DNA of 64,000 nucleotides from Okamejei kenojei (lineage: Eukaryota), in contig CM069161.1 of the NCBI GenBank assembly GCA_035221665.1, positions 3,782,001 through 3,846,000 on the forward strand, written 5' to 3'. Below the pieces are notes generated by a model that did no database searches, was not told where the DNA came from, and was given only the letters and a program-made list of their open reading frames with translations. Below, one piece after another: positions 1 through 64,000 of the stretch. Made by a program: the position numbers and the translations under genes. How positions within the stretch are numbered: the first letter of the stretch is position 1; every line of letters begins with the position of its first letter.

Positions 1-215
1 CTTCTGGAAATGAGACTGTGGTTCCAGCAGCTAGTCAGAGATTGCTCTGCATTGCATGTCCAGCTGGTGGGGAAGTTTTCATCATCACGGACTGTGTGCT
101 GTAAGCTGCAAATCCTCACAATCCATGCCAAAGGAAAAGCAGGTGAGCTGGAGCCTGAGGGACCTGATGCTTAGGCTGAAGAGCAGGAACAGGCGAAGGA
201 TGAGGAAGGCAGCTG
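1..215 (+). mobile_element. Possible degraded PIF/Harbinger transposase C-terminal remnant
   Basis: Frame fragments LLEMRLWF... and VCCKLQIL, followed by acidic EPEGPDA*AEEQEQAKDEEG, resemble the LLKMRFRCL...CCxLHN-acidic tail of Harbinger transposases. Highly degenerate. Confidence 0.3.
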
Positions 216-699
216 GTGGAATTCCCAGCAGAATGCCAACAGCCTCCTCTCCCAAAATAATAGGGGAGGGAGGCATTTAGTGCCTGGGCAATAAGGGACT
301 CTGTGACAGAAAGCCTTTTCATATAGATATTAAATCAAAGACTCCAATACAGGTAGAATTACTCTCTCTGCATATCAACACTAATCAGCCAAAAGCCCAG
401 GTATCACCTAATCATCCCTCACATGCTTCTGTAGGACCACCTGTACTTATCATATCACTGCAATGACTGACCCCCTGATCCATTCACTGAAGTTGCTCGG
501 TAGAACTGCTTCCAGCTGTGCTTTATCATGAGGGCATAAATCTTGCTCAAATGAGTGAACATTCTCACAGCTGGAGGGGATAGCTGGAGCCACCTCCTGC
601 CAGACTCTTCCAAAGGATGTCTGGTGGGTGTCCTGGTTTAGGATCCTGGGCTGTAGCTCATTGATAAGAATACCGGGTCTCGCACCAAATCCAGGAGCA

Positions 700-776
700 C
701 TCTATATGCTTCATGTGAACTAGGAATTTCATTGCACCCTGGTGTATGTGACAATAAATTAACCTGAATCTGAATT
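700..776 (+). mobile_element. Rex1/Babar-type 3' tail fragment
   Basis: ggaatttcattgcaccctggtgtatgtgacaataaa plus a short-repeat tail, matching the tail architecture of the Rex1-like LINE at 19376. Confidence 0.55.
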
Positions 777-1374
777 GTCTGTTCTGATTAACGTTCTGTG
801 GACATTAAGTACCAATATTTCAATCCTTACACCAAAAGTCTATCCTCAGATACCAAATGAGCCCACAGCACAGACTGTATTATTAGAAGATCAGACATTC
901 CTCAAACTTGAAGCCAACTGAGAAAACTAATGCACGCCCTTCCCAACCTCTTTATCAAACAGAGACACTCTCTGTTTTTTGGAGTTAAACAGTTTCTCAC
1001 CACTTCAGGTACACGTCAGGTACGCAAACTGGGGTCAACTCAAACTCATGAGTTCTAGAATCAACAGAAATGCAGCACAGTTCCACATTGGATGTAGGGA
1101 GATTTCCCCTGGCAAAAGAAAGCCCAGCACCAGGGGCTTCTACTCAAATCCATTATATTAAAGAAAAATACCCATCTCACAAACCACTTTCTTGAACACG
1201 ATCTGGGCATCTTTGCTAGAATTCCATGTCCCAGACCCCTTCAGCTTGCTTGCCACTACCATCCTTTCAAACCACCTTGCAGAATTGATTCCACGCACTT
1301 ACCCATCACAGAAGTTAAGACTAACTGGTCTGCTCTTACTTAGTTTGTCCTTCTCTCCTTCAAACAGCACAATA

Positions 1375-1655
1375 TCTGTGTGGAGTTTTGCATGTTCTTC
1401 TTCCCACGATTGTGTGGGGTTCCCTCCAGCTACTCCATTTCCTCCCACATCCCAAAGTCATCCTTGTCAGCTGGTAAAAGACAAGAGTATAGGGTGAGTA
1501 TAAATTGGCAAGAGTAGAAGTCAGCAAGAATATAGGGTGAGTATTAGAATGTGGAGGGAATTTCTGTGAAAATAATATGAGATTAATGCATGTGGGTGTT
1601 TGAAAGTTGGTGTGGACTTGATTAGTCTCTTTCTGTGCTGCACAATTCTATGATA
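1375..1655 (+). mobile_element. Old, diverged V-SINE (HE1-related) fragment
   Basis: tggagttttgcatgttct...ttcctcccacatcccaaag core and a CR1-like tail (gtgtggacttgat...tctgtgctg). Confidence 0.55.
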
Positions 1656-2229
1656 ATTCCCAATCCTCCAAACCACACATTTAGCTGGTAGTGACTGAAA
1701 TTTGATGCTCAGAACCTCTGTAACTTCACCTCTTACATTATATACCCATTTCTTTATTAGAGTTCAGATTTTGACTTTTATTACAACAAAGACCCTTTGC
1801 CTCTAAAACTACAGGAAACCCAAATGAATGCACAAGACCTGGGGTCCATCATTCTTGGTCAGTACAGAGATTCACAAGCTCTTCTCAAACACATGCCTTT
1901 TCCAGATGTACTGTATTGGGCAAGTGTTCTAGTATTTCTCTCCTCCTAGATTTGGAACCACCACTGTCTGTCTGAAAATAGACAATCCCTCAGAGGTTCT
2001 GTGCTCATCTTGCACGTAGAATTACAGGACAGTATAGGATCACTTCTCTGCTAATTCTCTCATAAATACATCCAATTCTTTATGAATGGCTTTGTTAAAG
2101 GGCAAACCTTCAGTGTTCCTTAACGAAAACTCTGTGAACTTGAATATCTTTGAACTTTCCTTTCTGCAGGATATGAACATCTCCATATTCAAGGTGTACA
2201 CTTCACTGCCTGGACTGTAGACAGTCTGA

Positions 2230-3990
2230 GCACTTAATGTCTGTAACCACTAACATCAGATTCCAGGGAAACTACATGAGACGAAGATCCCTCACTTGCA
2301 GGGGCTTGTGATCCGTCTGCAATGTGCACGTCTTCCATGTGTATTGATGAACCTGTCAAGCACAAATGTCAGACACGTTTGGGCTTGACAATTCAACCAG
2401 TGTGCCTCAGCAGCTATCAGACCTTAACATATGTACGCTCACTGGTTAGCCATTGTGAAAGATTAGCTGCTTCCAGGCCTTTTTCTATGGTGTTTGATGC
2501 ATTAGTTCTTTCCCTCATTGAACCAGTACACATTGCCTCTGTCGTAGCCATCTCTGATTCATTGGACCCTTGGATGCCCATCCAACACCACCTAATCTCA
2601 TTCCTTCTCAGGCATTGCTCACCTCACCCAAATGGAACAGCAATTTTTTTTAGTAGTTGATAAACCCTGTGAAATGGTGGACTCCACCAATGTCCATCAG
2701 ACGTTGTATTTCCATCACTGCCTTCATGAGGATTGGTTGCTGTCCCTCTGTGAGATCACATGGCTCACCATGCAAACAGCAGATTGCTCTTCAATTGCAT
2801 CTCTCCCTGCTTCTGTTCAGGTATATTGCTGGCTGTACACCAGCTTATCTTCTCCAAAGGCTGGAACATCAAGCACATTGGTCTTCTCACCAGCAAGTCC
2901 TTCACACACCTGACATAATCTTTACTGAAACTCTTTGGATGGGGTATCAACCTAAACGGACTCCTCTGTTCCCAATACCTCCCAAAAGGTGTGCTGAAAG
3001 TCGTTAGAAACAAACCGCTATCATGCCCAACTTACCAATATCCATTCTTCACATCCAGCACAATGAAAACTTTTGTGCTGCTCAGATCTGACATAACATC
3101 TTCAATCGTCTTCAGCGCCATATTCAGATTGTGCAACGCCTCATCATGTTGGCTCTTTGCATATCTCGAGCTGAATAACATGGGTTATTGGGAATTCCAC
3201 TGGTGTGGTGATCGCTCCCTCCATCAGTCCTTCCACCGCAGTTCAGTTCCTCTTTGTCATCAGCAAGAACATGTCTTGGAATATTTTCAGTTGTCTACTG
3301 TTATACCAACTCCAGTACTCCAATGTTATTTCTTCTTGAGCTTTTCATTTCCTTCATACCTCTGCCAATTAATTCAGCAACAGTTTCTGCACTCTCATCT
3401 AGTTCCTGGTGTATGGTGATCTCTTCTATTTTCTGGATGGAAGGCTGCTGTTGTTTGTCATACAGTTCTACTGAAGCACAACAAACATGGTGTACTTCTT
3501 CCCACTTTTTGGAATTTGGCTTTCACCTTGGGTTAGCCAATTGGTACGACTGCCATTATTTGCACTTGTGTCTTTTAAGCTTCCTTGCAAACTTATGCTG
3601 AACAATATATGTTCCACTACTTTTCACCTGGAATGTAACCGCTCTCCTCCCTCTGGATTCACTGTAGCAAAGAACTGTATTAGATTATTGGCCAAACCGT
3701 GCGCAGGTGACTTGTTCTGTTTTCTCCAAATCTGAATTCAATTTGACTTTGATCTCAAAACTCATATTTGCCATGACTATCGCTTCTTATTTCCATCTTG
3801 ATAAATGCAGGTTCTTTAGCAACTTGTCAGTTTCTTTGTTGAACTAAATTAAGGCGCATGTTGCAATCAAAAGCGCTTGAACAATGGGTTAGGAAGTAAG
3901 CCATTTCTGTTTCATCTGCTACAGCGTTTGTTAGCTCCAAGTCTAAGCTCCATTTTCTGATGCTATCCTGGTTAGACTCCTATCTCCCAC
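2230..3990 (-). mobile_element. Degenerate Ty3/Gypsy LTR-retrotransposon pol remnant (RT-RNase H)
   Basis: Minus-strand motifs in Gypsy order: VFIVLDVKNGYW, FLTTFSTPFGRY (ORF 2765..3013), GVHHFTGFINY, EKGLEAA, and the RNase H motif QTDHKPL (~2299-2319). Many stops and frameshifts; no LTRs found. Confidence 0.8.
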
Positions 3991-4059
3991 CCTCTCTCAA
4001 CTTGAGCTCATGAACATTTTGATCTGCATTTCCACTTGACCAAGTCTTGTTCACCAAGT

Positions 4060-4400
4060 ACTCATATGCTCACCGATTTGAATAACTCATTTAAACCAGT
4101 ATCCTTACCTATGAACTATCTACAATCCTCCAATTCTTGTCTCTCATACATCCACCATTTTAAATCTCACAGCCAATGGCTACCATATCTCAAGCAGCCA
4201 AGCACCAAGTTCTGGAATTCTTTCCCTGAACCACTCCATCATGTTTTCCCTCTTCTCTTTTATAATTGGCACTGACTAAGCTTCCCAGTAAACTTTCTTA
4301 ATAACTTGGCAGCTTAGTGTCAAATGATACTGATAAAACTTTTGTTAACTGCCTTGGAACATTTCACTTCAGCAAAGATGCAATGTAAATTTAAATTACT
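4060..4400 (+). mobile_element. Old L2-type LINE 3' fragment
   Basis: KFWNSFP(E) motif followed by a tail resembling the L2 3' end (gccttggaacattt...aaagatgcaatgtaaat). Confidence 0.5.
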
Positions 4401-4515
4401 TATGTAATATTTTCTACACCTATAAAGTATGACTGCTCTGAAAATCTCCCCCAAAAACTAGGATAAAAAATTCCTCATGAAACTTACGTTGATTCTAAAC
4501 CATTTTGTGGCTCTG

Positions 4516-4727
4516 ATAGACACAAAATACTGGAGTAACTCAGCGGGACTGGTAGCGTCTCTGGAGATGCTACCAGTACCACTCAAGGAATGGGTGACGT
4601 TTTAGGGTTGTGGGTCTCAACCCAAAACATCACCAATTCCTTCTCTCCAGAGACGCTGCGTGTCCCACAGAGTTACTGCAGCATTTTGAGTCCATCTTAG
4701 TTTTAAACCAGCATCTGCAGTTCCATC
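4516..4727. mobile_element. Penelope-terminus-like fold-back element (diverged)
   Basis: gacacaaaatactggagtaactcagcggg...gggtgacgtttt is inverted against aaaacatcacc...gagttactgcagcattttgagtc. Contains an extra nested inversion (ctggtagcgtctc/gagatgctaccag). Confidence 0.8.
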
Positions 4728-5348
4728 CGACATATTTTGTGGGTCTTTTCTTTATAACCTTCTCTTCAGTGACAGACCTCTGGCTAAGATCCACGCTGCT
4801 TCTTCAAAGGGTAAATGCAAATACTACATTGGATTCAAATGCGTTAACATCAAGCTGAGGATTTGTACCGATTCACTTGTATGTAACTAAAATGCAAACA
4901 GTCTGAAAAAGGTTGGCTTTTAAAAGCAGGCCTTATTTGGACACAGATTTTCCAGCCTCATTACGTTACTACTGAATATTTTCTGAAATATTTGCCACTG
5001 GCAATAACAACAGATGAACTACACAAGTGGAACAGAATAGCACCTGCATGCCCTGCAGCCTTTTGTTTTGGCAATTAATTTGATTTGCTCTTTTTTTCGG
5101 CTTTGTAGAATTTCTTTCAATACTCGGCTTTCCTGGTTGTTTCAGTACTGTGAAGAGCTAACAAGCAGTGGATATCAGCTTTTGCTGCCATTTGCATGGC
5201 TCCTTTCACAGTGAAATACAGAATGAGTGAACAGTGAGTTGGAAATGAAGCACAGAAACATATCCAGCTCAAAATGGCACCCATTCAGCAGTAGCAAAGT
5301 ATCACAGACAGCTTTGAGATTACTGACCAATTAATTACATCAAGAGAA

Positions 5349-6313
5349 ATAACCATATAACAATTACAGCACGGAAACAGGCCCTCTCGGCCCTTCCAGT
5401 CCGTGCCGACCATTTGTTTTCCCCTAGTCCCATCTACCTGCACTCAGACCATACCCCTCCATTCCCTTCACGTCCATATACCTGTCCACTTTACTTTTAA
5501 ATGTTAAAATCGATCCTGCCTCCACCACTTCTGCTGGAAGCTCATTCCACACAGCCACCACCCTCTGAGTAAAGAAGTTCCCCCTCATGTTACCCCTAAA
5601 CCTCTGTCCCTTAATTCTCATGTCATGCCCTCTTGTTTGAATCTTCCCTACCCTCAATGGGAAAAACGTATCCACGTCAACTCTGTCTATCCCTTTCATC
5701 ATTTTAAAGACCTCAATCAAGTCCCCCCTTAACCTTCTGCGCTCCAAAGAATAAAGACCTAACTTGTTCAACCTTTCTCTGTAACATAGTTGCTGGAACC
5801 CTGGCAACATTCTAGTAAATCTCCTCTGTACTCTCTCTATTTTGTTGACATCCTTCCTATAACTAGGCGACCAAAATTGTACACCATACTCCAGAATTGG
5901 TCTTACCAATGCCTTGTACAATTTTAACATTACTTCCCTACTCCTATATTCAATGCTCTGATTTATAAAGGCCAGCACACCAAAGGCTTTCTTTACCACC
6001 CTATCTACATGCGATTCCACCTTCAGGGAACTATGCACAGTTATTCCTAGATCCCTCTGTTCCACAGCATTCCTCAATTTCCTACCATTTACCATGTATG
6101 TCCTATTTTGATTTGTCCTGCCAAGATGTAGCACTTCACACTTAACAGCATTAAACTTCATCTGCCATCTTTCAGCCCACTTTTCCAAATGGCCCAAATC
6201 TCTCTGTAGACTTTGAAAATCTACTTCATTATCCACACCACCTATCTTAGTATCATCTGCATACTTACTTATCCAATTTTCCACCCCATCATCCAGATCA
6301 TTGATGTACATTG
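5349..6313 (-). mobile_element. Young 5'-truncated CR1-clade (HER1-like) LINE, RT C-terminal half
   Basis: Uninterrupted ORF 5424..6431 with YINDLD, KYADDTK, LVRPILEY.VQFWSP, LERRRLRGDLIEVFK and VWNELP. The 3' UTR ends in gaagggccgagagggcctgtttccgtgctgt. The ~40 N-terminal aa of the ORF are flank. Confidence 0.95.
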
Positions 6314-7716
6314 ATGAAATGCAGAAATTGATGGAACAATTAAAATTGGAATTTCCCATTACACAATTCACTGATGATTTGAGGTTTTGCAGTTTTAAAT
6401 AAATCATTTTGCAGATATTGCACAGAACCACACAAATCTATGAGCATGCGCCTTTGCTTGGGAGGTTTGTGAAGAACCCCCACTCTACCAGGCAAAGTTA
6501 ATTCCAGTCTCACAAACCTATTCCTTGGCATTATACCAACCCACCTTGCATCTGCACAAAAAGGTGCTCCTCGGAATCTATTCCTGTTTCTTATGAGAGC
6601 AGCTTGCACGTGTCCTTAGTCTTTAGCATCATCATGGAGCACAGAAACATGCTTTTTGGCTACTGAGACCAGACTGACCATCAAGAAACCATTTGCACTG
6701 ATTCCTGGTGCCATGAATTATATTAGTTTATTATCTACCACATAAGTACATAACATTTATATAAACGTATACTTCCACTGTTAAGATTATTTGGCCTAAT
6801 CTTTGACTCTCTTGAAAATGTCAATCAGACCCTTTCATCTCTTTCCCAGTTATGTGGCAATTACGATTTTAATCCCTGCCTCCATTTGCAAGATCTGAAG
6901 GCCCCGACAACTTCCATATATGAATGGAGAACAATCAACTTTAGTTCTATACAGAAATAAATGTAAGCAGTTCCTTCACTATTAGTGATTAAACTCTTTC
7001 CGACAAACTATACCGAACTGGAAGCACAACAGCCTTTGTTCTTTTCAGTACATCTTCACCAAAATGCACAATTTTGACCTTGGTTAAAAGGTCACAGATT
7101 GCCAACAGACTCATGGACATTTAAACATCCATATCTTTGTGAAGAATTCTGGCGCAACTTCAAATCTGTGAGATATGGCTCTAATTTTTAGATGAGTCCC
7201 TACAGTTTTAGACTTCTCAACCTGCAGGAATAGGACAGTCAGACTGAAACTCCATAGTATTGTTTATTTTGTGTAATGGCAATTTAGGTAATGGAACATT
7301 ATACCCTTATGGAAATTACAAATCACAATTTTTAAAAAATGAGATATTAAATAAAAATTCACATTTATGGAATTTGAGAGAACAAAAATAGCCAAACACA
7401 GTAAGCCAACCAAATGTCAATTCTTTTCATGTGTTCGTGTTGTGAAAATTACTGTTTGGACGGTTTTCGAGGAACACAACTTCATGCGCTAAACTTCAAA
7501 TCACTTCTTAAGCACTCAAAGTTCAAGAATATAACCGTAGTTTATGTGATCTCACTTTAACTGAGTATTTGGAGTTCAGGTGTCATTTTGGTTAATCTAC
7601 ACTGTACTTCAAGATTCTTCTCATGTGCTGCCCTCAAATTCTATTTATGAGCTTTTGTTCACAGCTTTGGTGACACTTCAAACAGAAGGTACCCAACAAA
7701 ATCTGTCATCTGAATC

Positions 7717-7722
7717 TTTATT
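7717..7722 (-). terminator. Candidate polyadenylation signal AATAAA for NSF
   Basis: Plus-strand tttatt. The minus-strand downstream sequence is G/U-rich (ttttgttgggt...tctgtttg). An alternative AATAAA lies at 7263-7268. Confidence 0.5.
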
Positions 7723-9766
7723 GCATCACAGCTGCATTCAAGTCTACATTAAACAGCTTTCAATAACAGTACATTTTCACTGTAAAAAGATTTACATCAC
7801 GGTAGAACAGAATTCATTATAACTTGGGACATTGGATGAGCCATAGATCTATGAGACTATTTAAGCACCATCAAACGATGCCCATGCTTATGCCCATTAA
7901 TTTACACCAATATTTCACCTCAACACAGAAGCTTTTTTAGAACAATTGTTTTTTTTAAATACTTACAGATTGGAAACAGCACAGAAATAAATAGTCATGA
8001 AATAAAGTTGTATTTCTCCAAACAAGATGTCAAAACATTTATCAGTAGATATCTGCATTCAAGGTTTTAGTTTGATCACTTTCATTGTATAATTTCATCT
8101 CTTTCCCAGTTATGTGGCAATTAAGATTTTATAATTTTTGAGTTAATGGACAATAACCTCAATTGGTTATCACAGAATGCTGGAAAATACTAAAAGAAAA
8201 TGTCTTGGCCCAATTTTTTCTGGTGGATTTTGTTCACAATGTAATACTGTGACTCACCTATTGGTATACACTACAATTTGAGTATATTAATTAACCTGTG
8301 TAGCATCTGCAGCATTATAAAATGACAGATCCTAGATTATGGGCTATAGATCAAGGATAAAGTGAGAAGACAGTCGGCAACCTAACTATCCACCAGCAGC
8401 CCAGAAGCACACTCACAAATACTGGATCATGATTTCTCTTCACAGCGACATTTGCATCATATCATCTTTGGTGACTGAAAATAATGGTTGCAGAAGGGGG
8501 TAATCTTTACACAGCCTGAAAGCACTATAACATTCCTAAATGCTTGGATGCAGATGCACGGATATACCAAGCCTGGCTGGACACTGATTTCCCAGTGCCA
8601 TCTGACACATCAGGAAATTTGTTATGATTAGGAGCTGTACCTACTTTTGCACTCAGCCAACCAAGAGTCATGCAGTTAAGATCTCCATTATTCTTCAAAT
8701 TTTCATTCAAAAAGAGTTTGAAACATGAAAGTTTTGCAAAAATATTTTTGGAACCCAAAAACAAATGTGATGATTACCCAAATCAAACAATGAATCCTCT
8801 TTCCAACCCATGGCTCCTGTAGTGCACAGGGAACCAGAAATATAATACAATTCAAATTAGCTTACTCTAAATTTCCAGAGTTGCATAAATTGTGATTTGC
8901 CCTGTCCACTTAGACTGCAGCTGTACATGGCTAGAGAATCATGGCTAGAGAGGTGAGAGAATCTATTCTCGTGATTGAGATCTGCACTGAATCTGATTCA
9001 CACAAATGCAGGAGTGAGAGGGACGTGGAGCAACAGAACAATAAGGGTCAAGTGCATTAAATATTTCACAGATGGCCCCAAATAGCATAGTCACAATTCA
9101 TTGCAATCACACATGCAGAACGACAATAACAAAAGCATTTGAATATTTAAGTGTGTCAAAAATAATGCTTTGATTTATATTGTACATTAAAAAAAAAGTA
9201 GGCTCCATCAAATTGTGGAGAGAATTTTGAGAAGAAAAATGGAAGTTCATTAGATTTTAAAACAATATTGCAGACATTTTAAGAACCCACAAGGATGAAA
9301 GAATGATACCATCTCTGGAATTTTAGTTATAGAAAGTCAAGCTTCAGCATCAAACAGATGCTGTCTGAAGTAAATTAAGTCGGTGAGAATCAAAGGGAGT
9401 TCAGCAATGCTACACACATAAGGATGCACCATTGCAGCCAAGCCGTACATATGGGAATAAAATTGCATGCAAATCCCTGTTGTGAGATTTTCTGCCTCTC
9501 TCAATCCCAATAAAACAATACATTTTTATCGTACACGTACAGACCAATCCAACATATTGCAAATTCCAATGCTCATTTTTCCGACAACGTCAATTAGTTT
9601 ATGTGCAAAATTTAACAAAATAATGTTCACATTAAAAGGTCTAAGATTTGAACTGCAGTGAAGAGGAATCCCTGATCTGCATCGTAACAAGTGAAAATAT
9701 CCTTAAAAATGCCTGGTGCATGTCCAATACTAAAATCAATAAAACCAAGAATGCCGATGTCTATGT

Positions 9767-9768
<2 letters not shown>

Positions 9769-9825
<57 letters not shown>
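9769..9825. repeat. (TA)n microsatellite, about 28 units, in the putative NSF 3' UTR
   Basis: Direct read of an uninterrupted TA run. Confidence 0.97.
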
Positions 9826-9828
<3 letters not shown>

Positions 9829-9990
9829 TAGTTTTAATTTAAGACATTTAAGAGGAGTTTCTTTGCAAGGAGCATGCACAATGCTAAGGGTCTTTAGACT
9901 CAAGATTCCTTTCTTCTTAGATGACCAATGAAATTGGTGCCTCTTCATTAGATGTGATTCACAGTGATGACCAAATGGTCTTTCCTGTTT

Positions 9991-10021
9991 TTATTGCCAA
10001 TGGTCCCGGCGATGAGGGTCA
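9991..10021 (-). CDS. NSF: NSF terminal coding exon (coding part), (S)DPHRRDHWQ-stop
   Basis: Pyrimidine-rich acceptor tttctcttggttatatcttacAG, 249 bp past the previous donor. The phase fits (AG+T = Ser), Pro aligns with human A-S-P-L-D-F-D, and TAA is at 9993-9991. Confidence 0.75.
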
Positions 10022-10270
10022 CTGTAAGATATAACCAAGAGAAAGTGCACTGAGAAATATTATAGGAAAGTAGTTTCCAGTTATTCATAAGTTGTTTGTT
10101 AACTCCAAATCAATTATTTCTATATTTTCCCGAGCAGTTTTACACCCAGCTTCCACAACACATTTCAGTCAATCCAAAAGATTTGCTGCCTACAATACAT
10201 AGAAGTTAGTCAACAAATGGGCGGCAAGGTGGTAGGGTGGGGTTACAAAAACAAAACTAAAGAAACCAAC

Positions 10271-10326
10271 CTTCCTTCTTCTTTCAGGAGAGACAAAAAC
10301 TTGTTAACACGGTATTCAGGTCCCAT
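10271..10326 (-). CDS. NSF: NSF penultimate coding exon, 56 bp, phase 0/2
   Basis: Translates MGPEYRVNKFLSLLKEEG plus a split AG (human MDPEYRVRKFLALLREEG). Acceptor atgtttcAG; donor GTTGGT. Confidence 0.95.
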
Positions 10327-10874
10327 CTGAAACATAACCAAGATAGATATGACGTTACAGTCAGTAAATAAACAAAGTAGCATAATCTTCGGACGTGGTC
10401 AGCAAATGTGAAGAGCAACAAATGAAAACCTACATTCAGAAAGTCCTGATCAAGCCCTGGTGTTTAAGGAACCAAAATCCATTGATTAAACATTGAGCTC
10501 ACATTCCTCTACCCTGAATTCTGGAGCTAAAGGTTAAAACACCAACTCAATGGTGGCTGAGGTAACTTGTGCCAAAGGTGTTGACAACAAATGTTTACAC
10601 AGAAGAACAAACTGGAACTTTTTAGAGAAGTCTTCTCCCAAATTTTCCCTTTTGCTCCTCTTCTCCTAAAGGCATCAGTTCTAACTAAAAGGCATTCTGA
10701 CGCCATCAACTGAATTTCAGCTGTCAGAGGTGAAGGCATTCTAGACATAAGGCAAACAGACATGACTACAATACTACTTAGCAGTAACCAGCGATAGAAG
10801 TAGTAAAGATAAATGTTGAAGTGCAAATCTGAACATTAGTGGGAAACCGACAGGTGTAACAGCTTGAAATGCAG

Positions 10875-11066
10875 AGGAAGGAACTGCAGATGCTGGTTTA
10901 AACCAAATGCAGACACAAAATGTTGGAGTAACTCAGCAAAACAGGCAGCATCACCGGAGAGAAGGAATGGGTAATGTTTCGGGTCTCGAACCAAAACGTC
11001 ACCCATTCCTTCTCTCCAGAGATGCTGCCTGTCCTGCTGAGTTACTCCAACATTTTGTGTCTATCT
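10875..11066. mobile_element. Penelope-terminus-like fold-back element
   Basis: agacacaaaatgttggagtaactcagc...gaaggaatgggtaatgtttc is inverted against aaaacgtcacccattccttc...gagttactccaacattttgtgtct. The junction is at gggtctcgaacc. Confidence 0.85.
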
Positions 11067-13039
11067 TAGATATATCAGCTTGTCTGAATACATGGGGTGC
11101 ACGAGAAGGGAAGAACCACTAGACAATGCATTGGAGTAAAAATGCCCAATGATTTCCACTGACTATCTGCTCCCCTCTTCTTAACGCAGGGGCTCGACAC
11201 ATTTCAATGGAGTAGCAGAGACCATTACTGACGTGATTGTACCAGATAAAGCACCATCTTAGACTTGAGGAGAACAGGCCATTAATTCCTATTGCAGAGG
11301 GAGCGCTGTGCTATTTCAACCATTCATTGACACATCTAAGCTAGACCATCAATTACTGCCGATGGACAATTATTGCAGGTAGTTTTTCCTGGGCCCTCTA
11401 CAATTCTTTGAGAAAGAAAATTAGCTTGAAACTAGAGAGAAAAATTCCACACATTTCAAAGGAGCAAAAAATCATATACTTGAAACTACTGAAAATATTG
11501 AATTTATCTTTTATTATTTTTAAACATTCTATTTTACATTTAAGCAACTAATTAATTTTGCTACATTAAATTCAAAGGTAATTATGTAGGAAATTTGCTT
11601 AATAATTTCAATCTTAATCAACAAATCCCCCAAAGTAATTTGCATCCAAAATCCAATTTATGTTCTTGAATAATTTCCACGACTAAAATTATCACATTTA
11701 TGTTTCATCATCAAGGATATGGGATCAAAAGCAAGTGATTCTCAAGGCTAGCAATGGGTACAATGTAAGAGAATATTATAAAATATTAGAAGTTAAAATG
11801 CATGCATAAAATACAAGATAAAAACAGCTGAACAAGTTTATGATGTGGACTTCTATGGTTAAGCCAAAAACTGATGAGCACATTGGAATTTACAAAGCTC
11901 TCCAGCCAAAACAACAATTAAATGAAGAATGACTCAGGATTCTTGCCTAACAATTCGACTTGGGGGATCTGAATGTGCAGCGAATTAGACTTTGTACTTT
12001 TCACCAAACATCTAGACTTAAATCCAGCCAAGGCTGATCAAGTAGGAGCACTCTCAGTGACTTTTACGAATTTCACTTGAAATAAGTACAAATAATTTAA
12101 CATTTACAGATAAATAATCACATATATAAAGGCACCAAACTATTAAAATTATACAAATTAATTATACTCCATTTAAGGCATCTCCCTTGTGAATGTGAAT
12201 CGTGAATTTATAATTGCACAACTAATAGAAGAATATGCAAGAAACATTAAATGATGAAAGCTTTTGTTTACAGGGGCAGTATCCAGATAACTTTCTTATG
12301 TTTAACAAAATTCTTTTCCACTTCATTGTGCCAATTTTCATTTGAGAAATAAATTCTCTCTTTGGATTTTTCTGATCTGTATATAATCTATATATATACA
12401 CTAAATTCCTCATGAGGATTACATTGAGGATTACCCAACATTTTGTGCAACTTCCAAATCTTTTCCTGCTGCTCATTGTGAAGTCAGGGGGCATCCAGTT
12501 TACACAGAGGCAGCAGAGGATAAATGGTTTTGTTTGGGAATGAGTTAAGGTGAAATTTCTGTATTCCAATGGCCAAAGGTTTTTTTAGAATTCCCTATCT
12601 CAGAGCTCTGATGGATGTTATTTGCTGATTATATTGATTTTTGTAATTGATGGCAAGGATGTGGGGAGACATCAACAAGGAAGAGATGCTGCATGTCCCA
12701 TAATCTTACTGAATTTCACAGCAAGTTTGAAGGATCGAATCCTGCTTGTAAACATAAATTAGGAGCTGGAATAGATCTTTGACCTCTGAATTTTGGCTTC
12801 TATTCTACTTTCTTCAACATTCGAGGTGGGAATAACCAAATTGAATGCACCCTTCATTCTATTTATATGCATTCACACCAGCTGGTTGGCTGGTGTGTTC
12901 GTTTATAAAAAGGAATGCATTTCATTACTGAATCCCAACTTCTGGGGACTTCATTCATTTACAAGGATATACACATCCTCATATACATGGGGTGAGAGCT
13001 TGCAGTGCAAACACTAATGAGAGCTGTGTACATACTCAA

Positions 13040-14745
13040 TACAAAAAATCTAGTTATCCTACGAGAATCCTAAGAGATTCTATTGGTATATTAAGAGAAA
13101 AAGGATAACTACGGAAATAATAGGTCCCCTGTAAATTCAATGCTGTCTGTGTGTGAAGCCACAGGAGGGGAAGGTGTTAAGTGAATATGTCTTATCTATC
13201 TTTACCGTGGAGAACGTCATGGAAGCTAAGGCATAAAGGGAAATGAAGAGAGATACATTGGAGCATCTCCACATTGCAACAGAGTAGATGCTGGCGTTCT
13301 TGAAGCCTATCAAGGTGGAAAATTCCCAGTAGCTTGATCAAGTGTATTCTGGGACAGCTAAGGAAGAAATTGCAGCGGCTCTGGCAGAGATGTTTGCATT
13401 ACGTTAGCCACAAGGGAGGTACCAGAAGAATGGAGGAGGGTTATATCATGCCTTTATTTAAGACAGCTGCAAGGACAAGCTCGGACAATACAAGATGGTG
13501 AGCCTAACAATAGTGGTGGGACGGATTCAGAGCAGCAGGATCTACCAGAATTTGGAAACATTAGAACTGATTAGAGATAATCAGCATGGCTCTGTGCATC
13601 GTGCTTCACAAATTAGATTCAGTTTTTTGTAGAGATGATGATGACACGGGCAGGACAGTAGACGTTGTCTGCATAAACCTTAGTAAGGCGTTGACAAGGC
13701 TCCTGTGTAGTAGGTTGTCCTAAAAGGTTAGATCACATAGTGCAATAGTCAAATAGATACAAAATCGACTTTGTGAAATAAGGCAGAGATTGGTAGTGGA
13801 GAGTTGTTATTCAGATTGGAGCACTGCAATCTGAACGGCGCTTAGTCCACTGCTGTTACTGTACGACGTTTGCAGATGACACCAAAATTGGTGATTTGCT
13901 GGACACTGGAGGTGGCTACCTCTGGTTACAATAGTATCTAAATGAGCCTCGTGGGCCAAGGAATGGCAGATGCAATTTAACATACAAGTGTGAGGTGTTG
14001 CATTTGGTAAGTTAAACCACAGCTGGACTTACACAGTAAATGGTAAGGTTCTGGAGAGTTTTCTGAAACAGAAACACTTAGGAATAAAGGAACATAGTTC
14101 CCGAAAATGAAAGCGTGGGTGACGACAGGGTGATGAAAATGGTGTTTGACGCACTTGCCCTTCATTGGTCAGGGCATTAAGTACAGGTGCTGGATATCAC
14201 GTTGCAACTTTGCAAGTCATTGATTAATCCATACTTGGAGTATTGTTCACAGTTCTGATCAGCCAGTTTTAGGAAGGATTGTATTAAGCTAGAGAGGTTG
14301 CAAGAAAAAGATGTTACTGGGACTGAAGGAATTGATTTATAAAAAGGTAAATAGGCTTGGACTATTTTTTCCTGGAGCATAGGAAGCTGAGGGGTAATTT
14401 TATCAAAATATATAAAATCAATAGGGCTGTTAAGTAGGATAGTCACATGATATGGAACTACAAAAATTAGAAGACGTAAACTTCAGGACAAAGCAAAAGA
14501 TTTAAAAGAGAATTAAGCCCCAACTTTTCCACTCAGAAAATGGTGGATATACAGAGCAAGCTGCTAGTTGAAGCTGAAGAAATGGGTACAATTACAATGG
14601 TTAAAATATATTCGTTCAGGTGCATCAATAGAAAAATAATTAAGAGGGATATGGGTCAAAAGCAACCAAATGGGACTAGCTTGGATAGATATCTTGGATA
14701 TCATGAATGAATTGGGTCAAAGGGCCTGTTTCTGAGCTTTAAAAC
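13040..14745 (+). mobile_element. Old degraded CR1 LINE (ORF2 remnant and 3' end)
   Basis: Frameshifted remnants include tttgcagatgacaccaaaattgg (FADDTKIG), gaatggcagatgcaatttaa (EWQMQFN), and the tail gggtcaaagggcctgtttct. Confidence 0.85.
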
Positions 14746-15354
14746 GATGACATTTTCCAGTTTGTGCTACTCATCTGCACACGAGACAATTTACAGTGGG
14801 CAATTACCAGCCAATCAGTCTTTGCGATGAAGGATCAGAAGAGCCAGAGGAACCCACACAGTCACAGAGAGAATATGTGAGTTCAAGACCCAAAGCAACC
14901 TCTTTAAAACAATCCTCCTCCCTGCCAACACTTCCACTGAATATAGGGAATCAGTGGAATTTAGTTAAACCTGTGCCCTTTTGTTATGCTTCCATCCAAA
15001 AGTTCCTGTGCACTCTTCCAATACATCTGGCTATTCGCATTTCTTTCAGATTTCAACCCAATTTATTGCTATTGGCTCATTAGAAACACACATAGTCCAG
15101 CTATTTCAAGATGGGCAGATACACTAAAGCATCGTGGCTCTTGATAACTGTTTTATGATACATTAAAACATTAAATACCAAAATATGATTTTTTTTTAGA
15201 GGAGCTCACTAATGACAAACTGCTGCTAGCATCTTGAAACTGCACAAAGCTGCATTTCTCATTCATCATTTAGTTATTCCATTATATTCCCAATCATGGT
15301 AACACTTAAACAATTCACTTTTCTGTGAGTTGTAACTATTCTGAAAGTACGGAC

Positions 15355-15960
15355 AAAAATACTGATTTGAACCACTGGGAAGATCAACCCTAGATTAACT
15401 GGGAAAGTGGATCAGCTCCGGATCAACTGGAAAAGTGGGCTATAGAATTGCAAATGGAATGTCATAAGTTCATAAGTTATAGGACCAAAATTAGGCCACT
15501 CGGCCTATCAGATTTACTCCAACTTTTAATTACGGTTGATCTATCTTAACCCCAAACCTCTCACCACTACTTTCCTGCCTTCTCTCCATAACCCTTGACA
15601 CCCGTACTAATCTGAATTTAATTCAGACAGTCCATAGTGTTGCATTTTGGGATGCTTACTCAGTGCAGGACATACATATTGAATTACAGGGCTCTGCAGA
15701 GTGTTACAGAACAGAGATACCCAGGGTTCAAGTACATAGTTTCTTGAAAGTTTCAACATAGGTAGACAGGGTGGTGAAGGAGACATTTGGCACACTTGCT
15801 TTCAATGATCAGAATACAAGAATATGGATCTTATATTACAGCTGTTGAAACTGCATTTGGTGTACTGTGCAGTTCTGGGTGCCTAGCGAGAGCAAGGATG
15901 TTATTATTCTAGGAAGGGTGCTGAAAATATTCACATGGATGCTGCCAAGAGTAGATAACT
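15355..15960 (+). mobile_element. CR1 fragment interrupted by an opposite-strand CR1 3' tail (~15462-15612)
   Basis: ggaaaagtgggc...caaatggaat is continued by gaatttaattcagac...ttgcattttggg after an inserted reverse tail (cataagttcataagttatagga...cctgccttctctccataacccttg). Confidence 0.65.
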
Positions 15961-16509
15961 ACTATTTTTTATTTCTTCCACATTCAATTAACTCCTTAAG
16001 AGTAAAAACCCTACGTTATGAAGCCGCACTATGCAGTCAAAACATGAAAACTTCTAATTAACTAATGAGCAACAGATCTGGCAGTTTTCTGCTAATTTTT
16101 ATATTGTTGAGTCATAAAAAATATATTTTCTGTAGACCAGTATGATATCCACTCTTTATCTTGGCACCTTTGTCTCAACTGTTACGCTGATTTTGATGGT
16201 TTCAGCTAATGGAAAAAGAACATTCCAGAGTGACAGTTATAGCCACCAGCAAAAAAAAAACACTTTCTGCCTAATAAACATTAAATCCCAGTCTTGTAAC
16301 ATGACCTAACTGGCAACTGGTTACCTGAAATCATCTTTAGCATATAGAATCAAAATGATACATCACTTGCGGTTGTTTGTATCACTGCACTGTGTCATGC
16401 ATGCATCACAGAAAATAATTCTGCTCATGCCACTGTCACAGTAGTCGGTCACAGTTCACATTTGGGCCTTCCTCTTAACTACTGCTTATATTTTGATCAG
16501 TTTCACCAT

Positions 16510-16975
16510 AACTCGAAAGCACAGGAACAAAGAAGATTGCAGAGACCTGAAACTGCCCAGATACACTGTATTGATCTCCCCTCCATCAAAGGCATCTTAC
16601 AAGAGTCGCTGCCTCAAAAATGCAGCCAACATCAGAGACCCACATCACCCTGGCCACGCATTCATTTCACTCCCGCCATATTGAAGAAGGTAAAGGAGCC
16701 TGAAAACTGTAATGTCTAAGTTCACAAGTAGCTTCTTTCCTACTCCCATCAGGTTATTAAACACTACAACCTCCAAAGAGGTTCTGAACTATATAGACTT
16801 GGGGACATTATTTTTACACTATTATTGCCTATTTATTTGTGTTTTTTTTAATTATATATACTGAACATTTTCTTGTTGTTTATTATGGGTTTTACAGAGT
16901 ACCATGATTGCATGTCTTTTGTGCTGCTGCAAGTAAGAATTTCATTGTTCAGTTTTGGCAAAACACTCTTGACTC
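16510..16975 (+). mobile_element. Rex1/Babar LINE 3' fragment
   Basis: RCLKNAANIRDPHHPGHAFISLPP (ORF 16493..16684) matches the C-terminus of the element at 19555..20229. The tail contains gctgcaagtaagaatttcattgtt. Confidence 0.85.
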
Positions 16976-17495
16976 AGAATAAAAAAATCTCATCATGTCC
17001 ATTCTTCGATAGGCTCACTGAAACACATACCTACTACCTCCAGTCCAGCATATCTGCCTGAGCTCACCAAATTCTCCAACTGACCTGACACTCCTCCATT
17101 CTATTGCTTGTAAAGGCATTAGCCATCAAAATCCCATCATTTGCAGTGGCCCCTTGTGAACGTTTATGCCTCTCTTGGCTTCTTTGACTATTTTCATTTA
17201 TTTTACCAGATTTTTAGCTACTTTTCCATATCTCTTCCTTCCAAGCTCAGCGTCAATTTTCACGTGAACCACCCTGGGATGATTACAAAAAAACCCCAGA
17301 AAATAATAGATATGTTTAGCAGACTATGGAGATAGAAACCAAGTTTGTGTTTCAGCCTGACGATTATTATTTTATCCGCAAAGATCATTATAAATACAAA
17401 ATAATATAAATACCAATATGAAAAAAACAAGCCAAGAGCATAATACTTCGAAGTAAATTCAGCACAAGATGAGCAAGAAGAAAAGCACAAAATGC

Positions 17496-17790
17496 TGGGA
17501 CCACAGTTTAAGAATAAGGGGTAGGCCATTTAGAACGGTGACGAGGAAACATTTTTTCTCACAGGGAGTTGTGAGTCTGTGGAATTCTCTGCCTCAGAGG
17601 GCGGTGGAGGCCAGTTCTCTGGATACTTTCAAGGGAGAGCTAGATAGCGCTCTTAAAGATAGCGGAGTGAAGGGCTATGGGGAGAAGGCAGGAACGGGCT
17701 ACTGATTGGGGATGATCAGCCATGATCACATTGAATGGCAGTGCTGGCTCGAAGGGCCAAATGGCCTACTCCTGCATCTATTGTCTATCA
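17496..17790 (+). mobile_element. CR1 LINE 3' end
   Basis: HSLRIRGRPFRT...VVSLWNSLPQRAVEA...GYGEKAG (ORF 17469..17705) and the tail gaagggccaaatggcctactcctgc. Confidence 0.9.
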
Positions 17791-19375
17791 CGCAGCATCT
17801 ACGCAAATAGAATCAGAGTTAATGTTTCAAGTCGGATCCCTGTCAGAGCTGATGAGCATTTTAAAATGGATGAATGCTCCAACTTTGTTATGCACAAACC
17901 AAAAAGTATTGCCAGTACTTTGCTACAAGTTTCCGATTCACACATCTCATCTTCCAAATGTGCGTGAGAGAAAATGAGCTCTTTAAAGGTTTAGTGGAAC
18001 ATGGTCTGCCCAGTATGGTACTAAACTATAAATATCTGAACAGTTTCAGATTAGAGCTATGACCATTGCTGAATACAATGACGAGACAAGATGTCCTGGT
18101 ATTGGTTTTCATCAGTGTTCACTCTCCAACAACCAACCCCGTCGAAATAATCTACATGAAATCCAGGTAAGGCATAATCACACTCATTGTACAACATGTG
18201 TCTGTCGGCCCTTTTATGTTAAAGACAGGCAAAAATGTTAGCTCTCTTACTAGCAAGAGCCAGTCTAGAATTGGTCTCCATGACAGAGAAGTTGCCATTT
18301 AACGCAGTACCAAGCAGCATACTGGGCCATTCAGGACCATGGAGTATAGGAATTACAGGCCATGAAGGCAGAATAAAAAGAGGTTCAGATGGAACGTAAA
18401 TGAATCAATTCATATGATTTTTTCCTCTGCTATCAGCTCTATATATTGCGCTGGTGAAAGGTATTAATGATACCACATTTTTATCAGCTGGATACAGCTA
18501 CTCTCCCTCTCCTCCCACCCCACTATAAGATGGGACAATACTAATTATTAACATATGGGTTAAGTGTTGCTGTAAAATTTAAACTTGCAAAAATAACAAC
18601 TATTTAAACAGTTCAGTTCTGTCATGAATTTCCAGACATATTTTATTGGACTGGGCAGGAACCCAGTAGCAGTCAGTACTTGTAGGCCCTTGCCCTGTGA
18701 AGTATTTCTTACAATATGCATTAACTCTGCTCCTAGCCCTCAGCTATGGAATTAAAATGAAAAAAAAAAAGTAATCTAGATAAATGGCTTTATTCCCTGG
18801 GGAGATATCTTGTCACTACAGGTCCTCGTTAGTGTGCAAGTTAGAACAAAGATGGAAGAAGCAAACAGGAATCCATATAACCACAATTAATCTTAATACA
18901 TACCTGAGTCTCGATTAAAGGTGATATAGACAACTACCCTCAAAACCTATGGTTTTTCTCAATTCCTCACCACTGTACAATCCTACCCTATTAAACAATT
19001 CTAACCTATCCCAGTTCCATCACACATTGGTAAAAGAAGGAAGATCTCAGATTAAAGGAGATGGTTTTAATAGAGAGTTTATGGTTGACATTTTATATGA
19101 ATTTAGAATGCTCCCATTGCAATCTCCAAAATCCAAAGTAACTTTTATTTTTCATACACATGATACATAGAAATAGCTGACGAAAATTAAAAACTGATAT
19201 TATTTACGTCCATCCCTGCACACCCAAGCTTCACTTCAGCACTGCCCTTCGAAAGAGAAATTATATTTGAGACCAGGCATTGCTCTTGCTGGAATGCACC
19301 AGTCCCTCACTAAACTAGATATGTGTCTACAGACCCTAAAGTGCCACTATGCACCCTAAGTCACAAAGATCAATT

Positions 19376-22300
19376 CAAGTCAAAGTCAAAAGTCAAAAGA
19401 GTTTATTGTCATGTGTCCCTGACAGGACAATGAAATTCTTTCTTTGCATAGCACAACAGAACATAGTAGGCATTGACTACAGTTATATACTTAAATACAC
19501 ACATTAATTAATAAATTAATAACGTGCAAATAACAGATGGAGGGGTATTAATGTTCAGAGTTTTGTCCGAGCCAGGTTTAATAGCCTGATGGCGGTGGGG
19601 AAGTAGCTATTCCTGAACCGGGTCGTTGCAGTTCTCAGGCTCCTGTACCTTCTACCCGAAGGTAGCAGGGAGATGAGTGTGTGGCCAGGGTTGTGTGGGT
19701 CCTTGATGTTGCTGCCAGCCTTTTTGAGGTAACGGCTGTGGTAGATCCCCTCGATGGAAGGAAGGTCAGAGCCGATGGTGGACTGGGCAGTGTTTACTAC
19801 CTTTTGTAGTCTTTTCCTCTCCAGGGCACTCAAGTTGCCGAACCAAGCCACGATGCAACCGGTCAGCAAGCTCTCTACTGTGCACCTGTAGAAGTTAGAG
19901 AGAGTCCTCCTTGACAGACCGACTCTCCATAATATTCTCAGGAAGTAGAGGCGCTGATGAGCTTTCTTAATAATTGCATCTGTGTTCTCGGACCAGGAAA
20001 GATCTTCACAGATGTGCACGCCCAGGAATTTGAAGCTCTTGACCCTTTCAACCATCGACCCGTTGATATAAACAGGACTGTGGGTTCCCATCCTACTCCT
20101 TCCAAAGTCCACAATCAGTTCCTTGGTTTTGCTGGTGTTGAGGGCCAGGTTATTGTGCTGGCACCATATGGACAGTCGCTCGATCTCTCTTCTGTACTCC
20201 GACTCATCCCCATCAGTGATACGTCCCACTACAGTGGTGTCGTCAGCGAACTTGATGATGGAGTTCGCACTGTGACCGGCTACGCAGTCATGAGTATAGA
20301 GTGAGTACTTTGGTGCTGATTGTTATCGAGTCTGATGTGGTCTGTGAATGAGGAAGTCGAGGATCCAATTGCAGAGGGATTACCGAGCTGTAGTCACAGC
20401 CTGACATATGAAAGTGGTCCAGAGCGGAGTGGAGGGCCAGCGAGATCGTGTCCACCGTTGATCTGTTGTGGCGGTAAGTGAACTGCAGTGGGTCCAGGTT
20501 TTTGTCAAGGTAGGAGTTGATTTGCGCCATGATCAACCTCTCGAAGCATTTCATCACCACAGGCGTTAGTGCCACAGGTCGATAGTAATTGAGGCACGTC
20601 ACCTTGCTCTTCTTGGGCACCGGTATTATTGATGCCCTTTTGAGGCAGGTGGGAACCTCAGACCTCAGAAGTGAAAATGTCCGTAAAAACTCCAGCTAGT
20701 TGGTCCGCACAGGTTTTTAAAACACGACCAGGTATGCCATCAGGTCCAGACGCTTTTCGAGGGTTCACTCCTCTGAAGGATTTCCTGACGTCGGCTTCTG
20801 TGACTGAGACTGAAATACCACCACAGCGAATGGGGGCTCGGGAAGGCACATCGGTGTTCTCCCTATCAAAGCGTGCGTAAAACGCATTGAGCTCGTCAGG
20901 GAGTGATGTATCGCCGACATCCGAGCTGCCTCCTGGTTTCGCCTTGTAGGAGGTGATTGCATTCAGTCCCTGCCACAGCTGCCGAACATCTGTCTCATCC
21001 TCCAGTTTGGAGCAGAACTCCCTTTTGGCCTTTTTGATGGCCTTACCAAGGTCGTATCTGGACTTCGTGTAGACCACTGTATCATCAGACATGAATGCCC
21101 GGTGTCTGGTCTTCAGAAGAGTGCGGATCTCAGAGTTCATCCAAGGTTTCTGATTGGGAAACACTCGGAAGGTTTTTGTAGGGATGCAGTCCTCCACACA
21201 TTTCTTAATGAAGTCTGTAACAACTGTGGCATATTCATTCAAGTCCGTTGCCGAGTCCTTGAACATTGCCCAGTCTACAGACTACAAACAGCCTTGTAGT
21301 TGTTCCTCTGCCCCCCCCCCCCCGACCAGCTCTGTACTGTCCTCACCTCTGGGGGTGCGCTCTTTAATTGCTGCCTATAGGCAGGAAGAAGCAGCACCGC
21401 AGTGTGGTCGGATTTACCGAAGTGAGGGCGAGGGATAGAGCGGTAAGCATTCTTGATGGTGGTGTAGCAGTGGTCGAGGGTGTTTGGTCCTCTGGTGCAG
21501 CAGGAGACATGTTGGTGGAAGTTAGGGAGCGATTTCTTGAGGTTTGCCTTATTGAAGTCCCCAGCAATGGTGGTAAAAGCCTCGGGGTAAGACGTCTGGT
21601 GTTTGTTGACCATGGCGTGCAGCTCCTCCAGTGCCAGACGGACGCCTGCCTGGGGTGGGATGTAGACCGCGGTCAGGATGATGGAGGTGAATTCCCTCGG
21701 AAGGTAGAAGGGACGGCACTTCACCGCCAGATGTTCGAGATGTTGAGAGCAGGAGTTGGACAGGACTGCCACGTCTGAGCGCCACGCAGAGTTGACCATG
21801 AGTCAGACGCCCCCTCCTCTCCCTTTCCCCGATGCCAGTCGGTGAATGGAGAACCCTTCAGGCTGGACCGCTGAGTCTGGGGAGCTGGGGGTGAGCCATG
21901 TCTCTGTGAAACAGAACACACAGCATTCCCTCAGCTCCTTTTGATAAAGCAGTCTTGCCCTTAAGTCCTCCACTTTATTTTCAAGGGACTGTACATTGGC
22001 CAATAGGATAGTAGGGAGAGGGGGCCGAAGTCCCCTGCGCTTCAGTCTGACCTGAAGTCCTGCCCGCCGGCCACGTTTCCGGACACAATGGAGGCTTCCC
22101 CTTTGTTTCCAGGTACTGTGTTTACTGTGCCTGCTGTTTCTGCGGACCAGCGCTGGATCGGGAATTCCCTCACAGACGGCAGCTCCAGCTCCTTTAAAGT
22201 CGGCAGCTGCAGCTCCAGCTCCGTAACGAACAGGGGTTCCCTCAAAGTCAGCGGCTCCAGCTTCATTTTTTCTGGGATATCCAGCCCGTCGGCTCTGGAG

Positions 22301-22390
22301 GTCATCCCAGGGTTTCCAGGTGCCGTACTTGGGTTCCTCAGTCGGGTCGGGAGTGGGAAATTGTGGCAACCTTCATTGGTTTGGCCCAGT
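19376..22390 (-). mobile_element. Near full-length Rex1/Babar LINE (~3 kb, APE endonuclease + RT), disrupted
   Basis: ORF pieces 21803..22369 (LPTILLANVQSLENK, FCFTETWL), 21275..21799 (AVYIPP, AGDFN, TLDHCY, SDH), 20658..21266 (KASGPDGIPG), 20288..20620 (YRPVALT) and 19555..20229. KFADDTT lies near 20235-20255. The 3' tail is TGACAATAAA followed by (TTTTGAC)n. Confidence 0.95.
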
Positions 22391-22391
22391 A

Positions 22392-22694
22392 GGCACAGCA
22401 CGGCGGTGTAGTGGTAGAGCTGCTGCCTTACAACACCTGAGACCAAAGTTCGATCCCGACTACAGGTGCTGTCGGTACGGAGTTTGTACATTCTCCCTGT
22501 GATCGCGTAGGCTTTCAGTCGGGTGCTCCGGTTTCCTCCCACACCCCAAAGACATACAGGTTTGTAGATTAATTGGCTTTGGTAAAAATTGTAAACTGTC
22601 GCTAGTGCGTAGGATAACGTTAGTGCACGGGGTGATCGCTGGTTGGCGCGGTCTCAGTGGACCAAAGGACTTGTTTCTGCACTGTACCTCTAAA
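22392..22694 (+). mobile_element. HE1-type tRNA-derived V-SINE
   Basis: tRNA-like head (gtagtggtagagctgctgccttaca...agttcgatcc B box), V-domain core (cggagtttgtacattctcc...ccggtttcctcccaca) and a CR1-derived tail. Confidence 0.9.
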
Positions 22695-22994
22695 GGAAAG
22701 TATCAAACCAGCAGAACAATTACTTTGTTACCCTCTCTCCATGTCATCAGGCTAGGCGGAATTTTAACAAGAGATTAACCTCGCTTCAAGCACAGACAAC
22801 TGCAGAGAAGGAGGTTGGAGCAGGCTGGTAAAAATCAAAAAGCAAGGAAGAAGGAAAGCCATGCTTCAAAAAACAAGCAGCCTGCACTCATTTGGATCAA
22901 GCACATGTGAAAGCATGACCAGGATTTCATTTAAAATCCTGTTTTATATAATCAATTTATAAGAAATGTCTGCTATGATGCAGATAGAGACGTA

Positions 22995-23640
22995 AATATG
23001 AGGACTAAGCCACTTGGCCCTTCAAGCCTGGTATGGTTTTCAACAAAGTCATGGCTGATCCTTTCAACACCACATTCCGATCTATTAGCTGTAACCCTTC
23101 ACCCCTTTGCCTTAAGAACTCATCCACCTTTGCCTTAAAAATATTCAAAGACAATGCTTTCACTGCCCTTTGAAGAAGAGACTTCAAAAGTCTGCAAACA
23201 AAGAACACAGATGTTTGAGGCAGATATGATTTTGGCATTTAAGAGACATTTGCATATGCACATGGATATGCAGGGAATGGAAGGATATGGATAATATGCA
23301 GGTAGGTAAGAGATGGTCTTGGCATCATGTTCGGCTCAGACATTGTGAGCCAAAGGGCTTGTTCTTGTGCTGCACCGTTCTATGCTCTTCCTCAAATGGA
23401 CCATCCCTTATTTATAAATAGTGATATCCGAGAAAACAGCATTTTCACATTCAACGTGAAGACTAGGCAGGATCTTATATATTTCAATCAACTCCCTGTT
23501 CACCCTTCTAAAGACCAGCCAACACAAGCTTAACATGACTAATCGTCCCTCATAAAACAACCTGCCCATTCCAAGTATTAGTCTGGCAGACCTTCTCTGA
23601 ACTGTTTTCTAACCTTAAATAAACTGACGCACTATTCCGT
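22995..23640. mobile_element. Cluster of old CR1 3' fragments in both orientations
   Basis: Minus-strand tail with LLQRAVKALSLNIFKAKVDEFL (ORF 23005..23238), interrupted by a plus-strand tail ending gagccaaagggcttgttcttgtgctg. Confidence 0.65.
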
Positions 23641-23904
23641 AATCCCCGATGTAATCGAGGCATAACCTCCCCCTCCTTTTGCATTCAATTGCTCTTGCAG
23701 TAAACAACATGTTACCCAAGGGAATTCTCTGATCACAAAATATATACTTTACTTTCAGTCATATTCTGATAATTTTGGATGAAGTTTCCTGGGAGGTGGT
23801 TTGCATGGAGAGTAAGTACGGGATTGAACCAGCTGACTGACTATTTCCTGCTGTGACATTCTATACACAGCTGAAAGTGACAGAAATCCGAAAAAAAAGA
23901 CAGA

Positions 23905-24078
23905 AATGCAAGGAACTACAGATGCAGAAATCTTGAGCAACATACATAGTGCTGGAGTAACTCAGTGCGTCATTCAACATCTGTGGACGGAATGGAGGGT
24001 CTTGATCCAAAAGGCCTATCCATTCCCTCTACAGATGCTGCCTGACCTTCTGAGTTACTTCAGCACTATGTTTTGCCT
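23905..24078. mobile_element. Penelope-terminus-like fold-back element (older)
   Basis: caaggaactacagatgc...catagtgctggagtaactcag is inverted against ctgagttacttcagcactatg. The junction is at gagggtcttgatcc. Confidence 0.75.
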
Positions 24079-24106
24079 GAAAGGAAGGATGGATACTTGT
24101 ACCTTA

Positions 24107-24802
24107 TGCGCCTGTCCCACTTAGGCGACTTTTTAGGCGACTGCAGGAGACTATGCAGTCACCACATGGTCGCCACATGTTCATGGGTAGTTGCCGGGGA
24201 GTCACATTCATGGTCGTGAGGAGTTCCCACATTCTGGGAACTAGTCTAGGCCTCATTGTGGTCGCCGTGAATTTTCAACATGCTGAAAAATGGAGATTAG
24301 CGAGAATTCTCGAGCTGTAAGTGGGTCGGCAGGATGTCCTAGTGGGTTGCCAGGAGGTCAAAGGTTCTCAGAGGTTCTCGTAGGTTGGAGCCGGTGTTGA
24401 CAGGTGAATTTCATTAGCTCATTGGGAAAAAAAAAGGTAATCTGTTGTTATCAGAATTAAGGATAACCAACCAGTAATGTTAATTCTCCTCCGAGCTTCA
24501 CAGCTGTGTATCTCTGGCTTCTTGAAAGTTCTCTCCACTCCTTCTCCCCCATTTTTTTAAGGACTTACCATACACTGTGCTTTAGCTGTCTTTTAATAGC
24601 ACCAACCTTCCTGTTCATCGTGGTGTGTGTCTGTATGACCTTGGCTTTGCACCGTGTGAATCTTTTACACGCACCTAAAATAATTCGTCCGTCCGTCCGT
24701 CCGTCCGTCTGTCTGTCTGTCACTCTGCCAGCTGCCATTCCAGTTCCCGGTGTTTCAGTCACCGGTAGTCAGTTGAATAATCGCCTACGTGGGACAGGCC
24801 CA
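24107..24802. mobile_element. Non-autonomous DNA transposon (MITE, Harbinger-like) with 22-bp TIRs
   Basis: Left end tgcgcctgtcccacttaggcga versus reverse complement of the right end tgggcctgtcccacgtaggcga. Flanks are TTA and TAA (TA on both sides). Internal (TCCG)n(TCTG)n repeat. Confidence 0.85.
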
Positions 24803-24934
24803 TAACTTTCAACCTTGCTTGGTACATGGGGAGCAAGAACAAAATAAAGCTGCAATTGACGCATTTTTGGATCTTTATTAGCATCTTTGGATCACACAGA
24901 CCTGATTCCACACCACTGACTCCTTATACACTTC

Positions 24935-25340
24935 ATGCTACATCGGAAAAGCAGCCAACATGATCAAAGATTTGTCCCACCCTAGTCAATCCTTCTTCTC
25001 CCCACTTCCATCCTGTAGTAGGTACAGATGCTTGAAAGTGCGCACGACCAGACTCAGGAACAGCTTCTTCCCCTTTGTTATCAGGGTTCTGAATGGGCCT
25101 TCCATAAGTTACTGTCGGATTCAACTCCACCTCTTTGTGGACATTGGACTTTGTCTAAGCAACTGATGCGCTATAATGCTGAGAATTATATTCTGCATTC
25201 TGTATCTTCCCCTTTGCTCTAACTATTGTACTTGAGTTTAACGTGAGTTTAACTTATGTATGGTATATCTGATCAGTTTGGATATCATGTAAAACAAAGC
25301 TTTTCACGGCACCACACATGACAATAATAAACCTAAACCC
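24935..25340 (+). mobile_element. Rex1/Babar LINE 3' fragment
   Basis: IKDLSHPSQSFFSPLPSCSRYRCLKVRTTRLRNSFFP and the tail aaagcttttcac...catgacaataataaacctaaac. Confidence 0.85.
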
Positions 25341-25583
25341 AAAAGGAACAAATGGATAGATATGAAGCAATTCTAGATTAATACCTTGATGCACTTATGG
25401 AGCGAAAGAGAAATGACAGTAATATCAAGACCATCTTCACTAACTGGCTTGATTCTCTGCAAAAGAAAACCAATGTAATTTTACACATTTGGTTCCCAAT
25501 GAGTCTGAATGAAAATCAGCTTGCATTTTGTTCTGCCTATGCTCCAAAGAGCTGAAAATGTGGGTTTTACTTGCTCCCTATAG

Positions 25584-27295
25584 AGATACATAGAAAATAG
25601 GTGGAGCATTCTGCCTTGAGCCAGCACCGCCATTCAATATGATCATGGCTGATCATCCGCAATCAGCGTTCCTGCCTTCTCCCCATATCCCTTGATTCCA
25701 CTCGCCCAAAGAGTATCTAACTCTCTTTTGAATGCATCCAGTGAATCGGCCTCCGCTGCCTTCTGAGGCAGAGAATTCCACAAATTCACAACTCTTTGGG
25801 TGAAAAGTTTTTCTTCATGTTATAAATGGCCTATCCCTTATTGTTAAACTGTGGCCCCTGGTTCTGTACTCCCCCAAAAGCAGGAACATGTTTCCTGCAT
25901 CTAGCGTGCCCAATCCCTTAATAGTTTTATATGTTTCTATAAGATTCCCTCTCATCTCCTAAATTCCAGTGAATACAAGCCCAGTCGTTCCATTCTTTCA
26001 TCATACGACAGTCCACCATCCCGGGAATTAACCTGGTGAACCTATGCTGCACTCCCTCAATAGCAAGAATGCCCTTCCTCAAATTAGGAGACCAAAACTG
26101 CACACAATACTCCAGGCGTGGTTTCACCAGGGTCCTGTACAACTGCAGAAGGACCTCTTTGCTCCTATACTCAAATCCTCTCGTTATGAAGACCATTGTT
26201 TAGCCATGAAGGCATTATCTTTCTTCACTGCCTTCTGTACCTGCATGCTTACTTTCAAGGACTGATGTACAAGGACACCCAGGTCTCGTTGATCTTCCCC
26301 TTTTCCTTATCTGCCACCCTTCAGATAATAATCTGCCTTCCCGTTCTTGCCACCAAAGTGGATAGCCTCACATTTATCCACATTACACTGCATCTGCCAT
26401 GCATCTGCCCACTCAACCAACCTATCCAAGTCACCCTGCATCCTCATAGCATCTTCTTCACAGTTAATTCCTACTCTTTGTTTCCTGTCTGCCAACCAAT
26501 TTTCCATCCATGTCAATTCACTACCCCCAATACCATTAATTTCTGTTCTAATTTCGCCCACTAATCTCCTGTGTGGGATCTTATCAAAGGCTTTCTGAAA
26601 GTCCAGATACACTACATCCACTGGCTTTCCCTTATCCATTTTACTTGTTACATCCTCAAAAAAATCCAGAAGATTAGTCAAGCACGATTTCCCCTTCATA
26701 AATCCATGCAAACTTGGACCGATCCTGTTACTGCTATCCAAACACATCTTTAATAATTGACTCCAGCATCTTCCCCACCACTGGTCTATAATTCCCTGCT
26801 TTCTCTCCCCCTTTCTTAAAAAGTGGGATAACATTAGCTACCCTCTGATCCACAGGAACTGATCCAGAATCTATAACACATTGGAAAATGATCATCAATG
26901 TATCCACTATTGCTAGAGCCACCTCCTCGAGTACCCTGGAATGCAGAATATCAGGCCCTGGGGACTTATCAGCATTCAGTCCCATCAATCTACCCAGCAC
27001 CATTTCCTGACTAATGTGAATTTCTTTCAGTTCCTCTGTCACCCTAGATCTGTCCCCTAGTACATCTGGGAGATTGTTTGTGTCTTCCTTAGTGAAGATA
27101 GAACCAAATTACCTGCTCTATCCGTCTGCCATTTCCTTGCTATAAATTCACCTGTTTCTGTCTTCAAGGGACCACATTTGTCTTAACTAATCTTTTCCTT
27201 TTCACATACCCAAATAAGCTTTTACTATCCTTCTTTATATTCTTGGCTAGCTTACCTTTGTACTTCATCTTTTCTCCCCTTATTGCCTTTGTAGT
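25584..27295 (-). mobile_element. CR1 LINE, 5'-truncated with internal deletions
   Basis: ORF pieces with KSPGPD, GFMKGKSCLTNLL, VYLDFQKAFDK and LEYCVQFWSP. The 3' tail is at ~25590. Confidence 0.92.
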
Positions 27296-27571
27296 TACCT
27301 GCATAATATGTGTTACGTAATTGGTGATGTCAACAATTGTTACTGCACAGGTCAGTGAAACTGCCAAAAATAAAATGTCACTGACAAGGAAGTGTCTCCA
27401 CATCGTAAAAGCAAAGAAACAACTGCTGACAAGTGAAGAAATAAAGTAATTTATAGATATTTGTTCGGAAAGTACGTAAAAGCCTAATGTGTTTGTGCTC
27501 CTATTTTCCCCACTTTCTCATCCACTCCTCACGTGACAGGTAATGCAGAGACAAACCCAAACATGCTGTGG

Positions 27572-27862
27572 AGGTGGTGCAGCAGCAGAGTTGCTGCCTT
27601 ACAGCGGCAGAGACCCGGGTTTGATCCTGACTATGGGTGCTGTCTGTACGGAGTTTGTACGCTTTCCCCATGGGTTTTCTGTGGAAGCTCCAGTTTCCTC
27701 CCACACTTCAAAGATGTACAGGTGTGTAGGCTAATTGGCTAGGTGAAATTTAAAATTGTCCCTAGTGTGTCGGTTAGCGTTAGTGTGCGGGGATCACTGG
27801 TCGGCACGGACTCGGTGGGCTGAAGGGACTGTTTCAGTGCTGTAACTGTAAAACTAAAAAAA
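27572..27862 (+). mobile_element. HE1-type V-SINE
   Basis: gagttgctgccttacagcggcagagacccgggtttgatcc head, core, and the tail ggactcggtgggctgaagggactgtttc. Confidence 0.9.
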
Positions 27863-28002
27863 CGAATATCTATTCACTTCATATGTTAATGCCAAATGCT
27901 TTTCACAACCCAATGATCATCAATCCCAACATCTAATCACACTTCTAACTTTTACCTAGGCTGACGACTGCAAACTCTGACACCCAACAGCAAATCTTAC
28001 AC

Positions 28003-28205
28003 GGTTGCACAAAAAGCTGGAGAAACTCAGCGGGTGCAGCAGCATCTAAGGAGCGAAGGAGATAGGCGACGTTTCGGGTCGAGACCCTTCTTCTCGACCC
28101 GAAACGTCGCCTATCTCCTTCGCTCCTTAGATGCTGCTGCACCCGCTGAGTTTCTCCAGCTTTTTGTGTAACCCTCGATTCTCCAGCATCTGCAGTTTCT
28201 TCGTT
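28003..28205. mobile_element. Young Penelope-terminus-like fold-back element with 82-bp arms and 17-bp TSD
   Basis: Arms 28003-28084 and 28092-28173 are 81/82 complementary with a 7-nt loop. The direct repeat aacagcaaatcttacac lies at 27986-28002 and 28206-28222. Confidence 0.93.
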
Positions 28206-30104
28206 AACAGCAAATCTTACACAATGTCCACCACCCTGATTAAATGGTGCACCTTCCCTCTGCCCATTGCACTCTATGGTTGATGCTCACCTCAATACTT
28301 CAACTTCTTTCTCTCACAAGCACTAAAGATCATACCCTGATTTACCTTGTGCAGGGCGTGCAAAGAAAAAGGCTTTCCTCAAGTAAGGCAAGGCAAGGCA
28401 AGGTGCTGACCCTGTCACAGAGGGACTTAAAACAGAAACGGGTATCGACCACTGGAACCCTCAAGCATGTCCCACAATTCAATATTATTACGGCTTACCT
28501 ACACCGGCCTCAACTCTTCTGTGATCATTCCCCATGGCCTTCAATATCTCAATCTTACAAGTATTTATTCATCCCCATTTTCATTACATGTAATGATCTG
28601 GATTCCACTACAATTGGATGGGAGGGAATAAGAATTTCAGAGATTCACTAACCCTAACTAACTGGGAAAATAAATTTCAATGCACGTTAGTCTCCTCCAG
28701 AAATGATAGCTATAAATTCTATTTATAAAATTAACATATTTGTAAACTAAAGGCATACAGAGCAAAGTTAACGCACAGGTCGTAACTAAGTGATGGAGCA
28801 GATTCCCCATTTTCAAACAGTATAGAATGCCATTTGACTACTCAATCAATCTAAAGTGCCTCCAATGCAGGAACATTCCTCCCAAACAAATAGACTAAAG
28901 ATGTATGTGGAACTCTCAATATTGTTTCACCAATGCCCTATACATTTCAAGCAAGACTTTCCAACTTTTGTATTCAATCCCTGTTCAATAAAAGCCAACG
29001 TTGCAATTTGCCTTCCCAGCTAATCACTGAATATGTTTGCCAATTTTGTGTTTCATGTCCGGAGACACCCAATTCCACAGGACAATCCTCTGTACTCTAT
29101 CTCCATTTAAGAACATAAGAGATAGAAGCAGAGATAGAAGGGCTATTTGGCGCCTTGTACCTGCTCTGACATTCAATTAAACCAAAGATAATCTTTGTCC
29201 TCATTTACATTTTACTGTATTTATCCCATTTTCCACAATTTCATTAAAATTCAAAAAATCTATAAATATGTCTTGAATGGGGTCTGCGATGAAGCCTTCA
29301 AGACTCTATAAGGCACAGACTCTCAACGATTCCCTCTTTTCAGGATGAAGATTTTCCCCCCTCCTCTTGGCCCTGAGAGTTGGTTCATCTTAGTCTGAGA
29401 AAATGCATTGACATGAGTCAAGCTCCAAGAATGTAATATGCTTTCATTCTTCAAAAATCTGGAGACTATAGACAGACGATAAATCATTGTACCATCCTAG
29501 AAAAATTTGGCATTATGAATTAGATAAGAAGGCTGTTCAGTCATAAATAAACAATTAACACTATAATCAGGTCTGGTTCAAGGTCACAGTTTCATGTTCT
29601 AACAAAGTATTTCATACCTATGGTAAGTATAAATCCCATTTGAACACGTGGTTTAGTTTAAGTATGACTAACAAAAATACTTTCGTACAAAAGGGTGTGT
29701 TCGTAGTCAAAATGTTGATTAAATCCTACAGAAATTGAAAAGAGCTGGTATTTTCAAAATTTCATACAGATTAGAAAATTTCTTGCACTGGGGGAGCGTA
29801 ACACTAAATAACCTGTCTTACTTGTTCTTTCACTTTACTCTCCTGAAGGCCTGGTTGTGATACTTCTGAACATCCGAAAGGTATGCAATCATTCACTGCT
29901 TAAACATGTAGCACAGCAATGGACACTTGTATGGAGATGCCAAATGTACGTTGGGTGTGGAGGGGGAGTGCTACTGTTCATCGACATTTACTCCAACGTT
30001 ATTATCTGTAAGTTTACGCATGCGCAGTAGGACTACCGTTTCTTACTTGCATAAGAACTGACATATATCCTCGGCACTTAACTTATGCAAGTCATATGTA
30101 TATG

Positions 30105-30312
30105 GAATAATCTGTCAGAGGAATTTGTAGACAAAGGTGCACTTACAATCTTTAAAAGACATTTGGACAGGTGAATTGACAGAAAAGGTTTAGAGGGATT
30201 TGGGCCAAACATAGGCAAATGGGAACAGCATGGATAGACATCTTGGTCAGCATGGACAAGTCAGCCCAAAGTTGGTCAGCATGGACAAGTCAGCCTGTTT
30301 CTGTGCTCTGTG
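30105..30312 (+). mobile_element. CR1 3' end with a small internal duplication
   Basis: tggaataatctgtcagagg (WNNLSE)...tttaaaagacatttggacagg. The sequence ttggtcagcatggacaagtcagcc occurs twice. Confidence 0.7.
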
Positions 30313-32109
30313 AGGCCGACAAAAAATCAAAAGTAATAAATAAATACCAAGAGCAGAATGTTCCTTGCATACAATTTGGCAAGATCATAAACGCCAGTCT
30401 GGAATCTCAAGTTTGAGGAGCTGTCTGAAGTTATCCTGTTGGAATTGTAACTGCCTTTACATGCATATGTTTTAACATGGCTTTCTTAGACCAGTATCTA
30501 GCCATTGTATAGCCCAGTTAATCCAACAACATATTTTAATCCTGCTGTTGGGCTAATCCAAATAATTTTAATCCTGCTCTGAATTTTGCTGTAGCATAAG
30601 TTTACTGAAGAATGACTGATATTTATTGTGTAAATTCTTCTGGATCTTAAATCCATGTTCAAGGTTGCAAAGCTTTAACACAAAGATTGATATTGAGTCG
30701 TATAAAAATAAATAAGGACAGGTGACCAAAAAGTTGATCAAAAAGTTATATTGCAAGTGCCTTAAAGGCAAGAGTCAGAATTGGTTGACCTGGGAATCTC
30801 ATGACTGAAGCTTGCCACTAGTGGCCTGAAGTACAATGCAATGACCTTGGAAGGACACAGAGATTTGTTGATTACAGAGAAAGGGCTGGATGGGGAAAAT
30901 GAGGCAGATTTTAGAAGAAATTTGGAAGCCAGGATGAAAATGTAAACTGAGACTTTGCTGAATGGGGAGCTAATGCAAGATAATGAGAAGAGGGATTTTA
31001 ATACGCATGAAAAGATACTTTGCAAATGGTGGGAGCTGAGAACATAAAAATCAAGCGAGGAATGCAAAATCAAAACATAATGCCTTTTCAAATGAACCAT
31101 TCTCCGATATTGGGAGGACATAACCAGATGTCTATTGTTACGTAACTAACGGGAGTCATGATCCTGAAAAGTGCAGCCTGTCCAAATAATTTACTTCAGA
31201 GGAAGGAGGAAATTATATAAAAGGTTAGGCATCTCTTTTCTTTGTTCTATCAAAGCCTACATTTTTTCTTGTTGCTATGACTATGAAAATAAATGTAATG
31301 AGGATGATGCTCGTGCTTGTCGTGATACCATAGGTGATCCTTGATGAGACTCAAGTTTGCCCACATTAATTGGTTGCATCAACTTAATGGACGCTCAAAA
31401 TACCACTTTGTAACCATGCAATCATTCCATTCAAGTTCATGCAGATGCTTGTATATCTATTATGCAAGGATGGAGCAGCTCAAGTTATGCAAGATTTTTT
31501 TCTACTTATTCACAAGAAATAGGCGTTGCCACCAAAGGGATCTGTTACATTTCCCAAACCATTAAGTTATGGCCAACTATCACAAACGGTCACTGTCTTT
31601 AAGAATATATGAAATAGATGAGTACAGGATTCCAAAGATTCAATCTAGAAAATCGGAGGCAGTTCACTTTACCACCCAACACCTACCTTTGAATCAGTCA
31701 ATGCAACAATAGTCCTCAATCATGCTTCAACAATTTTGAAATATAGATGAACAGGTGATTTGTTTTTTCTGATTAGCTGATTGATCTGCAGATCACTTGT
31801 AATGTCACTAACATGAATAGACATTATGTGGGAAAACAAGCCATGAAGAGGATACAGAGTGGCAGATGGGTTTGATAAACAAACAGGAAATGGCTAATAT
31901 TGTGCAATGTGAAGCTAGGAAATAGCAGGCAGCATACTTGGAGAATTCTTCCTATTGCCACAATATTTGTTTATGCAGCTTGTTTAGTTTCTGGTCATCG
32001 ATAACCCCCAGGATGTTGATAGTGGGGCACTATGTGATGATAACATTGAATACCTGGTATCAGCTCCCTCTTGTCGGCTATTGCAATCAACTGGCACTTG
32101 CCTCACTCA

Positions 32110-32340
<231 letters not shown>

Positions 32341-32949
32341 TCAATACCTTTCACAATCTTCCCTCTCCTCCTGAAGATATGGTCAATTGCTGGGGGACAA
32401 TGCCACAAAAAGCTGTTTCCCATGGGTACAGTACTTTGCCCAATGAGCGTCAGCACCATATCCATGTTGGTGCATTCTTCCAACTAGCTAGTGCATAGTA
32501 GATGCCCACCTCAATCACGTTCCCCATCCCATTCAAAGCGTAAAGTCTAAAGTCACTACAATACTCGATGCTGACGAGAGAATTGTCAGTCAATTGGAAC
32601 CTCCAAGGTATGAATAGGTTAAAAAAAAAATTGGCATTGAAATAATGAATTATTTATCATGTACTAATGTTGAGCCACAACCGTTGTCTTATGCCAGCAC
32701 ATGAAATAAAATATGAATGGGATATCGGGGAATCGTTATATCTACACTGAATTGAAATCAGTCCAGCTGCATTTATACAATAGGTTTAAAATTACTTGCA
32801 AATGCAGTTCATTTAAAGTATTTGCATCAACCTATATTAAACATATTATTTCAAAGGAATAAATTATTAACATAACTTACAATAATTATATTTAACTAGT
32901 TGTGACACATTGTACTGGAACAATTTTTATTAAAAAGATCTCAATATTC

Positions 32950-33580
32950 ATCACATGCTCCAGCTTCTTTTACCAGTAATCTTAAATCCGAGTTCCCTAA
33001 TTATGGACCTATCTGCAAAGGTAAATGGGTTCTTCCGATTCATTCCACCTCTCAATTTTAACACCTCAATTAAACCTCCCCCAATTTTTTTTGTTGCAAA
33101 TGAAATGGCTGCAGTTGTGCAATCTCTTCCCGTAAGCTATAATTTACCAGCCCAACAACATTGCTTCACGTCACCTCTCTGCCCTGTCTAATATAATCGC
33201 ATCCTTTATATAGGGTGCTGAACAAGTCACAATTTACAAAACAACTTGTACAAAGTCCATGCTCTCTTCCCTTGTGGACTAAGCCTCCGCCAGTCAAGAA
33301 TCGCCAATTAACTTTGTCTTGCCATAGGGAACATGCACATAAAATCTCTGCTGCCTCATAGTTCTTAGTATCTTAACATTCTTCATGTGTGCTCTTTCCT
33401 TATTTTCCTAAATGTGTGACCTCCCACTTTTCAGATTTAATACCCGTCACCACTTCATGCGTAACTAATCAGTCCATCGATATCGTCCTGGGGGCCACAA
33501 TTTCCTTACTCACCGTCAATCGTACTAGCAATTTTGGCATGAAATACAGATAGTCCCACATTTAAGTCCACAGATGCACC
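32950..33580 (-). mobile_element. Old CR1 remnant
   Basis: Degenerate reverse-strand CR1 tail and RT features (ctcaattttaacacctcaattaaa; ctagcaattttggcat). Confidence 0.45.
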
Positions 33581-33759
33581 CCCACAACTGTTATTGTGCT
33601 CCTTTCTGAAATGTAGACCTGATCAGATCTCCTCTAACACTTATCCACCTGGCAGAACTTGTGCTTACTCACAATAATCTCCCCTTTTGATTTCCCTCAC
33701 TTTCTACAAATCAAATGTGTAGCCAGAGGTGCTCGCAGTCCTTGTTTGAAATCTACTCT

Positions 33760-35130
33760 GGCACCACTCTCCAACTCTTTCAATGCTGTGTTGATGACTG
33801 CATTGGTGCTGCCTCCCCAATTTTATCAACTCTGCCACAAACTTCCACCTTGCCTCAAATTCAACTGGATGATTTCTGATCTCTCTGTTGCTATCACAAG
33901 TAACAAAGTAAACTCACTGAGGCCCACAGCTACTTAGACTACACCTCCTCTCACACTGTCTTTTAGAAAACATAGATAAACAAGTGCAGAAGTAGGCCAT
34001 TCGGACCTTCGAGCATGATCTTAGCTGATCTAAAATCAGTTTCCCGTTTTTGCTTTTCCCCCATATCCCTTGATTTCTGTAGCCCTGAGAGCTAAATCTA
34101 ACTCTCTCTTGAAAACACCCAGTGAATTGGCCTCCACTGCCTTCTGTGGCAGAGAATTCCACAGATTCACAACTCTCTGGGTGAAGACATTTTTCCTCAT
34201 CTCAGTCCTAAATGGCCTATCCCTTATTCTTAAACAGTGACCCCTGGTTCTAGACCCTCCCAACATCGGGAACATTTTTCCTGCATCTAGTCTGTCCAAC
34301 CCTTTAAGAATTATAGGTTTCTATAAGAACTTTCTAAATTCCAGTGAAGCCATCACATTTTCATAGTGTCTCCACCTCCATTACATCTGTTCACACAGCA
34401 AGGCTTTCCATATCTGAAATGACAACCTTTTTTCAGACAACATGGCATTCCCTCCACTGTGGTTGATTTTGCCCACACCTGCATCTCCTCCAATTTCCGG
34501 ACTTCTGCTTACACCTTGCTTCCACCCAGACAGAATGGCGATAGAGTTTCTTTAGTCCTTATCTTTCACCCTATCAGCCTCTGCATCCAGCACGTCATTC
34601 TTTATCATTTCCATCAGTTGTTACGAGATCCCATGAACCATATCTTTCCCTCGCCACCCTTTCCTGCAGGAATTACACACTCTGTGACTCCCTGACTCAC
34701 TCCTCCGTGCACAACCCCTGCCAATATTCCCTGCAACCTTTGGAGGTGTAATACCTATTCACCACATCCACTTTCACTTTCACCCGATCCAAGACATTAA
34801 CAACTCTTCCAGGTAAAGCAGGATTAACATGCTCAACTGCCAACTTTGGGTATTGCAGATGGTGCTTGTGATGTAGCCTCATCTACATTCACGTGGCTAG
34901 ATGCAGACTTAGTGACCACTTTGACAAGTATTTGGTCTCTGTCCGCATTGCCATCGTGAACCTCTGGCTGCATGCCATTTCAATTCCCCCTTCCCATACA
35001 GAACTGTCAGTCCTCAGCCTTCTCCACTGGAAGCCAAATACAAACTCGAAGCATAGTACTCATTTGCCACCTGCAGTCTACAACCCAATGGAATAAATAT
35101 TGCATTTTCTGATTTCAGGTAACCCATGCA
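33760..35130 (+). mobile_element. Penelope-like element remnant (RT C-terminus + GIY-YIG endonuclease), split by a CR1 insertion
   Basis: Remnants xDDCIGA...NFINSATNFH..LKFNW and HSYLDYTSSH; then RVSLVLIFHPISLCIQHVILYHFHQLLRDP..HIFPSPP (ORF 34459..34695); then TCSTANFGYCRWCL*CSLIYIHVARCRLSDHFDKYL, a GIY-YIG-like VYCIxC..C...YIG.T.R.L..RF.EH. Confidence 0.8.
33963..34346 (-). mobile_element. CR1 LINE 3' end inserted into the Penelope remnant
   Basis: ORF 34036..34299: RTRGHCLRIRDRPFRTEMRKNVFTQRVVNLWNSLPQKAVEA. Confidence 0.9.
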
Positions 35131-35754
35131 TTGCGTTCCTTTCTCTCTCTTATCCACCTAGGTTCTCTCAATCTCTGCTCTTTTCAACCATCCTCCAGTT
35201 CCCTGTTACCAGTTACTTTCCCATCCTCTTTTGGTTCTGTCCATCCCTTTTCTGATTCCACATTACCTTCCTCACGCAGCAAATTGCAGAATCTGCAACT
35301 TTTTGCCTTCTCTTCTCATCACCTTCCAGCCTCTGTCTCTACTTCCACCCTCCCCTCCCTATCACATAGCTGCTGCATCCCCTTCCTCATCTGGTCTCAC
35401 CTGTCACCCGCCAGCCCGATTCACTCGTCCCCTTCACTCTTCTATTGATTAACACAGTGGACATGCTGACACAGTGAATCAGTAAGTGAATGATGGTCTT
35501 GGATCCTTGTTCCACGTACACGAGTTTGATCACAGGCTGCAGGTTTTCTTCAACAGACTAAGAACCATTCTTAACTGCCAGTGCATTGTTTTCAATGTAG
35601 TTGAGAATTTTTAAATGAACCAAGATCACCAGTGCGTCATTGATTGAGAGTGCAGCACTTCTGATATTTTTGTATTATTACACAAACAAGAATTGGAATT
35701 GAGAAAGTTGAATTGTAACTTCTGAGTAAAATAAGATAGGGAGGATAGATTTTA

Positions 35755-35994
<240 letters not shown>

Positions 35995-36050
35995 TCAGGT
36001 AGCATGACCAACAAATCCTTTTAATCACTATTTGGACAATGATAAAATCA

Positions 36051-36640
36051 AGTAAAGTAAAATAAAGAAAGTAAAGTATCCTTTATTGTCATTCGGACCT
36101 TTCGGTCTGAACGACATTTCGTTGCCTTGCAGTCACACATTTAATAAAATAACAAAACACACAATAAACACAAATTTAACTTCCACAACAGTCAGTTCAC
36201 CACGCACGTCCTCACTGTGATGGAAGGCAAAACTCTTAAGTCTTTGTCTCTTCTCTCCTTGCTCTCCCTCTGCGCTGAGGCGATCCAGGCTTCCAATGTT
36301 GTGTCCCCACCGGGTGATGGTAAGTAAGTCCCACGGCTCAACCGTGCTCTGCGAACAGGCCGGTTCAAGCTCCGTGGCCCTGGGTGGTCGAAGCTGCCGC
36401 CCTCCAGTCCAGCGGATGAAGCTGTTGCCGCGGGAGCTCCGGAAAAACAGGTCACCAACCTGTGACCTGCGAGCTCCCGACGATGTCGTCCACTGGGCCC
36501 ATGGCCGAACCTCCGAATTCTGGCCGCCGCCGCCGGGACACTGCCTCAGCCCCGAGTCGGGCCGCTGCCGCCGGGACACTGCCTCAGCCCCGAGTCGGGC
36601 CGCCGCCGCCAGGACACCGCCTCAGCCCCGAGTCGTGAAG
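36051..36640 (-). mobile_element. GC-rich non-autonomous retroelement with a Rex1-like 3' tail
   Basis: The minus-strand 3' end is ...ggcaacgaaatgtcgttcagaccgaaaggtccgaaTGACAATAAAggatac(tttac)n. The body is CpG-rich and non-coding. Confidence 0.65.
36522..36635. repeat. Tandem repeat, 3 x 38 bp
   Basis: Unit ggccgccgccgccgggacactgcctcagccccgagtcg at 36522, 36560 and 36598, with 1-2 substitutions per copy. Confidence 0.95.
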
Positions 36641-38129
36641 TATAGATGGAGTCGAGTCAATCCGTGGTGGTGGTGGTGGTTGCAAACAACGCGGGGTGGC
36701 CTCTTTGCATGATGGAATGAGCTGCAGTTGGCAAACTGAGCAGTTGGTAAACCAAGAAGATGCTTTCTGTGGTGCATCTATAGAAATTGGTAAGTCATTG
36801 TAGAAATGTTCCTTTACCATCTGAGGAAATAGAGGCTTGGTGTGCTTTTTCAGCCACAGAGTCAATGTGGTTGGATGTGGACTAATTGTTGGTGATATTC
36901 CCAATAGATCCAGTGTCATTTATATGCACATACTTACCTATACAGACATCGGTATCCATTACATAGTGCACACAGTCAAAAGACATGAATCAGCATTCAC
37001 ATGTTCAAGCCAGAGAGATACAAATTCACATTCTAGAGACTTAAATACATAATCAATGTTCTCATTACAGCATAGTATTGCACGACTCGAAGTGGAAGAT
37101 ATCAATTAAATAACACTCTGTCTCTCATCAAAGGTGAATTTAAAACATCTGGAAGAATTTTCTGTTTCATTCTGAACTATAATCACCTTACATAAAAAGT
37201 ATACTGAGATATTTATCCTGCTTTGTGCAAATTGTAATTGTTCTCGCAAAGTTGTCAATGTTTTAAGAATACCTAAATGGCTCTAAAGCTGTTAGGAAAT
37301 TCAAGATTATGGGAATCTTTCATTGAAATCCTTTCTTATCACCCCTGAACACCACCTGACTGTTAGTACTGCAAAGTTAAAGAGAATGAAGGCCTGGGTG
37401 GACATTCTATGGTACTGTGTTGGGGTTGGTTACAGAGAACTGGAGGGGTGAGGCAAGGCCACGGAAAAAGATTGCAAAAAGAGACATACATTGGTCGATT
37501 GTGATGTGAGCTTTCCTTAAAAGACAATTTCTTTAAAATTGTCTTCTTTGCCACCAAAAAGGATCATCTTAAATATCTATAGCCTGGAAGGTTACAGTTA
37601 GTTCAAACAAATGGGTTCAAAATTCTTCCAAAATAATAGTTAAGCGACAATTTTCAAGAGCAGGACGGAAATTATTCCTCCACAGTAGAAATAAATTGTA
37701 CACTGCATGAAGGTATCAATATTGGGCACTAGAACTTCAACCAAAAGAGAAGTACACAATAATAAACTTGAAAGGTCATCAAATTAGAAAAGGAGGACTC
37801 TGATGATGTTATACTTTTCAACAGAAGAAATGTGCCAAGTAATTAGGCTTATTTTGGTCATTCGGACTTTTCCTGAAATGTTACAAGTTATTTTTTTTAA
37901 TACAAAGAGATGGAGCACAAATTGGTTTTGATAATGATAAATCTGTTAATTGCCATATGTGCAGGCAAAGGAACAATGACATTCTGACTTGCAGCTTAAC
38001 AGGCCTGAAAATGTAATAAGCAAAGATATTCCCAGCGTTTTTGACCAGTGTTTCAACCAGTCTGTGCTTACTATTGTACACATGTAGAATTTCAATTTCA
38101 AAGAGTATTCATTGATATACAGAATCACC

Positions 38130-38970
38130 TCAATCTTTTAGTGGCGACATTGATGAGCTTTCCTTGAGATTGCATCAATGTACTGGGGCTAGGACATATC
38201 TTCAGAGATATATTTTCTCATGAACTTTAAGCTGTTGACTCTCTCCACCACTGTCCCATCGATGAAGATAGCTTTGTGGATCCCCAGATATCCCCACCTG
38301 AAGTCAACAATCAGCTCCTCGTTTTTGCTAACGTTGGGAGAAAGATATTGTTCTGGCACCATTCAAACAAATTTTCAATCTCCCTCCAGAACTCCTTGCT
38401 TCCCATTATTTATCTGATAACGGTGGTATTGCCGGCTAATTTAAAGATGCTGCTGGAACTATGTCCGGCTACATAGTTGTGCATATAGAGCAATGGCGCA
38501 AGAGACTGAACTCACAGCCTTGAGGTGCTCTTGTGCTGATAGTTATTGAACAGGAAGTGTCTCCGCCAATTCGTACCAATTTTGTCTGATAATGAGACAG
38601 CCAAAGATCCTATTACAAATAGATGAACCAAAGTTCTCTTATCTAAGGAAGGATCTCAAACCGAAATGTCACCTATTCCTTTTCTCCTGATATGCTGTCT
38701 GACCCGCTGCGTTACTCCAGCTTTTTGTGTCTATACACAGTTTGATAAGCTTCGAGGGGAGGGTGGTATTGGACACAGGCTATAGTCGATGAACAATGCC
38801 CTGACATACATGTTCTTATTGTCCAAGCAGTCCAGTGTAGAATGGAGAGCCTGTGAGATTGCATCCCTATTGATCTGTTGTGGCAATAGGTGAATTGTGG
38901 TGGGTCCAGGTCCTTACAAAAATAGGATATGATACGCGCCATAACCAACCTCAAAAGATTTGATCACCAA
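38130..38970 (-). mobile_element. Old Rex1/Babar RT fragment interrupted by a Penelope-terminus copy
   Basis: DLDPPQFTYCHNRS (ORF 38712..38954); gaactttaagctgttgactctctccacc is the reverse complement of VERVNSLKF. Confidence 0.8.
38645..38734 (+). mobile_element. Penelope-terminus-like short element (single arm)
   Basis: aaggaaggatctcaaaccgaaatgtcacctattcc...gacccgctgcgttactccagctttttgtgtc. Confidence 0.8.
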
Positions 38971-40921
38971 GGATGTTAGTGATGCCGGCCTTTCACTGGG
39001 GTCCTTCCACCAAAGGAGATACTAAATGCAGATGCCAAGTTGTACTTTACCACAGCACCATTAACATTTCTATTGAGGATACTCCAGCTCACGTGGCCAG
39101 ATATATAAAAAAACACCAAGAAAAACTTTCACAAAACCAAAAAATAGAAAATGCAAATCATATTGGACGATGCATTTTATGTTCATATGCACAAAATAAC
39201 AATTACGCCAGGAACAGCTTTTAGGAAAGGATTGTGGATTGCAACACAGGCGGGAGACGAGTCACTCTGGAAAGTCTGTATTCTGATTTCTGAGCTGCTA
39301 CAGTTAAAATGGAAGAAACAAAAAGCAAAAGACACATCCACTGACATTGGACTTTAAAACCTAAATTGCGAAAGAGCGTTAAGGCTCTGTTATCCTGTAG
39401 TAAACTCTCTATTTTATGGAGCAGATGCAAATAGGAGAGGGTAATTCATATTCACTCCACATTTGCTAAATCCACCCTATTTAATCGACATTGTCCGTCT
39501 ATTCAAATTCAACTTGGGCCTTGACTCAAGTATGTTAGTCCAGAGAATAAACTGCAAAAAGAGCAGTACTGTATCTGTTTCTCCCCACCCCCAATGCAAA
39601 CAGTTTGAGATTCTTTTACTGTGGTCTCAACTTCAATTACAGGATTAGCAGTGTTTCTCAATTCTCGCTACCTGTGGTGTGTTAAATACCCTGATGGCTC
39701 AGAGAAGCTAACTGATAGGGACTGTGGCACATTTCTTTCACTTTCCTCCTACTCCCCAATTCACCAGAATAACAACAACACTCCCTTTTATTAGAGTTGC
39801 TTCTTTAATATGAAACATGCAGATTCCAACAAATCACCATGTCCCGCCCATCCAAACACCCTCCATAATTTAGGGGAAGATTCCGCAGGATAGCAGAAAT
39901 ACGTTGCAAGCATACAATTATAAAGTGTTTAAATGTACTTCAATAGAGCAACATCAAATACAGGGAATTAGGTCCATAATTGCTTTGCATTTGTAAGCAT
40001 ATTAACTGTTGAACACAGGCTGCTAAAATGCTTTGCCTTCCTGTGTCGTGCAATCTACCCTCTTTGCTGTGCTCCCATCCATGCTATCTTGGCTGAGGTT
40101 TAAAAACCATGGCCATCTTTATGCAATGCCCATAAATTAACCAGTGGCAACACCGTAACGGATATTTTTTAGTACCTTCTAATCCAGCGCGGGGACTGAA
40201 TCAAAGCAGTTTCACATAGAGCTAAAGAATTATTCAAGTGAGTCAGCAATGCAGTTGGTGTCCATAGTTGGTAAGAAATTAGCCACTTTGCAATTAATTG
40301 AAAATTTACAGTTGGCTTAAAGTTGATGAGGTACATGGAGGGGTGGGTAGGAAGTAAAGAGGAAAAAACGTTACTGAATGTGACAGTGCAGAATGCAGGC
40401 AGACCTTGTAATTCTTTGAACGCACGTGCACATGTTAGCATGCGTCTGTAAGTTGCCTGGAGAATACAAATGGTGTCAACAGGTATGCAGGTAATTCTGC
40501 CTTTGGTAGTATCACATTATTGGTAATATCACATTTTCGTTGTAGTTTACACCAAGTTAACCGTTTGTAAAGAAAATATAAATTACAAAAGTAAAATACC
40601 CAATAACTATAGAATATTTATGAGAGATATTGAGATTTTGGCAGTAATGGTTTAGAACAATTTCTAAGGTCAACACAGAATTTGACTACCCAATTAGCTT
40701 GATAATCACTCAGGAATCCAAAAAGTCTTAAAGCAAGATTCAGCATATTGCGAATGGACAGACAACCAAGATAGTACATGATCTCCATAACTACATAATA
40801 TATCATGACTGGTTATATGCATATCAGAACTTTTCCCCTGAAGTATACACTCGGAGAGGACACAAAGGTGCAGAATTTTATGTAACTAATGAAAATCTTT
40901 TTTTTTTTTTTAAGTTTCACA

Positions 40922-41357
40922 GGATCATACACCACGGAAACAGGCCTTTGGCCCTCTAAGTTTGCATTGATGATCAAAACACATATTTACATTAATATTG
41001 GACTAATCTCATTTCATTCTCAACAAATCCCCTTCAAATTTCCACAGAATTTATTGCTCACTTAGACATTTGGAACGGTTCCAGTGGCAATTCCCGCACC
41101 AATCTGCACATCCCTGAGATACAGGAGGAAACAGGGAGAATATGCAAACTCCACACAATCAGTAAATCTCAGTGTTAAAGAAGGAACTGCAGATGCTGGA
41201 GAATCGAGGGTCTCGACCTGAAACGTCGCCTATCTCCTTCGCTCCTTAGATGCTGCTGTACCCGCTGAGTTTCTCCAGCCTTTTGTGTACCCCAGTAAAT
41301 CTCAGTACGTCTGGGTATTTGTAGCTGTGAGGCAGCAGCTCTGCTGGATGTGCCATG
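40922..41357 (-). mobile_element. Diverged V-SINE interrupted by a Penelope-terminus element
   Basis: cacggaaacaggcctttggccc tail, gggagaatatgcaaactccacac core, and head remnant gctgtgaggcagcagctct...gtgcca after the insertion. Confidence 0.7.
41174..41292. mobile_element. Penelope-terminus-like element with an inverted terminal piece and 14-bp TSD
   Basis: Same subfamily as 28003 (gaaacgtcgcctatctccttcgctccttagatgctgctg). TSD cagtaaatctcagt at 41160-41173 and 41293-41306. Confidence 0.9.
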
Positions 41358-43919
41358 GTACTAAAAAAAAGCACTGTGCTAACCCATGATGCCATTCCAT
41401 GGTCTCTTTAACAGCCAGAGGACAGTAAAAAATATATGCTTTGATCTTTTTAGAAAACTTCTGCTGCTCTTCCATACAAAAGGGCCCCACCAAAAGCATG
41501 CACATCACATACAAATTCAGGAGAGCTGGAAATAAGGTGGAATAAGGAAGCCCTTCTTTTAGTCGATTCCACAAAATAAAAAAAAATAAAAATCTTGTTT
41601 TTGCATGACTTGCTGAGTATTTCCAACACAAGCTTGTTCTCTCTGAGCCATGCCAACATCAGATTGTAATACCCTTTCCCCAAATCCAGAGGGGCTCACA
41701 TGAAGAATGGCTGCTTAGTAAGAGTTTTGCCATTGGTCATGGTGTCCCAGCAGGATCATTGCAGGAGAGGAAATTGGAGGAGAAATAACTAGCACCACCA
41801 AAGTTAAGCCAATTGCCAAAGCCTGGGGCAAGGCTGGTGCCGATTTGAATAATGTACTCCTAAGCATTAGCATTTCAATATCTAATATGTAGCTTCCAAC
41901 AGCTTTCCCCGTTTCTCAGGAAATGTCAGTTTTCTTGTCCATTAAAAAAATGCAAACTAAACTGCTTCCCCCCACCCTCATAGGGTCATGCTATAGGTCA
42001 CACTACCTTGCTTATTCTTTTACATTCCTTTGATGTTGTTTTTGCGTCATTTGTCTGAAGGTCTGCCCCTGCCTGTCTTCACCAACACTCCTGACTTCAG
42101 CACACACACACACACACAAAATGAAGAGCGGTTGCAACATCACAGACCACCTGTCAGTTAATGCAATCTAACATCTCAGACTCTGAAATGGCCCCGGGTA
42201 TGTCTTCTGAGTAACAAGAGGAAAGATAGAGTTTAGTCAGCTGAAATACAGCTGGTTACATTGAATATTTCCTTTCTACTCAGTTGAAACTTTCTGCCCA
42301 GTATTAAAAATCTGTTACGATAATAAAATGCTTTACCCTTGGCATGTTTCATCGAATGCCACTGGTCAGGTTTGAAGGACACCAGAAGTTTTGGGTGGAT
42401 GAATCTCCAAATGGAGAAAAAGGCCATTAGAAGATAAAATGAGCTTTCCATTAATTAGCCAACAGCATCAGACTAAGTGCAGTGTGTATAATCCAACTCT
42501 GCCATAACACAGCTCAAGAAAGGGAGCTGACTGGATGGATCCACAATTTCTCCACAAACAACTGACATTGATGTACCTCAGCATTAAACTCTGCCAATTT
42601 AATTATTGCCCTCCCATAACAGATGCAGTGCAAGTGATTTGAGTACAACACCTAAAACAAAATCTTGCATATGTTAACTGTCCAGGTTCACATTAATTTG
42701 CATTTTGTCAATAACCTTGTGAATAAGCTGCATTCTTGGGGCATATTTCAATGTTTTTGTGAATATTTTTACAAAGTAAATAATTGAATGCATCTTCTAT
42801 ATTTAGAGGTTTATAAATCTAACTAACATCCAGTGAGACACAGTCCCAAAGCACAGTGATGACGGCCATTTTGATCATTTGATCATTGGACATTCACTGA
42901 AAACATGTTGCTTTTACTCTATGGAGGCTGTGCTCAAGAATTCAGCAGCCCGAAGTCCAGATGAGCCTTGTGCAGTTGTAGGAATAGATTGAGGAAAAAA
43001 AGGGAAAGATAAAATGTACGCGCATTATCTGAAGGAGGGGGAGAAAACAGGGAGAGGAACAAATACAAATCTTTGACTGATACTTGACATCGGCCCACTG
43101 AGTCTGCGGCGACTAGCGATCACCCCGTACACTAGCACTATCCTACTCAGGACAACACAGGACGGTTTTCCAATGGGGTGGGTATGAGGAGGGAATGGTG
43201 GTGCTGTAATGGAGGGGTCACATCTAAGGATGAAGGCAAGTAATTTACTTATCAAGCAAACATCCAAGTCCTGCATTTTATGATCAAGATGTTCTAGGAG
43301 TGCCCAATGATATCTCAGCTCAACATGGCTCAATTTCCTTTGCTATCCTCCCAAGGATTGTTTCACAAGGAATTATCTTATCCTATGCAACCTGTTATCT
43401 GATATTATCCCATGCAACCCAACATCGGAGATCAGGCTGCAGTCCCAAAGATGACTCACTCCAGGAACTTCCAGTTTAATTTTAGCAATGATGTGAAATG
43501 ACCATGAAAAGTGTGAATTTAACTGAATTTCAAGGCAGTGCTTTCCCATGGTCCTTAAAGTACATTATGTCAGCTATACGATGATAACAAATTAAAATAC
43601 ATATTCGCAGATAGCAAGTCCATGAGTCCTGCTGTCATTCACCTGCTCTCAATTGAAAATTATAATTTAACTGCTCTTTAATCCGTGGGACTTGACCAGA
43701 ATTATTCATACTAACAGTATCATTCATACAGTAGGCCAAATTAATGGAGAATTTTCTACTCATTTTCATGTCAATCTTATCCTATCCCTTCTATCACATT
43801 AAAGAACTGTACTTTCTGCAATCTGCCCATATTTGTAAGGACTATTTTCCACATGGAAACAGTCAGCAGCGTTTTTTAAATTTATTCAAAACGTAGCAAG
43901 AAAAGAGGCCTAATGCTTA

Positions 43920-44700
43920 AGTCAGATAGTTGCAGATGAAATTTAACGAGAAATGTAGAATGTTTCATTTCCTTTGGAAGCACGGCAAAAAGCTATAAAG
44001 GTAACGGGGTGCAATTTTGAATGGGTACAAGAACAGGAAGATCTGAGGGCATATGCATAGTCTCTTTCAAATGACTGGACAGGTTGAGAACGTGATACAG
44101 GATCCTGGACTTGATACAACAATTAAATGGCTGTGAACCTTAAAACATTGGTTCAACCACAAATGGATTAGTGTGCCCAGCTTTGAGTGCCAGACTTTAA
44201 AAGAAATGTGAACTTTTTGCAGATGGGGCTGAAGAGATTTCAAAATAGAAATGGAGGAATGATTTTATTTATGTAAATTTGCAGGGACTGTTCTCCTTGG
44301 AAAACAGAAGGTTTAGAGATCTATAATCATGAATGGTTTAGATTAGTCGGAAAGAAACTGCACCAATGGACAGAAGGGGAAGTTGGCATCAAATGAAGAT
44401 GATTTGCCAAAGAACCAAAAGTAACACAAGGATATTTCATTCTCCCCAAGACCCAGCCAAAGGTTAAGGCCCAGAATGAGTTGACATTGAAGGTGGATTT
44501 AAACACATCATCCAAAAGGGAGTGGAATAAATATCTGAGAATTAAGAATTTGCAGGGCTGAGGAGGTGGGGAGTAGGACGAGCTGAAATGAGTAAGTGCA
44601 GAGTCAATGACTCCCGAGTCTCTTGCTTCAATACCCAACAGCCATTTTATTAATATATGCATGAATATATTTGCTGTAGCCATTCTGCAATTCCGCGATT
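43920..44700 (+). mobile_element. Old CR1 remnant
   Basis: gcagatgaaatttaac (QMKFN), cattggttcaaccacaaatggattagtgtgcccag (LVxPxLEYC-like) and ctgttctccttggaaaacagaagg. Confidence 0.65.
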
Positions 44701-45707
44701 TATTTTTAATTCAGGTTGACCTGTAATGAGTCCTTATAAACGAATAGCAATGACATCTACAAAATGTTGAGAGGGCTAAATGTCTGCATATTATGTTTAT
44801 AGGAATAAATTGGCTGTTGAGTATGAAAGCTAGAGTCTCAGATGCAAAGATCCTTCATATTTTGCTAATAGCCAAGGAAACTTACAACTTAGTTTAAACT
44901 GCCTCAATTTCCCTCTATTTTATCATAATTTATCCATTTGTTCATTGTGATTTTCATCCTTGCCGAACCATTAAAAAAGCAGGAGCATTTTTAAAGTGTG
45001 CAAAATTCCTCCCGAGAAGATAATCTGGAGAATCCCTCCACATTGTGATCCCATTGTTTCCAATGAGAAAATGTAACCCAGCTTTAACAAGAGCAGTACT
45101 CAGAATGTGACAACACATTTCAAAACCTCTAATTGACATCTAGCTGGATAAGGTTTCAGGAGACTATGCATTGGACTTCACATGCTCTCAACTGGATAGT
45201 AAAACATATTAGCTGACGGTAAGGGTACAAGCAGCCTGCCAGCTGTGTCTGTAGGCCTTATGCTCTTAAAGGTCCTGGACAAAAAGACCCAAAACAATGC
45301 TTTCATCCTGAAAAGTGAGGACACATTCGTCACCAGTGTAATTTTCCAGACACAAAAGAATACAGATCAACCAAATCAATCTTATATGTCACAAAATATG
45401 CCCCTGAAGGCATTGGAAAGTTGATACAATTTTTAATGTGTGTGTTGTAACAGGAGAAGCTGAATATTTAAGATACATATATTATATATATTTATTATAT
45501 ATTATTATATATATATAGGAAAGAACTGCAGAAAAGACGAACTTGAGGACTTATCAGAGACCAGTTCTTCCGCCAGGTTCTTCTTTGTTACACAGAAACC
45601 GATACATGTTTCCCCTTGACCCATTTCACCTTGAACCCCGAGAGATTATCTGAAAGCCTAGGTAGAGTTGATGTGAAGAGGATGTTTCCAGTAGTGGGAG
45701 AGCTGAC

Positions 45708-45832
45708 CGTTCTGATGCAGGGTTTTGGACCTGAAACATCAACAAATATTTTTCTTTCCACAGATATGGCAGAGTGTCTCCAGTATTTTATGTTTCTGTT
45801 TCAGATTTTCAGCATCTGTAGTTTTTGTTTTG
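45708..45832 (+). mobile_element. Older Penelope-terminus-like element
   Basis: ctgatgcagggttttggacctgaaacatc (degenerate hammerhead-like motif)...cagattttcagcatctgtagttttt. Confidence 0.6.
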
Positions 45833-46129
45833 ACTCGTTTACGATTGGTGTTGCTGGATTACTCTGGCTTGTCTTCACTAGCATTCCATTTCAGTCTAAT
45901 TTATCTAATTCTTCCATTGTTTTTCCAATGCATTTCAAACAGGTTAACGCTTGCAGTATTCTGGTTTTGCACCTGGCTTGAAACAGATTTGAGTGTGATA
46001 AATACATATGTAGATATCTTTGAACACTTGTACATACTTTCCCAATGTATGACTAAGCATCATTTTGAAACATCTGTATTTAACGTCCCTTACCATTTTA
46101 GCTTCAGTTTTGAGCCAGTCTTTGCTCAT

Positions 46130-46247
46130 CAAGGAACTGCAGATGCCAGTTTATAAAGTAGACACAGAGTGCTGGAGTAACTCAACGGGTCAGACAACAT
46201 CTCTGGAGATAAGGGGTGATGTTTCAGGTTGAAACCTTCCTTCAGAC
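46130..46247 (-). mobile_element. Penelope-terminus-like short element (single arm)
   Basis: aaggaactgcagatgcc...gtgctggagtaactcaacgggtcagac...gatgtttcaggttgaaaccttccttcagac. Confidence 0.8.
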
Positions 46248-46934
46248 ACTCCTTTGCCTGTCCATCTATTGTCCATCAATATGGGCCAATTAGAATCACA
46301 GCTGCAAACATCTGTAGTTTGATTTGTTGACTGCTGTGAACTCTAAACATTTCTGCCATCCTTCAGTACTTCACCTGAATATATTTTCAGGTTTACCTTA
46401 CCCTTCTTTCCAGTGCTTGGCTAAACATGCTTGGAAATCTTATTCTTGTCCACATAAAAAACAATCAGCTGCTGTTTCGATGATCATATCAAACATACCA
46501 AACGGCCATTTAGCTGGAGTTTTGGCTTGAAGATATGGTTGTCCAGCATTATTGCTATTCTGTAAATGTTGCGCGAGCTGAATGTCCCATCACTCACTTT
46601 GACTATTATAATGTGCAGATCTCCCCTTGTGGCTTCTTGCTGTGAAAGCATCCCCTGTGTAATCACATTACTACAAGTGCTTTGATTTTCTACCAAGGCT
46701 TTTGACTTGGACACTCGGAATAAGTGCCTCTTTTCATCTAGTTAAAACATTCTGCCTTTCTAAATTCATATAAAGTGCTGTATATTTTTCATTCCATTTT
46801 TAACAGCAACTCACACCAATCACTCCAGCCTTCCCTCTCACTCTACAAATTTGTCATTTTAATGCCCAAGAATGTCAATTTTGCATGGTATAACAAATGT
46901 GAGAATGCGTTTATTAACTTTGATTTAATTTGAT

Positions 46935-47295
46935 TTAACTCCAGCCTCGCGGACAGCCTTGATTCACTGTTGTTTGCCAACTGTTACAAGTCCAAGGCAG
47001 ACCCCTTGGATCTCGCTGGCCCTACACTCATTTCTAGAGCATTTAGATAACACCTATGCCCGACTCCTATTTATTGACTATAATTCTACCTCCAACACCA
47101 TAATCCCAACCAATCTCATCTCAGAACACCTGGACCAAGGAGTCAGCAAACCTCTCTGCCACTGGGTCCTTGACTCCCCGACTACAATCAGCAAGGATGT
47201 GTGACAAATCATCCTGCACAATAATTCTCAACAGCAGCAATCCACAAGGATGGATTCTCAGCTCCTCACTATACTCCCTATTCACTCATCCCCAA
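46935..47295 (+). mobile_element. Rex1/Babar RT fragment
   Basis: ISLALHSFLEHLDNTYARLLFIDYNSTSNTIIP (ORF 46959..47204) and PQGWILSSSLYSLFTH. Confidence 0.85.
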
Positions 47296-47832
47296 TTTGT
47301 AAGATGTGCCGGTGTTCCCTACTTTGCTACAGAACAATGCAAAGAGAGCTGCCACAACATGTGCAGCTGGCTTATTCAACCACACCTCACATTCGCTTCC
47401 ATCATGACATCATGCTATAATTTGTGATTAAGATTTATATTTGAAGATAGATTAAAATAAAAAAAGTAAACCCCCTACATTAATCTATTTATTACTACAA
47501 TGAATCATGCTTCTGCATGACCAAAGGTAGCATTTGTAAATCCAAATATTTTAACCACCTCATCACCCTGGAGGATTACTCGAACTTGTCAAGTGTGAAT
47601 CTCTAAAACAAAATCAATCATGAATCGGAGAAGAATAATTTTATATTCTTTATTAATTTTGTTAATAGAGAAGTTCACAAAATGTTTCTTTTAAATTTAA
47701 AATACAATCTCTCCCTAAGAAAAATCCTTGATCAGCAGCAGGGGTTATTTTCTACAAGACGCTGTTTTTGAGAGGACAAATTACCTTTCCACTTGGATTT
47801 TCATCCCTAAAGAAACTGGACATAATCTCAGG

Positions 47833-48685
47833 CAGGGGCGGAAATCCCGGGGGGGCCAGGGGACACGAGTTTCCCCCCCCGTCCCCTGTTTTGAAAGGTG
47901 GGGGATGATCCCCCAATTTTTCTTAACCTGGATTTTAAAGCTCGGTGAAATCTCCGCTTTCCGCGAGACAGTGGGGGTGGGACTGATGATAGAGGGCGCC
48001 GATTGGACGAGAGCGACGTCGGTCAGCAGGCAATGGGGGCAGGACCATGATAATTCAGCGTGGTGATTGAAGGAGGGTGACGTCCGTGGGGCAAAGGTCA
48101 GAGCGGAACTTGATGTACAAGCCCAGGTCAAGCAAAAAACACTCTTGGCAGCCCTGGACACAGACATGCGCCTCATCCGCAGCCAGGATCGATCCTGTGT
48201 CTCCGACGCTGTAATTGCTGCCGCACCGCCACAAGACCATCCCCGTCCCCACCCGAGTGGCCCACACCCCCCCCACAACTGGGGGTGGCCAGAGACGTCG
48301 GGAGTCAGAGAAGCAGCTCTAAACCCAGCTCAATTCTGCCTGCCAATGACGGCTCAGGTTAACAGCCAGCACGGAGAAGCAGCGCTAGCTCCACGGCTCC
48401 CGACTGGTGTCCTGTCAGTCCAGGCAGGGCTGTAGGTTAACCCGGCGAGACAGGCAGAGTTGACAGGCATTTAGCGTTGCTTCTCCGCGCTGGCTGTGGG
48501 CCTTACGCGATTTCTTTCGGCAACTGCCGGCACCCGGCACTAATTACCGTCCATAGGACCTATGGCTGAAGCCTCCAAAGCCTTGTGTGCGTGGGTGTGA
48601 GTGCGTGTATGTGTGCATGCGCGGCCGCCAAGAAATTGTGTCCCCCCCTGTCCCCTCCATGTTTTGATAGCGATTTCCGTGCCTG
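47833..48685. mobile_element. GC-rich non-autonomous DNA transposon (hAT-like)
   Basis: Imperfect TIRs caggggcggaaatc / gatttccgtgcctg. The subterminal motif tccccccc(t)gtcccct...gttttga appears near both ends. No clean TSD seen. Confidence 0.7.
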
Positions 48686-49233
48686 AATTATCAGGACATT
48701 CCAAAGTGCTTGAAAGCTAAAATGTTTTTAGCTTGCCTGAACTGTTATAAGATATCAAACATAACAACCACATTTTACTCAAATGCCCTGCAAACAATGA
48801 AGAAATTATGACCAGTCAACAGTGACATTAGTCAAACTTAAAATGCATTTAATCCTGTTTTAGTTGCAAGGTCTTCACATACTTCTACATTGAACTGTAT
48901 CTGTATTTTATCTCCAAGGTTGCTACACCTTCAGGTACACACAACATTATTTATAAAGAAAGAGGCAGTTGAGTTAATTATAGGTTTTCTGTAAGAACTT
49001 CTCATTAACCAGCCACTCCAAGGCATGTGCAAGGCTACCATTTATGGCTCTTTTTCCTCCAAAAGTTATCCTTTGGTTCTCGTGGGAAAGCCGTTTCAAC
49101 TCTGTGGTGGTTCCCAAGATGAATCAGGTGTTTCAATCAGAATGTAGCTTTCAGTAATATGGCTGATTTGAACACGAATGGTCCTGCCAGGCACCTTGGT
49201 CCTGTTCCCATCTCTCTTTTCCAGCTTTCTCCT

Positions 49234-49332
49234 CCCGAGGAAGGGCCCTGACCCAAAACATTGCCTGTCCATTTCATCCACAGAATTTACATGACCCACT
49301 GAGTTCCTCCAGCACTTTGTTTTTTGCTCCTG
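49234..49332 (+). mobile_element. Penelope-terminus-like short element (diverged)
   Basis: ccgaggaagggccctgacccaaaacattgcctgtccatt...gacccactgagttcctccagcactttgt. Confidence 0.65.
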
Positions 49333-49791
49333 ATTACAAGACTTAGTCGGACTTATTACACGTTAGTCCTCAATTTGCCAAATATTTCAACAATTTAAAG
49401 TATAAATAGTGCAATCAGAAGCTCATACCAAAGTTCTAAAGATTGAAAACTTTACCAACTTTCTATATTCTGTGTTTAAGGCTGTACATTAATAACTCAC
49501 AGGTCTTTATACACATGGCATCAGAAAGCCATGGAGGCATTTTCACCACAGCACCAGCATTGTGAATGAGAAGTCTAAAATTAGTTCTACTCATCTGATC
49601 TTCATCCAAATATATTTCTATGCGTTCCTTTTTTAAATTAATTAATATTCCTTTTCATAGCATATTCCAACACTTGTTATTGACTTTTCTCCCAGTGAAT
49701 AAAATATTCTTCGAGCATGACAATCACAAATTTTAAAAATAATAATGGAGGTTGAAAATATCCAATCTGAATGGAGGAAACATTAAAAGGT

Positions 49792-50066
49792 GGGATGGCA
49801 CAGTGGCATAGCGGTAGTTGCTGCCTTATACAGCGGCAGACACCTGGGGTCTATCCTGATTATGGGTGCTGTCTATATGGAGCTTGTATGTTCTTCCTGT
49901 GACCATGTGGGTTTTCTCTTCCCACACTCCAAAGATGTTCAGGTTTGTAGGTTAATTGGATTTGGTAAAATTGTAAATTGCCCCTACTGTACAGGACAGT
50001 GCTAGTGCATGTGGTGATCACTGGTCGGTGGGCCTTGTTTCCATGCTATATCTCTAAATTCTAAAG
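49792..50066 (+). mobile_element. HE1-type V-SINE
   Basis: ggcacagtggcatagcggtagttgctgcctta head; core; gggccttgtttccatgctatatctctaaa tail. Confidence 0.85.
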
Positions 50067-52147
50067 ATGGGAACACTTTGTTGAAGTAGAAATATCCTGA
50101 CCATTGGACAAAGGTTGCACTAAATGTTGTGCCCTTTATCCTTTGCCTTGATTGTATTCATGTATAGCCTTTTCAAGTCAAGAGTGTTTTATGATTGAAG
50201 CAGAATACTCTGGCGGTTGTAGGGAAAAAGCCCCTATACCTTCTTTCCGATGGCAGGAGTAAAATTGGAGTATGGGCAGACTAGCACGCAAACAAAAGCT
50301 TTTCACTGTACTTCTGTACACGCGACACTAATAAACTAAAACTAAAAAGTCATGTCATCAGGTTCCTGCAATTTTCAGAAATGCATCACAGCAAAGTTCC
50401 TGGCACTTCATTAGCAATTTTAGAAAAACTCTTGCAAATACTTCCTCATTGGTGACAAATTACAGCACACTAGTTAGATAAAATGTAAATACTATTAGTA
50501 GGTCTTTCGCTTGATAGAGAAGGTTGATTTTCAATTCATTAAGTGAAGACATGGCTAAAACACAATCTAACATTACATGGTGTTAAAGAGAGATTGTGAC
50601 CGACCTCTCAGGAGGATAAAAGAAGACATGATGGTGATGGATCAGACAAATTCTTTCATGGCCTGGCAAAAACATATCCCTTAGTTAACCATGCTGGAAC
50701 ATCTTATCTCGTCATTTTCATACTGTTACTCATATTTGTAACAGATAGCTGCTACTTTATGTACATTATGGAAAAAAAAATCACTACTTAGTTAAAAGAG
50801 TTTGGAAATCCTGAGGTCCCAATAGAAGTAAACCTTATAATTATTTATTTTAGAGACAAAATAGATTCTAAAGTTACCTCAACAATATGTTATACCTCCC
50901 TAGACACCAACAACAAGCAAGGGATTAACTAAACTACCCAAACAACATTACCTCAGGCAACCAACAAAAACAAAAACAGTGTTTTTTCTCACCCATACAG
51001 ATCCTTTGTGTTCTCTTGGACAAGCCACATTTGGCAGTGCATTTAATAATGGAACAGCTAAGGAAAACGAATAAAGCTCTCTTTGGGGTGTCCATATCCT
51101 ATGGGAAGGTCAAGGAATGGGTGCCCTTTCATGGGTGTACACCGTGTAATGGAATCAAAGCTTCAAGGAACAAATATGACATGTAGCCACTTCTAAGAAA
51201 AAGGGCCATGTGCATTAATTTAAAAATAAAATAATTGACTCTTATGCACTTGTAAGTTTTATTGCAGTTAGAGGTCAGCACCTACAAGGTCACTTCCAGT
51301 CAGGATGACTATAGTTAATAGCACAGGTCGGTTACACTTCCTAAACAGGAAGCCAGAACAGTTCATGTGCATATAAATACTTTCAGAAACTGAATAAAAG
51401 TAGAAACGGTGAAAGTTAAATTGTGCTAATCTTACAATAATTTTAATGCTTCCTACCACATTCCACAAGTGAGAGTGGTATAATTAAATGACCTATGCAA
51501 GTTTGTGGCTTATTAGCTCAACCCACTACTCTTCAAAGAACTAAACAGCTTGAATAATTCATTAGTCACCTGTTAGAGGTTACACCAAAAAGACCAGCAC
51601 ATGCCTGAACCTCAACAAATTAACACCCACCAAAACCCCACAGCAGAATTCTCTCTCCACAAGACAGCTATTAGGTTAACTGAAATTGTAAGAGATTGAT
51701 GAGACATCTGTTGGAAAATGGCAGGAGAGAAAATTGAGTATATTTGGGTAAATGGAAGTTTTAAAAAATTGGTCAAATTACTAAAGCAAAGTACCAAAAA
51801 TGCTAAAATGTAAAACAAGCTGGAAATACTTGAGGTCCAGCAGAATCTACATGGAGACAAAACAAAATAAAACATGGAGATAGATAACATTATTTCCTGT
51901 CAGTAGCTAGCAGGTCACTTCTGATCAACTTACTAAAGGAGTCTCTCGGGGGTTTAAGGATGATTCAACTTCAGTTCTATGGGTTTTGATATAGCCAGAG
52001 GCCAATGTAGGACCTCAATACATCAAATAAATGCAGGGCAAGAGGTGCCTGGACAGATGGGCAGTTTAACATATGGTGCACTCCTTCTGCCATTTATTAT
52101 CTGGGTTTCTTTGGATTCCTATTACTTCTCAATGTCGTACTGAATTT

Positions 52148-52400
52148 GGGCGGCAGTGGCAGTGTTATTGCCTTACAGCGCCAAGGAAACCGCTTCGATC
52201 CTGACCGCTGGTGCTGTCTGTAAGGAGTTGGTATGTTCTCCCAGTGACCGCATGGATTTACTTTGGGTGCTCCAGTTTCCTCCCACACTCTAAAAAGACG
52301 TACAGGTTTGTAGGTTAATTGGCATCGGTAAAATTGTCCATCCTGTGTAGGATAGTGTTAGTGTACGGGGTGATCGATGGTTGGCACTGTATGTCTAAAG
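52148..52400 (+). mobile_element. HE1-type V-SINE
   Basis: gccttacagcgcc...cttcgatcctgac head; ggagttggtatgttctccc core; tail ends tgtatgtctaaag. Confidence 0.85.
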
Positions 52401-53025
52401 CAGGGGTGGGGAACCTTTTCATGTTGGAATGCCGCTTTGTTAGCTGTAATGTAATAAGGCTGCATCCAAGAAACTTCAATTAGATATACTTCAAAAAGTA
52501 CATTATTTTGTATCATTCTAACTACTATGTACTAACTTCACGAAAATGAAAATAAATTGTTAATTCTAAAGTTAACTAACCTTTTAATGACGTTGTTGTG
52601 ACTGCTTTTTGTGGGAAAACATTTGAATATTTGGTTGCAACATGGAGGTACACAGTTTCAGCTGATCTTCTAGAAGGGTGTCCGCCATTTATGACCTTAA
52701 GGGCGTCTTGATTTGGGTCAGGTGGTGGTGCCGCCAGTCCGGCAGGGAGGTTAACGTACATTCTAGAGTCGCATTAGAACTAAATCATATGCATGACAGG
52801 TGTTAAAATAGCCCTCGTGACTTACTAATGTAGCCGTCAGTCGGGGAGGATTATTTCGTTAAATCTTCTTTTACTCTTTGGTATTTTAAATGCTTTCTTT
52901 TTAAGATTAAAATAAAGACGAAGAAAAACATATTAATTAAATTTTAAGAATTTGTTCTACAAAATTTGGATTAATTCAAAAGGCTGCACTTAATGGCCTA
53001 GAAGGCCGCAGGTTCCACACCCCTG
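52401..53025. mobile_element. hAT (Charlie-like) MITE with 8-bp TSD
   Basis: TIRs caggggtggggaacct / aggttccacacccctg. TSD gtctaaag at 52393-52400 and 53026-53033, resembling the NTCTAGAN target preference. Confidence 0.93.
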
Positions 53026-53389
53026 GTCTAAAGAATGCTCCTTCTCCATTATAATCAACCATGGTCCAAAACTCCCACATATTGGTGAAGATGTCATACT
53101 TCCAGGAGGCTTTCAAAAATTCCTTGAGAAACATCTGCCTACCTGGCAATCTTTTACCATAATAGAGCTTAGAATAGAGTATCAAATTCAGGAGACCCCC
53201 TCCCACCACAATCAATTGAGTTTAGTCAGGATATAAATGCTGGGGCTACTGAACTAGGAGACTAATCTGATATTGGGCTTCATGTATCTTGCAGAGAATT
53301 TGGAGAGTTTTGCAAACGCTGCATTGATCAGACTGCTCCAGTGCTTTGAAGTCCATGCAGTAGGATGATCATGTTTCCTTAAAAATATT

Positions 53390-54130
53390 TTAGTGATTTG
53401 GGCATCATTGGAAAGGCCAGCGTTTCTGTCCAGGAGATGCAGCTGAGCTGTCTCCTTGAGCTGCCATAATCTTTCACGGTATCACAGTGTTGTTGGGCAG
53501 GGAGTTCCACAATCTTTCCAAATCAGGATTGTGCATAACTTGAAGAGGAGAATGCAGGTGGTGATGTCCCAAGCAGATACAGCCCTTATCATTGGCTGTA
53601 GAGATTGAGGTTTATGGAGGTGTTGTTCAAGTAGCCTGGGTAAATAAATGCAGTACATTTTGCAAATGATACATACTATAGCCATTGTGCATGGTGATGA
53701 ATGTTCAGTGTGGTTAATAGGATGCCAAACAAGCAGTGCTTTGGATAGAATCAAACTTCTTGAAGGATGTGGATGTTGCACTCATCCAGGCAAGTGGAGT
53801 AATCCATCACACTCATGATTTGTTAATGGTGGAAAAGTCCTTAGTATGTCAGGAAGGGAGTCATTCAGTACAGAATACTCAGCTCTGACTCAGTTTCAGA
53901 GTTATGGTGTTTATATGGTTCGTCCAGATGAGTCACTGGTCAGTGGTATTGATGGTGAGAACTTGGCCATAGCAATACCACTGAATGTCAAGCGTGTACG
54001 AAATGGTCTCTATTTCTGGAGATTATCACAGTCTGGCACTTTGTGGTGCAAATACTACTCGTCATCTAGCCTAGACCTAAATGGTGTCTGGATCTTCATG
54101 CATGCTGATAGAGATTACTTCCATTTGCCA
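53390..54130 (-). mobile_element. Old CR1-clade LINE 3' fragment (distinct subfamily)
   Basis: ORF 53482..53781 contains AIVCIICKMYCIYLPRLLEQHL, resembling an elasmobranch CR1 ORF2 C-terminus. Confidence 0.65.
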
Positions 54131-54224
54131 AGTTTAACAGAACCGAACATTATGCATATGCAGAATTCCGACAGGCAGCCCAATTTGAAGAAACATCCGA
54201 CACAGACACAGAGCAGAGATAGAT

Positions 54225-54540
54225 AGCATGGAAATGGGTCTTTCATACCCACCAACAACCACCCGTTTACACTCTTACAACATTAGTTCCATCTCCCTGC
54301 ATTCCCATCAACACCTCCCAAATTCTACCACTCACCTACACACTCAGGCCAATTTACCATGGTCAATTAGTCTACTAACATACAATTAATAGGGATATGG
54401 GAGGAAACTGAAGAACCAAGTGTAAAGCCATGCAGTCACAGAGAAAACGTGCAAACACCAACAGATGGCACCCACGGTCACAACTGAACCTGGGTATCTG
54501 CTGTGGTGAAGCAGGAGCTGCACAATCTGTGCCACCATAT
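54225..54540 (-). mobile_element. Diverged V-SINE
   Basis: gggaggaaactgaagaacc...gtcacagagaaaacgtgcaaacacca...ctgaacctgggt...ctgtgccacc is the reverse complement of the HE1 head and core. Confidence 0.75.
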
Positions 54541-54813
54541 CTTTGGCTCTCTTCACAAATGCCACCTTAGCTGTGTTTTGTTTTTTATTTCAGACATGGA
54601 CTAACTAGATGATGAAATAAGCTCAATGCACTCAACATCCATGGCCTTGAGGCTGAGACTGTCAAAAATTTACAACCGTCTAATGAAAATTCTTCTCATT
54701 TCAGAAGTATTGGGCAAACCATTTATCTTGCGACCTGGTCCCATGGTTCCGGACTCCACTGTTAAAAGAAAATATATTTTTGCTGTCTAGTTATTGGCAA
54801 GGTTAGGGATTGA

Positions 54814-55142
54814 CTAGACTAAGTGGGACCCATTGGGTCCCAGTCACACAAGAAGCCTGCCCCTCCCAACGAACCCATTCCCCAACGCAATCTTCCACCA
54901 CTCACCTTTTCCCCCAAACGCAACCTGTTCCCCCAAAGCAAGGGAGGGTGAACCTTCAAAACCTTCATAACTTTTGTGGTATCTCACCAATCAGAACAGA
55001 ACTTATTTGACTTGCAGCAGAGGAGAAAGGTGAATAAGGTGGCGAAAAATCGTTGCGTTCTGGGGGATCGTTTTTGCGCATATTGAATTACAACGCAGAC
55101 AGGAAATGGTCAAGATGAGAGTTTTACTAATATATATATAGA
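54814..55142 (-). mobile_element. Non-autonomous Helitron
   Basis: The minus strand begins TCTATATATATATTAGTAAAACTCTC and ends with a hairpin (gggaccc-aat-gggtccc, 54825-54841) followed by acttagtCTAG. It sits between A and T with no TSD. Confidence 0.8.
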
Positions 55143-55149
55143 TAGATAA

Positions 55150-55850
55150 TTTAAAACTGGGATGGGGTTGTGAGGGAAAAGTAGAGCAGCCATGATCGAA
55201 CAGCAGAGCAGACTCAATGGGCTGAATGGCCTAATTCTGCTCCAACGTCTTATGATCTTAGGAGGTTTCAGTCCTATGCATTACGTGCAAAAGTAAAATA
55301 TACATGTACAGCAGTCACACATTGCTGGAATGGAATTGAAGAGTAGGGATGTCACACTTAAGATATATAGCCAAAAGTGAGACCAGATCTGGAATATCTG
55401 TAGATAGTACTCCAGATTTCTTTTTGAAAGGTAAGGATGTTAAAGCATCTGATTATTATTATTATTTTTTTAAAGGATGTTAACGCATTGGGAGCAGTTA
55501 CGAGGAAAGGATAGACAGGCTGGGCTGATTTCCACTGCAGTATAGAAGATGACTTGCTTAAAACAAAATATCCAGAGGGATCCTGATAGGGTGAATGTCG
55601 TGATGATGTTTTTGGAAAAAGGGATCATCAATTTAAGATAAAGATAGGGGATTTTTCCCCCCCAATTTCTGAGTGCCTGAAAACATTTAAGAAAGAAGTA
55701 GAAAGATCATTGAAGAACAAGGAATCAAAGTTTCATGAGGTGGAGATGGGAACATGGAATTGAAGTTACATTCATATCAGTCATGAGATTATTAAAAGGA
55801 AACATGTGCTTCAGGGGCAGTGGTCTACTCCTGCTCTTGGTTCGTTTGTT
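55150..55850 (+). mobile_element. CR1 tail and old CR1 fragments
   Basis: gactcaatgggctgaatggcctaattctgctcc tail; gtgagaccagatctggaata (VRPDLEY). Confidence 0.65.
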
Positions 55851-56580
55851 CATTGGTTAACATACCACCATACTTCCTAATTACTTGCTGTGCCTGTATA
55901 ATAGCTTTCTGCATCCTATGGAGCAGCACAAAACAATCTTTCAGTGCCACACAATTTACTAGTTTCTTCGTGCATTCAGATATATTGCACTCCCATTCTT
56001 TCGGACAAGGTCATAACCTGTCATTCCCCCGTCTCCTGCCTCCTCGCTTAAGCCTATACCCCTTCAAAAGATAATTGCAAAATGTAATTAAACACAAAGC
56101 AATGCTGTGAAAATTATATGCCGATTATATAGCGATTATCGCTTCCAATTATTTTATCGTCACTTTTGTTTATTGGACTAACTTAAGTTGCCAATTTGAG
56201 TGGAGAAAGGCCTAACTGTACTAATTATCATTTGGTGGTATTGATAAGAAAACAACTGCTTACCAAGCACCAGGAAACATCTTTTGGTCTTTCAATAATA
56301 CCACATAATCGTTTGTATTCACAAAGTGACAGAATGGAGTCTTGATTTAATATCCAGGCCAAATTACTTGATGGTCCAATGTTTCCTCAGTATTATAATG
56401 AAGTGTTCGAGATGATGTGTAGTGTCCCCGCATTGTTGTGAAGAACAAGTCTACAGAAGCTGGGATTTTGCACTTGGTCAGCCTTGCTGAGAATACAGTG
56501 AAAGATTCTGTCACCATGTTTTTCCAAAAGGAATATTTCTCATCACTCCACCACTGCAAGCTGGTCTCATAATTGCTCGT

Positions 56581-56671
56581 AGACACAAAATGCTGGAGTT
56601 ACTCAGCGGGACAGGCAGCATCTCTGGAGAGAAGGAATGGGAGACGTTTTGGGTCGAGACCCTTCTTCAGA
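56581..56671 (-). mobile_element. Penelope-terminus-like short element (single arm)
   Basis: Minus strand CTGAAGAAGGGTCTCGACCCAAAACGTCtcccattccttctctccagagatgctgcctgtcccgctgag... Confidence 0.88.
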
Positions 56672-57014
56672 TTAGCAGTGTAGCATCCAAAAAGTTTTAA
56701 AAAAAATCTAATTTTACAGAACAGACAACACTGATTTTCCCAAATTTCAAGCATTATAGAAATGTATTTAAAATATTTTGAGCAGTTTCAAGATGCAACC
56801 ATCTGGTCTCACTTCCAAGTTGGCGTTAGCAGATCCAACTGCGATTTTTAAAATAAACAAAACATCCCGAGGTGGGAGAACCATCTCAGAATGAAGAATG
56901 GGAATTACATGAAAAAGCTTCCTGCTTGTGTCCTCATCGTGAAGTGCTGAAGGGGGCTTTTGTCTATGCCAAAGGTTGAAGGAGGTTGCAGGAGAAGGCA
57001 GAGAGGTGCAGCTA

Positions 57015-57550
57015 TGAGAACCACTGCCTCAGAGTGGGAAAACAATACCACCCAAGACCGCAAGAAATTGCAGCGAATTGTGGACGCAGCCCAGACCATG
57101 ACCCAAAACAACCTCCCTCCTATTGACTCCATTTATACCTCCCGCTACCTCGGCAAGGCCAGCAGCAAAATCTAGGACGTGTCGCACCCTGCCATTCCCC
57201 TTTCTCCCCTCTCCATTAGGCAAAGGGTATAGAAGTGTGAAAATGCACACTTCCAGATTCAGGGAGAGTTTCTTCCCAGCTGTTATCAGGCAACTGAAGC
57301 ATCCTACCACAATCAGTGCTGAACTACTATCTACCTCTGGTGACCTCGGACTATCTTTGATTGGACTTTGCTGGCTTTACCTTGCACTAAATGTTATTCC
57401 CTTATCATGTATCTGTATCCTGTAAATGGCTCGATTGTAATCATGTATTGTCTTTCTGCTGACAAGATAGCACACAACAAAAGCTTTTCACTGTATGTTG
57501 GTACACATGACAATAATAATAATAATAATAAAAAAATTAAACTAAAATAA
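57015..57550 (+). mobile_element. Rex1/Babar LINE 3' fragment
   Basis: QDRKKLQRIVDAAQTMTQNNLPPIDSIYTSRYLGKASSKI; GYRSVKMHTSRFRESFFPAVIRQL; tail aaagcttttcactgt...catgacaataataat. Confidence 0.9.
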
Positions 57551-57554
57551 AAAA

Positions 57555-57812
57555 TCAATCCTGACCTCGGGTGGAGTTTGTAGTTCTCCCAGTGACCATG
57601 CGGTTTCCTCCAGGTGGTCCAATTCCTTACCACATCCGAAGTGCGGATTGCTAGGTTAATTGGGCATTGCAAACTGCTCCTGGTATGTAGATGAATGACA
57701 GGATGTGGGGGAGATGATTGAATGTAGGGGGAATGGGATTGATACAGGATTAACGTAAAAGGATGGTTGATGGTCGACACAAAGTCAGTGGGCTGAAGGA
57801 TTGCATCTATGA
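57555..57812 (+). mobile_element. 5'-truncated diverged V-SINE
   Basis: atcctgacctcgggtggagtttgtagttctcccagtgacc core; gtcagtgggctgaagga tail. Confidence 0.7.
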
Positions 57813-59166
57813 CCATGAGAGGAGTAAGAGACAGAAAAGACACAGGTAGGCAGTCTGCAAGGCAATTGCCACAATGAAGTTAGTTTTGAGAACCTGCTGC
57901 AATATTGGTAACAACTTGTCTTTGAAAATAAGCAAATATTTTCTGGCTGAACAAGCAAAGAACTGAAATAATTCCGTTTGAGTTTTACATAAATACAGAG
58001 GACGTGCTTTACTATGTCCAGAAGCAGTTAAAACTTCCAAGAACTGGAAAGTTCAGTTTGCCCGACAGGGATTCACATCAAGTTTTACAACAGCCTGACC
58101 TGGATTGAGTGAAGTTATAGGTCAATCACAGTAGCACCCAGGAAGGGCCACAACATTTTGGCATCCCAATTATTAATATTAGTTGTTTCAACGGCATTTC
58201 TTGCTTCATTATAATACAGAGCAGATCATCGGTGAAGCCCGAGTAATTAATAACTAACATTTTCAATGTCAGGATACATGTTCCTCATTCTTCTAAACTC
58301 ATAGTATATAAATAAATCACTGACTACTGAGACAGTTCTTCAAAAATCTCCATTAGTTTTTTGCCCTGCAGCAGAGCTGCTGTCTGCAGGAACGCATCCC
58401 AACTTCAGAAACATGCCAAAGCAGAGGCTGTAAAACTGCTGTCCAGATTTCACAAACTAAATTAAACCTTTACATACTTTGCATTGCTTCTGACCAATGC
58501 TCTCACCTATATCTTTGCGTGTTTTTTTTTTTCCGAGCCACCTGGGTGGCGCAACATTGCTGACGTAGCAGAATAGACAGGCCAGGTTAGTAACTGAAGG
58601 CGTAGCCAGTTTCTCTTCATTCCCTGCTGAACTGCCGAGCTAATCCATTACCACTTTTAAATATAAAAAAAACCTGTATCAACCTGTTACTGAAATCCGA
58701 GACCAACTCAATCCTAACAGCACCTTGTGCAGTACAGGGAGCTCAATGACTCTCGTGTACCTATAATTTAGATTGCTTTATTGTTGATATCTATTGTTTG
58801 TATACAGCAGGGTGACTGAAATACTTACAATGGAGCCATTTTCAGGGATATGTTGATAAACATTTAGACAGAAAGAGTTTACTTGACATCTCCCTTAGAC
58901 ATGAGAATTATACAGATTACATTCCCCTGTAATGACGTGTAGCTGTAATGACGTGTATCTGTTCCATATGTTCCACTGCACTATAATTTCAGGTCTATAA
59001 ACCATTTCCCAAACAAAGATACAGGACTAATAGTCCAGGAAGAGCTCCGGATCTCCAGTCTCAATGGAGCAATCTGAAGATAGCAGGGAGAAGCTCCCAT
59101 AACTGGTCGATCTTGTTAGTTTTTGCTGCAAATTTTAAATGATGCAGGGAGAGGTATCCTGATAAT

Positions 59167-59250
59167 TGACACAAAAAGTTGGAGTAACTCAGACAGCCTC
59201 TCTGGTGAGAAGGAATGGATGACGTTTCAGGTCAAGACCCTTCTTCAGAC
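59167..59250 (-). mobile_element. Penelope-terminus-like short element with an intact hammerhead-like core
   Basis: Minus strand gtCTGAAGA-A-GGGTC-TT-GACCT-GAAAC-GTC-atccattcc (core at 59221-59248). Confidence 0.85.
59221..59248 (-). ncRNA. Candidate minimal type I hammerhead ribozyme motif
   Basis: CUGANGA box, an extra A, stem II GGGUC/GACCU, GAAA box, loop-less palindromic stem III (AC/GU) and a GUC triplet. Helix I is short and uncertain; activity is untested. Confidence 0.5.
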
Positions 59251-59459
59251 CATTGACCAGCTACATTGTGCTGTAAACAACATCTGCAAAGTGACAGCAG
59301 GATTAATAGAGGCCCAATAAACTATAGACACAGGAATCTTGAGCAAAGCACAAAGTGTTGCCTGGCCCACTGAGTTCCTCCAACCTTTTGTGTTTCAGGC
59401 AGGATTGGAATAATCCAGGCTTTCATCTAAAAGGGAAAGGCAACCAATACATGCTGTTT

Positions 59460-60226
59460 CATAGAAACATAGAAATTAGGTGCAGGAGTAGGCCATTCAG
59501 CCCTTCGAGCCTGCACCGCCATTCAATATGATCATGGCTGATCATCCAACTCAGTATCCCGTACCTGCCTTCTCTCCATACCCTCTGATCCCCTTAGCCA
59601 CAAGGGCCACATCCAACTCACTCTTAAATATAGCCAATGAACTGGCCTCAACTACCCTCTGTGGCAGAGAGTTCCAGAGACTCACCACTCTGTGTGAAAA
59701 AAGTCTTTCTCATCTCGGTCTTAAAGGATTTCCCCCTTATCCTTAAGCTGTGACCCCTTGTCCTGGACTTCCCCAACATCGGGAACAATCTTCCTGCATC
59801 TAGCCTGTCCAACCCCTTAAGAATTTTGTAAGTTTCTATAAGATCCCCTCTCAATCTCCTAAATTCCAGAGAGTATAAAACCGAGTCTATCCAGTCTTTC
59901 TTCATAAGACAGTCCTGACATCCCAGGAATCAGTCTGGTGAACCTTCTCTGCACTCCCTCTATGGCAATAATGTCCTTCCTCAGATTTGGAGACCAAAAC
60001 TGTACGCAATACTCCAGGTGTGGTCTCACCAAGACCCTGTACAACTGAAGTAGAACCTCCCTGCTCCTGTACTCAAATCCTTTTGCTATGAAAGCTAACA
60101 TACCATTCGCTTTTTTCACTGCCTGCTGCACCTGCATGCCTACTTTCAATGACTGGTGTACCATGACACCCAGGTCTCGCTGCATCTCCCCTTTTCCTAA
60201 TCGGCCACCATTTAAATAATAGTCTG
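59460..60226 (-). mobile_element. Young CR1 LINE 3' portion
   Basis: ORFs 59859..60275 (LVRPHLEYCVQFWSP) and 59648..59905 (LEFRRLRGDLIETYKIL); tail (tttctatg)n. Confidence 0.93.
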
Positions 60227-61169
60227 TTTCAGAAGACAGAAGTTGATAATATGTATAAAAAATGACATGTGGCATTTGTAGTTAGATTACCTGGATGCCA
60301 ATAGCGAGTCACTGCCCAACCCAGAGCACAGTTTAACAACTGTTGCACGAGTACAAGGACGAGTACAATGATTGATGCCATTATTGCGACACAGAGGCAG
60401 GTTCTCAAAGCTTGCAAGTTAGGCTAATTCTTATCCTTCATCACAACATTGCAGTTGAAGGGAACCCTGGGGAAGTTGAAAGTATTGGGTCAATTCTTTG
60501 AAGAATAACCTGATCTATATGATTGTAATCTACACCAAGTAATGGTGCTTCAGTTCATTGGTTCCCAGTGATGACCATTCTTCATTCAGAGGGTGGTGAA
60601 CCTGCACACTTCACTTCCACAATGGGTCAGTCAGTCGTACAGCATGGACACGGGCCCTTTCAGCCCAACTTACCCAGGCTGTCCAAGATGCCCCCTCTGC
60701 ATTAGTTCCACCTGGCCGCATTTGGCCCTTATCTCTCTAAACATTTTCTATCCATGTACCTGTCCGAATGTCTTCTAAATATTGTTATTGTACCTGACTC
60801 AGCTATCTCTTCTTGCAGCTTGTTCCATATAATCACCCCCCCCCCACATGGAAAAGTTGTTTTCAGGGTTCCTAATACATCTTTACTCTCTCATCTTAAA
60901 CCTATGTCCTCTGGTGCTTGAAGAGACTATGTGCATTTACCCTTTCTATCTCCCCCCCCCTCCCCCCCCATGATCTTATACACCTCTATTAGAAAATCAG
61001 CATACTGCACTCTTAGCCTTCCCAACCTCTCCCTATAAAATCCTTGTAACTCTTCTCAGCACTCTTTCCAGCTTAACAACATACTTTCTATAGCAGGGCG
61101 GCCAAAACTGAATACAACACTCCAAATATGACCACGCCAATGTTGTATAAATTGTAATATAAACGACCC

Positions 61170-61262
61170 ACCCACCTGCCCGATCTGTGGAAGAGCTTGC
61201 GGTTTGCACAGTGGCCTCATTAGCAACCTCAGAACCCACAATACCGAAATGGTAGCCTGAGG
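61170..61262 (+). mobile_element. RTE-clade LINE C-terminal zinc-finger fragment
   Basis: Translates TCPICGRACGLHSGLISNLRTH, like the CxxCGRxCxSRIGLxSHxRTH end of RTE ORFs. Confidence 0.6.
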
Positions 61263-61375
61263 GGCCAACCAAGAAAGAAGAAATAAAATTCTGAATGCAA
61301 AAGCAATCAAGGTTTTGCGTACCAGATAGGTAATCAGCATCCTGGTGAATCTCCTCTGCATCCTCTCCAAATAAA

Positions 61376-61590
61376 CCCAGACCACGGGGTGAACAAGAGG
61401 ATGAGGACTGGATTTTGTTGCCTTCCCTCACAGTGGGAACCATGGTAGGTGGATGATTTTAAATGTTTTATGTTAAATTCTTCTTTAATGTGGTGTCTTA
61501 ATTTTATTGGTGTGCTGCAAATGGCAACTCAAATTTCACAACACCAGAAATGGTGTATGCGACAATAAATGTCCTTTGTTCTTTGTCCAG
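61376..61590 (+). mobile_element. Short element with a Rex1-like 3' tail
   Basis: ttgttgccttccctcacagtggga body, similar to the 36051 element (tttgccttccatcacagtgagga). Ends gcaactcaaatttcac...gcgacaataaatgtcctttg. Confidence 0.6.
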
Positions 61591-64000
61591 AGAAAGAGCA
61601 TTCTTTCAACACTGCACACCAAAATTGCACACAAAATTCCAGATGTGGCCTCACCAATGATTTATAAATCCATACCATAACTTCAAGTCATAGCTATATA
61701 GCATGGAGACAGATTCTTATTCATGCCGAACAACATGATATTCTGGGTTAGTCACATATGCTTACATTTGGCTCATATCCCTCTAAACCCTGACCATCCA
61801 TATTTCTGTTCAAATGTTTTTTGAAAGTATAGTGCTTTTAGAGCTTCCTCAGGAAGTTTGATCCAGATATGGACTACTCTGTTAGTGAAAATGTTACCCC
61901 TCAGTTCCCTCTTAAATATCTCCCCTCAGACATTAAATCTATGCCTTCCAGGTTTAGAAATCTCTACTCTGGGAAAAAAGACTGAGTTCACTTACTCGTA
62001 TCTCTCACGGTTTTCAAGAAGGTCACCCCCTCAGCTTCCTGCGCTCCAAAGAAAAAAGTCCCAGCTTATTCAACTTCCAATAACTCAAGTCCAGATAACA
62101 TCCTGGTGAATCAATTTTGCACTCTTTCCAACTTAATGACATCCTTCCTCACTGGGTTACCAGAACTGCACACAGTACTCCAAGTGTGGTCTTACCAATG
62201 AGGTGTAGAGCTGCATGACATTGTCACAACTTTTGTACTCAATACCCTTCCCATTGCTAAACACATTCTTCACTATCCTATCCACCTAAATCACCACTTT
62301 CAGGGAACAATGTTCCCGGGTCCCAGATCTCTCTGTTCCACAACACTCTCCAGTGCTTTGTCATTTATGCTGGTACGATGTACCGAAGTGCAACACATCA
62401 CACCAGTTAAATTCCATTCTCCCGCTCCAAAATCTCGAGCTTTGTCTTTCTTCTTTGTGAATACAGCAGAGAGACATTATTTCTGTATTTACAATCTTTG
62501 TGCTGAGATTTGTGTCTGAAGATATATTTAGAATAGTGCACACAAGTTGAAAACTATTGGGAAATTGGAGTTCTACAAATCAAGGCAAAACCATTCAACC
62601 GATTTCTGCTAAATGTTCCTCTGTTTTTGTGGTTTAGATATCGGGTGCTATAGACACAATAGCAATGCAAGTATTTGCTTTGTTTTTACACTTTTTTACA
62701 CTTGGTACATTCGTGGAGAAATGTACATCATTCAGCTACACAAAAACAAACCAGTATAAAATGCACCAATGCTGCTTAAAAATAAATTAAGATCCATTTC
62801 TGCAGAACAAACTCCATGGTGGGTCTATAGCCCACAGTGTAAGAGGAGGAGATTCATTCACTCTCTGTAGAAGGGGATCATACAAAAGGTTGAAATGGAG
62901 TCTATAGAAACCTCGAGGGTCTTTATGGCTTTCCCCCAGAGGTGGCTTTTTTAAATTTCAGGGGCAATACCTACTGCTGATTTCGGAAGATACTTCGTTA
63001 CAGAAAAACATGTTGCTGTGCTGTAAGCTGCAAATGAATCTCAGCGCGTAAAAATAAAAGACTAATAAAATTTTCTAGTTATTTCCCCCCGTCGCGCTGT
63101 GCTCTGTGTGACCGTGCATGCAGATTAGCAGCCCACACAGGCACTGAGAACGGGCACTGCTCATTTCAACCAAGGTCCTTTTCTCTCTCCTTCGACTCCC
63201 CGTTGTGACCGCCTTTTCAATCTCACTCCCAACCCTTCCACATCGTACAAAATAGTCACAAACACAGAGCACAGCAATTGTCTCCGCATATACACCCAAC
63301 TGAGTGTGCTGTTTTTAAAAAATGAATCTATCCCATTAAATCACAATGATCCTGATCGACACAATTGCTGTTATTTTACATATATAAGACATCTTGTGCT
63401 AAACATTTCCATCCTGGACTGCTGGGACGGATTATGCACTGCTGTCTATATACAATTAACCTCTGAGTGCAACACTGAAGCAACCAAGACCAAAATACAG
63501 ATTATAACAAGACTTTAGTTTATTCCAAGAATGCAGTGAATAAAGATGTTCTATGTCTCTAAATTTCCCTAATTCTGCCTTTATGATACAGGGTACAGAG
63601 GGGGATAACTGACGGAGGCTGAATGAATGGCAATCGTCTGAAACAACTATTTCTGGAAAGCAACGTGTGTGAAAATAAGACACGTTTTAACTATTCCAAA
63701 CAGTCTTGCATTCAACTTCAAGTGATGCAAACTTCCCAAGTATCAGAAAGAGCGAAATATCAGAAATTAAACTTAAGCAATGGAGATGTGAACAGAGCTC
63801 CAGAGATAGTTGCTGTTCACATGTTTAAGGGAAATTCAAAACTACAAAAGACTAGCATCCAATCAAGATCAGGACACTTCAAAGAGATGACTCCTGTTCA
63901 ATAATAATTATTGTCTGATCATTGTACATCACCGTTACAGCCACTCTTAATTTTAGCCAAAACACAGATGGCTTGCTCGCTAATTTAAAAGCGAAGTTGG

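What the first reader, a model, noticed from the sequence alone, without database searches (positions are those of the whole stretch)
59221..59248. Hammerhead-ribozyme-like motif carried by a dispersed short element family
Seen: about ten related 90-200 bp elements (4516, 10875, 23905, 28003, 38645, 41174, 45708, 46130, 49234, 56581, 59167) share a terminal motif. Its best copy reads CTGAAGA-A-GGGTC-TT-GACCT-GAAAC-GTC on the minus strand. The copy at 56643-56670 has perfect stem II pairing, but GAAA has become AAAA, consistent with CpG decay. Established: CUGANGA/stem II/GAAA/NUH is the hammerhead core, and Penelope-like elements carry minimal type I hammerheads with a tiny palindromic stem III thought to act as dimers. 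Inference: this is a high-copy, ribozyme-bearing non-autonomous Penelope derivative. The 59221 copy is in the sense orientation of the NSF pre-mRNA. Helix I is weak (at best aatgg/ccatt with a bulge).
Basis: partly seen in the sequence, partly recalled or inferred. Interest (0 to 1): 0.7.

Follow-up and report, generated by a model that had tools for sequence, protein, structure and literature searches.

The report
Hammerhead-bearing Penelope retrotransposon end stubs
The motif is the known minimal hammerhead sequence at the end of a Penelope-like jumping gene, and this copy is one of an estimated million short, decaying end-pieces in the genome that likely do not cut RNA.

Summary
The motif is real, but the short elements are not a separate non-autonomous family. 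They are end-pieces (pLTR plus tail) of an autonomous Neptune-type Penelope-like element (PLE). The same end follows the GIY-YIG endonuclease in 26 of 29 independent loci, and a 3.98-kb partial-tandem element carries it at both ends. An unbiased 1-Mb sample holds 413 arms, control 0, about 1.1 million genome-wide. The minimal type I core is kept by all 7 subfamily consensuses. Older families have 4-5 bp. Stem II shows no real covariation, and Rfam has no hammerhead hit. 5' ends pile up just before CUGAAGA (93 at five positions) and not at the cut site (7), so the copied RNA was likely uncut and likely starts there. NSF sense orientation is correct, with no strand bias (13 sense, 10 antisense). 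Known kind (Cervera and De la Pena 2014). This scan noted the same family before on other DNA, including this genome.

The parts
59221..59248 (-). Minimal type I hammerhead core: CUGAAGA, extra A, stem II (G-U closing pair in this copy), GAAA, CG palindrome, GUC
59156..59250 (-). Solo PLE end-piece starting 2 nt before C3; intronic, sense to NSF
59252..59257 (-). Candidate 6-nt target duplication GTCAAT (second copy at 59165-59170); source of the 'aat' in the proposed helix I. Short, so uncertain
59356..59407 (+).
56555..56675 (-). Solo end-piece with G12A (CpG decay), core dead
49235..49337 (+). Decayed solo end-piece
46125..46247 (-). Decayed solo end-piece
45705..45821 (+). Old-family end-piece (N7 = U)
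41175..41295 (+). End-piece with a short inverted tail and a 14-nt target duplication; L198 subfamily
38642..38747 (+). Decayed solo end-piece
28006..28206 (.). Head-to-head inverted pair, arms 99% complementary, 17-nt target duplication; L198 subfamily
23910..24072 (.). Head-to-head inverted pair, decayed
10872..11083 (.). Head-to-head inverted pair joined in stem II
4513..4732 (.). Head-to-head inverted pair joined in stem II
35791..35925 (-). NSF coding exon (host gene); the next upstream exon found lies 8.7 kb beyond the window end

Best explanation
The motif is the minimal type I hammerhead in the terminal repeat (pLTR) of a Neptune-type Penelope-like retrotransposon, and the 59221 element is a short, decayed end-piece that was likely inserted by that element's own enzymes and is likely inactive. 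Shown: the same end follows the GIY-YIG ORF and also precedes the ATG in a partial-tandem element; short copies have target duplications, are often head-to-head, and mostly begin 0-5 nt before CUGAAGA, not at the cut site. Inferred from Frangieh 2024: RT starts inside the RNA at the tail, on uncut RNA. Inferred, about even odds: the transcript starts at an initiator-like YCAGTCT just before the core, so RT started on the 5' copy of the tail runs off the capped end after 90-135 nt and leaves a strong-stop-like stub. Inferred: helix I then has at most 2-3 bp, so any cleavage would need a dimer plus protein help, and solo intronic copies would not cut their host pre-mRNA.
For: Link to an autonomous element: 26 of 29 independent endonuclease loci carry the end 94-333 nt after the stop. 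L198 has it at both ends of a 3.98-kb unit, ATG about 165 nt downstream. RVT_1 E 5.5e-6 (below Pfam's cut-off) and GIY-YIG E 1.1e-4 (above it). Insertion marks: exact TSD of 8-18 nt in 27 of 108 non-inverted short or pyrimidine-flanked copies against 15 of 535 shuffled; 143 of 413 arms are head-to-head. 5' boundary: 164 of 224 arms that reach the core end just before it; 93 ends at positions 42-46 against 7 at 73-77, background 0.8% per nt; contig loose ends in three other runs pile up at the same three bases. Cap-like G: G before AGT in 20 of 93 solo copies and 0 of 60 long or pyrimidine-flanked copies; 12 of 18 informative solo junctions (p=0.0008); G lies outside the TSD in 8 of 9. Inert copies: 44 of 219 keep core, stem II and palindrome; stem II probability is 0.02 or less in the three young-family copies folded; 13 sense and 10 antisense arms in NSF introns, including a perfect sense motif.
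Against: Genome-wide, G before AGT (1,496) does not exceed A (1,897), a ratio equal to background. It rises to about 1.4 only after removing one insertion amplified inside another repeat (13 of the first 30 A-type loci). Only 2 of 9 G-type junctions add exactly one G; the rest add 2-12 nt or none. The other two junction positions tested show no G excess (4 of 8, 4 of 15). The boundary also looks like a 3' splice site (pyrimidine tract + CAG), and CAGTCTG is a small palindrome that could fix inverted junctions. No raw RNA reads were available. No uninterrupted ORF was found in the 20 long loci read (longest frame 589 aa). Rfam gives no hammerhead match.
Confidence: 0.8

Rival explanations
1. 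The short units are a self-propagating non-autonomous family (SINE- or retrozyme-like), transcribed from solo copies and mobilised in trans by the PLE.
For: Sharp 5' boundary, own TSDs, and only 18 of 413 arms have the endonuclease within 450 nt upstream (one query). Non-autonomous PLE derivatives are described (10.64898/2026.07.22.740005; PMC8557442).
Against: The two largest short-copy subfamilies also occur ORF-linked with the same tail. Copies are solo or head-to-head rather than head-to-tail arrays. If the promoter needs upstream pLTR sequence, stubs lack it (inference).
Confidence: 0.15
2. The boundary is a 3' splice site, as in D. virilis Penelope; spliced RNA supplies another, longer helix I, and the ribozyme is active in that form.
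For: Pyrimidine tract + CAG directly before the core. In D. virilis the intron end maps to the 5' end of helix I (PMC4209133).
Against: TSDs end at positions 36-51, 20 of 27 at 42-49, with no shared exon between. Only 2 genomic copies show the junction from the candidate donor at the stop codon. No GT donor within 600 nt gives a helix I of 4 bp or more in the three elements scanned.
Confidence: 0.12
3. The young family's hammerhead is fully vestigial; the sequence is kept as promoter or RT-binding sequence, not as a catalyst.
For: Helix I is 2 bp here and 4-5 bp in older, more decayed families. The core is predicted to be sequestered by the downstream pyrimidine tract. No cut-site ends. Boxes are no more conserved than stable tail blocks.
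Against: None of 10 catalytic positions varies between subfamilies, against 14 of 48 downstream (p=0.10). The 1.1 A/G change keeps pairing with U2.1. The D. virilis motif also has a 2-bp helix I, and the anole PLE ribozyme cleaves only with its protein.
Confidence: 0.4
4. The 59221 copy is a working ribozyme that cuts NSF pre-mRNA.
For: Intact boxes, sense orientation, and a chance bulged helix I with flanking DNA.
Against: G-U closing pair in stem II, no stem III, the weakest predicted double hammerhead of seven copies (-1.9 against -28.3 kcal/mol for the best dimer), a G12A-dead nearest sense neighbour, and no strand bias in the gene.
Confidence: 0.03

Closest known systems
Minimal hammerheads (min-HHR) in pLTRs of metazoan PLEs (Cervera and De la Pena 2014, PMC4209133; parts 1-2 of 4 read)
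   Same: CUGANGA and GAAA boxes, extra base between A9 and 10.1, G10.1-C11.1 in the consensus, palindromic 15.2-16.2, no stem III, location in the pLTR, thousands of dispersed single motifs and opposite-strand pairs.
   Different: Helix II is 4-5 bp (7-8 bp in S. mansoni). Helix I is 2 bp, as in D. virilis, not 4-5 bp. Copy number is far higher: 32,931 exact motifs against about 4,000-9,000 in coelacanth and Xenopus, counted by a different method.
Neptune-type EN+ Penelope-like elements (Craig et al. 2021, PMC8557442, passages; Arkhipova et al. 2013, PMC3846280, passages)
   Same: RT followed by C-terminal GIY-YIG, CX4CxxC linker and CCHH pattern, partial tandems, inverted 5'-truncated copy, optional 30-40-nt tail, 8-18-nt TSD, initiator-like site in the pLTR.
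   Different: Here most insertions are only the last 90-135 nt, with a sharp 5' boundary just before the hammerhead.
PAc (Poseidon) of Anolis (Frangieh et al. 2024, PMC11167929; parts 1-2 of 4 read)
   Same: Two preferred 3' end zones (tail), both-strand insertion products, no ends at the ribozyme cut site.
   Different: Different clade. The PAc ORF starts in stem II; here the ATG is about 165 nt downstream.
Non-LTR retrozymes (10.64898/2026.07.22.740005; part 1 of 5 and passages)
   Same: PLE-derived, non-coding, type I hammerhead.
   Different: Retrozymes are defined as head-to-tail tandems with a hammerhead in each unit; these copies are solo or head-to-head.

Membership tests
min-HHR of metazoan PLEs | CUGANGA / GAAA / UH boxes | tested here: met
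   59221 copy; six of seven subfamily consensuses read fully canonical, the seventh has weak-majority CpG decay
min-HHR of metazoan PLEs | Extra nucleotide after A9; G10.1-C11.1; palindromic 15.2-16.2 | tested here: met
   In the family. The 59221 copy has G-U at 10.1-11.1
min-HHR of metazoan PLEs | Helix I of 4-5 bp | tested here: not met
   2 bp in 37 of 55 descriptor hits, 4 bp in 2. Older families reach 4-5 bp. The D. virilis variant has 2 bp
min-HHR of metazoan PLEs | Covariation in the stems | tested here: inconclusive
   Stem II: one-sided and CpG changes only. On 19 chosen copies the covariation score was reached by 30 of 500 shuffles, and helix I was partly imposed by the search pattern
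min-HHR of metazoan PLEs | Located in the pLTR of a PLE | tested here: met
min-HHR of metazoan PLEs | Self-cleavage as a dimer | not testable with these tools
   Needs an in vitro assay; no cut-site 5' ends in DNA copies
Rfam hammerhead models | Covariance-model hit | tested here: not met
   No hammerhead family at E<=1 in the window or E<=10 on two good copies
Neptune-type EN+ PLE | RT plus C-terminal GIY-YIG in one ORF | tested here: met
   Domains in this order in frameshifted copies; no intact single ORF among 20 long loci
Neptune-type EN+ PLE | CX2-5CxxC linker and CCHH motif | tested here: met
   Read in translations of L198, L012 and L037; criterion from PMC8557442. Nematis has a reduced linker, so this does not fully separate the two
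Neptune-type EN+ PLE | RT phylogeny with named Neptune elements | not tested
   No reference PLE proteins were fetched
Neptune-type EN+ PLE | pLTR, partial tandem, inverted copy, tail, TSD | tested here: met
Non-LTR retrozyme | Head-to-tail tandem units each with a hammerhead | tested here: not met
   Window copies are solo or head-to-head
Independent non-autonomous element | Diagnostic sequence absent from autonomous copies | tested here: inconclusive
   Not met for the two largest subfamilies; the five smaller ones were not traced to ORF-linked copies

The most novel reading that the evidence does not exclude
A large share of about a million stubs are strong-stop-like cDNAs: full copies of the capped first 90-135 nt of the PLE transcript, made when RT starts at the 5' copy of the tail. 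They would map the start site from DNA alone, show that the natural template is uncut, and show that the most successful family spread after its helix I shrank from 4-5 bp to 2 bp, so that cleavage is dispensable or wholly protein-dependent.
Probability: 0.45. Interest if true: 0.5.

Novelty: new member of a known kind. Interest (0 to 1): 0.25.

Why it matters
The kind is published, so the motif itself is ordinary. The family still offers a very large natural record of PLE integration: fixed start, two end zones, TSDs and inversions. It bears on an open question, what the PLE hammerhead does, because copies avoid the cut site and helix I differs between old and young families in one genome.

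Tried and rejected
Rfam scans gave no hammerhead; the psbJ and miRNA hits reflect the inverted repeats. Cut-site origin of the 5' ends: rejected. Splicing from the donor at the stop codon: 2 copies only; no upstream donor improves helix I. Strand bias in NSF: none. A 52-aa RT piece had no Pfam hit; longer pieces did. Sequencing runs were contigs, RNA status mostly a guess, so they say nothing on expression or RNA ends. Dimer energies for young copies were invalid (2-nt loop) and were redone with a 4-bp stem II; they do not cleanly separate old from young families (-4.7 to -12.9 against -6.1 and -6.7 kcal/mol). The seed set had only 3 sequences and served only to list divergent copies. Lunse et al. 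2017 is not held and is known here only through a review. Supplement file 1 of PMC4209133 could not be searched and may list cartilaginous-fish motifs. Searches listed no paper on this family or on strong-stop PLE stubs; Repbase and Dfam were not available. The look-up of earlier findings by sequence was empty.

Full report
Observation. The sequence at 59221-59248 (-) is as described. A profile of the element finds 16 arms at 12 sites in the window: the 11 listed sites plus 59356, four of them head-to-head pairs. NSF is on the minus strand. One exon at about 35,920 matches solved NSF chains (E 1e-20), and further exons lie beyond the window end (found with motifs recalled from memory). The copy is therefore intronic and in sense. 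The host looks like a skate or ray; that label is recalled from its repeats and also appears in the scan's earlier notes, and no call of mine tested it.

What the element is. The best genomic matches extend upstream through a pyrimidine-rich UTR into a GIY-YIG coding region. Of 30 loci fetched with that endonuclease, 27 carry the same end 94-333 nt after the stop; one is the query itself, so 26 of 29. Further upstream lies an RT with YIDD. Locus L198 is a partial tandem: a 5'-truncated copy ending in the motif and tail, an ATG about 165 nt after the motif start, a frameshifted RT-linker-EN frame, and the end again 3.98 kb on. Pfam gives RVT_1 E 5.5e-6 (below cut-off) and GIY-YIG E 1.1e-4 (above cut-off). 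The CX4CxxC linker and CCHH pattern fit the Neptune type as described in PMC8557442 (passages); no tree was built. Window copies 28006 and 41207 have the tail of the L198 subfamily. The short units are thus ends of an autonomous PLE.

Abundance. 100 stretches of 10 kb at round coordinates hold 413 arms, reversed control 0. That extrapolates to about 1.1 million arms in 2.76 Gb. The exact 31-nt motif occurs 32,931 times. 143 of 413 arms have a head-to-head partner. Exact TSDs of 8-18 nt flank 27 of 108 non-inverted short or pyrimidine-flanked copies, against 15 of 535 shuffled pairs.

The hammerhead. The anatomy matches the min-HHR of Cervera and De la Pena (PMC4209133, parts 1-2 of 4 read): both boxes, an extra A after A9, G10.1-C11.1, a CG palindrome, no stem III. 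A descriptor gives 55 hits in 1.064 Mb and 0 in the control; helix I is 2 bp in 37 of them. The seven subfamilies with five or more members (202 of 219 copies) keep the core, the decayed ones apart from CpG decay, while the tail differs. Statistical support for selection is weak: 0 of 10 catalytic positions are bimodal against 14 of 48 downstream (p=0.10), and the boxes are no more conserved than stable tail blocks (p=0.39). Stem II changes are one-sided or CpG decay. On 19 hand-picked copies the covariation score was reached by 30 of 500 shuffles. Older, more diverged families have AGUY...RACU, a 4-5-bp helix I: 9 copies with the helix imposed by the pattern. Among 30 loci fetched without imposing it, five old-type copies show 3 bp (L224, L237), 4 bp (L233), 1 bp (L232) and 2 bp behind a mismatch (L231); the rest are mostly young-family copies with a 1-nt insertion. 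Rfam has no hammerhead hit. Folding predicts that the young core pairs with the downstream pyrimidine tract and that stem II barely forms. Only 44 of 219 copies keep core, stem II and palindrome.

The 59221 copy. It has T for C at two CpG sites, so stem II closes with G-U. The aatgg of the proposed helix I is flank: the element begins at the G two bases before C3, and aat is part of a candidate 6-nt duplication. Its double-hammerhead energy is the weakest of seven copies computed. Between the NSF exons found, 13 arms are sense and 10 antisense, and one perfect motif stands in sense. Nothing points to a role in NSF.

Where copies start. Of 224 arms that reach the first box, 164 end just before it (93 solo, 71 inverted) and 60 continue into UTR-like sequence. 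93 5' ends fall at profile positions 42-46 (this count includes some long copies of subfamilies whose UTR the profile does not cover) and 7 at 73-77 around the cut site; the background is 0.8% per base. Loose ends of contigs in three other runs pile up at the same three bases. The copied RNA was therefore likely uncut, as reported for the anole element in vitro, where RT starts internally at the tail and the ribozyme cuts only with protein (PMC11167929, parts 1-2 of 4). The boundary sequence YCAGTCT fits an initiator (consensus recalled). PLE start sites lie in the pLTR (PMC2377424 and PMC3846280, passages). For a capped start: G before AGT in 20 of 93 solo copies and 0 of 60 long ones, and in 12 of 18 informative junctions; G outside the TSD in 8 of 9 (10 of 30 loci had a TSD, one inverted junction dropped). 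Against: genome-wide G and A counts are at background (1,496 and 1,897) until one amplified insertion is removed (13 of 30 A-type loci), and only 2 of 9 junctions add a single G. A splice-site reading is weakened by TSDs that abut the boundary, by only 2 copies with the candidate spliced junction and by the lack of a helpful donor. I put the start-site reading at about even odds.

Mechanism. Shown: element identity, anatomy, insertion marks, boundaries. Inferred: the PLE protein nicks the target and primes RT at the tail; priming on the 5' copy of the tail yields a stub that ends at the RNA start; two such events give head-to-head pairs; priming on the 3' copy gives the longer truncated copies. 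Inferred: with two or three bases before C3, helix I cannot be longer, so cleavage is weak, protein-dependent or lost.

Novelty. A new member of a known kind. Searches listed no paper on this family, but the library is partial, Repbase and Dfam were not available, and one supplement of PMC4209133 could not be read. The scan's earlier notes report the same family and boundary in this and other genomes (17 findings, 8 shown). My reading was noted before I saw them, and they are not independent evidence.

Noticed in passing
L289, L294, L295, L297, L300-L302, L309-L314 (motif at about 1500; shared span about 980-1732): One hammerhead-bearing stub with its target duplication sits near the end of another repeat of 1.7 kb or more and was amplified with it: 13 of the first 30 A-type loci, 92-98% identical, perhaps about 800 copies. 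The host looks like a LINE 5' UTR in opposite orientation (not tested).
   Followed up: partly
window 34420-35124 (+): Old, decayed PLE coding fragment (linker and GIY-YIG region) with a pyrimidine-rich UTR and no detectable hammerhead end.
   Followed up: partly
L211-L219, L224, L231-L233, L237; window 45705-45821: Older PLE families with N7 = U or C, H17 = U and a 4-5-bp helix I; a natural contrast for cleavage tests.
   Followed up: partly
window 22402-22652, 27573-27812, 49802-50034, 52147-52390, about 54353-54459, about 43092: Dispersed SINE-like family of about 250 bp; resembles elasmobranch V-SINE/HE1 (name recalled, not tested).
   Followed up: no
window 5424-6437, 25600-27500, 33914-34320, 59460-60281 (-): Many CR1-type LINE fragments (type recalled); one begins about 210 bp from the 59221 copy.
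   Followed up: no
window 19555-22372 (-): About 2.8-kb GC-rich LINE remnant with endonuclease- and RT-like frames (Rex1/Babar-like, recalled).
   Followed up: no
L051:205-717: Head-to-tail array of 66-bp units cut from the PLE tail, without the hammerhead core.
   Followed up: no
NSF intron, window 35,926 to 8.7 kb beyond the window end: About 37 kb between the two NSF exons found, filled with repeats; no exon between them was detected with the motifs used.
   Followed up: no
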